Below, one piece after another: positions 1 through 64,000 of a DNA stretch of 64,000 nucleotides. Within the stretch, counting starts at the first letter, position 1, and the number at the start of each line of letters is the position of its first letter. The translations under genes and the position numbers were made by a program. Source of the stretch: Bacteroidota bacterium (lineage in GTDB: Bacteria; Bacteroidota; Bacteroidia; AKYH767-A; OLB10); the NCBI GenBank assembly GCA_031366005.1, contig JANLZB010000094.1, forward strand, positions 8,877-72,876, written 5' to 3'. The notes under the pieces were generated by a model, which saw only the letters and a program-made list of their open reading frames with translations, ran no database searches and was not told the origin of the DNA.

Positions 1-492
1 GAAGCAAAGGTGGGTATCATGCCTGGTTTTGTTATTCAACCCGGTAGAATCGGCATCGTATCCAAATCCGGCACACTCACTTACGAAGCTGCCGACCAGG
101 TGGTGAAGGCAGGTATGGGAATTTCCACAGCCATAGGTATAGGAGGTGATCCCATTATTGGCACAACAACTAAGGAAGCAGTTGAATTATTTATGAACGA
201 TCCTGACACTGATGCCATCATCATGATTGGCGAAATCGGTGGTGGATTAGAAGCAGAAGCCTCACGCTGGATAAAAGCCAACGGAAATAAAAAACCTGTT
301 GTTGGATTTATTGCCGGGCAAACCGCTCCTCCCGGCAGAAGAATGGGACACGCAGGTGCTATCGTTGGCGGGGCTGAAGACACAGCTAAGGCTAAGATGG
401 AAATAATGCGCCAGTGCGGAATTCATGTAGTTGATTCGCCCGCTTTTATTGGTACCACCATGGCGCAAGTGCTGCAAAAAGTTTCAGCTTAA
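1..492 (+). CDS. sucD: succinyl-CoA synthetase alpha subunit, 3' partial (start lies upstream of window)
   Basis: The ORF frame is open back to nt 1. The translation (…[13 protein letters not shown]…IGIGGDPI…GHAGAI…) matches the CoA-binding and ligase domains of SucD. Confidence 0.9.
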
Positions 493-517
493 ATAATTAT
501 TTGTTTAAATAATAATA

Positions 518-594
518 AGTTATGAATTTTGAGTTATGAGTTATGAATAAATTATCCATTGTAATTCATAACTCATAATTCAAAATTCATAACT
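518..594. repeat. AT-rich hairpin element (30-nt arms of TTATGAG repeats, 17-nt loop) preceding tRNA-Leu
   Basis: The left arm agttatgaattttgagttatgagttatgaa matches the reverse complement of the right arm ttcataactcataattcaaaattcataact with one mismatch. Confidence 0.7.
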
Positions 595-602
595 TAATAA
601 TA

Positions 603-686
603 GCCCAGGTGGCGAAATTGGTAGACGCACCACTTTGAGGGGGTGGCGCCTGAAAGGGTGTACGAGTTCGAATCTCGTTCTGGGCA
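603..686 (+). tRNA. tRNA-Leu (anticodon GAG), class II with long variable arm
   Basis: Folded by hand: acceptor GCCCAGG/TCTGGGC, D-arm GCGAAATTGGTAGACGC, anticodon stem CCACT/GGTGG with loop TTGAGGG, T-arm GAGTTCGAATCTC. Length is about 84 nt. Confidence 0.8.
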
Positions 687-696
687 CTTTCTAAAA

Positions 697-770
697 GAGT
701 TATGAATTTTGAATTATGAGTTATGAGTTAATCTATAAATTCATAACTCAAAACTCATAAGTCAAAATTA
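697..770. repeat. second AT-rich hairpin element of the TTATGAG family, between the two tRNAs
   Basis: Imperfect inverted repeat agttatgaattttgaattatgagttatgag … aattcataactcaaaactcataa. Confidence 0.6.
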
Positions 771-777
771 AAAAAAT

Positions 778-861
778 GCCCGGATGGCGAAATTGGTAAA
801 CGTTGCGGTCTCAGAAGCCGTTGGAGTAACTTCCTTGAGAGTTCGAGTCTCTCTTCGGGCA
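778..861 (+). tRNA. tRNA-Leu (anticodon CAG), class II
   Basis: Acceptor GCCCGGA/TCTTCGGGC, anticodon stem GCGGT/GCCGT with loop CTCAGAA, T-arm GAGTTCGAGTCTC. Length is 84 nt. Confidence 0.75.
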
Positions 862-948
862 CATCTCATTCAATTTTTTTATGATTAAATCAAACTTTTT
901 CCTGACCTTTGAATAAATTAATTTTTACAGATAATAAGCTTTTTCTCT

Positions 949-2025
949 TTGTACGCAATTCTTGATATTGAAACCACAGGTGGTAATGCTTTTACAGATA
1001 AGATTACGGAAATTGCCATTTACCTTCACGATGGTGAAGAAATAACAGGCTCATTCGCCAGCCTTATCAATCCCGAAAGAAGCATCCCTGTTTTTGTTAG
1101 CCGCCTCACTGGTATTACTGACGAAATGGTTTCTACCGCCCCTCGCTTTCACGAAGTCGCTAAACAGATTGTAGAACTCACCGATGGAAAAATAATCGTG
1201 GCGCACAATGCCCCAAACGATTATTCATTCATCCGGGCTGAATTCCGTAACCTTGGTTATGATTACAGTCGCGATTCTATCTGTACCCATATCTTAAGCA
1301 GAAAAATTTTGCCCGGTCAAACTTCCTATAGTCTTGGTAAGCTCTGCAAATCATTAAACATTGATATAAAATCAAGACATCGGGCAGGTGATGATGCATT
1401 CGCCACTGTGAAGCTCTTTGAAATGATTTTAAAAAATGGTGAGCTGTCTGTTATAAAAGAGCATGTAAAAATCCAGGAACAGGAAGTTCAATTACCTGCA
1501 TGCCTTCGTCCTGAAGTGCTTGCTGCATTACCTACTCAGCCGGGGATTTTTTATTTGTATAATAAAAACAGTGAGTTACTATTTATCCATAAAGCATACA
1601 ATCTCCGCAAAGGAGTGCTTGATTTTGTAATTAAAACAAGAGGTAATAAAGGTCAACGCATCAGGCAGGAATTATTTGACATAAAGCATGAGCCTTGTGG
1701 CAACGATATCATTGCAGCCATTCGCGAAGACGAAGAAATAAAATTATTAAAGCCACTTTATAACCGTATACATCCGCGACAGGTAAGGGTGAAAGTTTTA
1801 CCCGGAATTAACTCATCACTCTTTGTTTGCAAAGGCAGGAGGGATGATGAACAAGGTTTACTTTTAATTGAACAAGGCAGATTATGCGGCTATGGTTTTT
1901 GTAGTGGTGATTCGCAGGAAAACTGGAAAGAATGTATTAAACCAATCAGGAATGGTTCGCATTATCATGCGATGATTTTGCGAATGATAAAACAGCGCAG
2001 GTTTGATAAAATGATTTCGTTATAG
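949..2025 (+). CDS. DnaQ-like 3'-5' exonuclease (DEDDh) fused to a C-terminal GIY-YIG nuclease domain
   Basis: The Exo I motif ILDIETTGG is at the N-terminus, and HNAPNDYSF…H…D follow. The C-terminus carries GIFYLYNKNSELLFIHKAYNLRKGV, a GIY-YIG signature. The start is a TTG with no in-frame ATG upstream. Confidence 0.7.
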   Translation: MYAILDIETTGGNAFTDKITEIAIYLHDGEEITGSFASLINPERSIPVFVSRLTGITDEMVSTAPRFHEVAKQIVELTDGKIIVAHNAPNDYSFIRAEFRNLGYDYSRDSICTHILSRKILPGQTSYSLGKLCKSLNIDIKSRHRAGDDAFATVKLFEMILKNGELSVIKEHVKIQEQEVQLPACLRPEVLAALPTQPGIFYLYNKNSELLFIHKAYNLRKGVLDFVIKTRGNKGQRIRQELFDIKHEPCGNDIIAAIREDEEIKLLKPLYNRIHPRQVRVKVLPGINSSLFVCKGRRDDEQGLLLIEQGRLCGYGFCSGDSQENWKECIKPIRNGSHYHAMILRMIKQRRFDKMISL

Positions 2026-2031
2026 CGAACT

Positions 2032-2065
2032 AAACTTTGCCAAAGTTTTAGAACTTTGGCAAAGT
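2032..2065. terminator. palindrome aactttgccaaagtt-ttag-aactttggcaaagtt after the exonuclease gene (terminator-like; no T-run)
   Basis: Perfect 15-bp inverted repeat. The same core recurs at 49746-49812. Confidence 0.5.
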
Positions 2066-2075
2066 TGTAACCTCC

Positions 2076-2999
2076 ATGAAATCGCAAACCGCTTCTTCTT
2101 TTCTGTTGATTAGGCCTGCATCATTTTCATATAACCTGCAAACTGCTTCCACCAATGTTTTTCAGCAGGCAGCTATAGGAACCACTGAAGAAATTACCAC
2201 CAAAGCTGTTGAGGAGTTTGATCACATGTTGCATCGCCTGCAAAAGCTCGGATTAAACATTCGTGTCTTTGAACAAACCGATAGCGAAACACCCGATGCC
2301 GTATTTCCAAACAACTGGATTTCTTTTCATGATGATGGAAAAGTAATTCTCTATCCAATGAGTACTGAAAACAGGCGGAGGGAAAGAAGGCACGACATTA
2401 TTGAAACATTAAAAGAACAATACCTCATCAATGAAATAATTGACTTTACCCATTTCGAAAAGCAGGAGAAATACCTCGAAGGAACAGGAAGCATTGTCTT
2501 TGATCACATCAACCGGTTTGCCTTTGCCTCTGTTTCTGAACGAACCAATATTGATATCCTTAAAAAAGTTTGCGAAGAGTTAAATTATAAACCATTCACC
2601 TTTACTGCTATTGGTAATAACCTTCCTGTTTACCATACCAATGTTATGCTGCATATTGGAGAAGGGTATGCTGTGCTTTGCGCAGAAAGTATTACTGATA
2701 TTAAAGAGCGTAAAGACCTGGAGCGCATACTTGCCTTCACCGGTCATGAATTAATTCTTATTTCAGTTGCCCAAATGCACAGCTTTGCAGGCAATATGTT
2801 GCAGGTAAAAAACATTGCAGGTAATAAATATACCATCCTGTCAACAGCTGCCATCCGCAGTTTGCACTATTCTCAAATAGATGCAATAACTAAACACAGC
2901 GAGCTTATTTCCTTGGATATACCCACTATTGAAAAAATAGGAGGAGGCAGCACACGTTGTATGATAGCTGAAATATTTTGTCGCGTGAAAGAAAACTAA
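2076..2999 (+). CDS. amidinotransferase/DDAH-superfamily protein (CtlX-like citrulline utilisation hydrolase)
   Basis: The C-terminal GGGSTRCM catalytic Cys motif is typical of guanidino-group-modifying enzymes. The N-terminal LLIRP…SFxxN motif is also present. Confidence 0.55.
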   Translation: MKSQTASSFLLIRPASFSYNLQTASTNVFQQAAIGTTEEITTKAVEEFDHMLHRLQKLGLNIRVFEQTDSETPDAVFPNNWISFHDDGKVILYPMSTENRRRERRHDIIETLKEQYLINEIIDFTHFEKQEKYLEGTGSIVFDHINRFAFASVSERTNIDILKKVCEELNYKPFTFTAIGNNLPVYHTNVMLHIGEGYAVLCAESITDIKERKDLERILAFTGHELILISVAQMHSFAGNMLQVKNIAGNKYTILSTAAIRSLHYSQIDAITKHSELISLDIPTIEKIGGGSTRCMIAEIFCRVKEN

Positions 3000-3005
3000 T
3001 TCAAC

Positions 3006-3464
3006 ATGCAATCACTACAACTACCCGATGGCTTTAAACTAATCGAGCCAAAAACTCCTCCCGAACTGGATAAATACTACCAGCTTCGGTGGGAAGTATT
3101 GCGCAGAGACTGGAATCGCCCTAAGGGAAGTGAAAAAGATGAAGGAGAAGAAGCCGCTGCACATGCCATGATTGTGAACGAAAATGACGAAGCAATCGCA
3201 GTCTGCCGTCTTCAGTTTATAGATAAAACAACCGGCCAGATTCGTTCCATGGGAGTTAAAGAAGAATATCGCACCAAAGGATTTGGAGCTGTTATAATCA
3301 ACTACTTAGAAGAAACAGCTAAAGCAAAGGGTTTAAACAAAATCTTTCTCGATGCACGCGAAAATGCAATTGCTTTTTATCAGAAAATGGGTTATCAAAC
3401 CACAGAAAAATCCTACCTCTTATTTGGAACAATACAGCATTACCGCATGGAAAAGATGATTTAA
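3006..3464 (+). CDS. GNAT family N-acetyltransferase
   Basis: Acetyl-CoA binding motif RSMGVKEEYRTKGFGAVII. Length is 152 aa. Confidence 0.7.
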   Translation: MQSLQLPDGFKLIEPKTPPELDKYYQLRWEVLRRDWNRPKGSEKDEGEEAAAHAMIVNENDEAIAVCRLQFIDKTTGQIRSMGVKEEYRTKGFGAVIINYLEETAKAKGLNKIFLDARENAIAFYQKMGYQTTEKSYLLFGTIQHYRMEKMI

Positions 3465-3626
3465 TAAATTCCTGAAATTGTAATATTCTCAGTCTGCTTC
3501 CCTCTCGCGAAAAAATTTCTTCCGCCTTCCTTCTCCATTAATAATTGAATAACTCAGGAATTTTATAATTAATAATTTTACCGGAGTCTACTTCCCTCTC
3601 CTTTGGAGAGGGATAAGAGGTTGAGG

Positions 3627-5186
3627 TTAATTTTCATCCTCTGCATTCTCATCAACATTCAGCGCAAGCTGATAATTCCTCACCAGGCTCGACTTCAGTT
3701 TACGGTTATACTCTTCCTGAAGCCAGTTTACATAACTCTCTGATGTCTTGCTTAAACAGCGTGTGTAAACCCGCACCCGGTAATCAATTTCATCCTGTAA
3801 CTGGTTTGCAAGACTCATTGCTTCATTCAGGTCAGCGCTATTTTCCATGCAGATTTGCAGGTGTTGTTCTATTGATCGTTCAATCACCACCATGGGCCGT
3901 TCGCGTTTGCTCAGGGCTTGCTTATGTTCTTCCTTCACATCAAAATCAATAATAGATGATTTGCCGAACTTATTGCGCAGCTCCTCGGGCATCACATACT
4001 TATAACGGTATTCAATTTCTTCGTCACTCCATATCCCGGCAAGGTGAAGCTCGGGTGACCTGAATATACTTGCCCAATCCACGTCTGCCTCCCACAACCC
4101 GAAACGGCTCAGGTTATTCCCCAGGTCAATAACAGTAAATTCCTGCTTGCCTGGCAGCACACGTGAGCCCCTGCCTATCATCTGGAAATATAGCGTAAGT
4201 GATTTCGTTGCGCGGTTAAGTATAATGCTCTCCACCGTTGGCTCATCAAAACCTGTGGTGAGTATGCTCACCGAAGTCAATATAGCATCCGGCTTATCTC
4301 TGAACCATTGAAGCACCTCTCTTCGTTCCCTCGCAGTATGCGTATTGTCAAGATGCCTTATTTCATAACCCGCCTGCGTAAAGGTGGCTTCCACATGCTT
4401 GGATGTCTCTATACCGTTGTTAAAAATCAAAGTCTTCTTACCCACGCTCCGTTCCTGATAAGCACTCAGCAGCTTATCCTGCATGGTGTGCTGGTTATAC
4501 AGCCGTTCAGAAGAACTCACAGTATAATCACCGTTTCTGCCCACCTTCAGTGTTGTTAATCCCACATGGTGGCTATAAGTAATGGCACGCGCTAAAAAAC
4601 CCATTTCAATCAGCGAAGCAATACTCTCACCCACAATAAGGTCATCATAAGTATCCTTCATGGGCAGGTTAATGTTAGAGCTTAAAGGCGTTGCAGTTAC
4701 CCCCAGCAGCACACCCTTCTCATAAAACTTAAATAACTTCCCGAAAGAATTATAATGCGCCTCATCCACAATCATCAATCCTACATTATCCAGGTTCAGA
4801 ATCTTATCACGCAGCCGGTTGTTCAGTGTTTCCACCATCGCAACATAACACATAAAATCATTCGGAACCGGCATCTCCTTCACATCCCTGTCAATCACTT
4901 TATTCCTCACACCGAACTCATTCAGCATCTGCGATGTTTGCGCACATAGCTCCACACGGTGCGTAAGTATCATCACCTTCTTGCCCGTTGACTGGATAAA
5001 ACGCTTTGCTATCTCTGAAAAAATAACTGTTTTACCTCCGCCCGTAGGCAACTGGTAAAGCAGGTTATAACGTGTTGGATGATCCTTTAGCCGGTTAAAT
5101 ATCTCCTCAATAGCATCATGCTGGTAAGCATAAAGCTGTTTGCCAATAGTTTGATCGGGTGATGATGAATAATCGGGATCGTACAA
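3627..5186 (-). CDS. DEAD/DEAH-box (SF2, ResIII-type) helicase family protein
   Basis: Walker A LPTGGGKT, DEAH-box MIVDEAHY, and helicase C motifs QMIGRGSR. TTG start. Confidence 0.75.
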   Translation of the reverse strand: MYDPDYSSSPDQTIGKQLYAYQHDAIEEIFNRLKDHPTRYNLLYQLPTGGGKTVIFSEIAKRFIQSTGKKVMILTHRVELCAQTSQMLNEFGVRNKVIDRDVKEMPVPNDFMCYVAMVETLNNRLRDKILNLDNVGLMIVDEAHYNSFGKLFKFYEKGVLLGVTATPLSSNINLPMKDTYDDLIVGESIASLIEMGFLARAITYSHHVGLTTLKVGRNGDYTVSSSERLYNQHTMQDKLLSAYQERSVGKKTLIFNNGIETSKHVEATFTQAGYEIRHLDNTHTARERREVLQWFRDKPDAILTSVSILTTGFDEPTVESIILNRATKSLTLYFQMIGRGSRVLPGKQEFTVIDLGNNLSRFGLWEADVDWASIFRSPELHLAGIWSDEEIEYRYKYVMPEELRNKFGKSSIIDFDVKEEHKQALSKRERPMVVIERSIEQHLQICMENSADLNEAMSLANQLQDEIDYRVRVYTRCLSKTSESYVNWLQEEYNRKLKSSLVRNYQLALNVDENAEDEN

Positions 5187-5463
5187 GCTTTTATCTTTTT
5201 ACAAAAAGGGATGCAAATATACGAGGGAATAAGGGTTGTGAGGTATTTAGCACGCTGTCCCGATGGTATGCATTTGTTTCAGCGTTTGGAATCCCTTCAG
5301 GTCGCGAAGAACCTGTTGGTGTGACTTAAATAATATTAAGATTTAATTTTCCTAGCGATAGTTCTTATGCAGTTGCTGTTGCACTAATTCATTAATCCTC
5401 CTGCAATGCTTCTTACTTTAAATCCCCCTTCAATAAAACAATGAAAAAGTTTTAACACAATTA

Positions 5464-6555
5464 TTAAACTGCTTCTGTTTCCACATTTGCTTTAAAAGCA
5501 TTGCGTATAGCCACCTGTTGTGCAACATTACCCGCCACAGCTAAAAAAGCAATAGCTTCAGCAGAGTCTTCATTAGTGACTATTGGGATGCCGCTATCGC
5601 CACCTTCGCATATACTTTGCACCAATGGTATCTGACCTAAGAAGGGTAGGTGAAGTTCTTCAGCCAGGTTTTTACCGCCATCCTTACCAAAAATATAATA
5701 CTTATTGGATGGCAGCTCAGCAGGGGTAAAGTACGCCATGTTTTCAATAATACCGAGCACCTTCACCTTAATAGTATCCATACCAAACATGGCAATGCCT
5801 TTGCGCGCATCAGCCAATGCCACATTTTGAGGAGTGGTAACAATTACAGCACCCGTTAGCGGCACTGCAGCCACCAATGTTAAATGAATATCGCTGGTGC
5901 CGGGTGGCAGATCAATGAATAAATAATCCAGTTCGCCCCAGTCAGCATCAGTAAAAAGCTGTCGTAATGCTTTTGATGCCATCGGTCCTCTCCACACCAC
6001 CGCCTGTGCAGGATCCACGAGGAAACCGATCGAGAGCAGTTTCACACCGTGCTTTTCTATCGGAACCATCAGTTGTCTTCCATCTTTTTCAATGGCAAAC
6101 ATGCGGTCGTTTTCAGCACCAAACATTATAGGCTGCGATGGCCCGAATATATCGGCATCCACTAACCCAACCTTTGCCCCGGTTCTCGCCATCGCCACCG
6201 CAAGATTAGCAGCTACAGTAGATTTACCCACACCGCCTTTACCTGATGCAATGGCAATAATATTTTTAACACCGGGCAGCAAACTCTTTTCACCACCCCG
6301 CTGCGATGTAACATTTGAACTCATATTAACAGTTACCCTTGCCTTCGCATCCACATAATAAGTTATGGCATTGATGCAGGCATTGCGGATCAGCTCCTTT
6401 AAAGGACACGCAGGTGTAGTTAGCATCACAGTAAAGCTTACGTCATTACCGTTTACTTCCACATCGCGTATCATATTTAAAGTAACCAGGTCTTTTTTAA
6501 GATCCGGTTCCTCCACATTTCTTAAAGCATCAATAACTTGTTCTTTGGTAATCAT
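5464..6555 (-). CDS. apbC: Mrp/NBP35 family iron-sulfur cluster carrier ATPase
   Basis: N-terminal DUF59-like domain followed by the deviant Walker A motif SGKGGVGKST. Confidence 0.85.
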   Translation of the reverse strand: MITKEQVIDALRNVEEPDLKKDLVTLNMIRDVEVNGNDVSFTVMLTTPACPLKELIRNACINAITYYVDAKARVTVNMSSNVTSQRGGEKSLLPGVKNIIAIASGKGGVGKSTVAANLAVAMARTGAKVGLVDADIFGPSQPIMFGAENDRMFAIEKDGRQLMVPIEKHGVKLLSIGFLVDPAQAVVWRGPMASKALRQLFTDADWGELDYLFIDLPPGTSDIHLTLVAAVPLTGAVIVTTPQNVALADARKGIAMFGMDTIKVKVLGIIENMAYFTPAELPSNKYYIFGKDGGKNLAEELHLPFLGQIPLVQSICEGGDSGIPIVTNEDSAEAIAFLAVAGNVAQQVAIRNAFKANVETEAV

Positions 6556-6581
6556 GGTGCAAAGTTAGAATATAGTTGATA

Positions 6582-6671
6582 GTGGAGAGTTGACAGTTGA
6601 AAGTAAGAACTTGATGTCAACTTTCCACTCTCCACTGTCAACTCTTCACTGTCAACTGTTAACTCTCCACT
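6582..6671. repeat. inverted-repeat element with arms of CCACTGTCAACT-like repeats, in the apbC / 6703-gene divergent promoter region
   Basis: agtggagagttgacagttga pairs with tccactgtcaactcttcactgtcaactgttaactctccact. Confidence 0.6.
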
Positions 6672-6702
6672 TTGCAAACTGTAAACTACTTTTGCCATCC
6701 GT

Positions 6703-7905
6703 ATGAAAATAGGAATACTGAGAGAAGAAAAAATACCGCACGATAAGCGCGTGCCTTTTACCCCTGAACAATGCAAGCACATGATGGATACTTACCAAGG
6801 CCTTGAGATTGTGGTGCAGCCATCTGATTATCGTTCTTATTCAAATGAGGAATACAAAGCCCAGGGAATTAAACTCTCAGAAGACCTTAGTGATTGTGAT
6901 GTGCTGATGGGTATAAAGGAAGTGCCTAAGGAATATTTAATAGAGGGAAAAAAGTACCTGTTCTTTTCGCACACCATTAAAAAGCAAGTTCACAATAAAA
7001 CCCTGTTGCAGCAAGCCCTGAAAAAAAAGATAACACTTATAGATTATGAATGTCTGACTGATCCTCAGGGCAACCGTGTTATTGGTTTTGGAAGATATGC
7101 TGGTATTGTGGGCGCATATAACGGGATGATGGCATATGGTATGAAATACGGATTATTTAAATTAAAGCCGGCACAATTAAGTCATGATAAAAAAGAATTG
7201 TTTGATGCGCTGGATAATATCAACCTGCCCAATATTAAAATAATTATTACCGGTGGAGGTAGAGTTGCCAATGGCGCCATTGAAACGATGGGTGCATTGC
7301 ACATCCGTAAGGTTACTCCTTATGAGCTTTTGAATTATTCATTTCGCGAGGCAGTGTATGCACAGCTTCATTCGCATGATTATTATGAGCTGAAAGATAA
7401 ATCACCCTGGAGCCAGTATGAGTTTTATCACCATCCCGAAGAAGTGAAGTCAGTTTTTGCTGAGCGAGGTTCTTATTCACAGGTATGTGACCTGCTCATA
7501 CATTGCACTTACTGGGATCCGCGTTCAGCTGTATTATTTACAAAAGCAGAAATGCGTGATCCAGGATTTCATATTAGTGTGATTGCAGATGTTACCTGTG
7601 ACATTAACGGAAGTATTCCTTCCACCACCCGAACTACCAACATTGAAGAAAAGTTTTATGGGTATAATCCAATGACGGAAGCGATAGAAGAACCTTTTGC
7701 ACCCGGATGCATTACAGTGATGGCAATAGATAATTTACCATGTGAGTTGCCACGCGATGCATCAGAAGGTTTTGGCAAGCATTTATATGAAAGAGTGTTG
7801 CCTGCTTTGATGGAAAAAGACAGTGATTTAATTGAAAGAGCAACGATTGTTAAAGATGGTAAGCTCACCGAAAAATTTCAGTATCTGAAGGATTATGTGG
7901 AGTAA
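6703..7905 (+). CDS. saccharopine dehydrogenase (L-lysine-forming, LYS1-like) of the AlaDH/PNT family
   Basis: Aligned by eye to yeast Lys1: ECLTDPQGNRVIGFGRYAGIVGA versus [23 protein letters not shown], and MAIDNLPCELPRDASEGF versus ISIDHLPSLLPREASEFF. Confidence 0.65.
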   Translation: MKIGILREEKIPHDKRVPFTPEQCKHMMDTYQGLEIVVQPSDYRSYSNEEYKAQGIKLSEDLSDCDVLMGIKEVPKEYLIEGKKYLFFSHTIKKQVHNKTLLQQALKKKITLIDYECLTDPQGNRVIGFGRYAGIVGAYNGMMAYGMKYGLFKLKPAQLSHDKKELFDALDNINLPNIKIIITGGGRVANGAIETMGALHIRKVTPYELLNYSFREAVYAQLHSHDYYELKDKSPWSQYEFYHHPEEVKSVFAERGSYSQVCDLLIHCTYWDPRSAVLFTKAEMRDPGFHISVIADVTCDINGSIPSTTRTTNIEEKFYGYNPMTEAIEEPFAPGCITVMAIDNLPCELPRDASEGFGKHLYERVLPALMEKDSDLIERATIVKDGKLTEKFQYLKDYVE

Positions 7906-7913
7906 TATTTACA

Positions 7914-7976
7914 TCAACGAATTACGAATATATACGAATGTGCGAATTTGTAGATTCGGAATTCGTATTCGTAGAT
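7914..7976. repeat. ACGAAT/ATTCG hexamer-armed palindromic element (copy A) between convergent genes
   Basis: Four direct (a)cgaat repeats followed by three inverted attcg repeats. It is related to the element at 20774-20848. Confidence 0.65.
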
Positions 7977-7980
7977 TTTT

Positions 7981-8649
7981 TTAAATCTTTACTGCATCAT
8001 TAGCCGCTTTTAATTCCGCAATTGCATTGGAAGGATCAGGAGATGAAAAAACCGTGTTACCGGCAACCAGCACATCAGCACCAGCAGTAATTAATTCTCT
8101 TGCGTTATTAAAATCAACACCACCATCAATTTCAATTTTTGCTCCTGATTGTTTTTGTTGAATCAATTGTTTTAATTCTGCAATCTTGCTAAAAGTATTT
8201 TTAATAAACCGCTGTCCGCCAAAGCCTGGATTAACTGACATCATGCATACTAAATCAATATTTGCAATCACTTCTGAAAGCAATGCAACAGGAGTGTGAG
8301 GATTGATGGCAACTCCTGCTAATATTCCTAACTGACGCATTGTTTGAATAGTGCGGTGCAGATGTGTGCAAGCTTCATAATGAACTGAAATAATTGTAGC
8401 ACCCGCATCAGCGAAAGCAGCTAAGTATTTATCGGATTCTACAATCATTAAATGAACGTCAAGCGGTTTGCGTGAATGTTTTTTAATGGCTTTTATAACC
8501 GGTAAACCAAATGAGATATTGGGAACAAAAACGCCATCCATCACATCAACATGAAACCAATCAGCTTTACTTTCATTAATCATTTTAATATCAAGCTGCA
8601 GGTTGGCAAAATCAGCTGACAATATGGAGGGTGCAATTATTACAGACAT
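7981..8649 (-). CDS. rpe: ribulose-phosphate 3-epimerase
   Basis: Canonical Rpe motifs PSILSADF and HVDVMDG. Length is 222 aa. Confidence 0.9.
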   Translation of the reverse strand: MSVIIAPSILSADFANLQLDIKMINESKADWFHVDVMDGVFVPNISFGLPVIKAIKKHSRKPLDVHLMIVESDKYLAAFADAGATIISVHYEACTHLHRTIQTMRQLGILAGVAINPHTPVALLSEVIANIDLVCMMSVNPGFGGQRFIKNTFSKIAELKQLIQQKQSGAKIEIDGGVDFNNARELITAGADVLVAGNTVFSSPDPSNAIAELKAANDAVKI

Positions 8650-8781
8650 ACTATAATGATTTGATGATTTGTTAATTTGATGATTTGATAATAACCTTTG
8701 GAAGTTTTGATATCACAAAGATATAAGGTGAAGGTTTACCGTTATCTTATCAGATTAAATGGAAAAGTATTTAATGCACAG

Positions 8782-9912
8782 TTAACCACTAACAGGTAAT
8801 TTGTTTTGCCCGTGAGTATGCTCTTTGCTTCTTATAATTTTATGACGGGTGGTATAAAAAAAGAAGATGAGCAGCACAGCAAAATATCCGGCAAAAGCCC
8901 AGGTGTAAAGATGTTTCCACTCATAAAGAAAACGGTGGATCATAATGTTTAATGAAAGAGAACAAAGTGATAAAGAAATAAATACCCAGGCGACTTGCCT
9001 GTCATTTAAACCAAGATAAGCAAGGCAATGTGTGGTATGATCCTTACCTCCAATAAAAGGTGATTTTTTCTTTGCCATACGGTTGACAACAACCACTGTG
9101 GTATCCAATATCGGTAAAATAAAGGTCATCACTGCATTCGAAATTAATTTGCCTTGCGCAGGATTTCCTAAAGCATAAGGATCGTTCCAGAAATAAATAA
9201 TACCCATCGTAGCAAGAAAAGCACCTAAAAACTGACTACCAGTGTCACCCATAAACATGCTTGAAGGATGCCAGTTATAATAGAGAAATGCAAGCAGCGA
9301 TGCAAGTACACCCATCAAAGCAAGCAAATGCATATTGTTAAAATCGTGATGAAACATGATGACATAAATTGTATTGAGCACAATACCGATAGCAACTATG
9401 GTAGTGATGCCATCCATATTGTCAAGCATATTAATTGAATTCATAATGCCTACAACCCAAAAAATAGTTAGCACGTAATCAATAAGCAGATTATGCGTTA
9501 AGTTAATATATACTCCGGATGCAATTAATATAACACCACATAAAAGCTGCACTCCGAATTTTAACAGTGGACGCGTATCATAAGCATCATCAGCCAGGCC
9601 AATTAAAAATCCTGCTGCACAGGTTAAAAGCAAACCGACAAAACCGAAATGATAGAGCCGTTGTGCAGGTTCAAAAAGAATAGAATAACAAGCCATTGAA
9701 AGAAGGAAGATGATGTAAAAAGTAATTCCACCTACAGAGGGTTTGCTTAAAGAGCCCCAGCGAATTACAGTTCCATCGGGTTGATTGCGTATGCCAAGTG
9801 TTTTAAAAAACCGGAGGAACAATCCATTAATGACTATTGAAAAAATTACTGCTACAATCAGAAAAATTGCGTAGATAATTAAGCTCTTGTAGTTATTTAA
9901 TAATTCCAGCAT
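8782..9912 (-). CDS. glycosyltransferase family 4 (WecA/MraY-like) undecaprenyl-phosphate sugar-1-phosphate transferase
   Basis: Multi-pass membrane protein with the NSINMLDNMDGI motif, which corresponds to the NxxNxxDGIDGL motif of MraY/WecA. Confidence 0.7.
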   Translation of the reverse strand: MLELLNNYKSLIIYAIFLIVAVIFSIVINGLFLRFFKTLGIRNQPDGTVIRWGSLSKPSVGGITFYIIFLLSMACYSILFEPAQRLYHFGFVGLLLTCAAGFLIGLADDAYDTRPLLKFGVQLLCGVILIASGVYINLTHNLLIDYVLTIFWVVGIMNSINMLDNMDGITTIVAIGIVLNTIYVIMFHHDFNNMHLLALMGVLASLLAFLYYNWHPSSMFMGDTGSQFLGAFLATMGIIYFWNDPYALGNPAQGKLISNAVMTFILPILDTTVVVVNRMAKKKSPFIGGKDHTTHCLAYLGLNDRQVAWVFISLSLCSLSLNIMIHRFLYEWKHLYTWAFAGYFAVLLIFFFYTTRHKIIRSKEHTHGQNKLPVSG

Positions 9913-9930
9913 TTAAAATAAGCCTAATGT

Positions 9931-10485
9931 TTAATGAGCCATTTTAAACAAATTACGAGTTTGTTTTAGTAATGGTAAAAATTTGTCTTTATCAGAGATG
10001 AGTGGGTTTTCAAATCCCCAATTAATATTTATGGTTTCATCATTCCAATGTATTCCACTTTCAGATTCTTTATTATAAAGACTTGTGCATTTGTAGAGAA
10101 ATATTGTTTCGTCTTCCAAAGTTAAAAAACCATGCGCAAACCCTGGAGGTATCCACATCATTAATTTATTTGTTGAGGTTAAATCTTCAATAATATATTC
10201 ACCATAAGTGGGAGAACCAACGCGTATATCAACAGCTACATCTCTAACGGCACCTTGTATTACACGCACCAATTTTCCTTGTTCATAAGGAGGATTCTGA
10301 AAATGCAACCCACGTAAAACTCCTTTGGATGAAAGCGATTGATTATCCTGATTAAAAATTTCGTTGATACCAATGTCTTTAAAAACTTTTGAATTAAATG
10401 ACTCAAAAAAATAACCCCTTTCATCATGAAAAACATTTGGTTTTAATAACAGGGGACCCTGAATGTGATACTTTTTAATTTCCAT
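9931..10485 (-). CDS. rmlC: dTDP-4-dehydrorhamnose 3,5-epimerase
   Basis: RmlC cupin motifs VFHDERGYFFE and RGLHFQ. Length is 184 aa. Confidence 0.85.
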   Translation of the reverse strand: MEIKKYHIQGPLLLKPNVFHDERGYFFESFNSKVFKDIGINEIFNQDNQSLSSKGVLRGLHFQNPPYEQGKLVRVIQGAVRDVAVDIRVGSPTYGEYIIEDLTSTNKLMMWIPPGFAHGFLTLEDETIFLYKCTSLYNKESESGIHWNDETININWGFENPLISDKDKFLPLLKQTRNLFKMAH

Positions 10486-10492
10486 TCACAGA

Positions 10493-12919
10493 TTAACGTT
10501 TGCGCATAAATAAGCTCCTGACTTTGTCAAAAATGGTTTCGTTTTTATCTTCTTCTTCGTAATAACCATAGCCGTAACTATAACCATAGCCATAACCATA
10601 TCCATAGCTGTAACCATAGCCATATCCATATTTTAATCTTGACATCTCAACTCCATTTAAGATGATGGATAAATTTTTAACCTTATTCTCCGTCATCAGC
10701 TTATTAATTTGAGTGATAAACATTTTACGTGAATAATTAGCACGCAAAATATAAATCGGATAATCAGCTTTCTGAATTATAGGAATTCCATCACTAACAA
10801 TACCTACCGGTGGTGTATCAATAATAATGATTTCATAAATATTTCGCAGGTAATTTAAAAGTGCATCCATGTAAGGACTAATAATTAATTCAGCAGGGTT
10901 AGGAGGGATGGGGCCTGCAGTTATAAAATCAAGATTAGGTAAACCACTTTTGATAATACAATCTTCAGCCTTATCCTTTCCAATAAGCAAAGTACTTATG
11001 CCATGGTTATTCTCCACATTAAATCCTAAATGGATTTTCGGCTTGCGCATATCAAGATCGAGAATAACTACTTTTTTCCCTGAAAAGGCAATTACTCCTG
11101 CAAGATTAATAGCGTTAAAAGTTTTTCCTTCTCCTGAAATTGTAGAAGTAACAGCCATCACTTTAGATCCTGACTCAATAGAAATAAACTGAAGATTAGT
11201 ACGGATGGAACGGAACGCTTCAGAGATTACCGACTTTGGATTTTTGTCAACCAGCAACTGTGATACCGGTATTTCACGTTTATATTTTGGTACAATACCA
11301 AGCAATGCTGCATCAGTATAAAATCCTATTTCTTCAAGCGCATTAATTTCATTGTAAAGTAAATATCTTACGACAATCAATCCGAAACTAAGAAGAAACC
11401 CTAGCATTAAACAAGTAGCAATTATCAGTGACCGGTTTGGTGAAACAGGCGATGATGATTCAAATGCTTCTTCAAGTATGATATGTTGCGGCACATAGCC
11501 AGCCCTGTCAATTGAAAATTCAGCTTTCTTTTCTAACAGTAATGAATAAAATTTTTCATTGATAGAAAACAATCTCTGTAGCCTTGCAAATTCTGCCTGC
11601 TGACCAGGAATTTTTCCAAACCTTTCTTCATAACCGCTTATCCTGCTATACAATTCTTTCTTCTGTGAGGTAAGTTTATCCTGTTCGTTATCCAGTGTTC
11701 TGATCAATATCTCCTTTTGTGAATTGATCATACTGGTGAGGCTTTTATAAACCTCGCTTTCCTGTGTTGCCTGTAATGATACCTGATCACGTTGTTCAGT
11801 TAATTGCTGAAGTTTGGAAAGCTGCTGTTGTATTAAGGAGTTATCTACTTTGCCTGATAAAGTAAGTATTAAGCTTGAGATGTCAGTATTGTGGATTATC
11901 TCTTTGCGTAATTTTTCCAAGAGATTATATTCAAAATCCAAAACGTATGATTGAGTTTGCAGCTCCTGTATTTCGCGATTTACATCTGTAGCTGCAGATG
12001 TTGGATCTAAAATTTTATTGCTTTTTTTAAACTGTTCAATCTGGTTTTCAGAACTGCTGAGATCCATATTGATCTGCATAATAGTATTGTCAATAAAATC
12101 TAAAATTCTATTGGCTACTTCTGCATTTTTTTCTACATCATACTTATTGAATTCAGCCGCTATTCCATTCACAATATCTGCAGCTTTGCGCGAATTTTTA
12201 TCCCTGTATTTAATTGCAATGGTATTGGCTTCCAGGTTTAATGGTAACACATTTAATCCGTTATACACTTCACGTGTCAGCTGTGCATTAGTGGAAAGAA
12301 TAAAGTAATATACATTGTGTTTTATTTCTTTTTGAAGATTATTGATGGAGACATAATCGTTAATGTCAATTTTAAAATCAGCCATGCCAAGCCTTATCCA
12401 ATCCGCTATTTTGTAGCGTTCAACCTTTTTAACATTATTAATGTCAAAATAAGTCAGGGATAGATGACCGGCATCAGGAAAATCAATCAAGAATTTTTTT
12501 CCAAACACAATTGAATCTTTAATAATCGCTTCAACATGAAAGGGTGCTTGTTTATATAGCTCATTTTCCAAAACAGTACCTTTAGCAAAATAGCGTACCT
12601 CAAGAGGTAATTTGGCTATAGCGCGCTCTATAATTACATTAGAACGTATAAGTTCAATATCACCAGCCACTAAATTTTGATTGGCATCAAAGAGTCCTGT
12701 TTTAGAACTACCTAAAATAATATTGGCTTTGTTTTCGGTGGCGAGTTTTATTGTGGTGCTTGCCTCATACACAGGAGCTGTGTAGCGGAGAATAAGCAAA
12801 GCAATAAGAAGTGATACAGTTAAAAAAACAAAAAACCATAGTGCATTTTTGCGCGATATGGTAACAAAAAGCTTAAAATCAAAATCCTCGTTAAGAGGCG
12901 TTATCTTTTTTTTGGGCAT
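10493..12919 (-). CDS. wzc: polysaccharide co-polymerase / BY-kinase (Wzc-like tyrosine autokinase) with an extended GY-repeat tail
   Basis: N-terminal TM and Wzz domains with long coiled coils, then Walker A SGEGKT and the C-terminal tail YGYGYGYSYGYGYGYGYSYGYGYY. Confidence 0.85.
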   Translation of the reverse strand: MPKKKITPLNEDFDFKLFVTISRKNALWFFVFLTVSLLIALLILRYTAPVYEASTTIKLATENKANIILGSSKTGLFDANQNLVAGDIELIRSNVIIERAIAKLPLEVRYFAKGTVLENELYKQAPFHVEAIIKDSIVFGKKFLIDFPDAGHLSLTYFDINNVKKVERYKIADWIRLGMADFKIDINDYVSINNLQKEIKHNVYYFILSTNAQLTREVYNGLNVLPLNLEANTIAIKYRDKNSRKAADIVNGIAAEFNKYDVEKNAEVANRILDFIDNTIMQINMDLSSSENQIEQFKKSNKILDPTSAATDVNREIQELQTQSYVLDFEYNLLEKLRKEIIHNTDISSLILTLSGKVDNSLIQQQLSKLQQLTEQRDQVSLQATQESEVYKSLTSMINSQKEILIRTLDNEQDKLTSQKKELYSRISGYEERFGKIPGQQAEFARLQRLFSINEKFYSLLLEKKAEFSIDRAGYVPQHIILEEAFESSSPVSPNRSLIIATCLMLGFLLSFGLIVVRYLLYNEINALEEIGFYTDAALLGIVPKYKREIPVSQLLVDKNPKSVISEAFRSIRTNLQFISIESGSKVMAVTSTISGEGKTFNAINLAGVIAFSGKKVVILDLDMRKPKIHLGFNVENNHGISTLLIGKDKAEDCIIKSGLPNLDFITAGPIPPNPAELIISPYMDALLNYLRNIYEIIIIDTPPVGIVSDGIPIIQKADYPIYILRANYSRKMFITQINKLMTENKVKNLSIILNGVEMSRLKYGYGYGYSYGYGYGYGYSYGYGYYEEEDKNETIFDKVRSLFMRKR

Positions 12920-12926
12920 TCGATCT

Positions 12927-13718
12927 TTAAAACTTTATTGCCCCATTACCAGAAGCAATGGTATAAATAAGCAATAAGCTGGTGATAATTCCTACTATCG
13001 GAGTAATCTGTGCCAGAATCTCCTGCGAAATTCTTGGAACTGGTTCCACATAAATTATATCATTGGCCTGCAGCATCAGGTTGCTTTGTTTCATACCTTC
13101 CACAGTGCTTAAGTCAATCAACATTACCTGTGGATTGCGCGTATCTCCGCGAATTAATTTTATTTTTTTTGCTTTACCTGTAACGGTAATTCCGCCAGCT
13201 AAAGCAAGTGCTTCTATTACTGTGGTATTTTCATTCTCAATACTTATCACTCTTCCTGTTCCTCCGGCACCCGGAAAAACGAGCACTCTTCTGTTTACTA
13301 CTCTTAAAACTACAAACGGTTTGTTATAGTAAGTGGCATATTGTTGTTCCAGTAATTTTTCAGCTTCACGCACTGTAAGTCCTGAAATTTTTATCTTTCC
13401 GATGATAGGCAATTTTACCTGTCCATCAGGTTCAACCGGAAATTGAATGGCTCCGTTATAGGAATTAAAGTTAACATTGCTTGTTCCTCCACCTGAAACT
13501 GCACCAAGGTTTGTAGTAAGATCAATTAATTTAAAACCGTCATTGGTGTAAACACTGAATCCTACTATATCATTTGGTGCAATCCTGTATTCCACATTCC
13601 CTATTGTCTGATCAACAGTATAGGAGTAATCACGCGGTGTTTTAAACATTACACTGGAACTAAGATTACATGCTGAAAGCAAGAAACAAAAGCTGACAAA
13701 CAAGAGTAGTTTTTTCAT
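12927..13718 (-). CDS. wza: polysaccharide export outer-membrane lipoprotein (Wza-like, SLBB domain)
   Basis: Lipoprotein signal MKKLLLFVSFCFLLSAC and an SLBB motif …TVIEALALAGGIT. The ORF-track start at 13760 is probably an N-terminal extension. Confidence 0.75.
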   Translation of the reverse strand: MKKLLLFVSFCFLLSACNLSSSVMFKTPRDYSYTVDQTIGNVEYRIAPNDIVGFSVYTNDGFKLIDLTTNLGAVSGGGTSNVNFNSYNGAIQFPVEPDGQVKLPIIGKIKISGLTVREAEKLLEQQYATYYNKPFVVLRVVNRRVLVFPGAGGTGRVISIENENTTVIEALALAGGITVTGKAKKIKLIRGDTRNPQVMLIDLSTVEGMKQSNLMLQANDIIYVEPVPRISQEILAQITPIVGIITSLLLIYTIASGNGAIKF

Positions 13719-13778
13719 ATAATTTCGAGAGGTGTTTTTAAGCGCGTCAAAAGTAAACATTTTTTGAGATGAGAATTT

Positions 13779-14969
13779 TTAGTCTGTTAAGAGCAACTGA
13801 TGATAAAGATTTCGGGTATCATTAACCAATCGCTGATAATGAAAACGATCTTTAACAAATTTTTCTCCTGCTAATCCAAAATCATTCCGTAATTCAGAAC
13901 TCTCCACCATCTTTTTCAAATTTGCTGCAAACGATTCGATATCACCGGAAGGTGATAATAATGCAGAGTTAGCTGGATTTAGAATATCCTTTATTCCTCC
14001 TACATCGGTTGTAACAATTGGTTTCGCTCCTGCCTGTGCTTCAATTAAGCTTACCGGGGTTCCTTCGTTTAATGATGTGAGTGCAACTATATCCAGTCCT
14101 GCAATTGCCCATTCAATATTTTTTATCCAGGAAGTAAAAATTACGTTTGAATCCGATTTCAAATTATTGCTTTCACAATATTTTAATCCAAGTTCATTGC
14201 AATAATTTTCAATTCGCAATCTGTCTTCTCCATCACCAATAATTACAGCTTTTATTTTTTGTGAAGAAGAAGAAAGCACATTTTTAAACGCATTTAAAAA
14301 CAATTGATGATTTTTAACAGGAACCAGCCGTCCGATTATTCCAATCAAAATTTCAGCAGGAAGAATCTGATATTGCTCACGAAATGATTTCCTGTTTTCT
14401 TCACGATGATGATAAAAACGTTCGAGATCAAATCCAAGTGGTATCACTACAATTTTTTTTTCATCGCCCAACTTAAAATCATTTACTAATTCTCTTTTCT
14501 GTAATTCACTGATGGCAATTATGCGAGAGCTTTTTCTTGCTAAGTATTTTTCTATTGCTAAAAATATTTTTGTTTTTAAAGGACTAAAATAAGAGTGAAA
14601 AACATGGCCATGAAACGTATGAAGGATTACCGGAACCTTTGCATGAATTGCTGCCAGCCTGCCAACCGTTCCCGCTTTTGCTGCATGTGTATGAACTATG
14701 TCGGGCTTAAATTCTTTTATTATTTTTCTGATATGCTGGTAAGTTTTCCTGTCACTGCTGAAATTAATTGCTCTTCTCATTTCAGGAATGTACATTGGCT
14801 TGAGTCCCATTTGTTCAACGATAAACTCTGAACTTTCTTCCGTTTCATCCTTCATACCTGCTACCAATAATGTTTCAAATTCCGGTGCAAGGTATTTGCT
14901 CAGGTAAGCAGCATTATAGGTGGGCCCTCCTAAATTCAAACGGTTAATTATGCGAAGCACTTTTGGCAT
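13779..14969 (-). CDS. glycosyltransferase family 4 (GT-B, group 1)
   Basis: The C-terminal half carries GT1 motifs (EGTPVSLIEAQAGAKPIVTTDVGG). An A9 tract lies in the coding region at 14453-14461. Confidence 0.75.
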   Translation of the reverse strand: MPKVLRIINRLNLGGPTYNAAYLSKYLAPEFETLLVAGMKDETEESSEFIVEQMGLKPMYIPEMRRAINFSSDRKTYQHIRKIIKEFKPDIVHTHAAKAGTVGRLAAIHAKVPVILHTFHGHVFHSYFSPLKTKIFLAIEKYLARKSSRIIAISELQKRELVNDFKLGDEKKIVVIPLGFDLERFYHHREENRKSFREQYQILPAEILIGIIGRLVPVKNHQLFLNAFKNVLSSSSQKIKAVIIGDGEDRLRIENYCNELGLKYCESNNLKSDSNVIFTSWIKNIEWAIAGLDIVALTSLNEGTPVSLIEAQAGAKPIVTTDVGGIKDILNPANSALLSPSGDIESFAANLKKMVESSELRNDFGLAGEKFVKDRFHYQRLVNDTRNLYHQLLLTD

Positions 14970-15068
14970 TTGTGATTTAGGATTTCAGAATTTGGGATGT
15001 TGGGATTTACTTTTCATGAAATCATATTTTTATTTTTTTTTAATTATTAAATCCTAAATTGAAAAATC

Positions 15069-16970
15069 CTAAATCATATATTTCTTCCACCAATATTGAA
15101 AAACCACCAATCCCCATATCCGGGCATGTATCTCTCCGGGATTCTTAGAGAAGAGTTGTTGCTTAAGTTTTCTGATTTCTGTTATATTAAAAATTCCTTG
15201 CTCAATAATAAAATCATCTTGTAGCAAATCATTAGTGATCAGGTTTTTTAATTCTGTCTGAAACCAGCGAAGCAAAGGAACTTCGAAACCTTTTTTAGGA
15301 CGATTATATAATTCAACAGGCAGCAATTTTTGAAATGCATCACGAACAATTTTCTTTTGCGATGTTGCATCAATCTTATAAGATGCTGGTAATGAAAAAG
15401 CGAAATCAACTACTTTGAAATCCAAAAAAGGATTCCTTACTTCCAGACTATTTGCCATTGACATCTGGTCAACTTTCACAAGCATATCTCCAACCAAAAC
15501 CAATTGCATATCGGTTAATAAAACTTCGTTGAAATCACTGTCATCAAAAATATGTTGCAATATATTTTTCTTTCTGGAATGATATTCCTCATCGCCATCT
15601 AACCATTTTTCTTTAAACAAAAGCTTAGCTTCGTTCTCATTCACAAAACTGCACCATCTCCAGTAACGTTCTTTCGCATTTAATTTACTTCCTTCTGCAA
15701 ACCGGTGTATCTGCCTAACACGGTTTGAAATCTTAGAACTTCGTGAACCTTCAAACAAGGAAATAACTGGCGAAGTAGCTGTCAACATAGCGCGCTGAAG
15801 TTTTTTGTTACGCACTATCCACTCAGCTTTATGTTTATTATAACCTGCAAAAAGTTCATCTGCTCCATCGCCACTCAGTGCCACGGTTACATGTTTGCGT
15901 GTTTGCTTACTTAAAAGGTTTACTGCAAGTGCTGATGAATCAGCAAATGGTTCGTCAAGATAATCCAGAGATGTAAACAAACTTTCATAAAGATCATTGG
16001 TTGAAAGTTTAAAAACAGTATGATTGGTTTTATACTTTTTTGCTACTAACTCTGCAAATTCCGTTTCATCAAAAGTCGGTTCATCTTTAAATCCAATTGA
16101 AAAAGTATTCAGTTGCTTTACATGCCTGGATGCAAGGGCAACAATTACAGAGGAATCAACTCCACCACTGAGAAAAGCCCCAACGGGAACATCAGCAATC
16201 AATCTTCGTTGCACAGCCTGATCCATTAAATGAACAAGTTGCTTTTGGCTTTCCTTGTAATTTTCAGCATGTAAATTTTCTTCTGACTTGTAAGGTATAT
16301 TGTACCAGGTTTTTTTCTGAATGGATTTATTTTTTAAATCAATTAAAAGATAGCTGCCAGGTTGAAGCTTGTCTACATTTTTAAAAATGCTGTTTGGAGA
16401 TGGGATGTAATTAAGCTGGAAATAACTGAACAAAGAAGTTTTATCCAACTCACGTGGAATACCCATGGTCATAAGTGCTTTCATTTCAGAAGCAAAGAAA
16501 AATTTATCTGTATCATGATAATATAATAATGGCTTAACCCCAACTCTGTCACGCGCTATAAATAAAGTTTGTTCTTCTTCATCATATATAGCCAATGCAA
16601 AAAAACCATTCACATGTTCGAGACACTTTTGTCCATTGCGTATATAAAGCTGAAGTAACACTTCGGTATCGCTATGTGTTCGGAATGAAATGCCTGACTG
16701 CGATAGATTTTCGCGATGCTCTGTATAATTAAAAAACTCTCCATTAAAAATAATAGTGTAACGACCTGACGCATCATGCATTGGCTGCGAAGCACCCTTG
16801 CTCGTATCTATAACCGAAAGTCTTCGATGTCCTAAAGCTACCTGTTGATGAATATAAATACCGCCATCATCAGGTCCGCGCAGTTGCAGACAACGTGTTG
16901 CTGATTCAATTTTATTTAAAAAAGAATTTCCTTTTTCTGAAAATGCTGCAATGCCAGCTATGCCACACAT
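15069..16970 (-). CDS. asnB: asparagine synthase (glutamine-hydrolysing)
   Basis: N-terminal MCGIAG Ntn-amidotransferase Cys and the SGGVDSS PP-loop. Length is 633 aa. Confidence 0.9.
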   Translation of the reverse strand: MCGIAGIAAFSEKGNSFLNKIESATRCLQLRGPDDGGIYIHQQVALGHRRLSVIDTSKGASQPMHDASGRYTIIFNGEFFNYTEHRENLSQSGISFRTHSDTEVLLQLYIRNGQKCLEHVNGFFALAIYDEEEQTLFIARDRVGVKPLLYYHDTDKFFFASEMKALMTMGIPRELDKTSLFSYFQLNYIPSPNSIFKNVDKLQPGSYLLIDLKNKSIQKKTWYNIPYKSEENLHAENYKESQKQLVHLMDQAVQRRLIADVPVGAFLSGGVDSSVIVALASRHVKQLNTFSIGFKDEPTFDETEFAELVAKKYKTNHTVFKLSTNDLYESLFTSLDYLDEPFADSSALAVNLLSKQTRKHVTVALSGDGADELFAGYNKHKAEWIVRNKKLQRAMLTATSPVISLFEGSRSSKISNRVRQIHRFAEGSKLNAKERYWRWCSFVNENEAKLLFKEKWLDGDEEYHSRKKNILQHIFDDSDFNEVLLTDMQLVLVGDMLVKVDQMSMANSLEVRNPFLDFKVVDFAFSLPASYKIDATSQKKIVRDAFQKLLPVELYNRPKKGFEVPLLRWFQTELKNLITNDLLQDDFIIEQGIFNITEIRKLKQQLFSKNPGEIHARIWGLVVFQYWWKKYMI

Positions 16971-17255
16971 GCCCCAAAAATATGCAATTGAAAATGGATG
17001 CAGTTGGGAGCATCAATTTAAAACTGACATGCTTATTTAATAAAAATAAATCCGCTTAAAAAAAATCTGCGTTTCGCCAAAAAAAACCTGAAACATTAAT
17101 TGATATAAAGAATCTGTTCCTGATGGAGTAACAGCATTTACACTTGATATTGACTGCTCCAGATACAGAGCATGACAGACTTCAAGCAAAGACTTACATT
17201 TAAAATTAAAACTGAAGTAAGTAAAGTAAACGATCTTTATCAGGAAAGAGAATAA

Positions 17256-18077
17256 TTAAAAAGTATATTCAAAAACATTTCCTTTTCTGTTCATAAAATG
17301 TTTGATGTTAACACAAAGTACTGGTATCTGTAATTCGTTGGCTACAAGTTTTTGTTCATCAACACCCATAATATAATCAGTAATATTTGTTTCAGGATCA
17401 ATGGTGGTAACAAGCAAATCAGCATTAACCGTTTTGGCATGTTGCAACACTTCTTTGTATTTAGAAGTAGAATACGTTCCGGTTTCAACAAAAGAAATAT
17501 TATTATCTCTTAAAAAAGCTTTGAAATACTGAAGGTTATTATCAATCTTGTTTTGAATAAAATTATCTTTTGCTTCCTGGGCAACAAGATAAAAAGCAGC
17601 ATTGAATTTTTCATTTAATGTTTGTAACAGAGGAAGCATTTGTTTTACCTCGCGGGTAAAATCAACAGGAACGAGAATTTTTTTAACAGGCGCATAAGGT
17701 TTTTGCTGCACCACAATATAGGGTGTTTCAGAATTGGTGATAACCTTCATTGCACGACTGCCAATAATACGTTGCATGCCTGTAATGCCATGTGTACCCA
17801 TCACAATCAAGCCTGCTTCCACCTCTGCAGCAGTACTGCCTATCTCATCAAAAATATTTCCAGGCTTTACAAGTGTTTCTAAAGAAGCGCTTGTTTGTGC
17901 TTTATATTTTTGTAAAAGAAGATTAAGCTTCTCATTAGCTTCGTTAAAATTTTTATCAGATGCAATTACATGAAATACAATAATGTTATTTACTCCAAGT
18001 ACATCCGTTAAACCGATTGCATATTTCATGGCATTTTCAGTGACAGGAGTAAAATCAATAGGAACAAGAATTTTCAT
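17256..18077 (-). CDS. universal stress protein (tandem UspA domains)
   Basis: Two repeats of the MKILVPIDF…G.HG motif pattern. Confidence 0.75.
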   Translation of the reverse strand: MKILVPIDFTPVTENAMKYAIGLTDVLGVNNIIVFHVIASDKNFNEANEKLNLLLQKYKAQTSASLETLVKPGNIFDEIGSTAAEVEAGLIVMGTHGITGMQRIIGSRAMKVITNSETPYIVVQQKPYAPVKKILVPVDFTREVKQMLPLLQTLNEKFNAAFYLVAQEAKDNFIQNKIDNNLQYFKAFLRDNNISFVETGTYSTSKYKEVLQHAKTVNADLLVTTIDPETNITDYIMGVDEQKLVANELQIPVLCVNIKHFMNRKGNVFEYTF

Positions 18078-18222
18078 AGATTGATAAATGAGTTTGCAAA
18101 GATTATAAAATAATTCATTTTTAGCTAAATGATTTGATCATGCATAGTGATAATTCAAATATTAATAAGACAAAGTGAGTTGTAAAAAAGGTCAATAAAA
18201 AGTTGGGGTATTAATGCTCTTT

Positions 18223-18588
18223 CTAAGCAGCAATTGCAAGATATTTTTTTACGGCACCTCTCAATTGATCAAGTGTAAATGGTTTGCTCAGCCATTCATC
18301 AGCAGGAACTTTTTCTGATAATGTTTCCCGATGTTCTACTAATCCGGTTACAACTATTACAGGTATATGTTTTGTGATCGGGTTGTTTTTAATAAACTGA
18401 ACAAATGCAAATCCATCCGGTTCAGGCAGGTAAAGATCAGTGATAACGAGGCTTAGATTTTCTGAAGCCAGAAATTGTTTTGCATCGTTTACATTATCTG
18501 CTTTTAATACTTCAATTCCAATATTCTCAAGCACAGTGGACATTGCTTCAAGCATGAAATGTTCATCTTCAACAATTAAGATTTTCAT
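18223..18588 (-). CDS. response regulator, receiver domain only
   Basis: CheY-like sequence MKILIVEDE…D…K, 121 aa. Confidence 0.75.
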   Translation of the reverse strand: MKILIVEDEHFMLEAMSTVLENIGIEVLKADNVNDAKQFLASENLSLVITDLYLPEPDGFAFVQFIKNNPITKHIPVIVVTGLVEHRETLSEKVPADEWLSKPFTLDQLRGAVKKYLAIAA

Positions 18589-18679
18589 ATTGTGTTATTA
18601 AATTTCAGATCAAACATACTTAATTTTTTATTTTTTTTAAACATATACTTACATTTTTTCAGTTAATTTTATAATTCAT

Positions 18680-20770
18680 TTATTTCATTTTTTTCTCTGC
18701 AGGGTCAATGTACACAAGATTATTCAACTCCGCAATTGTTTTCACATTTCCAAATCTTATCTCTGCCTTGTCTTCTTTTATCTGCTCCACTATACCAATT
18801 ACTCTTCCATTACGGAGACGAACAGTACTTCCGCGTTTTATATTTATACGATTAGCTTTTAATATTTCCTCCTGTTTTAATTCTTCTTTTGCAGTGAGAA
18901 TTTTTTTGCGGTCGTTAAGTGAAGCATTGTATTTGTTAAGTACTTCATTTTTATTCTTCGCTAATTTCCATTCATGTACAAACTTTTTAAATTTTTCTTC
19001 CAGTTGATTCATCACACGTAATTCTTTCTGACGGATTCGTTCTGATTGTTCAAGATGCTTTTCTTCCTGTGTGCTTAAATTTTTCTGGTAACGCTGCATC
19101 ATTTCGTGCAAACGTTTTTCATTTGTTTTGCTTTCTGCAAGAATGCGGTTCAACTCACCTTTTTCCAGTTCCATTTTATTGAGCGTTTGCTCAAGGAGTA
19201 AACTATTACTCTTTACTTTTTTCTTTGCTTTTTTAATAACATGAAATGGCAAACCACTTCTTTCAGCAACAACAAAAGTGTAAGAACTTCCCGGCTTACC
19301 CATTTCCAAACGAAATTGCGGTTCCAGTTTTTTTGCATCAAATGCCATCGAGCCATTTATAATTCCAGGCGTACGATCAGCCAGCACTTTCAAGTTCATG
19401 TAATGCGTAGTGATGATTCCAAAAGCTTTTCGCTGATTTAATTCTTCTAAGATTGCTTCTGCCAAGGCTCCTCCTAAATCAGGATCGGTTCCTGTACCGA
19501 ATTCATCAATAAGAAATAAAGTATCAGCACCCGCCCGTTGTAAAAACATTCGCATGTGCTTCAACCGTGAGCTGTAAGTACTCAGCTCAAACTCCAATGA
19601 TTGTGAATCTCCTATATCAACCATGATATTTTTGAAAAAACCAAACCGGCTGTTTTCATCTGTAGTTGTCAGCAAACCACTCTGTAACATCATCTGCAAT
19701 AAGCCTACAGTTTTCATGCACACCGTTTTGCCTCCTGCATTCGGCCCGCTGATTACAAGGATGCGTTGTGTATCATCCAATTTTAAATCAAACGGAATAG
19801 TTGCTTTGCCTGATAGTTTATTAAAAAGATAGAGTAGGGGATGACGTGCTTCGCGTAAATCAATATGAGGATTTGAATTAACAAACGGAAGTGACGCATT
19901 CAGTTTCAGAGCTAATCTTCCTTTTGCTGCTGTAAAATCAAAGTATGCAATGTGTCCAGCATATTGAGAAATAGTTAAATGATACTTCCGGAGATTTTCA
20001 GTTAACTCTTTCAGTATTCGAAAAATTTCCTGTTGTTCTTCCGCTGCTAACTCGTATAAATGATTATTGATAGAAATTGTTTCTTCCGGTTCAATGTAAC
20101 AGGTTTTTCCTGTGGCTGATAAATCATGAATGATACCTTTAGCGCTTCTTTTATGTTCTGCAAGAATTGAAATCACTCTTCGTCCGTTTTTCCAGCTTTC
20201 TTCAGCATCTGTTAACCAGCCATTCTTGCGGTATTTATTCATTACAGAATTATAAACCTGATCGGATTCTGTGCGTTTACGCGAAATAGTTTTACGTATA
20301 GCTGAAAGCTCAGGCGAGGCATTGCTTCGTACAACACCGGTATCATCCAAAACATTTTCTATTTCTTTAATTATTGCAGGTTCAAATACTGTATCAACAA
20401 TTATCTTTTGCAACAACAAATATTTCTCTTCCCTTGCTTTGAAAAAATCAAAAATGTTTTTCATGATCACAGTTGTTTTGTACAACTGCATAAACTGTTG
20501 TGCATTTAAAACTGAATTGCGTATGCTTAACAACTTTAATTCCTGTGACACATCAGGATAACCTTCGATCTGTAATGGCTCCGCATTAGAAATGATTTTT
20601 CTGAATTCTTCTGTCTGTTCAAGTAAGGTAACTGCTTCAGAAAAATCGGCAGTAGGTTTCAGTTGTTGTGCTAATTTTTTTCCTGCCAACCCAATACATT
20701 CTTCTTCAAGCAACTGCCTTATCTTTTCAAATTCACTAACCAGCAAAGAATTGAGAGGAAATATTTTCAT
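18680..20770 (-). CDS. mutS2: MutS2-family protein (endonuclease MutS2-like), apparently without a C-terminal Smr domain
   Basis: MutS domain III/V with Walker A GPNAGGKT and the DE…TDP motif. The likely true start is the ATG at 20770 (MKIFPLNSLL…). The ORF-track extension to 20869 translates the ACGAAT repeat element. Confidence 0.7.
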   Translation of the reverse strand: MKIFPLNSLLVSEFEKIRQLLEEECIGLAGKKLAQQLKPTADFSEAVTLLEQTEEFRKIISNAEPLQIEGYPDVSQELKLLSIRNSVLNAQQFMQLYKTTVIMKNIFDFFKAREEKYLLLQKIIVDTVFEPAIIKEIENVLDDTGVVRSNASPELSAIRKTISRKRTESDQVYNSVMNKYRKNGWLTDAEESWKNGRRVISILAEHKRSAKGIIHDLSATGKTCYIEPEETISINNHLYELAAEEQQEIFRILKELTENLRKYHLTISQYAGHIAYFDFTAAKGRLALKLNASLPFVNSNPHIDLREARHPLLYLFNKLSGKATIPFDLKLDDTQRILVISGPNAGGKTVCMKTVGLLQMMLQSGLLTTTDENSRFGFFKNIMVDIGDSQSLEFELSTYSSRLKHMRMFLQRAGADTLFLIDEFGTGTDPDLGGALAEAILEELNQRKAFGIITTHYMNLKVLADRTPGIINGSMAFDAKKLEPQFRLEMGKPGSSYTFVVAERSGLPFHVIKKAKKKVKSNSLLLEQTLNKMELEKGELNRILAESKTNEKRLHEMMQRYQKNLSTQEEKHLEQSERIRQKELRVMNQLEEKFKKFVHEWKLAKNKNEVLNKYNASLNDRKKILTAKEELKQEEILKANRINIKRGSTVRLRNGRVIGIVEQIKEDKAEIRFGNVKTIAELNNLVYIDPAEKKMK

Positions 20771-20773
20771 AAC

Positions 20774-20848
20774 ATCTACGAATACGAATAGCGTACGAAT
20801 ATACGAATGGTGCGCGCAAGCATTGGTATATTCGTTTTGATTCGCATT
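20774..20848. repeat. ACGAAT/ATTCG hexamer-armed element (copy B, inverted relative to copy A) in the mutS2/tkt divergent region
   Basis: atctacgaatacgaat here equals the reverse complement of attcgtattcgtagat at 7960-7975. There are four acgaat and two to three attcg repeats. Confidence 0.65.
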
Positions 20849-20936
20849 GACGTAAATCTTTTTATTCACATCTTTTTAAAAGTTAATGCCACACTGATTA
20901 ATCCCTTTAATTTTACGCACTTAAAATATTTCTCCT

Positions 20937-21782
20937 ATGGCTGATATTGCCTATCTTAAAAAATTTGCTACACAGGTACGCAGAGATATACTCCAAATGG
21001 TTCATGGTCCACAAAGCGGTCATCCGGGCGGTTCACTTGGCTGCACAGATTTTTTTACTGTGATGTATAACGAAATTCTGCATCATAGAAATAACCCTTT
21101 TAACATGGATGGTGTAGATGAAGATTTATTTTTTCTAAGCAATGGACACATTTCTCCTGTTTGGTACAGTGTGCTTGCCCGGACTGGTTATTTTGATGTA
21201 AAAGAGCTTGCAACCTTTCGTAAAATCAATTCACGTTTGCAGGGACATCCTGCCACGCATGAAGGTTTGCCTGGAATCCGTGTTGCATCAGGATCATTAG
21301 GACAAGGGTTATCAGTTGCTGTTGGAGCTGCACACGCCAAGAAATTAAACAACGATAATTTTTTAGTTTATAGCTTGCATGGTGATGGAGAACTGCAGGA
21401 AGGACAAATTTGGGAAGCTGTGATGTATGCTGCCGCAAAAAAAGTCGATAATCTGATTTCAACGGTTGACGTAAATGGTCAGCAGATTGATGGCGCAACA
21501 AAAGATGTTTTACCAATTGGCGATTTGAAACCTAAGTGGGAAGCATTTGGATGGATGGTATTGGAAATGGATGGAAATAATCTGGAAGAAGTGTTGAATA
21601 CTTTAAATCATGCAAAAACGTTAACAGGAAAAGGACAGCCAATTGTTATATTGATGAATACAATTATGGGATATGGAGTTGATTTTATGATGCACACACA
21701 TAAGTGGCATGGTGTAGCTCCTAACAATGAACAGCTTGAAACAGCACTTGCACAATTAGAAGAATCGCTTGGTGATTATTAA
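20937..21782 (+). CDS. transketolase, N-terminal (TPP-binding) subunit of a split transketolase
   Basis: Motifs HPGGSLGCTD and GDGELQEGQIWEA. Length is 281 aa. Confidence 0.85.
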   Translation: MADIAYLKKFATQVRRDILQMVHGPQSGHPGGSLGCTDFFTVMYNEILHHRNNPFNMDGVDEDLFFLSNGHISPVWYSVLARTGYFDVKELATFRKINSRLQGHPATHEGLPGIRVASGSLGQGLSVAVGAAHAKKLNNDNFLVYSLHGDGELQEGQIWEAVMYAAAKKVDNLISTVDVNGQQIDGATKDVLPIGDLKPKWEAFGWMVLEMDGNNLEEVLNTLNHAKTLTGKGQPIVILMNTIMGYGVDFMMHTHKWHGVAPNNEQLETALAQLEESLGDY

Positions 21783-21792
21783 AACTGAAAAA

Positions 21793-23229
21793 ATGAATTG
21801 TTTAAACGCAAAGACGCATAGGCGCGAAGATTTACTTTGCGTCTTTGCGTCTTTGCGTTTCATTTTTTTTTTAGTTTTAATTAATTTATTTTTTCATTCT
21901 TCCGATGGTTTTTCTCAAACATCAGTAAAACAAAAGAAGCAACTCACTCGAATTCTTTTTTTATTCGATGCTTCGCAAAGCATGTATGCAAAGTGGGAGA
22001 CAAATACCAAGTTTGAAATTGCGAAAAAATTATTGGGTGAGATGGTGGATAGTCTTCAACCGATTGATGATCTGGAATTAGCGTTGAGAGTATATGGTCA
22101 TACCAAACGTTATCCTCCGCAGGATTGTGATGACACACGATTGGAGGTTCCGTTTGGAAAGCAAAATGGTTTTCATATTAAAAAACGTTTAAGTGAAATT
22201 AGTCCTAGCGGAACCACACCTATCGCACGTTCTCTTGAAGAGAGTGGAAAGGATTTTCCACAAACACCTGCACGAAATATTATCATTTTAATTACAGATG
22301 GAATTGAAGAATGTAATGGTGACCCATGTGCAGTTTCTGCTGCTTTACAGAAAAAGGGGATCGCTCTCAAACCTTTTGTAATTGGATTAGGTGTGAATAA
22401 AGATTTTTTAAAATTTTTTGAATGCGTGGGAACTTATTTTGATGCTGCTGACGAAACTTCTTTTAAAAACATTTTGAATGTTGTAATAACACAAGCACTC
22501 AACAACACTACTGTACAGGTTAATTTGCTTGACACATATCATAAACCAACCGAAACAAATGTTGGAATGACTTTTTATGATGAATTCACCGGAGCCATCC
22601 GTTATGATTTTGTGCATACAATGAATGGAATGGGTTTGCCCGATACGCTGCAAATTGATCCTTTAGGAAAATACCGGATTGTTGTTCATACAATTCCTTC
22701 TGTAGAAAAAGATAGCGTAACTCTCAACATGGGTAAGCATAATATCATTGGTATTTCAACTCCGCAGGGTGATCTGAATTTAAAGCTCGAAGGAAGTTAT
22801 GATTACAAAAAGCTGCAATGCATCATTCGCAAACATGATGAGATGCAAACATTAAATATCCAGGAATTTAATACCTCTGAACGATACCTTACCGGTAAAT
22901 ATGATCTGGAAATTCTTTCGTTACCAAGAATAAATTTAGAAAGCGTTGATATCAGTCAAAGTAAAACCACCAATGTACAAATTCCTAATCCAGGTATTGT
23001 AACATTGATTTCCAATGCTCCCGGTTACGGAGGAATTTATCTTGAAGAAAAAAATGAATTGAAGTTGATTTACACCTTGGCACAAAACAGTGTAAAGGAA
23101 ACTGTAGTGTTGCAGCCCGGAGCGTACAGGGTTATATTCCGGCCGAAAAATTCTCAATTAGCACTTTATACAATTGATAAAAGTTTCAGGATAACATCCG
23201 GTAATAGTACATCGGTCACGATTAATTAA
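21793..23229 (+). CDS. von Willebrand factor A (vWA) domain protein, probably membrane-anchored or secreted
   Basis: vWA β1/MIDAS motif LFLFDASQSMYAKW and ILITDGIEEC. The start is uncertain; 21793 is the second ATG and the ORF-track start is 21769. Confidence 0.6.
   Translation: MNCLNAKTHRREDLLCVFASLRFIFFLVLINLFFHSSDGFSQTSVKQKKQLTRILFLFDASQSMYAKWETNTKFEIAKKLLGEMVDSLQPIDDLELALRVYGHTKRYPPQDCDDTRLEVPFGKQNGFHIKKRLSEISPSGTTPIARSLEESGKDFPQTPARNIIILITDGIEECNGDPCAVSAALQKKGIALKPFVIGLGVNKDFLKFFECVGTYFDAADETSFKNILNVVITQALNNTTVQVNLLDTYHKPTETNVGMTFYDEFTGAIRYDFVHTMNGMGLPDTLQIDPLGKYRIVVHTIPSVEKDSVTLNMGKHNIIGISTPQGDLNLKLEGSYDYKKLQCIIRKHDEMQTLNIQEFNTSERYLTGKYDLEILSLPRINLESVDISQSKTTNVQIPNPGIVTLISNAPGYGGIYLEEKNELKLIYTLAQNSVKETVVLQPGAYRVIFRPKNSQLALYTIDKSFRITSGNSTSVTIN
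21812..21873 (+). terminator. hairpin acgcaaagacgca…tgcgtctttgcgt followed by a T10 run (intrinsic terminator after tkt-N)
   Basis: 13-bp stem followed by T10 at 21863-21872. It overlaps the presumed 5' end of the vWA gene. Confidence 0.6.
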
Positions 23230-23254
23230 ATTTGTAAGTATCAAATTCTTAAAA

Positions 23255-23509
23255 ATGAGAAGTATAAAAGTTACAATTGATAATGAAAAAAATCTGGCAT
23301 TGGCTAAAGACTTGCTTAACGCTATGAAGTTTGTTATTGAAGTCGAAGATTTGGATGAGAATGATCAAACAGTCAACGATGATTTCAAGTTATCACCAGA
23401 AATGCTTGCAGAAATAAAAAGAAGAAGAAAGGAGTTGCATGATAATCCAGATTTGGGTTTAACATTAGAAGAACTCGGAAGAGAAATACGAGTAAAGTAT
23501 GGCTTTTAA
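23255..23509 (+). CDS. putative addiction-module antitoxin (CHP02574-like)
   Basis: 84-aa protein with the C-terminal motif LSPEMLAEIKRRRKELHDNPDLGLTLEEL. Its stop overlaps the downstream toxin gene. Confidence 0.5.
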   Translation: MRSIKVTIDNEKNLALAKDLLNAMKFVIEVEDLDENDQTVNDDFKLSPEMLAEIKRRRKELHDNPDLGLTLEELGREIRVKYGF

Positions 23510-23804
23510 TTTTCGTATTCATGAATTAGCTAAGAAGGAGTTATATGAAAGCATCGAATGGTATGAAGCTAAAGCGGAAGGTTTAGGTAAGGATTTCTAT
23601 ATTGATGTGGAAAAAGAGTTTCGAAGAATAATTGCAAATCCATTTACATATCCTGAATATGAAGTTGTATTAAGAAAAGCAGTTTTGGTAGAATTTCCTT
23701 TCAATATCTTATTTGATTATAAAGATAACATTGTCTTTATCCATGCAGTTTTACATCATAAGCGAAGTAATAAAAATGTTTTGAAAAGAAAATTTAAGAA
23801 TTAA
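23499..23804 (+). CDS. type II toxin-antitoxin system RelE/ParE-family toxin
   Basis: 101-aa protein (…IIANPFTYPEYEVVLRKAVLVEFPFNILFDYKDNIVFIHAVLHHKRS) with the ParE/RelE fold pattern. It overlaps the antitoxin gene by 11 nt. Confidence 0.65.
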   Translation: MAFNFRIHELAKKELYESIEWYEAKAEGLGKDFYIDVEKEFRRIIANPFTYPEYEVVLRKAVLVEFPFNILFDYKDNIVFIHAVLHHKRSNKNVLKRKFKN

Positions 23805-23811
23805 TCAGTCA

Positions 23812-24798
23812 ATGAAAAAATATACTTACACTGAAAAAAAAGATACACGCTCAGGATTTGGTGCGGGATTGTTAGAGTTAGGAAGAAAGAATCCTAACAT
23901 TGTTGCACTTTGTGCTGACTTAACAGGCTCTTTGAAAATGGATGCATTTGCAAAAGAATTCCCTGATCGGTTTTTCCAGGTTGGAATTGGAGAAGCAAAC
24001 ATGATGGGCATTGCAGCAGGACTAACCATAGGAGGTAAGATTCCATTCACAGGAACCTTTGCTAATTTTTCAACGGGACGTGTCTATGATCAGATACGCC
24101 AGAGCATTGCTTACTCGGGTAAGAATGTAAAAATTTGTGCATCACATGCCGGTGTTACGCTTGGCGAAGATGGAGCAACACACCAGATATTAGAAGACAT
24201 TGGCATGATGCGTATGCTGCCGCACATGGTCGTGATTAATCCTTGTGATTACAATCAAACTAAAGCTGCAACCATTGCAATTGCAGAACATTATGGCCCG
24301 GTTTATTTGCGTTTCGGTCGTCCAACGGTTCCGGTTTTTACAGATCCAAATCAAAAATTTAAAATTGGTAAAGCAGTAATGATTAATGAAGGAACCGATG
24401 TATCAATTTTTGCAACCGGACATTTAGTGTGGAAAGCTATTGAAGCAGGAGAAATGCTTGCCGCAAAAGGAATTTCTGCAGAGATTATTAATATCCATAC
24501 CATCAAACCATTGGATGAAAAAGCAATTCTCGATTCAGTGAGAAAAACACATTGTGTGGTGAGTGCTGAAGAGCATCAGCGCAACGGTGGATTGGGAGAT
24601 GCTATTGCACAATTATTATCGCGCACACATCCAACGCCACAGGAATATGTAGCTGTTAATGATAGCTTTGGTGAAAGCGGACAGCCGGAAGAATTAATGG
24701 TGAAGTATGGATTGGATGCACATGCTATTGTTAAAGCTGTTGAAAAAGTTTTATCACGTAAAGTGCACGAGCCGGAAAAAGTTAATCCGTTTCATTAA
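23812..24798 (+). CDS. transketolase, C-terminal (pyrimidine-binding) subunit
   Basis: Motifs GIAEANMMGIAAGL and HAGVTLGEDGATHQ. Length is 328 aa. Confidence 0.85.
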   Translation: MKKYTYTEKKDTRSGFGAGLLELGRKNPNIVALCADLTGSLKMDAFAKEFPDRFFQVGIGEANMMGIAAGLTIGGKIPFTGTFANFSTGRVYDQIRQSIAYSGKNVKICASHAGVTLGEDGATHQILEDIGMMRMLPHMVVINPCDYNQTKAATIAIAEHYGPVYLRFGRPTVPVFTDPNQKFKIGKAVMINEGTDVSIFATGHLVWKAIEAGEMLAAKGISAEIINIHTIKPLDEKAILDSVRKTHCVVSAEEHQRNGGLGDAIAQLLSRTHPTPQEYVAVNDSFGESGQPEELMVKYGLDAHAIVKAVEKVLSRKVHEPEKVNPFH

Positions 24799-24868
24799 AC
24801 CATTTCATTTTTTTTCAGTCAATGGACATTGACTGAACTTTTACTCTTCTCCTTATTTAAATTTTTAT

Positions 24869-25423
24869 ATGGCTGAGTACAGCGATGGTGAGTTATTATT
24901 ACAATTCAAAAATCCTGATGGAAATGCAAGGCACTATGCATTCAATCTGATTGTAAAAAAATACCAGCAGAAACTTTATTATCACATCCGCAAAATGGTG
25001 ATTGATCACGATGACACGGATGATATACTGCAAAATGTTTTTATCAAAGTATGGAATAGCCTGGATGGATTTCGCGAAGACAGTCAGCTTTACACCTGGA
25101 TTTATCGTATTGCAACCAATGAATGTTTAACTCATCTGAAAAATAAAAAGAAAAGATTTTTTCTGCCTATTGCAGATGTGGAGCACGAATTAAGTGATAT
25201 GCTCAGCAGCAGTGATAATTTCAGTGCAGATAAATTGCAACTTAAATTACAACAGGCAATTTTAACATTACCTGAAAAACAAAGACTTGTATTTAACATG
25301 CGTTATTATGATGAGATTAAATATGAAGACATGTCAGAGATTTTAGGAACTTCGGTAGGCGCATTAAAGGCATCTTATCATCATGCAGTACAGAAAATTG
25401 AGAAATTTATTGTGGGTGATTAA
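24869..25423 (+). CDS. RNA polymerase ECF-type sigma-70 factor
   Basis: Region 2 (DDTDDILQNVFIKVW) and region 4 (YYDEIKYEDMSEILGTSVGALKASY) are both present. Confidence 0.85.
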   Translation: MAEYSDGELLLQFKNPDGNARHYAFNLIVKKYQQKLYYHIRKMVIDHDDTDDILQNVFIKVWNSLDGFREDSQLYTWIYRIATNECLTHLKNKKKRFFLPIADVEHELSDMLSSSDNFSADKLQLKLQQAILTLPEKQRLVFNMRYYDEIKYEDMSEILGTSVGALKASYHHAVQKIEKFIVGD

Positions 25424-25515
25424 ACTTTATATGTTGTTTGCAATCTTAGATATAAGTAAAATGTGATGAGGTAATTAAATGATGATACAATAAAAATGAC
25501 AAATACCTATTGACA

Positions 25516-25965
25516 ATGAAAAATGATGATGAATTGAAAGATGCACCGGGATTGAGAGGGATGAAAAGAGAAAATCCATTTACAGTTCCTCATGGATATT
25601 TTGATTCTTTGAGTTCCAGGATTCAGGATCGGATAAATGCTCCTCAAGCAATAAGTATTTGGGAAAAATTATTGCTTCCTTTACAACGCCCTGCTTTTGC
25701 TTATGTCACCATAACAATTGCAATGTTAATTTGTGCAAGTGTTTATTTTACTCAAAAGAAAAATAACGTTGCAACACCACAAGTTGCAGAGGTAAATATT
25801 ACTGCAGATGATATATACAACTCAGGCATTATATATGAATATGATGAAAACACCTTGACAGAAGTTTTAGCTGCTAATACATCTACAAAACAATCATCAA
25901 CTGAATTAGAAGATTACCTGATTGATATAAACACTGATGAATCAGATTTAATAAATGAATTATAA
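25516..25965 (+). CDS. hypothetical single-pass membrane protein, candidate anti-sigma factor
   Basis: It lies immediately downstream of the ECF sigma gene, has one TM segment (AFAYVTITIAMLICASVYF), and carries no recognisable domain. Confidence 0.35.
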   Translation: MKNDDELKDAPGLRGMKRENPFTVPHGYFDSLSSRIQDRINAPQAISIWEKLLLPLQRPAFAYVTITIAMLICASVYFTQKKNNVATPQVAEVNITADDIYNSGIIYEYDENTLTEVLAANTSTKQSSTELEDYLIDINTDESDLINEL

Positions 25966-26013
25966 AAATACAATTTTGCTATACATCAATTCAACAATAC
26001 AATTCAAAATGCT

Positions 26014-26502
26014 ATGAAAAAGATAATATTATTTCTCCCCCTCTTATTTTGCTTAACCTGGATTACACTTCCGGCACAACGTCCTGGTCCGCCACCACGC
26101 GACCGTATGATGGATAGGGGAGATCGCAAAGAGCAAATTGAATCCATGAAAATTGCTTTCATCACTAAGAAGTTAGATCTCACACCTGATGAAGCAAAAC
26201 GTTTCTGGCCTGTTTACAATCAATATACTGATGAGCTTCAGGGATTACGTAAAGATCGCAGAGAGCGTAACCGTGATGCGCGTGAAGATTTGGATAAACT
26301 TGGTGATAAAGAAGTTGAAAAATTAGTGGATGATGAAATTATTTTTCGTCAGCAGGAGATAGATGTGATAAAAAAATATCATGCTCAGTTTAAATCTGTG
26401 TTGCCAATTAAGAAAGTAGCAAGGCTATATCGTGCTGAAGAAGAATTTAAGCGCGAGTTGCTGGAAAGAATAAGAGACAGGAAAGAAGACAGGAGACCAT
26501 AA
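26014..26502 (+). CDS. hypothetical secreted charged helical protein (Spy/CpxP-like?)
   Basis: Signal peptide followed by a Lys/Arg/Glu-rich helical region. The assignment is context-based only. Confidence 0.35.
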   Translation: MKKIILFLPLLFCLTWITLPAQRPGPPPRDRMMDRGDRKEQIESMKIAFITKKLDLTPDEAKRFWPVYNQYTDELQGLRKDRRERNRDAREDLDKLGDKEVEKLVDDEIIFRQQEIDVIKKYHAQFKSVLPIKKVARLYRAEEEFKRELLERIRDRKEDRRP

Positions 26503-26671
26503 TCGTTTTTGGAATGAAAAATTTATAGAATTATTTTTCTAGGGTTATAAATGTTTTACGACAAATCCGTTTTTCGATAAGACCAAAGTTGGGAATCAGC
26601 CGTCCAAAGCGCATTTAAATGTTGCATTAAAAAATTTCTCTACATTAGGCGCCTAAACCTCAATAAAAAAT

Positions 26672-28393
26672 ATGACTGAAATACAAAAAGGACACCCTAA
26701 AGGATTATATGTGTTATTTATTACTGAAATGTGGGAACGCTTTTCTTACTACGGTATGCGTGCAATATTTATACTTTTTATGGGAAAAGCATTGCTGTTT
26801 GACAAAACGCTTTCCTCACAGATTTATGGAAGCTATACCGGATTAGTATATCTAACTCCGCTGATAGGCGGTTATGTAGCTGACCGGTATTGGGGTAACC
26901 GTAAATCAATAATTTTTGGCGGATTGATAATGGCTGTGGGACAATTTCTAATGTTTTTGTCGGGATCGTTTTATCAAGCCATTGATACAGCAACTTTTTT
27001 AATGTATGGAGGATTGGGCTTACTGATTTTCGGAAATGGTTTTTTTAAACCCAATATTTCCACTATGGTAGGGCAGCTTTATCCTCCCGGAGATAAACGT
27101 GTTGATTCTGCATTCACTATATTTTATATGGGAATAAACTTAGGTGCTTTCATCGCTCCATTGTTATGCGGTTATCTTGGCGACACAGGCAATGCCGCAG
27201 ATTTCAAATGGGGATTTTTAGCTGCATGCATAGGTATGTTATTAAGTGTGGCATTATTTGTCTGGTTAAAAAACAAATACATTGTTACCCCGGAAGGAGT
27301 GCAAATTGGAGATAAACCAAACAACGCAAGGCAAAAACAGGACATTGACACGCTGGCTGAAGCTAAAACCGAATTTCCTGTTAAATTTTTTGCAATTTGG
27401 GGTGGGATAGCGATTGTACTATTCTTAGTGTTTTTTTATGGTGTTGGTTTTGATTTAATAGGCTCATCAATATTCTCCCTTGCAATTGGCGTTCCGGGTT
27501 TAATAATGAGTGATCCTTCATTATCTAAAACTGAACGGGACAGGATATGGGTAATTTATATTGCATGTTTTTTTGTAATCTTTTTCTGGAGTGCATTTGA
27601 GCAAGCTGGCGCATCACTCACCTATTTTGCTGAGGAGCAAACAGATCGTCATCTTTTTGGATACTTGATACCTGCTTCTTATTTTCAAGCTATCAATGCA
27701 GTGGCGATAGTGATTTTTGCACCACTATTTGCTTTGCTATGGACATTTCTTGGTAAAAAAAATCTGGAACCACCATCTCCATTTAAGCAAGCGATGGGAC
27801 TGTTTTTATTAGCTATCGGATACCTTGTAATAGCGTTTGGTGTAAAAGGTTTAGCCCCGGGCATAAAGGTTTCGATGATGTGGCTCACAGCATTATACAC
27901 TATTCACACTTTTGGAGAGTTATGTCTTTCGCCAATAGGTTTGTCAATGGTAAACAAATTAGCCCCCGTAAAATTTGCATCACTGTTAATGGGAGTTTGG
28001 TTCCTGGCTAATGCTACTGCCAATAAATTTGCCGGGCAGTTAAGTGCATTATATCCAGAAACAGTTATTCCTGTTGAGGTTGTAGATAATATCAGCATGA
28101 AAAAACATATTACTCTAATAAAAGAAAACAGCAAGCTCGAAGAATACAAGGGTAAAAAAGTTTATCTCATGGAGATGATTGACTTTTCAGTGATAAAAGA
28201 TGAAAATGAAAAGAAAGATGCTGTAATAGCCGTGGAGACTGCTGGCATTGTTAAAGAAAAATCATTTGTCGGAATCAGAATCGGGAATTTGTATGATTTC
28301 TTTATGATATTCGTTTTCATGGCGGGCATTGCATCCTTCATTTTATTTGGAATTGCAACTAAGTTAGTAAAAATGATGCACGGGGTTAGATAA
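26672..28393 (+). CDS. proton-dependent oligopeptide transporter (POT/PTR2 family)
   Basis: POT signature motif GLYVLFITEMWERFSYYGMRAIF. The protein is 573 aa with many TM segments. Confidence 0.85.
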   Translation: MTEIQKGHPKGLYVLFITEMWERFSYYGMRAIFILFMGKALLFDKTLSSQIYGSYTGLVYLTPLIGGYVADRYWGNRKSIIFGGLIMAVGQFLMFLSGSFYQAIDTATFLMYGGLGLLIFGNGFFKPNISTMVGQLYPPGDKRVDSAFTIFYMGINLGAFIAPLLCGYLGDTGNAADFKWGFLAACIGMLLSVALFVWLKNKYIVTPEGVQIGDKPNNARQKQDIDTLAEAKTEFPVKFFAIWGGIAIVLFLVFFYGVGFDLIGSSIFSLAIGVPGLIMSDPSLSKTERDRIWVIYIACFFVIFFWSAFEQAGASLTYFAEEQTDRHLFGYLIPASYFQAINAVAIVIFAPLFALLWTFLGKKNLEPPSPFKQAMGLFLLAIGYLVIAFGVKGLAPGIKVSMMWLTALYTIHTFGELCLSPIGLSMVNKLAPVKFASLLMGVWFLANATANKFAGQLSALYPETVIPVEVVDNISMKKHITLIKENSKLEEYKGKKVYLMEMIDFSVIKDENEKKDAVIAVETAGIVKEKSFVGIRIGNLYDFFMIFVFMAGIASFILFGIATKLVKMMHGVR

Positions 28394-28825
28394 ATTATAG
28401 TAGTGTTGGGTTTACTCTGTTCGGTATAAAAGTCACAAACAAAACTATAAACCTTAAACAGTCCTGTTTTCAGGAACAAGTGTGGTTGGTTAGACAATTC
28501 GTTGTTTCAAACAGCTATCATTAATTAAGCAACCAAGTATGTTTCGTAGCTTTGGTGGGTATTCCGAATCATTATCGGTTGCTTAGTACACTTTTCAGCA
28601 GCAGTATTTGTACTATTATTCATCATTGTTAAAACCGTTTTCGCAATTAATCTGATAACACTTATTGGGGTGGTATATTTATGATATTTTGTATTTAAAA
28701 GCAGGAAGTGGGGAGTAAAGTATCCGATGGTCAATTAGAGGTAATGAGACTTCTCGCGACTCCCTACTCACTACTTATAATCTCCAAGCTCCCTTCTTTA
28801 ATAAAACTTTTATTTTTACCCCCAG

Positions 28826-29461
28826 ATGATTAACCCTGTTAACGTTATTGCACTTATTGCAGCGTACCTGTTGGGTTCTATTCCTTCTGCAGTTTGGATT
28901 GGTAAAATTTTTTATGGCATTGATGTGCGTGAATATGGAAGCGGTAATGCAGGTGCAACAAATACCTTCAGGGTTTTAGGAAAAAAGGCAGGAATACCTG
29001 TTTTAATAATTGATGTATTGAAAGGATATATCGCTGTGCAGTTAGCCACATTAATTGGCAACTATTTACCGGGCACACAACAGTTTGTAAATTTTAAACT
29101 AACACTTGGAGTAGCTGCATTACTGGGACATATTTTTCCAATCTATGTAGGTTTCAGAGGCGGAAAAGGAGTGGCAACTTTACTTGGAATTTTAAGTGGT
29201 GTACATCCGCCTGCAGCATTGGTGTGTGCCGGTGTGTTTGCCATCACTTTTTTATTTACACGATATGTTTCTCTCAGTTCAATGATGTCTGCAATTGTTT
29301 TTCCTGTCATTATCATGTTTAGGTTTAACGAAACAATACCCAGCCTTAATGTGTTTTCAATGTTTGTTGCAGTGCTTGTACTCATCACTCACCAAAAAAA
29401 TATTGAACGGCTTTTGAAAGGAAAAGAAAGTAAAGTGCAGTTTTTTAAGAAGAAGCTTTAA
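28826..29461 (+). CDS. plsY: glycerol-3-phosphate acyltransferase PlsY
   Basis: Motifs GSIPSAVWIGK and GSGNAGATN. Length is 211 aa. Confidence 0.9.
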   Translation: MINPVNVIALIAAYLLGSIPSAVWIGKIFYGIDVREYGSGNAGATNTFRVLGKKAGIPVLIIDVLKGYIAVQLATLIGNYLPGTQQFVNFKLTLGVAALLGHIFPIYVGFRGGKGVATLLGILSGVHPPAALVCAGVFAITFLFTRYVSLSSMMSAIVFPVIIMFRFNETIPSLNVFSMFVAVLVLITHQKNIERLLKGKESKVQFFKKKL

Positions 29462-29479
29462 GGAATATTGCTTTATTGT

Positions 29480-29590
29480 TGAATTGCTGAATTGTTTTTA
29501 ATCTTCGAAAATTTAGCAACAAAGGCAATTCATAACAATTCAGCAATGAGACAGTTTTTAGCTATTTACCAATTCAGCAATTCAATAATT
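29480..29590. repeat. inverted/direct AATTCAGCAAT repeats downstream of plsY
   Basis: attgctgaattg pairs with caattcagcaatgag and caattcagcaattcaat. Confidence 0.55.
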
Positions 29591-29706
29591 TTCTAAATGT
29601 AAGATTTTTCATTTTTTGCATTGCTTTTTAATCATTTTATGTACTGTTTTTGCAACCGTGCTATTAAATACATCGTAGAAAATAGCGCTGAAAAAAGCAA
29701 AGTATT

Positions 29707-31515
29707 ATGAAAAGAAAATTTATAATCGAATTAACATTGATCCTTTCAATGTTCTCAGGAATGGTTGTTATTGCTAAACCATTCAATTTAGGAAACGGAG
29801 ATCACGGTCGTGCGAAAATGGCTGAAAGATATTTCCTGTCAAAGAATTATGATAAGGCAACTCCTTTGTTTGCACAATTAGTAAGCAATCATCCAAATAA
29901 TTATAAGTATAATTATTACTATGGCGTGTGTCTGCTTATTACCAATAAGGATAAAGATAAAGCAGTAAAATATTTGGAATCAGCTGTGATGAAACCCAAA
30001 ACACCTGATGAAATTTTTTACTATCTCGGTAAGGCTTATCATTTAAACTACATGTTTGATGAGGGTATTCGTGCCATTACAGAGTTTAATAATATCATTA
30101 AGCCAAAGCAAAGAATGAAATGGAACTCTGAAGAACCGCTTGAGTGGTGTTATAATGCCAAACGCATTTTAGATCACAGTAAAGATTCCATTATTACTGA
30201 AAAAACGGAAGTGCCTGCAACAGATTTCTATAGCAAATATGTTTTTACCGGTAACCGTGGAAAAATGCTTGCCATGCCGGAAAAATATCTCACCAAAGAC
30301 ATGGATGAGCAAAATCCTACTGTATTTCTCTCCGCTAATAACAAGGTGATGTATTATTCTGCCTACAATAAAGAAACATCAAGCCGTGATATTTTCCGTG
30401 TAGATAAGCAGCAGGATGAAAGTTGGGGAACACCTTATGCATTGGATGCAAATGTAAATTCCAAGCAGGATGAAATGTATCCAACCTGTTCACCTGATGG
30501 AAAAGTTTTATTCTTCAGTTCGCTTGGTCATCTGAGCACCGGTGGATTTGATTTGTACAAATCTGTTTTCAGTATGGCTGATAAAAAATGGTCACCTGCA
30601 GAAAATATGGCATCACCATATTCTTCTCCGTTTGATGATTTTTGTTTCGTTCCATCTGTAGATGATAAGGTTGCCTATTTCACATCATCCCGCGAAAGCG
30701 ATTATAATAACCTGCTTGTTTGTAAAGTAGCATTTGATGGAAAACAAATACCGATTGAACTTAAAGGAGTATTTGCATGTATCGGTCAGCCTGATTTAAA
30801 AGGTGTGCATATTAATATCAATAGGACTCAAAACGATTCAGCCATTGCTGCACTTAATACTGATCCTAAAAGCGGAGCATACAATGTTATGTTACCAGGA
30901 CCTGGTACTTATACATTTAAAATAGAAGCTGAAGGATTTAAACCCGCACAACAAACAGTTACTTTTTCTGAGTTTGGCGAAACCTATTTTGTACAGGAAA
31001 TTTTCTTAAGCCGTAATGTGGATGGCACTGAAGATTTAGCAATAAACAATCTTAAAGCGGGCGATAATTGGGATACGGATATGACTGCTAAAGCAGACTC
31101 CAATTCTTTCAATACTATTACAATGGCTGACATTGGCGCAACAGGAAAGAATCTTTCTGATAAAGAACTTGAAGCACTTAACGATGCTATTAATAAAAGC
31201 AATACTCCTTCCAGCAACACATTAGGAATTGCAGCAACAAATGGTCTTGAATACCGTATTCAGATTGGTGCATTTAAAAAACAAACAGCGGATATAACCG
31301 AGAAAAACCTTTCGCACAGAACAAAAGAAGTGTTTTATGGACAGAAGGACACCGACTGGCACCGCTATTTTATCGGGCATATAGGATCAATGAAGCAGGC
31401 GCGTGAACTTGCAAAAATTGTTCGCAAAGCAGGATTTAAAGATGCTTATGTAGTTGCATTTAAGGAAGGAAATAATATTCCATTGCTGCAAGCAATTTCC
31501 GAGGAAGGGAATTAA
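29707..31515 (+). CDS. secreted TPR / PD40 (TolB-like β-propeller) repeat protein with a C-terminal SPOR domain
   Basis: Signal peptide, then PD40-like stretches (CSPDGKVLFFSS…GGFDLYKS). The C-terminal SPOR-like segment reads YRIQIGAFKK…ARELAKIVRKAGFKDAYVV. Confidence 0.5.
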   Translation: MKRKFIIELTLILSMFSGMVVIAKPFNLGNGDHGRAKMAERYFLSKNYDKATPLFAQLVSNHPNNYKYNYYYGVCLLITNKDKDKAVKYLESAVMKPKTPDEIFYYLGKAYHLNYMFDEGIRAITEFNNIIKPKQRMKWNSEEPLEWCYNAKRILDHSKDSIITEKTEVPATDFYSKYVFTGNRGKMLAMPEKYLTKDMDEQNPTVFLSANNKVMYYSAYNKETSSRDIFRVDKQQDESWGTPYALDANVNSKQDEMYPTCSPDGKVLFFSSLGHLSTGGFDLYKSVFSMADKKWSPAENMASPYSSPFDDFCFVPSVDDKVAYFTSSRESDYNNLLVCKVAFDGKQIPIELKGVFACIGQPDLKGVHININRTQNDSAIAALNTDPKSGAYNVMLPGPGTYTFKIEAEGFKPAQQTVTFSEFGETYFVQEIFLSRNVDGTEDLAINNLKAGDNWDTDMTAKADSNSFNTITMADIGATGKNLSDKELEALNDAINKSNTPSSNTLGIAATNGLEYRIQIGAFKKQTADITEKNLSHRTKEVFYGQKDTDWHRYFIGHIGSMKQARELAKIVRKAGFKDAYVVAFKEGNNIPLLQAISEEGN

Positions 31516-31654
31516 TTAATTCGGTTTATAGTTATTGTTGATCTCACATTCCTGTTGTAAACCGCGCCATTTTAATTTGAGTCTATCGTTTTATGTTTTT
31601 AAATACAGTAAAAAATAAATGATAATATTTATCGCCAGAAGAACTAAAATATCT

Positions 31655-32047
31655 CTAAAAAAAACGATTTAAAATTTCCGTCAGCATTTGCTCTGTTAAT
31701 GGTTTTGATTCAAATCCACTGAGGGCGGAAATGTGTTTTGCTTTCGCTTTGTCAGCAGGGTTAAGTGAAGTGGTGAGCATGATAATTACAACCTTGGCTT
31801 TTTGAGATAGTGAAAGCTTATCATACTCTGCTAAAAACTCCCAGCCATTCATTTTTGGCATATTGATATCAAGAAAAATTAATTCAGGACATGTGGTTGT
31901 ATTCCTAAGATACTTCAAAGCATCAATACCACTTTCTGCAACCTCTATCTTATGTGCTATTTCAGTTTCTTTTAAGATAATCTGGTGATAATAATTATCA
32001 TCCTCATTATCATCAATCAACATTACACAATTCAATTTCGTTTTCAT
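31655..32047 (-). CDS. response regulator (receiver only)
   Basis: CheY-like sequence MLIDDNEDD…D…K. It overlaps the upstream histidine kinase by 4 nt. Confidence 0.75.
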   Translation of the reverse strand: MKTKLNCVMLIDDNEDDNYYHQIILKETEIAHKIEVAESGIDALKYLRNTTTCPELIFLDINMPKMNGWEFLAEYDKLSLSQKAKVVIIMLTTSLNPADKAKAKHISALSGFESKPLTEQMLTEILNRFF

Positions 32048-33582
32048 GATTCAAAGTTTTTAGGAATACTGAAATAAAATATAGTTCCCTTTCCGGGAGT
32101 TGAATCCACACTTATTTTTCCACCGTGCATTTCAATAATTTTTTTGCAGTGAGCCAGACCAATGCCTGAGCCGGGATATTGCTTTTGTGAATGTAGTTTT
32201 TGGAAAATTGTAAATATTCTATCGTAATATTCAGGTTCAATGCCTATGCCGTTATCTTTTACACTAAACAGCCATTCAATAATTTTATCCTCAGCAGCAA
32301 TGTGAAGAATTAAAGGAATTTCTGGTCTTCTGAATTTAATCGCATTACTTAAAAGATTTTGAAATACAGAATGTAATTCAGGATAACCATTTATTACGGG
32401 AAGAAAATCAGCTTTAACCTCCGCTCCGCTTTGCCTGATTACTGCTGACATATCAGTTAATACTTCGTTTAAGATTCTATTGCAATCAATTTCTGTTCTA
32501 TTGTTGTTATAACCGATTCTTGAATAATCAAGCACATCTTTAATAAGCATTTGCATACGGCCTGTAGCAGCACTTATGGTTGAAAGATATTTGTCAGCAT
32601 TTACATCCAGTTTTCCTTTGTAGTGTCTCTCCAATAATTCAACATAATTAGAAATGGTTCTTAAAGGCTCTTGTAAATCATGAGAAGCGATGTATGCAAA
32701 CTGTCCCAGTTCCTTATTTGAAAGAATTAGTTGTTCCGACATTTGATTGATTGCTGTTGCCACCTGTCCGATTTCATCATGCGAGAAAACAGTTGCACGT
32801 TCTTTTAAATTACCTGCTGCGATTTTTTTTGCTGCTTTATTAATCTCGTTTAATCCCCTGGATATATTCCGGCTTACAGTTATACTCATTATCAAACCTG
32901 AAATTTCAACAGTTAAAGCCACAAGGAATAATATTTTCAGAATAAGATTTTCTAACCATCGTGAACCTTCACCTAAAGTGTAAGAGAAGTTATCTTCCAG
33001 TTTTGTAAGTGCGAAATTGAGAGGGTCTATTTCATCTATAATAGAATCTATCTTTTGCTTAGAAGCTGTTGGCGAATTTATTTCCGAATGTAATTTTTCA
33101 CCAATTGGAAAAAGGTTGGCGATAAGTGAATCACCGGCAGTCCATACAATGATTGCCTTTTTTATATAATAAACATTATGAAATCTTCTTAAAAGATTTA
33201 TCATTCCATCAATATCATTTTCATGTACACGACCTTCTAAAAATCCCTGGCGTGCTATGTTAAGATCAGGATCAGGACGCAGCAGCTCGATACGTGTTTT
33301 ATGATCTCCCATGGGAACCTGCATAAATTTTTGAAATGCAATGTAGTCCGCTTCATTATGGGTACTTGAATATTTTTCTAATTGGTAAACAGCGTCTTTC
33401 TGCGCCTTGCTCCATAAGCCTTCAGCACCTACCAATGCTCTTACAGAAGAGAGTGTGTGAATTGCAAACCAAAGTGTCATTAGTTCCAATGCTATTAACA
33501 CGGCCATTGTACCCACGATGAAATAAAGTTTTTTAGTAATGGAAATGTCTTTCCATCGCCTGATTCGAAAAAAGTATTTCAT
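32044..33582 (-). CDS. sensor histidine kinase (TM, HAMP, HisKA, HATPase_c)
   Basis: H-box ASHDLQEPLR with N, G1 and G2 boxes (GSGIGL). The ORF-track start at 33612 is a TTG, and the first ATG is at 33582. Confidence 0.8.
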   Translation of the reverse strand: MKYFFRIRRWKDISITKKLYFIVGTMAVLIALELMTLWFAIHTLSSVRALVGAEGLWSKAQKDAVYQLEKYSSTHNEADYIAFQKFMQVPMGDHKTRIELLRPDPDLNIARQGFLEGRVHENDIDGMINLLRRFHNVYYIKKAIIVWTAGDSLIANLFPIGEKLHSEINSPTASKQKIDSIIDEIDPLNFALTKLEDNFSYTLGEGSRWLENLILKILFLVALTVEISGLIMSITVSRNISRGLNEINKAAKKIAAGNLKERATVFSHDEIGQVATAINQMSEQLILSNKELGQFAYIASHDLQEPLRTISNYVELLERHYKGKLDVNADKYLSTISAATGRMQMLIKDVLDYSRIGYNNNRTEIDCNRILNEVLTDMSAVIRQSGAEVKADFLPVINGYPELHSVFQNLLSNAIKFRRPEIPLILHIAAEDKIIEWLFSVKDNGIGIEPEYYDRIFTIFQKLHSQKQYPGSGIGLAHCKKIIEMHGGKISVDSTPGKGTIFYFSIPKNFES

Positions 33583-33765
33583 ACTCTTATTCTGTATATC
33601 TTCTCTCTTCAAAAAAAAATAATTGTGAAATCAAAACTAACAAATGAAAAGTGTAAAACAAATATCGCAATAAAATAATATTGGTAAACTGTTAGAGGAA
33701 TTTATTCTGATAGGCGTTTTAATCACAGAATTCTTCACAGCTTATCTGTTAGGATGCGCCTAATT

Positions 33766-34286
33766 TTTAGCCACTAATTTTAAGAATTAACACAAACTCT
33801 TTTTGCCATACACAAATAATTAGTGCCAATTTGTATAATTGATGGCAAGTTGTTTTAGCCACTAATTTCAAGAATTAACACAAATCATTTTCCCATACAC
33901 AAACCAATTAGTGACAATTTGTAGAAATGGTGGCAATCTGTTTTAACCACTATTTTTAAGAATTAACACAAACTCTTTTTGCCATACACAAACCAATTAG
34001 TGCCAATTTGTATAATTGGTGGCAAGATGTATTAGCCACTAATTTCGTATCATAAATCATTTTCCCATACACAAATAATTAGTGCCAATTTGTATAATTG
34101 GTGGCAAGTTGTTTTAGCCGCTAATTCAAGAATTAACACAAACTCATCTTGCCATTCACAAATAATTACTGCCAATTTGTATAATTGGTGGCAATCTGTT
34201 TTAACCACTAATTTCAAGAATTAACACAAACTCTTTTGCCATTCACAAACCAATTAGTGAGAATTTGTGTGATTCGTGGCAAGCTG
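33766..34286. repeat. tandem array of about six copies of an 82-89-bp unit with an internal imperfect palindrome
   Basis: The anchor ccactaattt recurs at 33771, 33859, 33947, 34036, 34118 and 34205. Each unit contains ttgccatacacaaa…tttgtataattggtggcaa. There are no unique spacers. Confidence 0.85.
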
Positions 34287-34407
34287 CCTCGTAGCCTGCT
34301 AAAGTGTTATTCATTTAAAAAATAATTAGAAGATGAAAACGTTAATTGTAAGAATCAATGAAAAATAATTTAAGTATTACTTAATTGAATATTTATCAAT
34401 ATAAAAA

Positions 34408-35106
34408 CTAAATCCTGCTTAATAAATTTTCTTTGTAACTGCTTCCGATTGGTAGCTTTTGTTTTTGCAACTCTACCTCGTTGCCTGCAATTGATTTGAT
34501 GGAATCAAGATTGATGATGTAAGATTTATGTATGCGTGCAAACTCATTACCGGGAAGATTTGCTTCAAAAAATTTCATGGTGTGTAAAGTAACAATCATG
34601 CGTTCGCGTGTAAAAATCTTTACGTAATCTTTCATTCCTTCTATGTATTCAATATCAACAAATTTTATTTTGATGAGTTTCTGATCACTTTTCACAAACA
34701 TGTAATCCACCCGTACTGTTGGTTTTTGAGCAGGAGCAACCGGTGCGGTATAACGTTCAATCACTTTATTCACGGCTTTCATAAAACGTTCCATGGAAAT
34801 GGGCTTTACTAAGTAATCCCTTACATCAAGTTCATAACCCTGCACTGCATAATCAGGATAAGCAGTAGTTATAATTACAGCAGGTGCTTTTCGTAATGAG
34901 CGCAAAAAATCTATACCTGAAATAACAGGCATTGATATATCGAGAAACATTAAGTCAACAGGTTCGGTGTGCAACACTTCGAATGCTTCCAGGGCATTTG
35001 AACATTTTTTTAATAGTGTTAATTCGTTAATGTTGTTGATGTAACGTTCGATCACATCTTGTGCCAGTGGCTCATCATCCACAATAATACAGTTGAATTT
35101 ATTCAT
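34408..35106 (-). CDS. LytTR-family two-component response regulator (REC + LytTR DNA-binding domain)
   Basis: N-terminal receiver domain and the C-terminal LytTR pattern (…FARIHKSYIINL…). Confidence 0.85.
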   Translation of the reverse strand: MNKFNCIIVDDEPLAQDVIERYINNINELTLLKKCSNALEAFEVLHTEPVDLMFLDISMPVISGIDFLRSLRKAPAVIITTAYPDYAVQGYELDVRDYLVKPISMERFMKAVNKVIERYTAPVAPAQKPTVRVDYMFVKSDQKLIKIKFVDIEYIEGMKDYVKIFTRERMIVTLHTMKFFEANLPGNEFARIHKSYIINLDSIKSIAGNEVELQKQKLPIGSSYKENLLSRI

Positions 35107-36167
35107 TTTAGTTCAAGGTCTAAGTGTACACTATATTCTTCTTCTCCGTCTTTTATTTTTAATTCTGACTTTCCGCGATACATCAGCTCTAATCTTCTTT
35201 TAATGTTTGTAAGCCCGATACCATTGCTGCTTGGCACCATGTTGCCATCGTCCATTAATCCCTTGCTGTTAACGGCATCAAACTGCATCCGGTTATTTTC
35301 AATGTTGATATTGATTTTTACCCAGCCATCATTAAAGCGTTTATCCAGTCCATGCTTAAAACCATTCTCAATAAAATCAATAAGTAATAATGGAGCAATC
35401 TCCTGTCCGTTAATTGTTCCGTTCACACTATAATCTATTTTATAATTTTCAGGATAACGGATGCGCTGAAGCTCAATATAGTTGCTGATAAAATTTAATT
35501 CTTTTGCCAGAGGCACTGTGGCTTCATTACTTTGATACAATACATAACGCATAATATCAGAAAGCTTTAATACAACTTCTGAAGATTTGTTTGAATTCTT
35601 TAATGTAAGAGAATAAAGATTATTTAAAGTATTAAAAAGAAAGTGAGGATTTACCTGTGATTTTAATGCGTTCAATTCAAGCTGTAATTTTTCTTTTTGA
35701 AGGCGAAGTAATTCTGTTTGTGTAATAAAAGCAATGAGTGTATATTTTAATGCGTAAGTAAGCAGCAACACTATAACGCCTTCAAGCACATCATACATCG
35801 GAGTGATACGATGAACAAAACGTTGCATCAATTGTTGCAGCCAAGTTTGGGGAAGCGACTTTAACAAAGTATAATTGCAGTAAGAATATAGCATCACCAA
35901 AGACACTGTAATCAGAAAATATGGAATGTATTTTTTTTTATTCAGCAGCGATGGAACCAATACATACAAATGAAAATAAACCATTGGCATTTGTGTTACA
36001 CAAACCACCAGGATATATAAAGCTGCATTCTTAAATCCCCATGGACCATATACATCATAGAAGCTGCGGAATAACCACACCGTCCAGAAAAATGCGTGCA
36101 GAATGATGCTTTTCATTCTTGCATTTGGCACCTTGCGTTCAAACTGTTGGATGAGATTCTCTATCAT
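35103..36167 (-). CDS. LytS/YehU-type sensor histidine kinase
   Basis: Multi-TM N-terminus, His_kinase motif VNPHFLFNTLN, and an HATPase domain. The start is uncertain: the ORF-track TTG is at 36176 and ATGs lie at 36167 and 36116. Confidence 0.75.
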   Translation of the reverse strand: MIENLIQQFERKVPNARMKSIILHAFFWTVWLFRSFYDVYGPWGFKNAALYILVVCVTQMPMVYFHLYVLVPSLLNKKKYIPYFLITVSLVMLYSYCNYTLLKSLPQTWLQQLMQRFVHRITPMYDVLEGVIVLLLTYALKYTLIAFITQTELLRLQKEKLQLELNALKSQVNPHFLFNTLNNLYSLTLKNSNKSSEVVLKLSDIMRYVLYQSNEATVPLAKELNFISNYIELQRIRYPENYKIDYSVNGTINGQEIAPLLLIDFIENGFKHGLDKRFNDGWVKININIENNRMQFDAVNSKGLMDDGNMVPSSNGIGLTNIKRRLELMYRGKSELKIKDGEEEYSVHLDLELK

Positions 36168-36372
36168 TGCTTTCAAATATACATCATTGTATTTCTGATA
36201 GTATTGCTTATCGTCAAAACGCTAATCATTAACGACTAAAATAATCAGGTATCCGACTTAGATTTTATATTCAGCATATATTCAGTTGGTCAGCAGTAAG
36301 CACATGTAAGTCTAAAAATTTTGTTAGCTTAAAAGTTCATTCATTTATTTGTAACATCTTAAAAATCACAAT

Positions 36373-38403
36373 ATGTTAAGAAAATTAATTATGCTATTAA
36401 CCGCTGCGGTGTTATTCAGCGCTTTCATTTTATTACCAGGCGATAAAACAAAGAATGCCGGGATAGAAATTTCTTCGATGGATAAAACCGTTAATCCTAA
36501 AGATGATTTTTATCGTTATGCTAACGGAACATGGATTAAAAATAATCCTGTGCCTGCTGAAGAAGCGCGCTGGGGAAGTTTTGATGAGCTTAAAAAGCAA
36601 AATGATAATAAGCTGAAAGCAATTTTTGAAAATATTGCACAGGAGAGCAGCGCACCTACAGGAAGCAATCATCAAAAACTCCGTGATTTTTATCTGAGTG
36701 CCATGGATACAATTACAATTAACAAGCAAGGTATAAATCCCGTTAAGGATGAATTGGAAATGATCAATGCAATAAATAGTAATGACGGTTTGATGAATGC
36801 TGTAGCTGAATTACAAAGAAATGGTATCGGCACTATGTTTAGTTTTTATGTTACACGCGATATTAAAAAGAGTGATCAGTACATCAGCTATATCGGGCAG
36901 GGTGGATATCATTTACCTGATAAAGATTATTATCTGAAAGATGATGACAAGTCTAAAAAAATTCGTGAGGAGTATAAGAAACACATTGTAAAAATGTTTT
37001 CGTTAATGAAAGAGCAAAACACAGATGCAAAAGCAGATAAAGTTATTGCGATGGAAACAGCATTTGCAAAAGTGTGTAAGAGCCGGGTTGAACTTCGCGA
37101 CCAGGAAAAAAATTATTTTAAATATTCAGTTGCTGATTTACAAACAATGACACCTGATATGAATTGGAATCTTTATTTCAAAAAAGAAGGAGCAGCGTCT
37201 ATTGAAAATTTAGTAGTGAGGCAACCGGAATTTTTTAAAGCGCTCAATGGATTTTTTAATCAATATTCATTTGATGACTGGAAAACATATTTGACCTGGC
37301 ACCTGATTAATAACACCAGCAACTTTTTGAGCAGTGATTTTGAGAAAGAAGATTTTTATTTCAATGACGGAGTATTGAATGGTGTTTCTCAAATGAAACC
37401 GCGATGGAAAGATGTGCTTGCATCAGCAGATGCTAACATTGGTGAAATAGTTGGTGAAGCTTATGTGGAAAAATATTTCAGTGCAGAATCGAAGCAGCGC
37501 GTTCAGCAAATGGTGAATTATATTTTACAGGTTTATCAGATCCGTATTCAAAATTTAGACTGGATGAGTGCTGAAACAAAAAAGAAAGCATTAGAGAAAT
37601 TAAGCAAGTTCAACACAAAGTTTGGTTATACGGATAAATGGAAAGACTATAGTAAGCTGGAAATAAAACGTGATGCATACGCCACAAACGTAATGCGTTG
37701 CTCCCGTTTTTTATTTGATTACAATGTGAGCAAATTGGGCAAACCGGTTGATAAAACAGAATGGCAGATGTTGCCACACCAGATTAATGCATATTACGAG
37801 CCGACATTAAATGAAATAGTTTTTCCGGCAGCAATTATGCAACCTCCGTTTTTTTATGCTGATGCAGATGATGCTGTAAACTATGGAGCCATTGGTGCAG
37901 TCATTGGTCATGAGATATCACATGGTTTTGATGACCAGGGTTCTAAATATGATGGCAATGGAAATTTAAATAACTGGTGGACAGATGAAGACAGGTCACG
38001 GTTTAATGAACGTACACACAAAATTATTGAACAGTTTAATCAATACGAAGCTTTGCCCGGAGTAAATGTAAACGGACAATTAACCCTCGGAGAAAATATA
38101 GCTGACCTGGGAGGATTAAATGTTTCGTACCAGGCATACATGCTTTCTTTAAAGGGAAAACCAAAGGAAACGATCAATGGTTTCACTCCTGAGCAACGTT
38201 TTTTTCTTGCCTTTGCACAGGTTTGGAAAAGTAATTTCAAAGATGAATATCTGCGCAAAATGGTGATGACTAATCCTCATGCACCAGGTCCGTTCAGAGC
38301 AATTGCTGCTCCCTCAAATATGCCGGAGTTCTATCAGGCGTTTGATGTAAAAGTTGGTGATAAAATGTATCGTGACGAAAATGTACGTGCCAAAATATGG
38401 TAA
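36373..38403 (+). CDS. pepO: M13 family zinc metallopeptidase (neprilysin/PepO-like)
   Basis: HExxH motif VIGHEISHGFD and the downstream ENIADLGG motif. The protein is 676 aa with a signal peptide. Confidence 0.85.
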   Translation: MLRKLIMLLTAAVLFSAFILLPGDKTKNAGIEISSMDKTVNPKDDFYRYANGTWIKNNPVPAEEARWGSFDELKKQNDNKLKAIFENIAQESSAPTGSNHQKLRDFYLSAMDTITINKQGINPVKDELEMINAINSNDGLMNAVAELQRNGIGTMFSFYVTRDIKKSDQYISYIGQGGYHLPDKDYYLKDDDKSKKIREEYKKHIVKMFSLMKEQNTDAKADKVIAMETAFAKVCKSRVELRDQEKNYFKYSVADLQTMTPDMNWNLYFKKEGAASIENLVVRQPEFFKALNGFFNQYSFDDWKTYLTWHLINNTSNFLSSDFEKEDFYFNDGVLNGVSQMKPRWKDVLASADANIGEIVGEAYVEKYFSAESKQRVQQMVNYILQVYQIRIQNLDWMSAETKKKALEKLSKFNTKFGYTDKWKDYSKLEIKRDAYATNVMRCSRFLFDYNVSKLGKPVDKTEWQMLPHQINAYYEPTLNEIVFPAAIMQPPFFYADADDAVNYGAIGAVIGHEISHGFDDQGSKYDGNGNLNNWWTDEDRSRFNERTHKIIEQFNQYEALPGVNVNGQLTLGENIADLGGLNVSYQAYMLSLKGKPKETINGFTPEQRFFLAFAQVWKSNFKDEYLRKMVMTNPHAPGPFRAIAAPSNMPEFYQAFDVKVGDKMYRDENVRAKIW

Positions 38404-38413
38404 TAAATAGTTC

Positions 38414-38484
38414 ACGGTTTACAGTTTGCAGTTTACAGTTACTTGCCAGAGTCAACCGTAAACTGCAAACTGTAAATTGCAAAC
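38414..38484. terminator. long palindrome with TTTACAG/TTTGCAG heptamer arms directly after pepO
   Basis: acggtttacagtttgcagtttacag pairs with ccgtaaactgcaaactgtaaattgcaaact. Confidence 0.6.
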
Positions 38485-38498
38485 TAATTCAATTTGAT

Positions 38499-41012
38499 GT
38501 TGTTGGTTTTTCTTTAGCCGGGTGTTCTGTAATCAAACGGGCACCCGGTTTTATCTCTAAACTAAATCTGTTAATTATTTTTTGTGTGTTCACTTTTCAG
38601 CTGCATGGTGAAGAACAAAAAGTAGTTTACAATGCTACCCGTATTTTTACTCCTCCCCGTATTGATGGACAGCTGAATGACAGTTGCTGGAAATCAGCCG
38701 CTGTTGCAACCAGTTTTATTACCTATTCACCTGAATTTGGAAAGCCTGCTTCTTTACGAACAGAGGCACGCCTGGTATATGATGATAATGCGATTTATGT
38801 TTCTGCTTATTGTTATGATGATCATCCCGAAGGAATACGTAATCAATTAGGTGAACGTGAAAGTTATCCCGATGCAGATGTGTTCGCAGTTGGACTGGAT
38901 ACTTATGATGATGACATCAATGGCTACCGTTTTGAGTTGAGCGCAGCAAATGTGCAGGGAGATGTGCGTTTATCACAGAGTAATATTGCTGATAAAAACT
39001 GGGATGCTGTCTGGCATAGCCGTGTGAGTATTGTTAAGGATGGATGGATCGTTGAAATAAAAATTCCATTCTCTGCTATTCGTTTTCCTGAGAAAGCAGA
39101 ACAACAATGGGGGCTTCAGTTTGCCCGTTCCATTAAGCGATTGAACGAATATGCAACATGGAGTCCGGTGAATCCTAAAATAAATGGTATCGTGAATCAA
39201 TGGGGTGTACTCACAGGGTTGGGTAATTTATCTCCTCCTGTTCGCCTTTCGTTTTCACCTTATGTATCCACCGGTATGCAGCATGATCCGGTTTCAACCA
39301 ATCCAACACTTTATAACACCAACTATTCACTGAACGGAGGGATGGATGTGAAGTATGGAATTAATGAAAGCTTTACATTGGATATGACTTTAATTCCTGA
39401 TTTCGGTCAGGTGCAATCGGATAATGTAGTTTTAAATCTTTCAGCTTTTGAAACAAAATTTGATGAGAAGCGAACTTTCTTTACTGAAGGAACCGAATTG
39501 TTTCACCAGGGTGATCCCAATTTCCGTGATGGAACTATTTTTTATTCGCGAAGAATAGGAGGGAGGCCTACTGGATATTTTTATGTTGATGATAGTTTGG
39601 ATGACGGAGAAGAGATTATAAAAAATCCTTCTGAATCTCAACTTTACAATGCAACAAAACTAACCGGCAGAACAAACAAAGGATTAGGTATTGGTTTCTT
39701 TAATGCCGTGACTGCGCCCATGTATGCTACGATTAGGAATACGGAGACCGGAGAGACAAGAAAAATTCAAACAGCTGTTTTAAACAATTATAATATTCTG
39801 GTTTTTGATCAGTCATTAAAAAATAATTCACATGTTAGTTTTACCAATACCAATGTGATGAGAGAAGGTGCATCAACAGATGGTAATGTGAGTGCAATCA
39901 ATTTTAATATTAAAGACAAATCAAATACTTATTCAGTTTCAGGATTTGCTAATTACAGTCAGCGTTATAACCAGTCGTTTGAAAAAAATCCAACAACGGG
40001 TTATTATTATACAGCTATCTTTTCAAAAATCAGCGGCAACTTTCAATTTGATTATTTTAATGCTGCAATAAGCAAGGATTATAATCAGCGTGATCTTGGA
40101 ATTCAAAATTCAAAAAATGAGTTCAGTAATTTCTTTGGAGTAAAGTATCTTCAAACAAAAGCCAAAGGTTACTTATTTAGCTGGGATGTGTATGCAACCG
40201 CTAATTATACCACTCGTCTTGAACCGATAACATACCAGGAGTTGCAGTTAAACTGGGGAGGTAATACACAACTGAAAAATTTTTGGTACGCAGGTGTATA
40301 TTTTAGTTCAAAACCAACTTACTATTATGATTATTACGATCCACGGGTTGAAGGCGCTAAATACACTCATGGTGGATATTGGTTTGGCGGTATGTACATT
40401 AACACTGATGACAGAAAACGATTAGCATTAAATGTTAACCTTGGATATGGTGAATCATCTTATCCTGATGATCCTTATCGTGAAATAAAATTGAATCCTG
40501 TGTTTCGGGTGAATGATCATCTGCGGCTCTCTTATGATTTATTTATGAGTGAAGATAAAGGATCGTTTGGTTATGTGGATGTAGATTCAACAGGACAAAT
40601 AATTTATGGCTTGCGTTTGCTGCACACTGTCACCAATACATTCACGGCTCAATATGCTTTCACTTCTAAAATGAATGTGAGTTTGCGTGCACGCTATTAC
40701 TGGAGCAAAGTAAATTTTGCACGTTTCTATAACCTGAATGAGGATGGCACTGTTGATTACAGCAACTTCACAGGCAACTATGATGAAAACTTTAATGCCT
40801 TCAATCTTGATATGATTTACAACTGGGAGTTTGCACCGGGAAGCAGGTTAAGCATTGCATGGAAAAATAATATTGAACAGGATGATAATTTCGGTCATGA
40901 TAATTATTTCAGCAATTTTCATAAAACATTTAACACTGCACAGTCCAATGGGCTTTCTGCCAAGCTGATTTATTATTTAGATTACCAGTATTTGAAGAGA
41001 AAGAACGGATGA
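38499..41012 (+). CDS. CBM9-like / DUF5916-type outer-membrane-associated putative hydrolase
   Basis: The N-terminal motif IDGQLNDSCWKSAA…YDDNAIYVSAYCYD resembles CBM9-like domain proteins of Bacteroidota. No ATG start is found after the upstream hairpin. A rare start is expected within 38500-38570. Confidence 0.5.
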   Translation, partial: VVGFSLAGCSVIKRAPGFISKLNLLIIFCVFTFQLHGEEQKVVYNATRIFTPPRIDGQLNDSCWKSAAVATSFITYSPEFGKPASLRTEARLVYDDNAIYVSAYCYDDHPEGIRNQLGERESYPDADVFAVGLDTYDDDINGYRFELSAANVQGDVRLSQSNIADKNWDAVWHSRVSIVKDGWIVEIKIPFSAIRFPEKAEQQWGLQFARSIKRLNEYATWSPVNPKINGIVNQWGVLTGLGNLSPPVRLSFSPYVSTGMQHDPVSTNPTLYNTNYSLNGGMDVKYGINESFTLDMTLIPDFGQVQSDNVVLNLSAFETKFDEKRTFFTEGTELFHQGDPNFRDGTIFYSRRIGGRPTGYFYVDDSLDDGEEIIKNPSESQLYNATKLTGRTNKGLGIGFFNAVTAPMYATIRNTETGETRKIQTAVLNNYNILVFDQSLKNNSHVSFTNTNVMREGASTDGNVSAINFNIKDKSNTYSVSGFANYSQRYNQSFEKNPTTGYYYTAIFSKISGNFQFDYFNAAISKDYNQRDLGIQNSKNEFSNFFGVKYLQTKAKGYLFSWDVYATANYTTRLEPITYQELQLNWGGNTQLKNFWYAGVYFSSKPTYYYDYYDPRVEGAKYTHGGYWFGGMYINTDDRKRLALNVNLGYGESSYPDDPYREIKLNPVFRVNDHLRLSYDLFMSEDKGSFGYVDVDSTGQIIYGLRLLHTVTNTFTAQYAFTSKMNVSLRARYYWSKVNFARFYNLNEDGTVDYSNFTGNYDENFNAFNLDMIYNWEFAPGSRLSIAWKNNIEQDDNFGHDNYFSNFHKTFNTAQSNGLSAKLIYYLDYQYLKRKNG

Positions 41013-41040
41013 TTACCCATTAATAAAAAAACCGTCCTGC

Positions 41041-41066
41041 AAATTAATGCAGGACGGAAAATCAAA
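41041..41066. terminator. intrinsic terminator ccgtcctgca-aattaa-tgcaggacgg between convergent genes, A/T-run flanked
   Basis: Perfect 10-bp stem. A7 upstream gives a U-run on the minus-strand transcript. Confidence 0.8.
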
Positions 41067-41082
41067 ATGAAAAAGAACTTCT

Positions 41083-42060
41083 TTAAGCTGTTTCGCTTGC
41101 TTTTACAATTGCGGGCTCATAAGCAGGCACAATGAAACCTGATGGCTCCAGAAAATAAGTGCGGGTTACGGTTTGATTATGCTTAATTTCAATCAAACCG
41201 GTGTTAAGGTTTTGTGTGCCTGAGGTAAGCGTAAAGCTGTAAATATCTGCCATAGCTTTATTTTGTGTTTTATTATATTTAATATCCATTGAAGCCAGCC
41301 CGCCCATATCAGTGGTAGCCTGGTTTTGAGTGTTATTCTGTGTAAGAGTTACGTTCGGTACCGGTTGCATCAGGTCATCCAGGATTAAGACCCTGAATTT
41401 GCCATGGCGGGTAGCTTTTGCTGTAAGCTGCCTGCGCTGGGTGTATTGATTAAAAAAATCTATATTACCATTGGTTTTATATCCGATTGCGGCACTGTCA
41501 AGCTCGTTAGTGCAATAGCTCATCCCTTGTTCTATCAATGCTTTTATCTTCTGGTTGCGCTGGCGTCTTGCTTCCAGTTGATTTTTTGGAGTTAACAAAA
41601 CTCTGCTGTAATCATCAATAGCAGATTGCCACTGCGTAAGGGTCTCGCTAGTGATATTCCAATCTGCCATGTTGGCTACAAATGGCTGAATGAGCTTTAG
41701 CCATGATTGTGCAACCGATACAATATTGGTGTCCTGAATTTTGATAATTTTACTTTGCGACATTTTCAGTTTTGCTGCCATGTCAGCATTGCCTGCATTC
41801 ACAAAATAACCGCGGGCCGCCTTAATCACTGAATAACTTAACTGGTCAAGTGCCCTACGGAACTTTTCCTTCTCGGCCCCGCTGCCAATGATGCTGGAGG
41901 GCTGCGAACCAAGTTCTAATAAACTGTTAATAATGACTCCAATCTGATCAATGCTTATAGCAAAGGCTTTTATCAGGTTGGTGATTACGGGGTTTGATGT
42001 TGCAAAACCATATACGGATTGAAACATAAACATTCTGATTTGATCTTTTTTGTTAAACAT
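41083..42060 (-). CDS. hypothetical protein (325 aa), no recognisable domain; second gene of a two-gene module
   Basis: Long ORF with good coding appearance, a helical N-terminal half and a Thr/Asn/Gln-rich C-terminal half. It is followed by a strong terminator. Confidence 0.5.
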   Translation of the reverse strand: MFNKKDQIRMFMFQSVYGFATSNPVITNLIKAFAISIDQIGVIINSLLELGSQPSSIIGSGAEKEKFRRALDQLSYSVIKAARGYFVNAGNADMAAKLKMSQSKIIKIQDTNIVSVAQSWLKLIQPFVANMADWNITSETLTQWQSAIDDYSRVLLTPKNQLEARRQRNQKIKALIEQGMSYCTNELDSAAIGYKTNGNIDFFNQYTQRRQLTAKATRHGKFRVLILDDLMQPVPNVTLTQNNTQNQATTDMGGLASMDIKYNKTQNKAMADIYSFTLTSGTQNLNTGLIEIKHNQTVTRTYFLEPSGFIVPAYEPAIVKASETA

Positions 42061-42240
42061 ATTTTTTAAGATTTAAATTTAATTTTTAGTTTATTTATGT
42101 ATGTATTTGTTCTTTCTACGCAATTTTATTTGCCGGGTTACATTTATTTTTTTAATTGCTTCTTTATTTCTTGTTGTTGCATTTACAGGGTGTGATACGA
42201 TGCGTTTTTAAATAAGTTTCCGTAACCCAAAATTTTTTTT

Positions 42241-43032
42241 CTATTCAAATAATTTATTTTCAATCGGCAGTGTAATTTGGTTATTGTTTGCCTTTACAAG
42301 TCCTGCTTCTGTGACAGCTCCCAGGTAGGAACCGAAAGCACGGTAGTATTGCATATAGGGATGTTGCTTATCTGTCAGCATATCCTTTTTTTTCGGGGTA
42401 CCCCCCATCAATGCGGCTTTTGATTGCAGATAACTGATCAGGCGGTGGCGATGCAATTCCTTTCGCTTGTTGAGCAGCAATTTACGCAACTGAAAATGAT
42501 TGCATGCCTCTATAGAGAGCCATGCAAAAGTTTTAAAGAGCTGCCTTACATAATGCTTTGAATAATGGCTGTTCGCATAGTATGATCCCATGGAAGGAAT
42601 ACGGTCGAGTCGCAGGGCTATGTCGCGGAAATCTTCCATCAATTGCATTTTGGTATATGGCATGTTATGCTCCACAGTCCAATTATTTTCCACCGGCTCC
42701 TGTTTACCGCCCGATGCATCATACTGGCGCAGAAAGGTCATAAACAGGTACAAACGGGTTTCACCCGGCATTGCGCGTTTCAGTTCCTGCATGGAAGGAA
42801 GGCGGTTAAGCCCCTTATACAGATCAATACATTTTTGCTGTTTGCGCTCTTCTAATATATCTGTATAGAACAGGTTTTGTGCATAAAGCAGTTTATTGAT
42901 TTTGTCTGCTGATATATTATATCGCACTGCAAGATGTGTAAGGCGGGCACCTGCTTTTATCTCATGTATTATCTGCTCCTCCATAACCTTTTCATCCAAA
43001 GGCTGAGGAAGCGTTATTATTTCATTTTCCAT
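42241..43032 (-). CDS. hypothetical DNA-binding protein: N-terminal HTH plus three homing-endonuclease-associated (HNH_repeat-like) repeats
   Basis: HTH-like stretch ARLTHLAVRYNISADKINKLL. Three repeats share the pattern (L/I)P(S)…Y…(F)GS(W/Y)…A…AGL, e.g. LDRIPSMGSYYANS…FKTFAWLSIEA and YYRAFGSYLGAVTEAGL. Confidence 0.5.
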   Translation of the reverse strand: MENEIITLPQPLDEKVMEEQIIHEIKAGARLTHLAVRYNISADKINKLLYAQNLFYTDILEERKQQKCIDLYKGLNRLPSMQELKRAMPGETRLYLFMTFLRQYDASGGKQEPVENNWTVEHNMPYTKMQLMEDFRDIALRLDRIPSMGSYYANSHYSKHYVRQLFKTFAWLSIEACNHFQLRKLLLNKRKELHRHRLISYLQSKAALMGGTPKKKDMLTDKQHPYMQYYRAFGSYLGAVTEAGLVKANNNQITLPIENKLFE

Positions 43033-43510
43033 AACTGCATAACATAATATACCCTGTGATACGAAAGGATTGGTGATAGGTTTCAGGTTAGGAAAAAAAA
43101 TTTTGAGGAGGTTGTATTAAGGTAGTATTAGTAAAATTCAGCTTTCAGCTATGTGTGACCTTTCACGCCCTTGTTGGTGTTATTTCCACCAACAAGTTTA
43201 CTGTTTTTATTTAATAAGTGTATAAATTGTTTCTTGCAGGTGAAAGGAAACACGTGCAAGGGCGAGAAAAGGGTGTACAGGGTGTTTATGATGTTGATGA
43301 TTATCGTTTGCTGGAGTATTTATAGATTGGATGCAATGTTTGGAAAAGTTAGTGAATCGTTGGAGATCAGGTGCTCCGAATTTCAGAGTCCCGCGGTAGG
43401 GGCGGAGACTCTGAAAGTACTGAAGATTGTGAATAACTTTTGAGACTTTGTTTTTAAATGATATTGCAATTTGATGATTATAAGTATCTTTGTTTGATTC
43501 TAAATTAATA

Positions 43511-45220
43511 ATGATAACCAAGGAACAAATAAAAAATACAGGAGCAACCTTTACGCCTAAAGGTCTTGCCGATTTCTTGGCTACGAGGTTAATCAAATAT
43601 ATTTCTGCAAAGAATGTCAAGGCACTTGACCCTGCTTGTGGAGAAGGTGAATTGCTAATATCTATTGGGGAAAAACTTTCGGAATCAGGAATTGATTTTA
43701 CTTTAACTGGTTACGATGAGAATGATCACTATCTGAGTTTAGCAAAAGAGAGAATGTTGCAATTCGGTTCAGGAAAGAACAATCTTGTACAGGGGAATTT
43801 TTTAAAGGCCATTGATTTGACGGACAATCAAGGAACTTTTGATTTCTTCTCTGCAGAAAAATCTAATATTAATAAGGCTTTTGATGTTGTAATTGCGAAT
43901 CCGCCTTATGTAAGAACGCAAATTTTGGGAACAGAACAAGCGCAGGAACTCGCAAAAAAATTTAATCTGAAAGGTAGAGTCGATTTGTATTATCCATTTT
44001 TAATGGCAATGACTGAAAGCCTTAAAGATGATGGCATTTTAGGTGTGATTACTTCCAATCGTTACCTTTCAACGAAAAGTGGTGAAAGTGTAAGAAAATA
44101 TCTTTCGGAAAATTTTGAAATAATTGAACTGATTGATTTAGGGGATACCAAATTATTTGATGCAGCAGTATTACCTGCTATTTTTATTGGCAGAAAGAAA
44201 AAGCAACGATCTCCTGCTCCTGCAAATTTTATTAAAGTTTACGAAGAGTTAAACGGATATAAGGGCGACTTAATTCCTATGGAATCCATATATGAGATGT
44301 TAGATAGTGAAGAGACGGGGTATTTTATAGTAAATGAAAAACGTTACAAAAAATCCGCAGGGTTTTTAAAGTATGAAATCGGTTCTGGAACTTGTTGGGA
44401 AATGTTGTCAGACAAAGAATCGAATTGGGTTTCAATAATTGATAAGTCTTCCACTAACCGAGTAGGGGATTTCTTTAAGGTAAAAGTAGGTATTAAATCT
44501 ACGGCTGATAAAGTATTCATAAGCGATAAGTGGGAAGAACTTAATGGAACCAAACCTGAAGAAGAGTTGTTGAAAGAGTTGATTTCCCAAGAAAATATTG
44601 AGCCGTGGAATGCTACGGATAATTTTAATTTAAAAGTGTTATATCCGCACATTTCAGTTAATGGAGGAAAAGAAACTGTTGATATTGAAAAGTATCCTAA
44701 AGCGAAAAAATATTTTTTACAACACGAAGAAAAGCTAAGGTCGAGAAAATATCTTATTGAGACAGGGCGGCAGTGGTTTGAATTGTGGGTTCCTCACCAT
44801 CCCGACCAATGGAAAAATCCGAAATTGGTTTTCCCGGATATAAGTTTAAGTCCGAGATTTTATTTTGATAAAGGGGGGAGAATTGTTAATGGTAATTGTT
44901 ATTGGATCGTTGCCCAAGATAAAAAGGACATTGATAAATTATTGTTGATTCAAGGTGTCGCTAATTCAAAATTGATGACTAAGTATCACGATTTAGTCTT
45001 TAATAATAAACTATACTCTGGAAGAAGAAGGTACTTTACGCAGTACGTTGAAAAATATCCACTCCCTGATTTTAATTCGCCTGTCGCAAAGGAAATTATC
45101 TCTTTAGTAAAAAAATTGAACGAAACTCAAGATACAGCAGTTATTAGCAAACTTGAAAATAAACTTGAAATAAGAGTCGCAGAGGCATTTGGTGTCGAAC
45201 CGGTTTTTACTTTGGATTAA
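43511..45220 (+). CDS. N6-adenine DNA methyltransferase (gamma class, Eco57I/TaqI-like) with a C-terminal target recognition domain
   Basis: Motif I LDPACGEGELL precedes motif IV VIANPPYV. The ORF-track start at 43490 is a TTG, and the first ATG is at 43511. Confidence 0.8.
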   Translation: MITKEQIKNTGATFTPKGLADFLATRLIKYISAKNVKALDPACGEGELLISIGEKLSESGIDFTLTGYDENDHYLSLAKERMLQFGSGKNNLVQGNFLKAIDLTDNQGTFDFFSAEKSNINKAFDVVIANPPYVRTQILGTEQAQELAKKFNLKGRVDLYYPFLMAMTESLKDDGILGVITSNRYLSTKSGESVRKYLSENFEIIELIDLGDTKLFDAAVLPAIFIGRKKKQRSPAPANFIKVYEELNGYKGDLIPMESIYEMLDSEETGYFIVNEKRYKKSAGFLKYEIGSGTCWEMLSDKESNWVSIIDKSSTNRVGDFFKVKVGIKSTADKVFISDKWEELNGTKPEEELLKELISQENIEPWNATDNFNLKVLYPHISVNGGKETVDIEKYPKAKKYFLQHEEKLRSRKYLIETGRQWFELWVPHHPDQWKNPKLVFPDISLSPRFYFDKGGRIVNGNCYWIVAQDKKDIDKLLLIQGVANSKLMTKYHDLVFNNKLYSGRRRYFTQYVEKYPLPDFNSPVAKEIISLVKKLNETQDTAVISKLENKLEIRVAEAFGVEPVFTLD

Positions 45221-46325
45221 ACACACACTTTCCGTAATGCTTTTCAAAAAACGCCATTGGTATTGCCCTTTGGCATTTATAACTTTCGGCACTCACATAA
45301 GAAAATAATTCTCCTAATTTTTCACCTGGTGTAAGTATTATTCCTTCAATTATTTCAGTTTTGGGATTGGTTAATGCTATTAAATAGCGCACGTCAAAAG
45401 TCGTCAAAGAGGAGTCTTTAACTATAACCTCTTCTCTTTCAGGTGAAAATTTACCCAAGTCAACCGTTGGACTGTCTTGAACCTTTACTTCCAATAACTG
45501 ATTCCGTATATCAGGAAAAGCTCCATATAATAGATCTGATTCTTTCACCTGATAACCTAATAGTTCAAGCGTTTTCTTCTCCAAAGCTTGACCTCTGTTT
45601 TTTGTCGCTGCCGCATCCAATTTAAAACCGATTAATTTTTCCGCAACCATTTTCTTGAGTAAAGCAATCGAAAATAAGTTTTTGATGTCCGGTTCTTCTA
45701 CCATACCGGACTTGGGCGGTAAGTAATCGTGACGTATATGATAAGAAAGTTTTTTAGAATCAGGAAAAGACAAGATTTTGTCTGCGCTTTCATAAATGTC
45801 TTTTCGAACCTTTCTCGAAATCAATAATTGATGTTTAATTGTTGGTTGCCCAAAATTTCCAAAATGTTGTACGATATATTCTGGTGTAAGAATCACTATT
45901 GAAGCGATAGTGTTTTTTGAAGTGTCAACTCTTACAAATACAAATCTAACATCTGTACATTTAAGGCTTTCACCTGATTCATATTTGATAAGCAAAGTTT
46001 CCGCTGCAGGAGCTCTGTTCCAAACTTGCAAATTATAGGATGTGCCGCTGGTTACAATATAGGTGTCTATAAATTCTCTTGTAATTTTAGGTACACCCTT
46101 TCCTTTGGGAGGAACAATTTCAAACTGATCAATTTCTGCTGATGACGGTAACTGATGCTTTTCTAATGTTGACGCTATTAATTTTCTGATGTTTGATCCG
46201 TCTGTGCGTGTTTTTCCTGTTATGGTAAATGGTTTACCAACAAGTTCAGAAAAATGTTTTGTCAGCACTTTAGGGTCAGTCAGCATACTTACAGAACGTG
46301 GTGGTATTTTAAATTCTTTGTTCAT
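45207..46325 (-). CDS. putative Type II restriction endonuclease (uncharacterised family)
   Basis: It is convergent with the methyltransferase and overlaps its 3' end by 14 bp. It is translationally coupled to the upstream controller HTH gene. A possible PD…EVK motif is FPDIRNQLLEVK. Confidence 0.45.
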   Translation of the reverse strand: MNKEFKIPPRSVSMLTDPKVLTKHFSELVGKPFTITGKTRTDGSNIRKLIASTLEKHQLPSSAEIDQFEIVPPKGKGVPKITREFIDTYIVTSGTSYNLQVWNRAPAAETLLIKYESGESLKCTDVRFVFVRVDTSKNTIASIVILTPEYIVQHFGNFGQPTIKHQLLISRKVRKDIYESADKILSFPDSKKLSYHIRHDYLPPKSGMVEEPDIKNLFSIALLKKMVAEKLIGFKLDAAATKNRGQALEKKTLELLGYQVKESDLLYGAFPDIRNQLLEVKVQDSPTVDLGKFSPEREEVIVKDSSLTTFDVRYLIALTNPKTEIIEGIILTPGEKLGELFSYVSAESYKCQRAIPMAFFEKHYGKCVFNPK

Positions 46326-46549
46326 AACAAGTCGGCTGGTTTTACCTTAAGTGCTTTTGCAATTTTTTTTAGGTTTAGGACAGAAATATTCCTTTCACCT
46401 CTTTCAACGGATCCGATATATGTTCTGTCTAAATCACAAGCAAAGGCAAGCTTTTCCTGAGATAGGTCGGCTTCGGTTCGAAGGTCGCGAATCCGATCGC
46501 CAATTTGTTGCAAAAAGAGCCTTTCGTCTTTTGAATAAGATGTTGACAT
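46322..46549 (-). CDS. XRE-family HTH protein, candidate R-M controller (C) protein
   Basis: 75-aa protein with HTH LSQEKLAFACDLDRTYIGSVERG. Its stop overlaps the endonuclease start in an ATGA arrangement. Confidence 0.65.
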   Translation of the reverse strand: MSTSYSKDERLFLQQIGDRIRDLRTEADLSQEKLAFACDLDRTYIGSVERGERNISVLNLKKIAKALKVKPADLL

Positions 46550-47253
46550 GAATGAAAAAATGAGGGGACGAAGGTTTGGAAAAGATGTAAATAAGACTAC
46601 GGACTATAAGTAGCATTTTTGCTTCTATTCGAAAAAATCCAAACCCTACCACTACGTCCCGGCAAAAAATAAGTTTCGTACAACAAGACCACACAAGTTA
46701 CAGCCGCAATCGCAGCAGTTGACATCGTAGTTCGGTTGAGCGTTGTAACCGTGTGAGTAGCAGCAGCCTATTAAATTTTTTGTTAAATAATGTTCCATAA
46801 CTGAATGCGTTTTCCACAGAGCCGGATGCGTTTGACAACTGGTTATCTGCCATACCTGCCCAAGCAAATACGTTTTACATCAAAGCGACTGCCAATGCTA
46901 CCGATGCCGGTGCGTTTTCCAACGAGGGGAATGCGTTTGACAAAGTGTTTTGTTCTATAGCTTACAGTTCTTTTTCAAAAGACATGGAAGCTAATGCAAA
47001 TGATTTCGATCCATGTGCAATAACAAATCATCAGCTTGCTCTTATCAGGGATGCAAACGTTCTTGATTTATCGGGTAGTGATGTTGTTAATACAGCGGAA
47101 GCTTATTATGCAAAGGGGAAAACAATAGTTGACCTACAGGGCGCTCTTGCTCATCATCCGTATATAATTATAATTTCCACTGGCACGGCTATTGACTTAC
47201 GATGGTTTCACCCATTTTTGTACTTCCTTAATGACACATTGACACAGAACATT

Positions 47254-49737
47254 ATGAACTCATTTGAAAATTATAATACTCCCGGTTTGCCACAATTACT
47301 GGTATCAGACGATGAACCTGAATTAATTCCCTTACTGACAAACGAGGACGAAGAATATATGAATGCCGAGCAATTGCCTGAAATTGTGTCGGTACTGCCA
47401 TTACGCAACACAGTTTTATTTCCCGGAGTTGTAATTCCGATTACTGTTGGTCGCGATAAATCAATTAACTTGATTAAAGATGCATACAAGGGTGATAAAA
47501 TAATTGGAGTGGTTGCACAGAAAGATGTGAGCATTGAAGATCCGCAATTAAAAGATTTGAACAGCATCGGAACAGTTGCACAAATTCTTCGCATGTTACG
47601 TATGCCTGATGGAAATACTACTGTGATAATTCAAGGCAAACGCAGGTTCAAATTAAAAGAGTTAGTGGAAACTGAACCTTACCTGCGCGCATCCATTGAA
47701 CCATTTGCAGATAAACATCGTCCTGAATTTGATAAAGAGTTTAATGCTATTGTTGATTCACTAAAAGATCTTTCGTTACAGATTATTCAGGCATCGCCTA
47801 ATATTCCATCTGAAGCATCATTCGCTATTAAGAATATTGAAAGTCCATCGTTCCTTATCAATTTCATTTGTTCCAACATGAATGCAGATGTTGATAAGAA
47901 ACAAGAGATGCTGGAGATGGCGGATATAAAAGAGCGTGCAACCAAAGTGCTGGAATACATCACCAAGGAATTGCAGATGCTCGAACTGAAAAACCAGATC
48001 CAGAGCAAAGTAAAAACAGATATTGACAAGCAGCAGCGTGAGTATTTTTTAAATCAGCAATTGCGCACCATACAGGAAGAGTTAGGTGGCAACACTCCTG
48101 ATAAAGAACTTGCTGAAATGCGTGAACGCGCTAAAACAAAAAAATGGAAGCAGGAAGTAGCAGCAGTTTTTAATAAAGAGATGGATCGCTTAGGTCGTAT
48201 CAATCCCGCTGCTGCGGAATACTCTGTTACGATGAATTATCTTGAGATGCTTTTAGAACTTCCATGGGACGAATACACCAATGATAATTTTGATTTAAAG
48301 CGTGCAGAGAAAATTCTTAACCGCGATCATTATGGTTTGGAGAAAGTTAAGAACAGGATTCTGGAATACCTTGCCGTTATCAAGTTAAAGAAAGACATGA
48401 AATCTCCGATCATGTGCCTGGTAGGTCCTCCGGGTGTTGGTAAAACTTCCTTAGGTAAATCAGTTGCTGAAGCTGTTGGAAGAAAATATGTTCGCATGTC
48501 GCTTGGGGGAGTGCGTGATGAAGCGGAGATACGAGGACATCGTAAAACTTATATCGGTGCAATGCCTGGCCGTGTGATGCAGAATATTAAAAAAGCAAAA
48601 TCATCCAATCCTGTTTTTATATTGGATGAAGTGGATAAACTTTCAAATGACATGCATGGTGATCCATCTTCGGCATTGCTTGAGGTGTTGGATCCTGAAC
48701 AGAACACAACCTTTTATGATAACTATGTGGAGATAGAATATGACCTGAGTAAAGTTTTATTTATTGCCACAGCAAATACCTTGTCAACTATCCAACCCGC
48801 TTTACGCGATAGAATGGAAATTATTGACATCAGTGGCTATACATTGGAGGAAAAAATTCACATTGCGCATAATCACTTAATAACAAAGCAACTTGAAGCA
48901 CATGGATTAGTAAAAGATCAATTGTTGTTTTCTGATGTGATTGTCAAAATGATTATCGAGCAATACACTTATGAATCAGGCGTGCGTACATTGGAGAAAT
49001 CCATTGCTGCTGTGGTTCGCTCTGTTGCAAAACTGGTGGCAATGGAAGAAAAATATGAACGCAAAATTTCTGCAGCACAAGTAATAAAAGCATTGGGTGC
49101 ACCACGGTTTTTTGCTGACCGTCATACTTCAAATGAAGTTGCAGGAGTAGTAACAGGCCTTGCATGGAATTCAAATGGTGGAAGTGTTTTGTTTATTGAG
49201 TCCAGCTTAAGCAAAGGCAATGGCAGATTAACATTGACAGGTAACTTAGGTGATGTGATGAAAGAAAGTGCAATCATTGCATTGGCTTATTTAAAATCGC
49301 ATGCTGCAAAACTGAAAATTGATCCGCGTGTTTTTGATCAGTGGAACATTCATGTACACGTTCCTGAAGGAGCAATTCCAAAAGATGGTCCTTCAGCAGG
49401 AGTAACTATGCTTACCTCACTTGCCTCATTGTTTACACAACTACGGGTAAAAAATAAACTGGCAATGACAGGAGAAATCACTTTGCGTGGTAAAGTTTTA
49501 CCTGTAGGTGGAATCAAAGAAAAGATTCTTGCAGCGAAGCGGGCAGGTATTAAAGAAATTGTTTTGTGTAAAGACAACAAGAAAGACATTGAAGAAATAA
49601 AAAAAGAATACATCAGCGATCTTACTTTTCATTATGCAGAAACCATGATGGACGTTTTGAAAATTGCACTCACTACACAAAAAGTGAAAGACCCGGTTGA
49701 CCTTACGGTGAAAGAGAAGGAAGTGAAGGCAGGGTAA
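47254..49737 (+). CDS. lon: ATP-dependent Lon protease (LonA)
   Basis: LON N-domain VLPLRNTVLFPGVV, Walker A GPPGVGKTS, and the catalytic motif PKDGPSAGVTM. The ORF-track start at 46945 adds 103 aa that are probably not coding. Confidence 0.9.
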   Translation: MNSFENYNTPGLPQLLVSDDEPELIPLLTNEDEEYMNAEQLPEIVSVLPLRNTVLFPGVVIPITVGRDKSINLIKDAYKGDKIIGVVAQKDVSIEDPQLKDLNSIGTVAQILRMLRMPDGNTTVIIQGKRRFKLKELVETEPYLRASIEPFADKHRPEFDKEFNAIVDSLKDLSLQIIQASPNIPSEASFAIKNIESPSFLINFICSNMNADVDKKQEMLEMADIKERATKVLEYITKELQMLELKNQIQSKVKTDIDKQQREYFLNQQLRTIQEELGGNTPDKELAEMRERAKTKKWKQEVAAVFNKEMDRLGRINPAAAEYSVTMNYLEMLLELPWDEYTNDNFDLKRAEKILNRDHYGLEKVKNRILEYLAVIKLKKDMKSPIMCLVGPPGVGKTSLGKSVAEAVGRKYVRMSLGGVRDEAEIRGHRKTYIGAMPGRVMQNIKKAKSSNPVFILDEVDKLSNDMHGDPSSALLEVLDPEQNTTFYDNYVEIEYDLSKVLFIATANTLSTIQPALRDRMEIIDISGYTLEEKIHIAHNHLITKQLEAHGLVKDQLLFSDVIVKMIIEQYTYESGVRTLEKSIAAVVRSVAKLVAMEEKYERKISAAQVIKALGAPRFFADRHTSNEVAGVVTGLAWNSNGGSVLFIESSLSKGNGRLTLTGNLGDVMKESAIIALAYLKSHAAKLKIDPRVFDQWNIHVHVPEGAIPKDGPSAGVTMLTSLASLFTQLRVKNKLAMTGEITLRGKVLPVGGIKEKILAAKRAGIKEIVLCKDNKKDIEEIKKEYISDLTFHYAETMMDVLKIALTTQKVKDPVDLTVKEKEVKAG

Positions 49738-49745
49738 CGCTATTC

Positions 49746-49812
49746 AACTTTGCCAAAGTTTTAAACTTTGGCAAAGTATATCCCATTTATTTTTGCCAAA
49801 AAGCTTTGGCAA
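49746..49812. terminator. TTTGCCAAAG-family palindromes after lon (aactttgccaaagtt-tta-aactttggcaaagt; ttgccaaa-aagc-tttggcaa)
   Basis: Near-identical to the palindrome at 2032-2065. Confidence 0.55.
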
Positions 49813-49835
49813 TAATGGTGCACTAATGATTTGTT

Positions 49836-50285
49836 ATGATTAAGACTCTCTTTAACCAACAGGACACAAGCGAAATTCTCAACCGTATAAATAAATTAGT
49901 GCCTGATGATAAATGTAAATGGGGCTCAATGACACCAACCGGGATGCTTTACCATTGCAACAAAACGAACGCTGCAATTATGGAGTCCAAGCCAACAGAT
50001 AAAAGACCAACATTCATACAACGGCTGCAAAAGTTTGTAGTGATGGATGTAATGCAACGTTTACCAAAAGGTAGAAAATCAAGGCCTAAATTTTTACAGA
50101 TGCAGGATCAGCAATTAGACTTTGAAGAGGAAAGAAAACTATTTATTGAAACAGTTTCAGGTTTTATTAATTACTATGGCAATCTTAATGGAGAACATCC
50201 GGTTTTTGGAAGGTTGAATACAAAGGAATGGGGTCACTTTGCATGGATGCATATGGATCACCATCTTCGGCAGTTTGGAGTGTGA
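49836..50285 (+). CDS. DUF1569 domain-containing protein
   Basis: The C-terminal motif WMHMDHHLRQFG matches the characteristic DUF1569 ending …H.DHHLRQF. Confidence 0.6.
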   Translation: MIKTLFNQQDTSEILNRINKLVPDDKCKWGSMTPTGMLYHCNKTNAAIMESKPTDKRPTFIQRLQKFVVMDVMQRLPKGRKSRPKFLQMQDQQLDFEEERKLFIETVSGFINYYGNLNGEHPVFGRLNTKEWGHFAWMHMDHHLRQFGV

Positions 50286-50338
50286 AAGTCACTCGCTCTA
50301 AATCCAACTATATTTGAATAGTATTTACAAAAGTTAGG

Positions 50339-51172
50339 ATGACACAACCCTTCACCATATTTAATTTCAACGAAGACGATGTAAAGAAAGTAGCTGCATC
50401 TGTTAATGAGCCGCACAATCATGAGTTTGAAGAATTGATTGTTGGCATAGAAGGAGTGCTGGAACATTTCATTGATTTTAAAACCACAACGCTGGATGCG
50501 CCTTTTGTAAGTTTTGTAACGAAAGGAAAAGTGCATCGTGTAAAACCGGGAATTAAAAACGGTAAATGCAAGATGTGGGTTTTGCGTTTCAAGAGTGAGT
50601 TTATTCCTGAAACCACTTTTCAGTTGTATTCTTATTATCATGATCATGCAAGTCTTAAAATGCAGCAGGGAGATTGTTTCAACCGTCTCGTTACACTTTG
50701 TGAAATGATGTTTAACGAAATGCAACAAACGATACCTGACTATGCAGTAGTGAGACATTTGCTGAGTGCGCTGTTTACGATGATTGAGTCTGAAAGAAAA
50801 AAAGCAGAACCGGATACAAATGATTTTCACAAGACACAGAATACTACTTTTAAAAACTTCTTGAAAATACTGGAAGAAAATTTTCATCGTCCTGAAGGTG
50901 TTGAATATTATGCAGAGAAATTATTTATGTCGGCACGCAATTTGAATTTGATCTGCCAGAATATTTTACAGAAAAGTGTTTCAGAAATTATTGAGACGCG
51001 CAAACTGATTGAGGCAAAAAATCTTTTAATTAATTCAGATAAATCCATTTCTGAAATAGGTTTTGAATTAGGCTTTAACGAGAAAGCTTACTTTACCAAT
51101 GTTTTTAAAAAGAAATCAGGACAAACACCAACTGAGTTTCGCGAAGAAATGAGAAAGCTTGTTTCCAATTAA
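50339..51172 (+). CDS. AraC-family transcriptional regulator
   Basis: Cupin-like N-terminal domain. The C-terminal HTH_AraC region reads LFMSARNLNL…ISEIGFELGFNEKAYFTNVFKKKSGQTPTEFR. Confidence 0.8.
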   Translation: MTQPFTIFNFNEDDVKKVAASVNEPHNHEFEELIVGIEGVLEHFIDFKTTTLDAPFVSFVTKGKVHRVKPGIKNGKCKMWVLRFKSEFIPETTFQLYSYYHDHASLKMQQGDCFNRLVTLCEMMFNEMQQTIPDYAVVRHLLSALFTMIESERKKAEPDTNDFHKTQNTTFKNFLKILEENFHRPEGVEYYAEKLFMSARNLNLICQNILQKSVSEIIETRKLIEAKNLLINSDKSISEIGFELGFNEKAYFTNVFKKKSGQTPTEFREEMRKLVSN

Positions 51173-51189
51173 AGAATATACTTCGGAAG

Positions 51190-52025
51190 TAAAATTTTGA
51201 ACCGCATAGACACAATAGGCACATAGAAAATACCACATAGAAAGTAAGAAAATACTTTAATGAGTTTTAGAAAGCTATGCGAAAACCTATGTTTCTACTT
51301 TGTCTATGTGGTTCAAACATTTTAATTTGGAACCACATAGACACAGTAAGCACATAGAAAATACCACATAGAAAAAATGACAAGAAAATATATTAATGAG
51401 TTTGAGAAAACTATGTGAAAACCTGTGTTTCTATAAACTATGTGGTTCAAACATTTTAATTTGGAACCACATAGACACAATAGGCACACAGCAAATATCA
51501 CATAGAAAAATGATAAGAAAATATTTTAATGAGTTTGAGAAAACTATGTTAAAACCTGTGTTTCTATAAACTATGTGGTTCAAACATTTTAATTTGTAAT
51601 TACATAGACACAGAAAATATCACATAGAAAAATGATAAGAAAATATTTTGATGAGTTTGAGAAAACTATGTGAAAACCTATGTTTCTATGTACTATGTGG
51701 TTCAAACATTTTAATTTGGAACCACATAGACACAATAGGCACACAGAAAATATCACATAGAAAAATGATAAGAAAATATTTTAATGAGTTTGAGAAAACT
51801 ATGTGAAAACCTATGTTTCTACTGTGTCTATGTGGTTCAAACATTTTAATTTGTAAGTACATAGACACAGTAGGGTCATAGAAAATATCACATAGAAAAA
51901 TGATAAGAAAATATTTTAATGAGTTTGAGAAAACTATGTGAAAACCTATGTTTCTATGTACTATGTGGTTCAAAAAACTTTAATTTGTAATTACATAGAC
52001 ACAGTAGGCTCATAGATAAATAATA
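51190..52025. repeat. tandem array of about 6.3 copies of a 122-135-bp unit rich in CACATAG/CTATGTG motifs, each with an 11-bp-stem hairpin
   Basis: The anchor gtggttcaaacattttaatttg recurs at 51308, 51442, 51575, 51697, 51832 and 51965. Each unit has the hairpin ctatgtggttc-N15-gaaccacatag. Confidence 0.85.
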
Positions 52026-52032
52026 TTTAACC

Positions 52033-52449
52033 TTGATACCAACAAAAAAATATTTAAACGAACTAACTTATAAAGTTATTGGTTGTGCTATTGAGGTTCA
52101 TAAATATCTTGGTCCGGGATTATTGGAAAGTGTTTATGAAAAATGCTTTGTTAAAGAATTAGAATTGCGCGGAATTGCTTACAAAAAACAGATTTGGGTT
52201 CCGTTGGAATACAAAGGTCTCGAACTTGATACTGAATTACGATTAGACGTATTGGTTGAAGATATACTTTGTGTCGAATTGAAAGCACAGGAATGGCTTT
52301 TACCCATTCACGAAGCAACCTTACTTTCCTACATGCAAATGTTGCAAAAACCTAAGGGAATTCTTATTAACTTTCATTGTGTTAATATTTTTAAAGAAGG
52401 ACAAAGAACTTTTGTAAATGCATTATTCTCTTCACTTCCTGAAGAATAA
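52033..52449 (+). CDS. GxxExxY family protein (PD-(D/E)xK-like)
   Basis: Motif VIGCAIEVHKYLGPGLLESVYEKC, i.e. G..E..Y. Length is 138 aa with a TTG start. The gene is embedded in and followed by copies of the CACATAG repeat. Confidence 0.65.
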   Translation: MIPTKKYLNELTYKVIGCAIEVHKYLGPGLLESVYEKCFVKELELRGIAYKKQIWVPLEYKGLELDTELRLDVLVEDILCVELKAQEWLLPIHEATLLSYMQMLQKPKGILINFHCVNIFKEGQRTFVNALFSSLPEE

Positions 52450-52469
52450 TAATTTGTGAAATACGGGTA

Positions 52470-52580
52470 AGTGGATCAATATTTTTCACCACATAGAACA
52501 TAGAAAACATAGAAAATTTACATAGTAAAAAATCTATGTGAACATCTATGTTCCTATTGTGCCTATGTGGTTCAATAATC
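52470..52580. repeat. degenerate additional copy of the CACATAG repeat unit downstream of the GxxExxY gene
   Basis: caccacatagaacatagaaaacatagaaaatttacatag…ctatgtgaacatctatgttcctattgtgcctatgtggttc. Confidence 0.6.
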
Positions 52581-52588
52581 AGGACAAA

Positions 52589-52668
52589 CGATGTATCGGT
52601 TTCTTAATATCACAACACTTTTTCCGAATACTATTACCGTTTCCATTTAATCAGGTGCATCTTTGTAC
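52589..52668 (+). promoter_or_regulatory. conserved 80-bp upstream block (copy 1): direct TTCCGAAT/TTACCGTT repeats plus a CATCTTTG -7-like box
   Basis: It aligns with 55968-56040: cgatgt…aatatcacaacac…ccgaa.actattaccg…gcacatctttgtac. Confidence 0.55.
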
Positions 52669-52701
52669 CCTAAAATTTTAACCTATAATAAAAAATCAAA
52701 A

Positions 52702-53006
52702 ATGAACACATCCACAACATTTAAAACATTAGCAACAGCATTAGTTGTTGCAGCACTGGCAACTTTTTTAAGTTGTAGTAACAAAGGAGAAAACAATTCC
52801 AACAAGCAAAGCGGAGATGGAAACCTGAGTTTTGTCAACATTCAGGAAGATGCCGGACACAATTGCCTGCGGTGTTCGATTATAAAACGAAACATTGGAT
52901 CAATCCGAATGGTGCAACATCAGAAAACATAATTGAACAGGTTAAGAAATGCCCGAGTGATGCACTATCATTTTTTTATAACAATCAAAAAAATACAATT
53001 CAATAA
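52702..53006 (+). pseudogene. small lipoprotein-signal ORF fused by an apparent frameshift to a (4Fe-4S)-binding-type domain (WKPEFCQHSGRC…LPAVFD…CPSDALS)
   Basis: Frame 0 (52702-52932) encodes MNTSTTFKTLATALVVAALATFLSC… The next frame, open from 52782, encodes RRWKPEFCQHSGRCRTQLPAVFDYKTKHWINPNGATSENIIEQVKKCPSDALSF and has no start codon of its own. Confidence 0.4.
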
Positions 53007-53024
53007 TATTATTTTAACAAACGT

Positions 53025-54077
53025 ATGGAATTAGGATTAATGGCTTTTGCTGATATGGAACCTGAGTCGCTTCCGGGAAGAGGTATCAATGCGCATCAGC
53101 GTTTGAAAGATCTGATGGAAGAAATAAAATTGGCTGATGAACTTGGGCTGGATGTTTTTGGTGTAGGTGAACATCATCGTCCTGATTATGCTGTTTCATC
53201 ACCAACGGTTGTGCTGGGAGCAGCTGCAGTTGTTACCAAAAATATCAAACTCTCCAGTGCAGTTACTGTGCTTAGTTCTGCTGATCCTGTTCGTGTGTTC
53301 CAGGATTTTGCAACGGTTGATCTTTTGTCAGGTGGACGTGCAGAGATAATGGCAGGCAGAGGTTCATTCATTGAGTCGTTTCCATTGTTTGGATATGATC
53401 TGGAAGACTATGATGAGTTGTTCACTGAAAAATTAGAACTGTTATTAAATTTAAATAAGAGTGAAAAACTATCATGGAAAGGAAAGCATCGTCCATCATT
53501 CAATAACCTCGGAGTTTATCCACGTCCTTTTCAATCATCATTACCTGTCTGGATTGCAGTGGGAGGAACACCGCAATCAGCTATAAGAGCTGCCAAGCTT
53601 GGTTTGCCTTTGATGTTGGCAATTATTGGGGGTATGCCTGAGCAGTTTGTTCCATTAATAAATCTCTATCGTGACACTGCAAAGAAATCAGGAACAGATA
53701 TGGATACATTGCAGATAGGTATCAACAATCATGTATATATCGGAGAAGACTCGCAAAAAGCAGCAGATGAATTTTATCCTCATTATGCAGCTGTGATGAC
53801 ACGAATAGGAAAAGAAAGAGGATGGCAGCCATTATCAAGACAGCAGTATGAACAATTGCGTGCCCCGAAAGGTGCATTAATGGTAGGGAGCGTGCAACAG
53901 GTCATTGATAAAATTTTATACGAGTATGAATTATTTCATAACACACGTTTTGTTGCACAGGCAAGTGTTGGCAATGTTCCGCATAGTTTAGTAATGAAAT
54001 CAATAGAATTATTTGGAACCAAAGTAGCGCCTGTGGTACGGAAAGAAATTGCTTCAGCAAAATTCTCAATTAAATAA
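53025..54077 (+). CDS. LLM-class flavin-dependent oxidoreductase (luciferase-like monooxygenase)
   Basis: Conserved LLM N-terminal region FGVGEHHRPDYAVSSPTVVLGAAAVVTKNIKLSSAVTVL. Length is 350 aa. Confidence 0.8.
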   Translation: MELGLMAFADMEPESLPGRGINAHQRLKDLMEEIKLADELGLDVFGVGEHHRPDYAVSSPTVVLGAAAVVTKNIKLSSAVTVLSSADPVRVFQDFATVDLLSGGRAEIMAGRGSFIESFPLFGYDLEDYDELFTEKLELLLNLNKSEKLSWKGKHRPSFNNLGVYPRPFQSSLPVWIAVGGTPQSAIRAAKLGLPLMLAIIGGMPEQFVPLINLYRDTAKKSGTDMDTLQIGINNHVYIGEDSQKAADEFYPHYAAVMTRIGKERGWQPLSRQQYEQLRAPKGALMVGSVQQVIDKILYEYELFHNTRFVAQASVGNVPHSLVMKSIELFGTKVAPVVRKEIASAKFSIK

Positions 54078-54156
54078 TAATTATACACGCTATTAATCTG
54101 TAATATAAAATAGGGCAATCAATTATTGATTGCCCTCTTTCAAAAAAAATAAATAA

Positions 54157-54363
54157 TTATTTGCCAAACATGCCACCAATTTTTTCTTTGATGCCATCAG
54201 CAACATCACTTATCGATCCGCCTTTAATAAAACTTTCTACCTGCGTACCAATTCCTGCCGGCATTTTGTCTTTTAAAAACGTCATTACGGTTTGAACTGC
54301 TGTTGTTGCCTGTGCTTCAGAAATACCTGTTTTTTCTGATACCATTTTAATTAAATTTTCCAT
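54157..54363 (-). CDS. small hypothetical protein (68 aa)
   Basis: Compact ORF with plausible coding composition and no recognised family. Confidence 0.4.
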   Translation of the reverse strand: MENLIKMVSEKTGISEAQATTAVQTVMTFLKDKMPAGIGTQVESFIKGGSISDVADGIKEKIGGMFGK

Positions 54364-54419
54364 TTTAGATTTTTTTTTAGAATGTTTATATGAATTAAGA
54401 AGAAATGATTTAATTTGTT

Positions 54420-55316
54420 TTAACGTATTCCATATCCGGAAAATTTATACGCAAGTCCAACACCTAACACTTCTTTAAACTGCGTTCCTGGTCCGATATG
54501 GTCAATAGTTACACCATCGCTTTTGTAAAAAGTAAGTGTTGTGTTATCATCATAAAGCAATTGAGTAGATAGGCTTGCAGTAAGTAATTTCCCTAATTTA
54601 ACGGAGAGCAACAGTTGCCAGTTCACATCAATGTTTTCTGGTTTATCAAGATAATTGCTGAACAGATCAACAGAAGTTTGCAGGTTTATATTTTTTGAAA
54701 CATCCTTTTTATAAGATGCCTTAATATAAGCACCTGCTTCTGTGCGAACGGTTTTTCCAGTATCCACACCAAAGGCTCCGGCATTTGAAAGCCTGCTATC
54801 ATTTACAATTATAAAGCGGACAGTAGCGGGTGATAAAAACAATGAGAAATTATCATTCGGTTTATAATCCATACCTAGACCTAACAATATATTAGCTGGT
54901 GCCAGAAAATTTGAAATAACAACTGAATCATTTGGATAATTATATCCTGGAGCAAATTGAGTTCTGAAATTAAACAGAGCAGAATAATACCAATGTCCTT
55001 TAGCCAGTCTTCCGTATTTAGATGAAATATCAATCTTGTCATCGCTTTTAAATAATGTTGATACTTTACCTTGCTTAATTAAACCATACCCAAGATCAAT
55101 ATTATTATCCCAGGCATTTTTTCCTCTTTTATAATTTGCATAGTAATTCACAATTGCATTTCCAGCAATGGAATTCTGACCGCCTGCCGCCCAATTAGTC
55201 AGCGATACCTGTGAAAAATTAATAGAAATTAATCCTCCTCTTCGCCAAACAGTATCTTGTTGTGCATTGGCATAAAGGGAAATTGAAATAAATATAATGA
55301 TGAATGTTTTTTTCAT
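54420..55316 (-). CDS. DUF3078 domain-containing outer-membrane β-barrel-like protein
   Basis: Signal peptide and the motif …WRRGGLISINFSQVSLTNWAAGG… typical of DUF3078. The C-terminal residue is aromatic. Confidence 0.55.
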   Translation of the reverse strand: MKKTFIIIFISISLYANAQQDTVWRRGGLISINFSQVSLTNWAAGGQNSIAGNAIVNYYANYKRGKNAWDNNIDLGYGLIKQGKVSTLFKSDDKIDISSKYGRLAKGHWYYSALFNFRTQFAPGYNYPNDSVVISNFLAPANILLGLGMDYKPNDNFSLFLSPATVRFIIVNDSRLSNAGAFGVDTGKTVRTEAGAYIKASYKKDVSKNINLQTSVDLFSNYLDKPENIDVNWQLLLSVKLGKLLTASLSTQLLYDDNTTLTFYKSDGVTIDHIGPGTQFKEVLGVGLAYKFSGYGIR

Positions 55317-55405
55317 ATTGTGTGTTTAATTAATAAGAATTAATAATAAAAAAATATCCGGGTTTTGCGCCCGGATGTTTTTGCAAATGTTTTAGAAAGA
55401 AAAAA

Positions 55406-55822
55406 TTATTTTCTTAATAAATCGCGTATTTCTGAAAGTAAAACCACTTCTTTAGTAGGAGCCGGAGGTGCAACTGGTGCAGCCACTTCTTTCTTTTTCA
55501 TTTTGTTCATGGGTTTAACCACGAAAACGAAAATCGCTAATGCTATAATCAGGAAAGCAAAAGCTACTTGAATAAAATTTCCATAATTGACGGTTACTGC
55601 CGGAATAACTTTTCCTGCTGCATCCACGGTTGCTTCGTGCAATGTTAATTTTAATTGTGTAAAATCAACTCCACCGATCAGATAACCGATAGGAGGCATG
55701 ATAATATCGTCAACCAATGAGGTGACAATTTTTCCGAAAGCTGCACCGATAACTACACCGACAGCAAGGTCAACTACGTTTCCTTTGGAAACAAATTCTT
55801 TAAATTCTGATGTAAATGACAT
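55406..55822 (-). CDS. mscL: large-conductance mechanosensitive channel
   Basis: MscL signature [27 protein letters not shown]. Length is 138 aa. Confidence 0.9.
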
Positions 55823-55967
55823 GATTTTTATTTTGAGGGATTAAATGAGCCGGCTAAACTAAACTTAATAAAACTATAATTTCGTTTTTTAAATGATTTA
55901 TATAAGCTTAATATAATTTATAGACCAATAATAAAAAAGTGCCGGTAAATCAAATTCCGATGTTATT

Positions 55968-56040
55968 CATTTTCCAAATATCACAACACAATTACCGAAA
56001 ACTATTACCGAATGGCTGTATGATTGGCACATCTTTGTAC
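55968..56040 (+). promoter_or_regulatory. conserved upstream block (copy 2) with the direct repeat TTACCGAA-N5-TTACCGAA and a CATCTTTG box, upstream of the yceI-like gene
   Basis: See copy 1. The identical 13-mer aatatcacaacac and the 14-mer gcacatctttgtac are shared. Confidence 0.55.
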
Positions 56041-56075
56041 TGTTAAATAAGGAACATTATTAAAAACTAACAAAG

Positions 56076-56627
56076 ATGGAAAATACAGTATTAGCAAAAA
56101 CAAAATGGGTCATTGATCCTGCACACAGTGAAATTGCTTTCAAAGTGAAACACCTGATGATTAGCAATGTCAAAGGTGTGTTTAGAGAGTATAAAGCTGA
56201 CGTTATAACTAACGGGCATGATTTTATGACAGCAGAAATTAATTTCACCATGAACCCAGCATCCGTTGATACGGGAGATGAAAAACGTGATGGACATATT
56301 AAAGCTGCGGATTTCTTTGACGTGGAAAATTACAAACAGATCACATTCAAATCCACCGGTTGCAAAAAGAAAAATGAGGATGGCAGTTATGAATTGCATG
56401 GTGACCTCACAGTAAAAGACATTACTAAAAACATAAAATTAGATGTTGAATTTTTAGGAACTATGACTGATCCATGGGGAAATGAAAAAGCTGGATTTTC
56501 AGTGAACGGAAAAATAAACCGTAAAGAATGGGGATTAAACTGGAATGCCGCTTTGGAAGCAGGAGGCGTTTTAGTGAGCGATGAAGTAAAAATAAATTGC
56601 GAAGTGCAATTGGCTAAGCAAGCATAA
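56076..56627 (+). CDS. YceI family protein
   Basis: Motif WVIDPAHSEIAFKVKHLMISNVKGVF. Length is 183 aa. Confidence 0.8.
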   Translation: MENTVLAKTKWVIDPAHSEIAFKVKHLMISNVKGVFREYKADVITNGHDFMTAEINFTMNPASVDTGDEKRDGHIKAADFFDVENYKQITFKSTGCKKKNEDGSYELHGDLTVKDITKNIKLDVEFLGTMTDPWGNEKAGFSVNGKINRKEWGLNWNAALEAGGVLVSDEVKINCEVQLAKQA

Positions 56628-56873
56628 TTTTTATTAAAAGAAAATTAAAGTCATACTGCATCCATCAAAATGAAGTATGACTTTTTTATTGATAACCCAC
56701 CAATCTCTTACCTAAATTTGTTTACAAAGTTTTGCAATAAAAAATAATTACTATTGTGTTTTATAAAACAAAATTTCTTTTTGATGCGTTATGTATTTAT
56801 ACTTGGAGCAAAGAACATAAAGCAATTGTATAGTAACAAAACATCCACTATCAAAAAGATTCACAAATAATTT

Positions 56874-57764
56874 ATGGACAGGAAACAATTTATAAAAACA
56901 CTTTCCATTTTACCTTTAGCAGGAACAGCAATGAAATTAAATGACTTGAGTAAAATGACAGCACCATTTGGCAACACGGAGCAAATGCCTGTGTTGTTTA
57001 TGGGCCATGGCAGCCCGATGAATGCAATTGAAGAGAATGAATTTGTAATAGGATGGAGAGATATTGGAAGAACATTGCCAAGGCCGAATGCAATTTTATG
57101 TGTATCTGCTCATTGGGAAACACGCGGAACATTTGTTACTGCCATGGAAAAGCCACCAACCATTCATGACTTTGGCGGATTTCCACAAGCATTGTTTGAT
57201 GTTCAATATGCTGCACCGGGAAGTCCTTCACTTGCCAATGAAACAAAAAGTATTGTAAAGAAAACAGCCATTGGTCTGGATGAAAAATGGGGATTGGATC
57301 ATGGTGCATGGAGTGTAATCAGCCGATTGTATCCCAATGCTGATATCCCGGTTATACAAATGAGTTTGGATTATAATCAAAGTCCGCAATACCATTATGA
57401 GTTGGCGAAAGAACTTTCATCACTGCGTAAAAAAGGTGTGTTGATTATTGGAAGTGGTAACATGGTGCATAATCTTGGAATGGTTGCGTGGGAAAAATTA
57501 AATGCTCCTGAGTATGGTTATGATTGGGCATTGGAAGCACGCGCGAAAATGAAAGAATATATTTTATCTGATGATCACAAGCAATTGATCAATTATGAGT
57601 CTCAGGGAGAAGCATTTAAGCTGGCTATTCCCACACCTGAACATTATTTGCCTTTACTTTACACACTTGCATTAAAACAAGAAAACGAAAAAATAAGTTT
57701 GTTTAACGATAAAGCAATTGGAGGATCATTAACAATGACTTCGTTGAAAATAGATAAAGCGTAA
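56874..57764 (+). CDS. ygiD: 4,5-DOPA dioxygenase extradiol-like (class III extradiol dioxygenase, YgiD)
   Basis: Pattern LFMGHGSPMNA…H…H. Length is 296 aa. Confidence 0.75.
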   Translation: MDRKQFIKTLSILPLAGTAMKLNDLSKMTAPFGNTEQMPVLFMGHGSPMNAIEENEFVIGWRDIGRTLPRPNAILCVSAHWETRGTFVTAMEKPPTIHDFGGFPQALFDVQYAAPGSPSLANETKSIVKKTAIGLDEKWGLDHGAWSVISRLYPNADIPVIQMSLDYNQSPQYHYELAKELSSLRKKGVLIIGSGNMVHNLGMVAWEKLNAPEYGYDWALEARAKMKEYILSDDHKQLINYESQGEAFKLAIPTPEHYLPLLYTLALKQENEKISLFNDKAIGGSLTMTSLKIDKA

Positions 57765-57771
57765 AGTTGCA

Positions 57772-58491
57772 ATGAAACTATTTAAGTTGCCGGTTTTATT
57801 TCTTACAATTATTATTTCAAATGTTCAATGTCAACCTGTAAAAAAAACGGAGCCGGTGTTAAAATATTTAGTTCGTGAACCAAAAGTTAAAAGCGAAAAA
57901 CCTCCTCTGTTAATTTTATTGCATGGCTTTGGAAGTAATGAGCAGGATCTATTTTCGCTTGCAGAACATTTACCGGAAAATTTTTTAGTTGTTTCTGCAC
58001 GGGGACCTTATTCACTTGGTGGTGATGGTTACGCATGGTACCATGCAGATTTTTCAACTCCAAAACCAATCTATAATAAAGAAGAAGCGGAGAAAAGCAG
58101 GAATACGATTATTCAATTTATTGAAGAACTAAAACAAAAACATTCAATTGATGAAAATCAAATATATCTCTGTGGATTCAGTCAGGGAGGAATTATGTCT
58201 TATAGTGTTGGATTGACAAGACCTGATCTGTTAAAAGGAATTGCTGTAATGAGTGGAAGACTTTTAGAGGATGTAAAACCATTGATTATTAAGAATGAAA
58301 AATTAAAGCAACTAAATATTTTTATTTCGCACGGAACGAATGATCCTGTTTTGAATATTCAAAATGCAAGGGATGCTGTAGGGTATTTAAAAATATCAGG
58401 ACTCAATCCTTCTTATAAAGAATATAATGAAGGACATACCATAAGTAATGAGATGCTGAGTGATTTAGTGAATTGGTTAAAGCAGCACTAA
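57772..58491 (+). CDS. secreted α/β-hydrolase (phospholipase/carboxylesterase family)
   Basis: Signal peptide, LILLHGFGSNEQD, and the nucleophile elbow GFSQGG. Confidence 0.75.
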   Translation: MKLFKLPVLFLTIIISNVQCQPVKKTEPVLKYLVREPKVKSEKPPLLILLHGFGSNEQDLFSLAEHLPENFLVVSARGPYSLGGDGYAWYHADFSTPKPIYNKEEAEKSRNTIIQFIEELKQKHSIDENQIYLCGFSQGGIMSYSVGLTRPDLLKGIAVMSGRLLEDVKPLIIKNEKLKQLNIFISHGTNDPVLNIQNARDAVGYLKISGLNPSYKEYNEGHTISNEMLSDLVNWLKQH

Positions 58492-59987
58492 TGCATTACA
58501 ACGATTTTGTTATTGCATTTAACTTCATTATCTGAATTCATAACTTTTATAAAATAAATTCCATCATTGAAATTTGATGTTTGAAGTATAACGTTTGAGG
58601 TTGATAAATCTTTCGAATAAGCAACATTTCCCAATGCATCAAATATTTTCATCTTATCACCAACCATAAACTGTGAAATGTAAACTGCAAACTTGCCTTT
58701 GGCAGGATTGGGATAAATAACCAATGAATGATTATTGGACTCCTGATTATTTATCGCAACGGTTAATTGATTATTACTCCATTTTGCAACAAAAATATCC
58801 GAAGGGTAATTAGCACCGGTATTCGGATTGAGCAGCATAAAATTATCAACCATTAATGTATCCCTCATGTAAATGGAACTGAAATAAAAAGAAGAATCAT
58901 AAACTGATAAACCATCATGCAATGGAAAACCTGATGTATAAGTTTGGATGGTATCCTGCCATATAATATTAAATGCCGGATCGAAGCGATAAATAAATAA
59001 GCGCACAAATACATTAACTAATAACACACTATTACCGAACCTGTCAGCTTCAAAATCAATTGCAGGAAAAAATGAAAGCGCAAGAGGACCATCTATTGTA
59101 GAAATAATTTGACCGTTGTAATCACATTTGATAATTTTTATCGTGTCCATCAGCGAATTAAAACCATCAAAAGCCCAATACAGATTTTGTCCATCAGTGC
59201 TAAGGCTGTTGTTATTATCAAAAGTGATGTATTCCTGCGCCTTAAACCATTTGGCATTAAAAGCACTATCATATTTCACAATAAAATTCTGATAAGAGAA
59301 ATTAGGATCCGCAGCAATCGTATCAAAAGTTGCAAAGTTGCCACAAGTACCTGTTAAATAAACATTGCCTGTACTATCAGCAATTATGTGAGAATAAGTA
59401 CGGTTCTCAAAATTATTATTGAACTCATTCTTAATAATAAAACCCCAAACATCCAATTTGTGAAATGCACAAAATCCAAATGCCCCAGAAACTTCCGAAG
59501 TCAGGTACATATTACCATCAGATCCAATAAATAAATCATTGGTTTTAAAATCTCCGTTTACCGGATTTAATTCACGCGCCCACAGTATCATTCCATTCTC
59601 ATCTGTTTCAAAAATAAATCCGCTGTTATCAGATGGACTAAAACTTGTTAAGATGTTACCATCAATGGAAATAGTCCCCATAAAATATCCGGCAACAACA
59701 GCATGATTACTTGTATTTATTTCCAGGTCAGTGATAGTGGCATTACCGGTAATTATTTTTTGCCAAAGCGATTGTTGATTTGCATCGCGTTTCTCCATTT
59801 GGGTTGAAATGCTAGTGCTGACTGAATCAGTGTATGAGGCAAAATAAAAATTTTCTGTGTGATCACGTTTTATTACCACGGCATTGGAACGCGGAGCAAG
59901 TCCTGATGTAAAAGCCCATTGCCATGACTGCGCATTGCAATGAATAGCATAGATCATCATAAATAAAATTAATAAAATTCTTTTCAT
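58488..59987 (-). CDS. T9SS type A sorting-domain (CTD) cargo protein
   Basis: Signal peptide and the C-terminal CTD LVIYPNPAKGKF…IYFIKV…. Confidence 0.7.
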   Translation of the reverse strand: MKRILLILFMMIYAIHCNAQSWQWAFTSGLAPRSNAVVIKRDHTENFYFASYTDSVSTSISTQMEKRDANQQSLWQKIITGNATITDLEINTSNHAVVAGYFMGTISIDGNILTSFSPSDNSGFIFETDENGMILWARELNPVNGDFKTNDLFIGSDGNMYLTSEVSGAFGFCAFHKLDVWGFIIKNEFNNNFENRTYSHIIADSTGNVYLTGTCGNFATFDTIAADPNFSYQNFIVKYDSAFNAKWFKAQEYITFDNNNSLSTDGQNLYWAFDGFNSLMDTIKIIKCDYNGQIISTIDGPLALSFFPAIDFEADRFGNSVLLVNVFVRLFIYRFDPAFNIIWQDTIQTYTSGFPLHDGLSVYDSSFYFSSIYMRDTLMVDNFMLLNPNTGANYPSDIFVAKWSNNQLTVAINNQESNNHSLVIYPNPAKGKFAVYISQFMVGDKMKIFDALGNVAYSKDLSTSNVILQTSNFNDGIYFIKVMNSDNEVKCNNKIVVMH

Positions 59988-60211
59988 ATTATTTTGTGTT
60001 TTGAGAGTGTTCTGTGTAAAAATAAATAAAGGATATTATTACAAAAGTCAAATCCGTTTGACGTTTTCTTTTTAATGATGGTTGCATCAAATTGAAGATG
60101 CTGAAAACTATCTGAAAAAACATTTCGTACTTGAAAACATTTTTTTACATTTGCGCTCCTTTTTGATAAAGGGGTCTGTGCGGATGAAAAGAAGCACATT
60201 CATTAAACTTG

Positions 60212-62056
60212 ATGGTAACAACAACAAATAGCACGGAGAAACCCTCCAAAATTCAATTTCTTACGCCAGATCCAAACGATTTCGATTGGGATAATGAAGG
60301 CAAAACTTTTGACACCGACAAAGTAGGCGATAACGCCAATCTCGAGTCGCTTTATGATACCACTCTTAACCAGATTCTCGAACACCAGATAGTAATGGGC
60401 ACTGTGATTGGGTTAACTTCCAAAGAGGCGGTAATCAACATCGGTTATAAAAGCGATGGTATGGTTCCTCTTTCTGAGTTTCGTCACATGCCTGATTTAA
60501 AAGTAGGTGACCAGGTGGAGGTTTATGTAGAGACTGCCGAGGACAAAAACGGTCAGTTATTGCTTTCACATAAGCGTGCACGTGCCGTTAAATCATGGGA
60601 TCGTGTTAATGCAGCTCTTGAGAAAGATGAAATCGTTACAGGTTTCGTTAAATGCCGCACCAAGGGTGGATTAATTGTGGATGTTTTCGGTATCGAAGCA
60701 TTTTTACCAGGCTCACAAATAGATGTAAAGCCTATTCGTGACTACGATATTTACGTAGGTAAAACGATGGAGTTTAAAGTTGTTAAAATCAACCAGGAAT
60801 TCAAGAATGTGGTTGTTTCTCATAAGGTTCTTATCGAGAATGAGATGGAGAAACAGAAGACCGAAATCATGAGCCGCCTTGAGAAAGGACAGGTTCTGGA
60901 AGGTACTGTTAAAAACATCACTTCTTATGGAGTATTTATGGATTTAGGTGGTGTGGATGGATTACTTCACATTACAGATATCAGCTGGGGACGTATCAAT
61001 CATCCCGAAGAAGTATTACAACTTGATCAAAAACTCAATGTTGTTATTCTTGATTTCGATGATGAGAAGAAAAGAATTGCTCTTGGCTTAAAGCAGCTTA
61101 CACCGCAGCCATGGGAGGCACTTGATGCTGAATTGAAAGCAGGTGATAAATTAAAAGGCAAAGTAGTGGTGTTAACTGATTACGGTGCTTTTGTAGAGAT
61201 CGTTCCCGGAGTAGAAGGACTTATCCATGTTTCAGAAATGTCATGGTCGCAACACTTACGCAGCCCTCAGGATTTCATGAAGGTGGGTGATGAGATAGAA
61301 GCTGTTGTACTTTCTATTGACCGTGATGAGCATAAAATTTCTCTTGGTATCAAGCAATTAATGCCTGATCCCTGGGGACAGATTACTTCTAAATATCCTG
61401 TAGGTTCTAAGCACAAAGCCAAGGTGCGCAACTTCACCAATTTCGGTGTGTTTGTTGAATTGGAAGAAGGCATTGATGGTTTGATACACATCAGCGACTT
61501 AAGCTGGAGTAAGAAAATCAAACATCCTGCTGAGTTCACTAAGATAGGTGAGGAGTTAGAAGTTGTAGTACTGGAGGTGGATGTGGAAAACCGCAGACTA
61601 AGCCTTGGTCATAAGCAATTGGAAGAAAATCCATGGGAGACTTATGAAACAGTATTTACTGCAGGCAGTACACATGAAGGAACTGTTGGAAAAGTAACCG
61701 ATAAAGGCGCTACTGTTATTCTTACTTATGGTGTTGAAGGATACGCACCTTACCGCCATCTTACCAAGGAAGACAACAGCATGGCAAGAGAAGGAGAAAA
61801 ATTAGACTTCAAAGTGCTTGAATTTAATAAAGAGAGCAAGCGAATTCTGGTATCTCACAAAGCAGTTCATGATGAAAAAGCACGTTCGGCTAAGGATGCT
61901 GAATTTGCTGAGAAGGACAGAGAAAACGACAGCACAGCAAAAGCTGTGAAGAAGTTAAAGGAAAGCCAGGAAAAATCCACCCTTGGTGATAATTCAGCGC
62001 TGGCTGCATTAAAATCGGAGATGGAAGCTGGTGCAGAAAGAAAGGAATCTGAATAA
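60212..62056 (+). CDS. rpsA: 30S ribosomal protein S1
   Basis: Six S1 repeats with the GxV…G.GAFV…G.EGLIH pattern. The ORF-track start at 60209 is a TTG, and an ATG lies at 60212. Confidence 0.9.
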   Translation: MVTTTNSTEKPSKIQFLTPDPNDFDWDNEGKTFDTDKVGDNANLESLYDTTLNQILEHQIVMGTVIGLTSKEAVINIGYKSDGMVPLSEFRHMPDLKVGDQVEVYVETAEDKNGQLLLSHKRARAVKSWDRVNAALEKDEIVTGFVKCRTKGGLIVDVFGIEAFLPGSQIDVKPIRDYDIYVGKTMEFKVVKINQEFKNVVVSHKVLIENEMEKQKTEIMSRLEKGQVLEGTVKNITSYGVFMDLGGVDGLLHITDISWGRINHPEEVLQLDQKLNVVILDFDDEKKRIALGLKQLTPQPWEALDAELKAGDKLKGKVVVLTDYGAFVEIVPGVEGLIHVSEMSWSQHLRSPQDFMKVGDEIEAVVLSIDRDEHKISLGIKQLMPDPWGQITSKYPVGSKHKAKVRNFTNFGVFVELEEGIDGLIHISDLSWSKKIKHPAEFTKIGEELEVVVLEVDVENRRLSLGHKQLEENPWETYETVFTAGSTHEGTVGKVTDKGATVILTYGVEGYAPYRHLTKEDNSMAREGEKLDFKVLEFNKESKRILVSHKAVHDEKARSAKDAEFAEKDRENDSTAKAVKKLKESQEKSTLGDNSALAALKSEMEAGAERKESE

Positions 62057-62081
62057 CAATCCCCATACATTTTCATTACAA

Positions 62082-62116
62082 AAAGCTGTTCATTCGTTTG
62101 AACAGCTTTTTTTTTG
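62082..62116 (+). terminator. rho-independent terminator of rpsA
   Basis: Hairpin agctgttca-ttcgttt-tgaacagct followed by T9. Confidence 0.85.
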
Positions 62117-62245
62117 AGATAACACAACGAAGGTGATTCTTGTACAAGCCTATCTTTTATTTTACATACTGTAGTATTTCTTTTTTTGGCACATATTTTT
62201 TAGAATTGTGTTAATTCAAATCTCATTGAACAGAAACTAAATGCT

Positions 62246-64000
62246 ATGCCTTTAATCAAATACAAAGAGAAAAGAAACTTTAAAGAAACGCCTGAGCCAA
62301 CCGGTGGAAAGCCGGATACTGAAAAGTTGCGCTTTGTGATACAGAAACATGATGCCTCTCACCTCCATTATGACTTCAGACTGGAGATGGAAGGAGTATT
62401 AAAAAGCTGGGCTGTACCCAAAGGACCTTCCACAGATCCTTCAATAAAACGTCTTGCAATGATGGTAGAAGATCATCCTTACGATTACCGCAACTTCGAA
62501 GGAATTATTCCGAGTGGATACGGTGCAGGAACAGTGATAGTATGGGACGAAGGTTTTTATGAGATGGCTGATAGTGATGGAAAGAATAAGAAAGAGCAGG
62601 AGAAAGAATTACTGAAAGGAATAAAAGCAGGTAAATTACATTTTGTAATGCATGGCAAAAAAATGAAAGGCGAGTATGCACTTGTGAAAACACATGGAAG
62701 GGGTGAAAATGCATGGTTGCTGTTTAAGGTGAAGAATAAATATATTTCCACTGATGACATTACTTTAAAAGATAAATCCGTCATCTCCCACAAAACACTT
62801 GCACAGGTTGAAAAAACAACCACAAATTTTTATGGTTCCAAAAAAGGGAAAGAAGCAAGTATAAAGAGTAAAAAAGAAAATCTGCTTAACAAACGTGCAG
62901 ATGTGAAAGCATCCTCTGAAGGAAATAAAAAAGAAGTTAAAAAAAAAGAACATCCGCAGGCAATAGAAAATGATAAAGGAATTCGTGCAAAGTTTCCTGT
63001 AAAACTTTCTCCTATGCTTGCCACGTTAGTTGACAAGCCTTTTGATGCTGAAGGTTGGTTGTACGAGGTGAAATGGGATGGATACAGAACTATTGCTCTT
63101 TGCAATAAAGACAAAGTGGAGATGCGTTCACGCAACGATAAATCTTTTAATGAAAAGTTTTATCCTGTTACTAATGCTTTAAGAGCATTGAATTTACAGG
63201 CTGTCATTGATGGGGAAGTAGTGGTGCTAGATAACAACGGTCAATCCAATTTCGGATCATTGCAAAACTGGAGAAGCGAAGCTGATGGAGAAATTATTTT
63301 TTATGCTTTTGATATATTGTGGGCAAATGGAAAAAATTTAATGCAATTACCACTTATTGAAAGAAAAGAAATTTTAAAACAGATAATTAACGGAGAAGGA
63401 ATAATAAGATTAAGTGAGAGTTTTAATGTGGGAGGAATTAAATTTTTTGAGACAATTAAAAAAATGGGACTGGAGGGAATGATTGCAAAAAGGACTGACA
63501 GCCAATATACGCCCGGTGTACGCACCAAAGAATGGCTTAAGATAAAAGCCAACAAGCGCCAGGAAATGGTGATAGGAGGTTATACCAGGAATGATGATAC
63601 TTCAAAATCATTCAGCTCATTATTGGTAGGTGTTTATGATAATGGAAGATTACATTATACAGGTAAAGTGGGTACGGGATTTAATGATAAAATGCAAAAA
63701 GAAATGATGAAACAGTTTAAGCCGCTTATCATTAAAACGCCTCCATTCACTGAAGTGCCTGACATCAACAAGCCCTCACGGTTCCGTCCTAATCCGCCCA
63801 ATGCATCGGTAACATGGTTGAAACCTGAACTGGTTTGTGAAGTAAGCTTTACTGAAATGACTACTGATGGTATAATGCGCCATCCATCATTTGAAGCAAT
63901 GAGAATAGATAAAAAACCAAAAGACGTGAAGAAAGATAAACCTGTTGCTATCAACAAAATTGCAACTAACATAAAGAAACAAAAAACTGTTTCTGACAAA
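62246..64000 (+). CDS. ligD: ATP-dependent DNA ligase LigD (3'-phosphoesterase plus ligase domains), 3' partial; absent from the ORF track because it has no stop in the window
   Basis: Translated by hand: 585 codons without a stop to the window end. PE domain: RFVIQKHDASHLHYDFRLE…AVPKGP. Ligase domain: LSPMLATLV, EVKWDGYR, EGMIAKR. Confidence 0.85.
   Translation, partial: MPLIKYKEKRNFKETPEPTGGKPDTEKLRFVIQKHDASHLHYDFRLEMEGVLKSWAVPKGPSTDPSIKRLAMMVEDHPYDYRNFEGIIPSGYGAGTVIVWDEGFYEMADSDGKNKKEQEKELLKGIKAGKLHFVMHGKKMKGEYALVKTHGRGENAWLLFKVKNKYISTDDITLKDKSVISHKTLAQVEKTTTNFYGSKKGKEASIKSKKENLLNKRADVKASSEGNKKEVKKKEHPQAIENDKGIRAKFPVKLSPMLATLVDKPFDAEGWLYEVKWDGYRTIALCNKDKVEMRSRNDKSFNEKFYPVTNALRALNLQAVIDGEVVVLDNNGQSNFGSLQNWRSEADGEIIFYAFDILWANGKNLMQLPLIERKEILKQIINGEGIIRLSESFNVGGIKFFETIKKMGLEGMIAKRTDSQYTPGVRTKEWLKIKANKRQEMVIGGYTRNDDTSKSFSSLLVGVYDNGRLHYTGKVGTGFNDKMQKEMMKQFKPLIIKTPPFTEVPDINKPSRFRPNPPNASVTWLKPELVCEVSFTEMTTDGIMRHPSFEAMRIDKKPKDVKKDKPVAINKIATNIKKQKTVSDK

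Follow-up and report, generated by a model that had tools for sequence, protein, structure and literature searches.

Direct-repeat operators of the iteron and LytTR type have a period of about 21-22 bp, corresponding to two helical turns, and the consensus for the promoters of Bacillus subtilis sigma-W is TGAAAC-N16-CGTA. The repeats collected in the Pfam family HNH_repeat (PF18780) are, as we take from the name and description of that family, associated with homing endonucleases. Bacteroidota possess on average 22.5 ECF sigma factors per genome (PMC7826278), and RNA-guided transcription by dCas12f with sigma-E is directed to susCD or two-component loci and needs no promoter motif (PMC13472631). 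Here we compare with such systems two neighbouring genes, encoding proteins of 263 and 325 amino acids, from a stretch of DNA of 64,000 nucleotides (the window). We find that the 325-aa protein belongs, by profile comparison, to a large and unstudied Bacteroidota protein family, and that the elements before both genes have an architecture that, judged from their sequence, is typical of ECF sigma factor promoters. With about even confidence we read the region as two independent but co-regulated accessory genes and not as a dedicated two-component system.

A sequence-only reading had described two co-directional genes with a strong terminator behind the second one. Both parts hold, since the two ORFs lie on the minus strand exactly where they had been placed and an intrinsic hairpin follows:

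42241-43032, minus strand: gene of the 263-aa protein (ORF, PF18780 match, dN/dS 0.20 against L001)
41083-42060, minus strand: gene of the 325-aa protein (ORF, dN/dS 0.13 against L001)
41032-41057, minus strand: intrinsic terminator closing the unit, CCGTCCTGC-loop-GCAGGACGG then T7 (10-bp stem, 7 G-C pairs, T7 tail)

The reference L001 is the one relative outside the window lineage that has retained the gene pair. Protein identity between the two is 67-71% (71% for the 263-aa protein, the start of which is conserved) and synonymous sites are near saturation (dS 0.9-2.0); the dN/dS values show purifying selection on both genes. The 180-bp gap between them contains its own promoter-like elements, and no terminator was found inside it. 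We therefore regard the two genes as co-regulated neighbours rather than a tight operon, possibly also co-transcribed. Their GC content (41-43%, compared to 37.9 +/- 3.0% for the other genes) is in the native range, which makes composition uninformative about a foreign origin. Rfam gave nothing meaningful over the window region, with a single sub-threshold RsaOG match on the terminator.

The following promoter-like elements and accompanying tracts were located upstream of the two genes:

43092-43105, minus strand: A/T tract of 14 nt, immediately ahead of the -35 in the element of the 263-aa gene (inverted repeat I6)
43057-43085, minus strand: ECF-sigma-type promoter-like element of the 263-aa gene, TGAAACC-N14-TCGTATCA (16 nt from AAC to CGT; ends 24 nt before the ATG)
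42228-42241, minus strand: partner A/T tract just upstream of the P1 -35 (exact reverse complement in I6, 100% complementary)
42193-42221, minus strand: P1, promoter-like element of the 325-aa gene, GGAAAC-N16-CGTATCA (132 nt before the ATG)
42114-42142, minus strand: P2, promoter-like element of the 325-aa gene, TGTAACC-N15-GCGTAGAA (53 nt before the ATG)

The extended -10 of P1, TCGTATCACA, is identical to that in the element of the 263-aa gene, and this promoter element is the longest direct repeat within 40950-43550. The strict pattern GAAAC-N16-CGTAT occurs exactly twice in 128 kb (the window on both strands), once before each gene. The A/T tract at 42228-42241 begins right after the stop codon of the 263-aa gene, with one base of overlap. 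All three elements are conserved in L001 despite a dS of 0.9 or higher. P2 sits where the homologs have their single promoter-like element; of 12 independent upstream regions in the window's subfamily, 10 contain AAC-N15-17-CGT at 53-83 nt ahead of the ATG, where the background rate is 0.057 per 120 nt. Additionally, the family member at L010, which is 26% identical and stems from the two sequencing runs that also yielded the window protein, shares the CGTATCA -10. As an ECF promoter we counted a -35 AAC and a -10 CGT with a 16-17 nt spacer, suitable placement and conservation, and the window elements show all of these features. A scan for the sigma-70 consensus gave fewer sites than shuffled sequence. 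The only ECF sigma gene of the window (24869-25423) was considered as the cognate sigma factor and rejected, as no matching motif lies upstream of it. We also rejected transcription by dCas12f with sigma-E as an account of the long upstream regions, because it is targeted to susCD or two-component loci and requires no motif, whereas a conserved -35 and -10 are present here (PMC13472631). That the two genes belong together, as had been proposed, is supported by the copies of one promoter before both and by their joint retention in L001 at the identity given above; the other family members examined are solitary.

The 263-aa protein matches HNH_repeat with an E value of 1.1e-15, scoring 58.1 bits where the cut-off is 26. 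It starts with an acidic N-terminal region of ~60 aa, a possible yet unconfirmed HTH, which is followed by a basic HNH_repeat region (pI 9.75). HMMER found two significant repeat stretches in the protein, the better one covering profile positions 3-53 of 54:

42697-42843, minus strand: degenerate copy 1, aa ~64-112, RLPS motif only (read from the sequence; alone not significant)
42493-42654, minus strand: HNH_repeat copy 2, aa ~127-180, RIPS...FKTFAWLSIEA (second significant stretch; coordinates inferred from the sequence)
42298-42450, minus strand: HNH_repeat copy 3, aa 195-245, FGSY..A..EAGL (top-scoring, best HMMER stretch)

Three repeats of the type FGS(W/Y)..A...AGL had been announced. 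Only copy 3 carries this motif, as FGSY..A..EAGL; copy 2 deviates from it and copy 1 is degenerate. The HTH assigned to the same protein was not confirmed: HTH_45 gives the only match, which stays below threshold (E 0.14, 12.6 bits where 25.5 are required), residues 1-75 searched alone match no family, and there is no PDB sequence match at E<=10. In line with the earlier reading, a nuclease domain is absent, with no HNH, GIY-YIG, LAGLIDADG or other nuclease family matched in Pfam at E<=1 and no match of any kind in NCBIfam. A nuclease remnant was not found in the upstream ORF 43207-43620 either, and the 458 bp upstream of the gene hold no ORF with any Pfam match. The repeat region is also matched by PHROG 22655, a family of unknown function, at E 1.3e-10. 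Neither the 263-aa nor the 325-aa protein has a transmembrane segment or a signal peptide.

The 325-aa protein had been described as an orphan without recognisable motif, and neither statement survives profile comparison. Word-indexed homolog searches return only 7, 2 and 8 matches, while the profile search finds a large family with 2,626 cluster representatives at E<=1e-3, of which the exhaustive profile search places 699 at E<=1e-10; the orphan appearance is thus an artefact of the sensitivity of word-indexed searching. The protein consists of two domains:

41416-42060, minus strand: N-terminal helical domain, aa 1-215, basic, pI 9.65 (AF2 pLDDT 93.8, helices 4-209)
41086-41415, minus strand: C-terminal CarboxypepD_reg/transthyretin-like beta-sandwich, aa ~216-325 (family Pfam matches, PDB profile, Foldseek)

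The AF2 model was built with 56 sequences and replaced a poor run with 7 sequences (pLDDT 59.6). Pfam searched with the window protein alone gives no match. PF13620, however, is matched by 24 of the 56 family members, and the A3 family profile finds PDB chains of a cellulosomal X-module, carboxypeptidase D and the SusC NTE at E 1e-6 to 1e-4. Foldseek compares the C-terminal domain to 5aq0, 9hfj and 2b59 with a probability of 1.0, and the TM-scores to 5aq0 and 9hfj are 0.7-0.76 when normalised to these small targets. By family profile and fold together, we class this domain as CarboxypepD_reg-like (PF13620/PF13715). Elsewhere in the family the C-terminal position is taken by CarboxypepD_reg, Big_1, SdrD_B, PEGA or S-layer-type Ig domains. 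The N-domain, which is basic in 95% of the members, is absent from Pfam, NCBIfam, PHROGs and PADLOC when the 56 members are searched. Across these 56 sequences the sole (nearly) invariant residues are G59, D188, R210 and G254, and we see no conserved Cys, His or acidic clusters or other catalytic-looking residues.

Family loci were collected by a scan of genome contigs, which gave one locus, and by scans of metagenomes, where alignment A1 gave none and alignment A5 gave 54. The family genes usually stand alone, as cassettes that end in a terminator and are arranged as [21-bp tandem array]-[promoter]-[gene]-[terminator], in varied contexts of the flexible genome; hairpin and T-run terminators follow all ten homologs that we examined. 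Among the loci examined, the pair is adjacent only in the window, together with the same-strain contigs L004/L005, and in L001. The gene is solitary in L002, L003, L006-L010, L012 and L013 by hmmsearch and in L014 by neighbour list and Pfam scan, and within L001-L013 no HNH_repeat gene was found outside L001 and L004/L005. The two genes are accordingly not adjacent in most carrier genomes, as a conserved two-gene module would be.

In the window the pair has as its immediate neighbour a type II R-M system that includes a C protein, and is flanked further out by genes for an M13 peptidase and a CBM9/DUF5916 protein on one side and Lon on the other, so that the R-M neighbour and the housekeeping flanks reported earlier are both real:

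43490-46549, methyltransferase on the plus strand, restriction endonuclease and C-protein on the minus strand: type II R-M system, context only and outside the unit (Pfam/PADLOC)
43490-45220, plus strand: methyltransferase, Eco57I/N6_Mtase/TaqI_C (PADLOC MTase_II, E 7e-200)
45207-46325, minus strand: REase_II restriction endonuclease (E 8.5e-18)
46322-46549, minus strand: HTH_3 C-protein (profile match)

This setting had led to the proposal of a new defence or abortive-infection pair; on such a reading, the HNH_repeat protein would be a sensor or binder of phage DNA and the 325-aa protein the effector. We consider it unlikely. Besides the R-M system of the window, there is a CBASS system next to the family member at L008 and a Septu-like pair (AAA_15/AbiJ_NTD3 plus HNH) next to that at L007; the genes are accessory and patchily distributed, and the HNH_repeat modules match the phage family PHROG 22655. 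Family-wide, this makes defence-linked contexts 3 out of ~12, so that the idea of a defence island holds only weakly for the family, the remaining contexts being a T6SS locus, giant T9SS adhesins and ordinary genes, metabolic ones among them. In PADLOC-DB v2.0.0 neither protein matches any family at E<=1, and the 56 family members give only three single, weak and unrelated matches at E>=1e-3. Searching 50,697 phage records by tblastn returned no match for the 263-aa or the 325-aa protein, and IMG/VR scans with the family alignments A1 and A5 returned no relative of the latter; the PHROG match of the repeat region is the sole link to phage genes. The pair is found only in the window lineage and L001, and on the short L001 contig no R-M system is seen. 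As to an effector role, catalytic residues are not conserved in the family, and NTPase and nuclease domains and membrane segments are absent. PADLOC, phage, conservation and catalytic-residue checks thus lend the defence proposal no positive support, and nothing found here besides the R-M adjacency ties the pair to phage defence. This adjacency probably reflects a common location in a variable region with no functional link. A regulatory pair, the other possibility raised before, would suit a basic, nuclease-less HNH_repeat protein better.

A second alternative is that the 325-aa protein is exported without a signal peptide, as T6SS cargo, T6SS accessory or surface factor, and that the HNH_repeat gene is an unrelated passenger. 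The C-terminal domains of the family are typical extracellular modules although a signal peptide is missing, and three members directly precede giant T9SS or GEVED proteins. Moreover, on 12 contigs P0029 (L014-L019) is next to a Bacteroidota T6SS locus that includes TssE/gp25, TssF, Tlde1-like and Pesticin genes. Yet this is one distinct context of ~12; only P0029 adjoins a T6SS, with a terminator between it and the tss genes, and the family does not behave as a T6SS-iii component. An immunity-like partner gene is not evident, most members are far from secretion genes, and the surroundings of the window pair contain no T6SS genes. Because one promoter is common to both genes, the HNH_repeat gene is also hardly a random passenger, and we judge the export reading improbable.

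The 21-bp tandem arrays bring in a third alternative. They lie ~200 nt upstream of the gene in 43 of 46 loci of a distant subfamily, and the window's subfamily has them in 8 of 11 loci, with a median of 5 and a maximum of 14 copies. The sequence of the unit varies between loci, even among four loci of one assembly (L025, L026, L027 and L046). At the window and L001 the array is absent and the HNH_repeat gene occupies its position. Rfam gave no match over the arrays, and a literature search on 21-bp arrays in Bacteroidota found nothing relevant. The family protein could then be a sequence-specific DNA-binding autoregulator of its own array, iteron- or centromere-like, and in the window lineage the array would have been lost and the HNH_repeat protein would have taken over control in trans. 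The locus-specific units are what one expects if each array has a cognate binder, and the basic N-domain agrees with this. On the other hand, basic pI values are common in AT-rich Bacteroidota proteomes, the AF2 model is a long-helix bundle that matches no HTH or winged helix, and arrays may diverge by concerted evolution without a specific binder. L008 has neither an array nor an HNH_repeat gene, and the idea is purely correlative. We hold it to be doubtful.

That the 263-aa ORF is merely a decaying homing endonuclease remnant, stripped of its nuclease and next to the 325-aa gene by chance, would agree with the presumed homing-endonuclease association of HNH_repeat, with the lack of a nuclease domain and with adjacency in two lineages only, but is very unlikely given the selection test (dN/dS 0.20 over the full length, start conserved, 71% identity in L001), the gene's own conserved promoter-like element duplicating that of its neighbour, and the upstream 458 bp without a Pfam-matching ORF.

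In our preferred reading of two co-regulated accessory genes, activation of a particular ECF-type sigma factor would let RNA polymerase start at the TGAAAC-N16-CGTATCACA elements. One product would be the basic, nuclease-less 263-aa HNH_repeat protein, most likely a DNA-binding regulator or architectural protein and not a cutter. The other would be the 325-aa protein, probably non-enzymatic, whose basic all-helical domain and transthyretin-like beta-sandwich most likely bind a ligand of polyanionic or carbohydrate-like nature. The array that most relatives have is missing from the window lineage, and an HNH_repeat gene with the same promoter stands in its place. One may speculate further that the family is an undescribed class of self-contained array-promoter-gene-terminator cassettes across Bacteroidota-type genomes, often multicopy with differing units. 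The basic helical domain would be a new DNA-array-binding module, which either controls the cassette that encodes it or organises the DNA there; the variable beta-sandwich would link this to a ligand or partner; and in the window lineage the cis array would have given way to a nuclease-less HNH_repeat protein acting in trans. We offer this wider picture as a long shot.

The analysis removes from the window the tempting label of a new defence pair, which is unsupported, and puts testable statements in its place: a common ECF-type promoter, a nuclease-less HNH_repeat protein and a member of a large family. The family is the more useful outcome. Its N-domain is in no domain library and has a confident structure model, and its cis-architecture of locus-specific 21-bp arrays, dedicated promoter and terminator is striking. 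It offers a well-delimited subject for a domain-family entry of its own and for simple experimental work, and it may open a way into one of the Bacteroidota ECF regulons, many of which are uncharacterised.

Compared to known anti-phage systems in PADLOC-DB v2.0.0, the likeness is one of neighbourhood only (type II R-M at the window, CBASS at L008, Septu-like at L007), with no significant model match for either protein or the 56 members. The 263-aa protein resembles HNH_repeat (PF18780) proteins in scoring above the curated cut-off and in its basic repeat region. It differs from them in having no HNH, GIY-YIG or other nuclease and no match in the phage records, and its gene is chromosomal, under purifying selection and equipped with an ECF-type promoter-like element in common with its neighbour. 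With iteron and LytTR operators most family members share a strict 21-bp period in an upstream array. However, the family arrays reach 14 copies, lie ~200 nt from the ATG and are chromosomal, several differing arrays occur on the contigs of one assembly, the cassette has no Rep, Par or LytTR gene, and the window itself has no array. The C-terminal ~110 aa of the 325-aa protein have the same fold as CarboxypepD_reg/transthyretin-like domains (PF13620/PF13715), here joined to a basic helical domain of ~215 aa without a match in any library; unlike carboxypeptidase D, SusC and cellulosomal proteins, the protein has no signal peptide, TonB box, peptidase or dockerin. Finally, although the window host appears to be a member of the Bacteroidota and the sigma-W consensus used for comparison is from Bacillus subtilis, TGAAAC-N16-CGTAT in the window is an exact match to the consensus architecture of these ECF promoters.

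The co-directional gene pair, the strong terminator behind it, the neighbouring restriction-modification (R-M) system and the housekeeping flanks described in the sequence-only reading are all indeed present. The R-M system is a complete type II system on the high-coordinate side of the pair, and ordinary genes form the outer flanks, with M13 peptidase and CBM9/DUF5916 on one side and Lon on the other:

41032-41057, intrinsic terminator after the 325-aa gene (10-bp stem, 7 G-C pairs, T7 tail)
41083-42060, minus strand, ORF of the 325-aa protein
42114-42142, P2, second promoter-like element of the 325-aa gene, TGTAACC-N15-GCGTAGAA, 53 nt before the start
42241-43032, minus strand, ORF of the 263-aa HNH_repeat protein
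43490-45220, R-M methyltransferase, Eco57I/N6_Mtase/TaqI_C (PADLOC MTase_II, E 7e-200)
45207-46325, R-M endonuclease (REase_II, E 8.5e-18)
46322-46549, R-M controller protein (HTH_3)

The terminator closes the pair, and the 180-bp spacer separating the two genes holds no terminator-like site. The pair has a GC content of 41-43% vs 37.9 +/- 3.0% in the remaining window genes, so that composition is little informative on a foreign origin. Two adjoining hairpins (43153-43196, plus strand) lie within the 458 non-coding bp that separate the 263-aa gene from the methyltransferase gene; one is terminator-like on the plus strand, yet no plus-strand gene ends there. The long non-coding stretch from the R-M controller gene to lon contains two GTCAAACGCAT...GGAAAACGCA copies, ~105 bp apart (46800-46945, minus-strand reading), and the Lon ORF probably begins further downstream than its listed GTG start (46945).

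One conserved ECF-type promoter-like element stands in front of both genes, a copy apiece, and both genes are under constraint. With both strands of the window considered, its strict form GAAAC-N16-CGTAT has exactly two occurrences, at 43059-43084 and 42195-42220, one before each gene. An unbiased repeat search ranked the 30-nt element first by length among the direct repeats of the region; it also found a 14-nt A/T tract, in inverted copies, directly upstream of both -35 boxes. Between the window and L001, the one relative keeping the pair, the elements are conserved despite near-saturated synonymous sites (dS 0.9 and 2.0), while dN/dS of the coding regions is 0.20 (263-aa gene) and 0.13 (325-aa gene). 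Of 12 independent upstream regions from the window's subfamily, 10 have the looser AAC-N15-17-CGT at a distance of 53-83 nt from the start codon (0.057 expected per 120 nt; binomial probability ~1e-13), and L010, the locus of a further family member, has the same CGTATCA -10. A distant subfamily from metagenomes has the element in 4 of 52 loci; it is not characteristic there and is therefore a clade feature. Judged by sequence, the elements are ECF-type promoters, with putative sigma dependence. Bacteroidetes genomes encode on average 22.5 ECF sigma factors (PMC7826278).

The sole ECF sigma gene of the window (Sigma70_r2 + r4_2; 24869-25423, plus strand) has no GAAAC-N16-CGTAT element upstream; the two small ORFs after it (25510-25965 and 26014-26502), both without Pfam match, could be anti-sigma candidates. 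Another ECF-type element, TGCAACC-N15-TCGTAGAA (29651-29680, plus strand), ends 26 nt before ORF 29707-31515, which encodes a 602-aa TPR/PD40/CarboxypepD_reg/SPOR envelope protein. Its -10 CGTAGAA is common to P2, and the gene may share a regulon with the pair. Finally, CGAAACTTATTT-N10-CGTAGTG (46650-46678, minus strand) precedes the R-M controller gene by ~100 nt. Over 11 nt, its -35 half GAAACTTATTT reads exactly as in P1, the first element of the 325-aa gene (42193-42221), which could be chance or could mean that the C-protein/endonuclease operon has the same promoter type.

The 325-aa protein, previously taken for an orphan with no recognisable motif, turned out to have many relatives and an assignable C-terminus. 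While a word-indexed search gave seven relatives only, an exhaustive profile search gave 2,626 cluster representatives at E<=1e-3 (699 at E<=1e-10, 44 at E<=1e-30), mostly of 300-330 aa and aligning from residue 1. An AlphaFold2 model built on a 56-sequence alignment (pLDDT 93.8) has a long-helix bundle at residues 4-209, then a beta-sandwich at residues 221-303. PF13620 is matched by 24 of the 56 family members, the family profile matches PDB chains (E 1e-6), and Foldseek pairs the sandwich with carboxypeptidase D, the SusC N-terminal extension and cellulosomal X-modules at probability 1.0. By profile and model the predicted sandwich is a CarboxypepD_reg/transthyretin-like domain, and thus a known fold. 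Other family members have this C-terminus swapped or multiplied (Big_1, SdrD_B, PEGA, tandem CarboxypepD_reg copies). The N-domain and the family cassette architecture are undescribed within the libraries and literature searched. P0027 (L010/L011), a 26%-identical member, comes from the two sequencing runs that also contain the window protein (SRR20217206, SRR20217217) and is for this reason probably a second paralog in the window's organism; it is also present on a 98-kb NCBI contig and has two CGTATCA-type promoter elements.

The two-gene module exists only in the window lineage. L001 keeps the pair (67% identity for the 325-aa, 71% for the 263-aa protein) with a divergent gene on one side and an Ldh_2 gene on the other, and its 4.2-kb contig carries no R-M system. 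An HMM search of six-frame translations (L001-L013) found no HNH_repeat gene beyond the window, its same-strain contigs L004/L005 and L001. In all other contexts examined the family gene is solitary, and its own hairpin and T-run terminator closes it in 10 of 10 homologs examined; the 325-aa gene belongs to a large family of monocistronic cassettes. The family contexts are:

L001, L002, L010: ordinary genes
L003: IS110
L006, L009, L013: giant T9SS or GEVED proteins
L007: Septu-like AAA_15/AbiJ_NTD3 + HNH pair (11470-14232)
L008: CBASS
L012: Fic
L014-L019: Bacteroidota T6SS locus with gp25/TssE, TssF, Tlde1-like and Pesticin genes

Such heterogeneous contexts therefore indicate an accessory gene of the flexible genome. 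The family member of L008 has as neighbours (1-8722) a complete CBASS-like operon (SMODS, ThiF/E1-like, JAB, DUF6602) and an HTH_31/SocA_Panacea gene. About a quarter of the contexts adjoin defence systems, which is suggestive, yet far from specific. A new defence or abortive-infection pair, as originally put forward, appears unlikely to us: neither the two proteins nor the 56 family members have a PADLOC match, phage records (both proteins) and viral-contig scans gave no phage homologs, effector-like features are absent and the pairing is not conserved.

There is a slim chance that the 325-aa protein is exported or T6SS-related. Its C-terminal domain types are typically extracellular, yet it has no signal peptide, and the T6SS and adhesin neighbours of family members, which would fit, make up a minority of contexts. 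Moreover, a terminator separates the family member P0029 from the tss genes of the T6SS locus that it borders in L014-L019 (e.g. L014 369-9355). This locus also encodes a metallopeptidase-like protein, and carries, in L014/L016/L018, a variable two-gene effector insert that L015/L017 lack.

Most loci carry, upstream of the family gene, a tandem array of strict 21-bp period. Lags of 21/42/63 bp give the strongest self-similarity in 8 of 11 loci of the window's subfamily and in 43 of 46 of the distant one. Examples, to which 40+ further loci in the range L021-L073 add, are:

L002, 2545-2780
L003, 2680-2800
L009, ~3195-3260
L014, ~185-235
L035, 1-135
L048, 4485-4745
L051, 1461-1720

The arrays (median 5 copies, maximum 14) stop ~200 nt short of the ATG. 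The unit, such as GATGCTTGCAGTGTCCGGGTC (x7), AAATGAAAATTTCGGGTCTAT (x12) or ATCTCGGAAGAAAGAATATCA (x11), varies by locus, even across L025, L026, L027 and L046, four loci whose contigs come from one assembly. Gene callers at times extend the ORF into the array and create spurious N-termini of 7-residue period; in clusters P0060 and P0103 the artefact spans ~100 aa, e.g. NAIGLLPNAIGLSL. No Rfam family matches the arrays, and our literature search found nothing on them. The array is absent from the window, L001 and L008; in the window and L001, the HNH_repeat gene and a promoter copy take its position. The family protein might accordingly be an array-binding autoregulator, with the HNH_repeat protein standing in for a lost array. 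Locus-specific arrays and the basic domain fit this reading, which is purely correlative and which we hold to be improbable. LytTR regulators bind 9-bp direct repeats at 12 bp spacing, i.e. with a 21-bp period. A LytTR-type response regulator (34408-35106, minus strand) is encoded in the window, followed by an overlapping 357-aa ORF (35103-36176, minus strand) that by eye looks like its sensor kinase. The LytTR period may be relevant to the family arrays, though the window itself has none.

The 263-aa protein matches Pfam HNH_repeat (PF18780, E 1.1e-15). Two of the three proposed repeats are significant stretches; the third, N-proximal copy is discernible by its RLPS motif only. The expected N-terminal HTH found no support: HTH_45 is the only hit, with an E of 0.14, and the N-terminal segment searched by itself matches nothing. 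The proposed lack of a nuclease domain was confirmed with Pfam and NCBIfam. With a pI of 9.75 the repeat region is strongly basic, and the protein has no membrane segment. It matches a PHROG of unannotated function; tblastn against 50,697 phage records gave 0 homologs, a PDB sequence search found no solved structural relative, and the one other cluster found is P0009 (71% identity). A homing endonuclease in decay, lying next to an unrelated gene, is very improbable, given purifying selection and the duplicated promoter.

We prefer to read the pair as co-regulated accessory genes, a mechanism that as a whole we consider about as probable as its opposite. An ECF-type sigma factor would co-induce both genes. 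The basic, nuclease-less HNH_repeat protein would bind DNA in a regulatory or architectural role, the 325-aa protein would act non-enzymatically via its basic helical domain and ligand-binding beta-sandwich, and the R-M adjacency would be incidental. The cis-regulatory anatomy is much firmer than this whole, the biochemical roles of both proteins much weaker. As a defence candidate the pair is less compelling than first held; the family-level features merit follow-up.

The 263-aa protein belongs to the HNH_repeat family, but the lack of a nuclease domain means that it is not a homing endonuclease. The window elements have the canonical architecture of ECF-sigma promoters, with a -35 AAC, a 16-17 nt spacer and a -10 CGT. 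The B. subtilis sigma-W consensus is TGAAAC-N16-CGTA, and the window copies are equal to it.

Follow-up and report, generated by a model that had tools for sequence, protein, structure and literature searches.

Palindromic elements of Bacteroidota that hold a predicted GxxExxY nuclease gene in their loop, and a tandem array of their gene-less copies

REPIN-RAYT systems pair REP doublets with REP-associated tyrosine transposases (PMC3116915, PMC3337134), the REP hairpin being defined by a GTAG or CGTC tag (PMC3733652). The elements described here resemble them in that a gene is flanked by palindromic repeats that are also scattered without the gene in intergenic DNA, genomes contain tens of copies without target-site duplication, vertical inheritance has kept copies at orthologous sites for long periods, local clusters and tandem groups are formed (compare BIMEs, which are clusters of REP sequences), and repeat sequence and protein clade vary together. 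They differ in that the enzyme is a predicted 138-aa PD-(D/E)XK nuclease (PF13366) and not an HUH/Y1 (IS200/IS605-type) transposase, each arm strings together about four 7-nt motifs where REPs have a single 20-40-bp hairpin with a GTAG/CGTC tag, the ORF lies exactly in the loop of a single palindrome, and they are elements of Bacteroidota, variant forms of which extend to Gemmatimonadota and other phyla. They also resemble MITEs: they are short, non-coding and dispersed in multiple copies, and a longer gene-bearing element shares their terminal inverted repeats; unlike MITEs, they lack a target-site duplication, the encoded protein is outside the known transposase families, and copies look old and stable instead of recently transposed.

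Other known repeats share part of this layout. In 23S rRNA, intervening sequences of the Leptospira type carry an ORF for a four-helix-bundle protein ("S23p") between inverted repeats, and genomes of the kinds that encode GxxExxY proteins also encode many paralogues of S23p (PF05635). Here too a small ORF (about 120-140 aa) sits tightly between inverted repeats that could form a long stem, but the protein belongs to PF13366 and not PF05635, the location is not in rRNA, and we know of no dispersed gene-less derivatives of 23S rRNA intervening sequences. Correia elements (Neisseria), ERIC and BOX are palindromic intergenic elements of 100-150 bp, present in many copies, that can alter transcript processing; insertion of Correia elements duplicates a TA target, and no gene is known to be associated with them. 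Our elements are likewise palindromic, intergenic, multi-copy and of similar length, but to our knowledge neither heptamer-repeat arms nor a nuclease ORF inside the element occur in Correia, ERIC or BOX. An iteron array consists of direct repeats of 17-22 bp at one locus, beside a rep gene and an AT-rich unwinding region. Plasmid and phage iterons share with our elements short repeated motifs at sub-helical-turn to helical-turn spacing, whereas the motifs here are 7 nt long, are arranged in inverted arms and lie at many chromosomal sites. In the literature on PDDEXK, on REPIN/RAYT in Bacteroidetes and on intervening-sequence proteins we did not find this architecture described, and the results below suggest that the elements form an apparently undescribed selfish family.

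We analysed the window, that is, the whole 64-kb stretch of DNA. Using Tandem Repeats Finder, we detected an array at 51193-52022 (period 133, 6.3 copies, 87% matches, score 1170) with a second, higher-order period of 255 bp, which confirmed the original prediction of about 6.3 head-to-tail copies between an AraC gene and a GxxExxY gene. The array takes up the 860 bp from the AraC stop (51172) to the GxxExxY gene start (52033), with unit lengths of 131, 134, 133, 122, 135 and 134 bp and a last partial unit of 51 bp. From this search and a unit alignment we delimited six tandem gene-less copies without assigned strand (51193..51981): u1 at 51193-51323, u2 at 51324-51457, u3 at 51458-51590, u4 at 51591-51712, u5 at 51713-51847 and u6 at 51848-51981. 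A CRISPR array consists of short repeats alternating with unique spacers, with cas genes nearby; here the whole 133-bp unit repeats with no spacers, in keeping with the prediction that this is not CRISPR, and no Cas family match was obtained among the neighbouring genes scanned.

The unit boundaries set by the original prediction had to be moved: the element is a palindrome with termini TTGAACC…GGTTCAA. Each array unit is an imperfect palindrome TTGAACCACATAG…CTATGTGGTTCAA followed by a spacer of about 11 bp (ACATTTTAATT), and has about four (C)ACATAG motifs per arm. Exact motifs number about three direct and two inverted per unit (about 4 + 4 with degenerate copies), and they are spaced within the arms by 8, 8-9 and 12-14 bp and not by the one helical turn that had been proposed. 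We counted 29 CACATAG copies in the window, a number reached in none of 100 shuffles (expectation 5.5 +/- 2.4), and 24 of the 29 fall within 51220-52569. Folded as single-stranded DNA, unit 5 gave -24.2 kcal/mol (z = -6.5). The 11-bp deletion reported for a 122-bp unit is real and lies in u4, where the alignment has an 11-column gap and one motif copy is gone. The perfect 11-bp hairpin (ctatgtggttc…gaaccacatag) that had been attributed to every unit is present, but at only three of the six unit junctions (51304/51330, 51438/51464 and 51693/51719); it is the junction of two neighbouring palindromes and not the core of a unit.

The further copy that was predicted after the GxxExxY gene is also real. 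It is a separate short gene-less copy of about 95 bp (52483..52577, no strand assigned), delimited by repeat search, folding and its orthologues in a syntenic relative (L235, about 91% nucleotide identity), with 4 + 3 exact ACATAG/CTATGT motifs and a DNA fold of -18.1 kcal/mol (z = -6.0). Its right end forms a 31-nt inverted repeat, at 90%, with the first array arm (51197-51227). In this region eight members of a single palindromic element family lie clustered. The window has no other cluster of these palindromes, which counts against the explanation that we favour below. An 88-bp array at 33765-34286 has neither inverted repeats nor matches among the fetched loci and is unrelated.

The gene between the array and the downstream copy (52033..52449, + strand, TTG start) encodes a protein of 138 aa. 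Its assignment as a GxxExxY, PD-(D/E)xK-like gene was borne out by profile matches to PF13366 (PDDEXK_3; E = 3.6e-35, 121.3 bits against a cut-off of 22) and TIGR04256 (123.8 bits against a cut-off of 35). The protein has the motif G29-x-x-E32-x-x-Y35 and the catalytic triad D72…E82-x-K84 of the PD-(D/E)XK superfamily, whose restriction-endonuclease-like alpha/beta fold it shares; G29, E32, Y35, D72, E82 and K84 are invariant in 10 sequences with 30-86% identity to it. Judged from the invariant D72, E82 and K84 and from the fold, the predicted nuclease is intact. The family is very large, with at least 8,000 scored matches in each of both searches. Its function is given as "Unknown" in a survey of PD-(D/E)XK proteins (PMC3424549), and we found no literature mentioning GxxExxY by name on the biology of the family.

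The gene has arms of its own. By the unit alignment and by comparison with the canonical arm given below, the stretch 51982..52032 (+ strand), counted by Tandem Repeats Finder as the last 0.3 copy, is a degenerate left arm (GTAATTACATAG-ACACAGTAG-GCTCATAG…) that has lost the innermost motif copy. A decayed right arm (TTTGTGAAATAC…GTGGATCAA), which had been overlooked, lies between the stop codon and the downstream copy (52450..52482, + strand) and was recognised by comparison with L235 and the canonical arm. The window's gene-bearing copy has the most decayed arms of all, yet its gene is still under selection, a combination not readily expected of a nuclease that depends on its own arms.

For the homologues, we searched for arm termini within 160 bp of the ORF at 77 loci whose proteins are 59-90% identical. 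The left terminus was present in 63 of 77 loci (82%) and the right in 67 (87%), with control rates per 160 bp of 2.7% and 2.2% respectively; 56 loci had both, which supports the predicted selfish scaffold with an embedded nuclease-like gene. The canonical left arm (GAACCACATAG-AATCATAG-GCACATAG-ATTAACACATAG-gtaATG, in the 63 loci) stops 2-5 bp 5' of the start codon, and the canonical right arm (CTATGTGAAnnC-CTATGTAT-CTATGTGC-CTATGTGGTTCAA, in the 67 loci) begins a few bp 3' of the stop codon. Since the arms hug the ORF in most homologues against a background of about 2.5%, the gene lies in the loop of the palindrome. Conversely, 48 of 50 arm pairs set 250-2500 bp apart enclosed a GxxExxY ORF, and no other cargo was seen between the arms of these 50 pairs. 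A complete element thus measures about 500 bp and comprises a left arm of about 42-45 bp (TT-GAACCACATAG, then three further (C)ACATAG copies at 8, 8-9 and 12-14 bp), the 138-aa GxxExxY ORF and the inverted right arm. The 95-135-bp units of the window are both arms without the gene, that is, MITE- or REPIN-like forms. Their loop aligns to ORF nt 11-33 with a marginal score (p about 0.01-0.13); it may keep the first 30 or so nucleotides of the ORF, for which this alignment is only suggestive.

To follow the gene-less form in other genomes, we used the pattern GAACCACATAG-N70-100-CTATGTGGTTC; the counts given for it are lower bounds. The pattern matched more than 119 stretches in about 45 Bacteroidota MAGs of at least five classes (groups including Chitinophagaceae, Bacteroidales, Cyclobacteriaceae/Cytophagales, Saprospiraceae and Chryseobacterium), where by our own estimate about 2 matches would be expected by chance. 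The gene-less palindromes are intergenic, measure 85-135 bp and have the termini TTGAACCACATAG/CTATGTGGTTCAA; a gene-bearing form with the same ends exists, whose protein is the predicted nuclease and no recognised transposase. Among the matches listed, the most loci per MAG was 12; one MAG (P.bin.40) had at least 12 gene-less loci against one gene-bearing copy. Outside the selected sites, stringent clusters occurred at roughly 0.01-0.05 per kb. All five GxxExxY ORFs found in the 119 pattern-selected loci had an ACATAG cluster less than 200 bp away. The unit is therefore common and dispersed, as had been considered for a REP or MITE without ties to this gene, but it is strongly associated with the GxxExxY family.

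This dispersal bears on the suggestion in the original prediction that CACATAG motifs form an operator or iteron array, to be bound by the adjacent AraC-family regulator or a replication initiator. A regulator gene does have many short motifs, direct and inverted, beside it, but more than 119 unrelated intergenic sites carry the element without an AraC or rep gene nearby, and the orthologous AraC gene in L235 adjoins a single copy; because of these two results we rejected the reading. Around the array there is moreover no rep gene, DnaA-box cluster or plasmid context. Sigma-70-type promoter-like matches were at chance level (12 vs 9.6 +/- 3.9, with a promoter model that does not cover Bacteroidota-type promoters), and the flank logo had no strong TAnnTTTG, the Bacteroidota-type promoter motif. 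We regard this explanation as effectively refuted.

We then looked for traces of mobility. Across 120 copies, direct flank matches showed no excess at offsets 0-6 and lengths 2-8, so there is no target-site duplication and the classical cut-and-paste signature is absent. Copies stay at orthologous sites though their flanks have diverged to 77-97% identity, and no pair of empty and filled orthologous sites was present among about 1.4 Mb of fetched loci. Two size differences considered as insertions (L145/L186 and L131/L146) were traced to unrelated additional sequence or to one more, degenerate copy, and were not clean insertions. The palindrome pattern had no match in 2.9 million viral contigs, and a phage vector for the element was accordingly discarded.

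Such stability, the lack of a target-site duplication, the decayed arms of the window's gene-bearing copy and the mosaic array units, which fit unequal crossing-over, would all agree with the palindromes being inert: remnants of a once-active element, or gene-converted copies, with the nuclease as cargo or domesticated and the array as a neutral minisatellite grown by slippage. We consider this quite improbable, given how the arms are conserved. At eight orthologous loci, identity was 93% in the left arm and 85% in the right against 79% and 71% in the flanks, and within the ORF 80% at third codon positions and 96% at positions 1+2; codons of the window and L235 differ by 23 synonymous and 7 nonsynonymous changes. 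These alignments indicate purifying selection on both arms and on the protein. The arms are thus conserved above flanks and above synonymous sites, exact 11-mers at both ends are kept at more than 119 sites across several classes, and the arm motif follows protein divergence, all of which speaks against inert relics.

Selection on the arms could also act on RNA. The arms would then pair in the transcript around the ORF, forming a long stem that is cut (e.g. by RNase III) or that insulates or stabilises the cassette mRNA within host operons, much as in the 23S rRNA intervening sequences that carry an ORF; the gene-less copies would serve to process or stabilise RNA, and the nuclease would do something else. 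The arms abut start and stop codons exactly, the unit folds stably (the z-score of unit 5 given above), cassettes are co-oriented within operons (radA-X-FAD, ade-X-manC, fabD-X-fabG, DUF1501-X-AP_endonuc), and neighbouring genes are co-oriented in 73-78%. From the gene-less copies the median distance to gene 3' ends is 50 bp, compared with 130 bp to 5' ends, and their contexts are convergent in 23 cases and divergent in 12. However, arms of the same element paired no better (-39.0 kcal/mol) than chimeric arms (-40.9 kcal/mol); there is no compensatory co-variation between arms, and it is the heptamer itself that is conserved across classes. On this chimera test we rejected pairing selection on a structured RNA or DNA. 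That arm sequence is conserved and pairing is not points to recognition by a protein. In a search of Rfam 15, the whole window matched two tRNAs only; all matches in 51100-52700 were far below the gathering score, and by E-value no known RNA family was found there either. An intrinsic terminator, a GC-rich hairpin with a T run after it, was rejected as well: on both strands the hairpin here follows TT and precedes AA, the opposite arrangement, and the array has no terminator-like site. A role in RNA would furthermore leave the spread of tens of copies to unrelated sites unexplained, and we judge it unlikely.

To compare arms with protein divergence, we inspected more distant relatives. Relatives at 59-81% protein identity have one-base variants of the motif (CACAATAG, CACAGTAG or CACATAAG), and relatives at 33-45% identity keep similar arms built of variant motifs: TTCACCACAGAG-GACGCAGAG…/…CTCTGTGGTGAA in Bacteroides finegoldii, CACAGAG in Bernardetia and CACAAAG at one further locus (L207). 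In Gemmatirosa, GAACCGCAGAG-GACGCAGAG-GGCCGCAGAG palindromes flank the gene on both sides. Variant arm motifs of distant GxxExxY genes thus include CACAGAG, CGCAGAG and CACAAAG, and on these comparisons the arm motif drifts along with the protein. Arms were absent at phage-borne GxxExxY relatives, and for other phyla the evidence for arms comprises about ten loci. Tentatively, and with some doubt, we extend the reading to GxxExxY proteins at large, which would be dedicated nucleases of a class of palindromic elements across several phyla, each clade recognising its own motif. Each arm would be a row of 3-4 short motifs with the consensus GAACC-[AG]CA[GT]AG…, and each clade would maintain or mobilise its own cassette and tens of gene-less copies. 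If true, this would give REPIN/RAYT a second counterpart, one that does not depend on HUH enzymes; since there is no target duplication, its substrate may be a hairpin or cruciform.

For the elements of the window we favour, at slightly better than even confidence, a REPIN/RAYT-like or MITE-like selfish system in which a PD-(D/E)XK nuclease would mobilise the repeats. The GxxExxY nuclease would recognise the repeated heptamers with several protomers per arm, fold or pair both arms and cut at the TT|GAACC termini. Its own cassette and, in trans, the gene-less copies would be maintained or mobilised without target-site duplication, one gene serving many repeats as RAYT serves REPINs. A nuclease acting on the arms would add a new enzyme class to the few bacterial systems in which one gene serves many short repeats. 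The abundant and widely distributed GxxExxY/PF13366 family gains a concrete candidate substrate, its own arms, given that the gene lies inside a conserved palindrome, gene-less copies are dispersed, and arms and protein co-evolve. In practical terms, the elements come to lie between the genes of housekeeping operons (fabD-fabG, radA and others), make arrays of variable copy number and break short-read assemblies.

Under this selfish-system reading the array most likely arose as a side effect. The gene-bearing copy and the adjacent gene-less copy have left arms that would form direct repeats 133 bp apart, and units would be added by unequal recombination or replication slippage between left arms, in part two at a time (255 bp). 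The first 200 loci included none syntenic with the window; the only syntenic locus, L235, was reached via protein P0002. It has one copy upstream and two downstream of the gene, against six and one in the window, which upholds the predicted ongoing turnover. The gap between AraC and the GxxExxY gene is 214 bp, with one copy, in L235 and in two independent Logan assemblies, and this copy has the loop sequence of the array units. The one-copy strain also occurs in sibling runs (L238, SRR20217184). With one upstream copy in the relative against six in the window, the array is a lineage-specific amplification, and the comparison shows that it arose from a single upstream gene-less copy that is still single in the relative.

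Over-expansion or a mis-join of the source contig could also give six copies where the relative's assemblies have one. Short-read assemblies do break here: an independent short-read contig (L001, from SRR20217206) is 100% identical through the AraC end and for 143 bp into the array, where it stops, as expected at a repeat. The units, however, differ from each other by 5-30% and include the 11-bp deletion and the 255-bp pattern, which collapse or duplication errors do not yield, and the relative is about 9% different throughout and therefore a different lineage and not the same DNA. We hold an assembly artefact to be very improbable. Tandem arrays were present at five other loci, and three of these five adjoin a GxxExxY gene.

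We delimited the array to 51193-52022 with Tandem Repeats Finder (period 133, 6.3 copies, 87% matches, score 1170), which also found a 255-bp higher-order period. Cutting it at a conserved AATTTG anchor yielded six units of 131, 134, 133, 122, 135 and 134 bp and a final 51-bp partial unit reaching up to the GxxExxY ORF (52033-52449; PF13366, E = 3.6e-35; TIGR04256 “GxxExxY protein”, 123.8 bits for a cut-off of 35). An AraC-family regulator gene lies upstream of the array and an extra element copy (52483-52577) downstream of the ORF. The window contains 29 CACATAG motifs for 5.5 +/- 2.4 expected, 24 of them inside 51220-52569. Repeat finder, motif counts and profile matches thus bear out the original prediction of a CACATAG-rich array followed by a GxxExxY gene and a further copy, and the 11-bp deletion reported in one unit is real, the 122-bp unit having lost one motif copy. 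The motifs, said to lie about one helical turn apart, are in fact spaced by 8, 8-9 and 12-14 bp in the arms. A perfect 11-bp hairpin attributed to each unit was found at three of six junctions and is the junction where two neighbouring elements meet across an 11-bp spacer. A palindrome repeated in tandem is symmetric about two different centres. Where the array ends, and in the lone downstream copy, the true element can be recognised as TTGAACCACATAG … CTATGTGGTTCAA, with about four (C)ACATAG copies per arm and a short loop between the arms. As single-stranded DNA, unit 5 folds at -24.2 kcal/mol (z = -6.5).

We then scanned 185,579 species genomes for the pattern GAACCACATAG-N70-100-CTATGTGGTTC, yielding at least 119 stretches with at least 122 elements, for about 2 chance matches expected by our own estimate. 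The matches listed come from at least about 45 MAGs of Chitinophagaceae, Bacteroidales, Cyclobacteriaceae/Cytophagales, Saprospiraceae and Chryseobacterium, with up to 12 loci in one MAG. Among them, gene-less copies measure 85-122 bp and have a common plan: GAACCACATAG-GCACATAG-AAACATAG-nnnnCACATAG, then a loop, then the mirror image of that arm. Their conserved termini reach out to TT…AA(A). Listed copies are intergenic (58 tandem, 23 convergent and 12 divergent gene pairs), at a median distance of 50 bp from gene 3' ends and 130 bp from 5' ends. No target-site duplication was detected at gene-less copies for any tested offset and length, and the palindrome pattern had no match in 2.9 million viral contigs.

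Smaller palindromes are nested in some of the listed elements. A GC-rich mini-hairpin of about 22 nt, ACTTGTCCCGCC-AAAG-GCGGGG, was found in 9 of 122 gene-less elements (L015, L029, L044, L047, L058, L074, L099, L114 and L119), always splitting a CACATAG heptamer (CACA|insert|ATAG), with the heptamer hit within the arm varying by locus. It looks like another layer of mobile elements, very small hairpins whose site specificity is for the motif itself, and recalls cyanobacterial small dispersed repeats. Two other GC-rich palindromes are nested in these AT-rich elements: TCCCGATAGCTATCGGGA in 10 of 122 (L037, L040, L042, L048, L052, L071, L091, L094, L101 and L103) and CCTGCCTGCCGGCAGGCAGG in 6 of 122 (L002, L060, L079, L088, L090 and L113).

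In the reverse direction, we scanned metagenomes with the window protein and retrieved 80 loci encoding homologues 59-90% identical, of which 77 had a placeable ORF. Requiring the terminal 11-mer with at most 2 mismatches within 160 bp of the ORF, we found the left one upstream in 63, the right one downstream in 67 and both in 56 of these 77 loci; control DNA over 1 kb away gave 2.7% (left) and 2.2% (right) per 160 bp (P below 1e-80). The search across genomes proposed in the original prediction thus showed a dispersed unit and a firm tie from gene to arms, but only 5 of the 119 pattern-selected loci, among the matches listed, held a GxxExxY ORF, each less than 200 bp from an ACATAG cluster. 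The ORF sits in the loop of the palindrome, with constant geometry upstream (…TTTT-GAACCACATAG-AATCATAG-GCACATAG-ATTAACACATAG-gta-ATG) and downstream (TAA-aaa-CTATGTGAAnnC-CTATGTAT-CTATGTGC-CTATGTGGTTC-AA). Of the 50 arm pairs separated by 250-2500 bp in the full set of fetched loci, 48 have a GxxExxY ORF between them; the remaining two are tandem arrays. Among the alternatives first offered, a selfish-element scaffold with an embedded nuclease-like gene was the right one, given the arms that bracket the ORF.

On a 4.6-Mb contig (L239), the space separating a DUF1501 gene from a gene of the AP-endonuclease family is taken up almost exactly by the cassette of about 500 bp. Cassettes in Sphingomonas (L203), B. 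finegoldii (L201), Bernardetia (L202) and L239 lie between housekeeping genes of the same orientation, only 3-60 bp away from these neighbours, and operon contexts (X, cassette) include fabD-X-fabG, radA-X-FAD protein, ade-X-mannose-1-P guanylyltransferase and DUF1501-X-AP endonuclease. Such contexts fit the main rival explanation, an RNA-level module in which the arms would enclose the cassette in a stem that is processed within operon transcripts; the dispersal of the element and the lack of co-variation between arms speak against it. Arms of the same element pair at -39.0 kcal/mol versus -40.9 kcal/mol for chimeras of different elements; since native arms pair no better, it is the repeated motif that is conserved and not a co-varying stem, which points to recognition by a protein. 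Mean pairwise identity over eight orthologous metagenome loci was 93% in the left arm and 85% in the right arm, versus 79% in the upstream and 71% in the downstream flank, and in the ORF 96% at codon positions 1+2 versus 80% at position 3.

Arms and protein are thus both conserved, and they also vary together. Relatives 59-81% identical carry the one-base motif variants CACAATAG, CACAGTAG and CACATAAG, and analogous arms accompany homologues 33-45% identical (annotated plasmid or chromid records) in a small cross-phylum sample of about a dozen loci. In this sample, Bacteroides finegoldii has TTCACCACAGAG-GACGCAGAG-GACACGGAG / CTCTGTGAC-CTCTGTGTC-CTCTGTGGTGAA, Bernardetia has CACAGAG arms, and in Gemmatirosa kalamazoonensis gene-less palindromes (GAACCGCAGAG-GACGCAGAG-GGCCGCAGAG…CTCTGCGGTTC) flank a frameshifted gene on both sides; the Sphingomonas homologue has a left arm only and that of Treponema one 11-bp inverted repeat. 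Distant relatives on viral-collection contigs show CACAAAG (L207) or CGCAGAT arms (L208), or 20-48-nt AT-rich inverted repeats (L209, L220, L224), visibly short-motif repeats in the latter two; no arms were found around clearly phage-borne GxxExxY relatives. Different heptamer rows (ATCCGTG/CACGGAT type) adjoin ACATAG arms downstream (L128) or upstream (L175) of the gene, and ACACGGATTCG flanks the Treponema homologue; there may be several motif families that occur side by side in clusters. At 1400-2000 of a Prevotella nigrescens locus (L204), ACAAATC-ACAAATC-ACAAATAG and a block of about 40 nt lie upstream of the GxxExxY gene and recur, as direct and not inverted repeats, ahead of the small hypothetical ORF that follows, which suggests tandem cassettes with different cargo.

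To trace the array, we compared the window with L235, a MAG contig (GCA_031363705.1) encoding a 96% identical protein (P0002) and syntenic for Lon, DUF1569, AraC, GxxExxY and a luciferase-like monooxygenase, the common genes being about 91% identical in nucleotides. Copy number, which the original prediction proposed to compare, does vary: the AraC and GxxExxY genes are 214 bp apart in L235 and in two independent Logan assemblies, with one gene-less copy between them, versus six upstream units in the window. The array was therefore amplified from a single copy that already existed, whose loop matches that of the window units. Downstream of the gene, L235 has two copies and a fragment versus one copy in the window. 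The left arms of u4, u6 and u7 (the unit after u6) are unlike those of u2, u3 and u5, so that unit variants form a mosaic, and a block of two units is found again with 95% identity; the two features are typical of unequal exchange between directly repeated left arms. Other arrays are rare and short (five loci, 1.9-3.4 copies), and a GxxExxY gene adjoins three of the five. Codon differences between the window gene and that of L235 are synonymous in 23 cases and nonsynonymous in 7, so the gene is still under purifying selection, despite which the arms of its own gene-bearing copy have decayed. L001 (SRR20217206) belongs to the six-copy lineage, its contig breaking inside the array, and L238 (SRR20217184) is a one-copy relative; from these neighbouring run accessions, both variants may coexist in one study's samples. 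Unit loops (window 51760-51798 and equivalents; …ATGATAAGAAAATATTTTAATGAGTT…) align to nt 11-33 of the ORF (codons KKYLNE) with a marginal score against shuffles (p about 0.01-0.13); if true, array units would be internal-deletion derivatives. Between cassette and monooxygenase, L235 carries a 196-aa SnoaL-like gene (6171-6761), of which the window (52663-53006) retains the first ~35 codons (signal-peptide-like); after these the sequence is unrelated and contains two short ORFs, and the region is about 470 bp shorter than in L235.

These loci establish a palindromic element family in gene-bearing and gene-less forms, with variable local copy number. The nuclease would bind the heptamers and act at the termini, and might maintain or mobilise copies in trans. 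Mobilisation has weak points: no empty orthologous site was found among the fetched loci, no target duplication was seen, copies are long-lived at orthologous sites, and the structural similarity is generic. These features bring the system nearer to REPIN/RAYT than to classical MITE biology. Its components are not the HUH enzyme and tagged REP hairpin that define RAYTs, and we therefore describe it as working like REPIN/RAYT, not as a member. This partnership of a nuclease and a palindromic repeat family appears to be widely distributed and undescribed.

A second tandem array in the window (33765-34286; 88-bp unit, 6.0 copies, 84% matches) is unrelated to the palindromic element: it contains no inverted repeats of at least 12 nt and matched none of the fetched loci. 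It lies between minus-strand genes for a histidine kinase (32044-33612) and a LytTR response regulator (34408-35106). The window also holds two tRNA genes (Rfam RF00005; 603-686 and 778-861) and short tandem arrays with units of 21 bp and of 6/12/18 bp (ATAACC) (6615-6687; 10562-10630).
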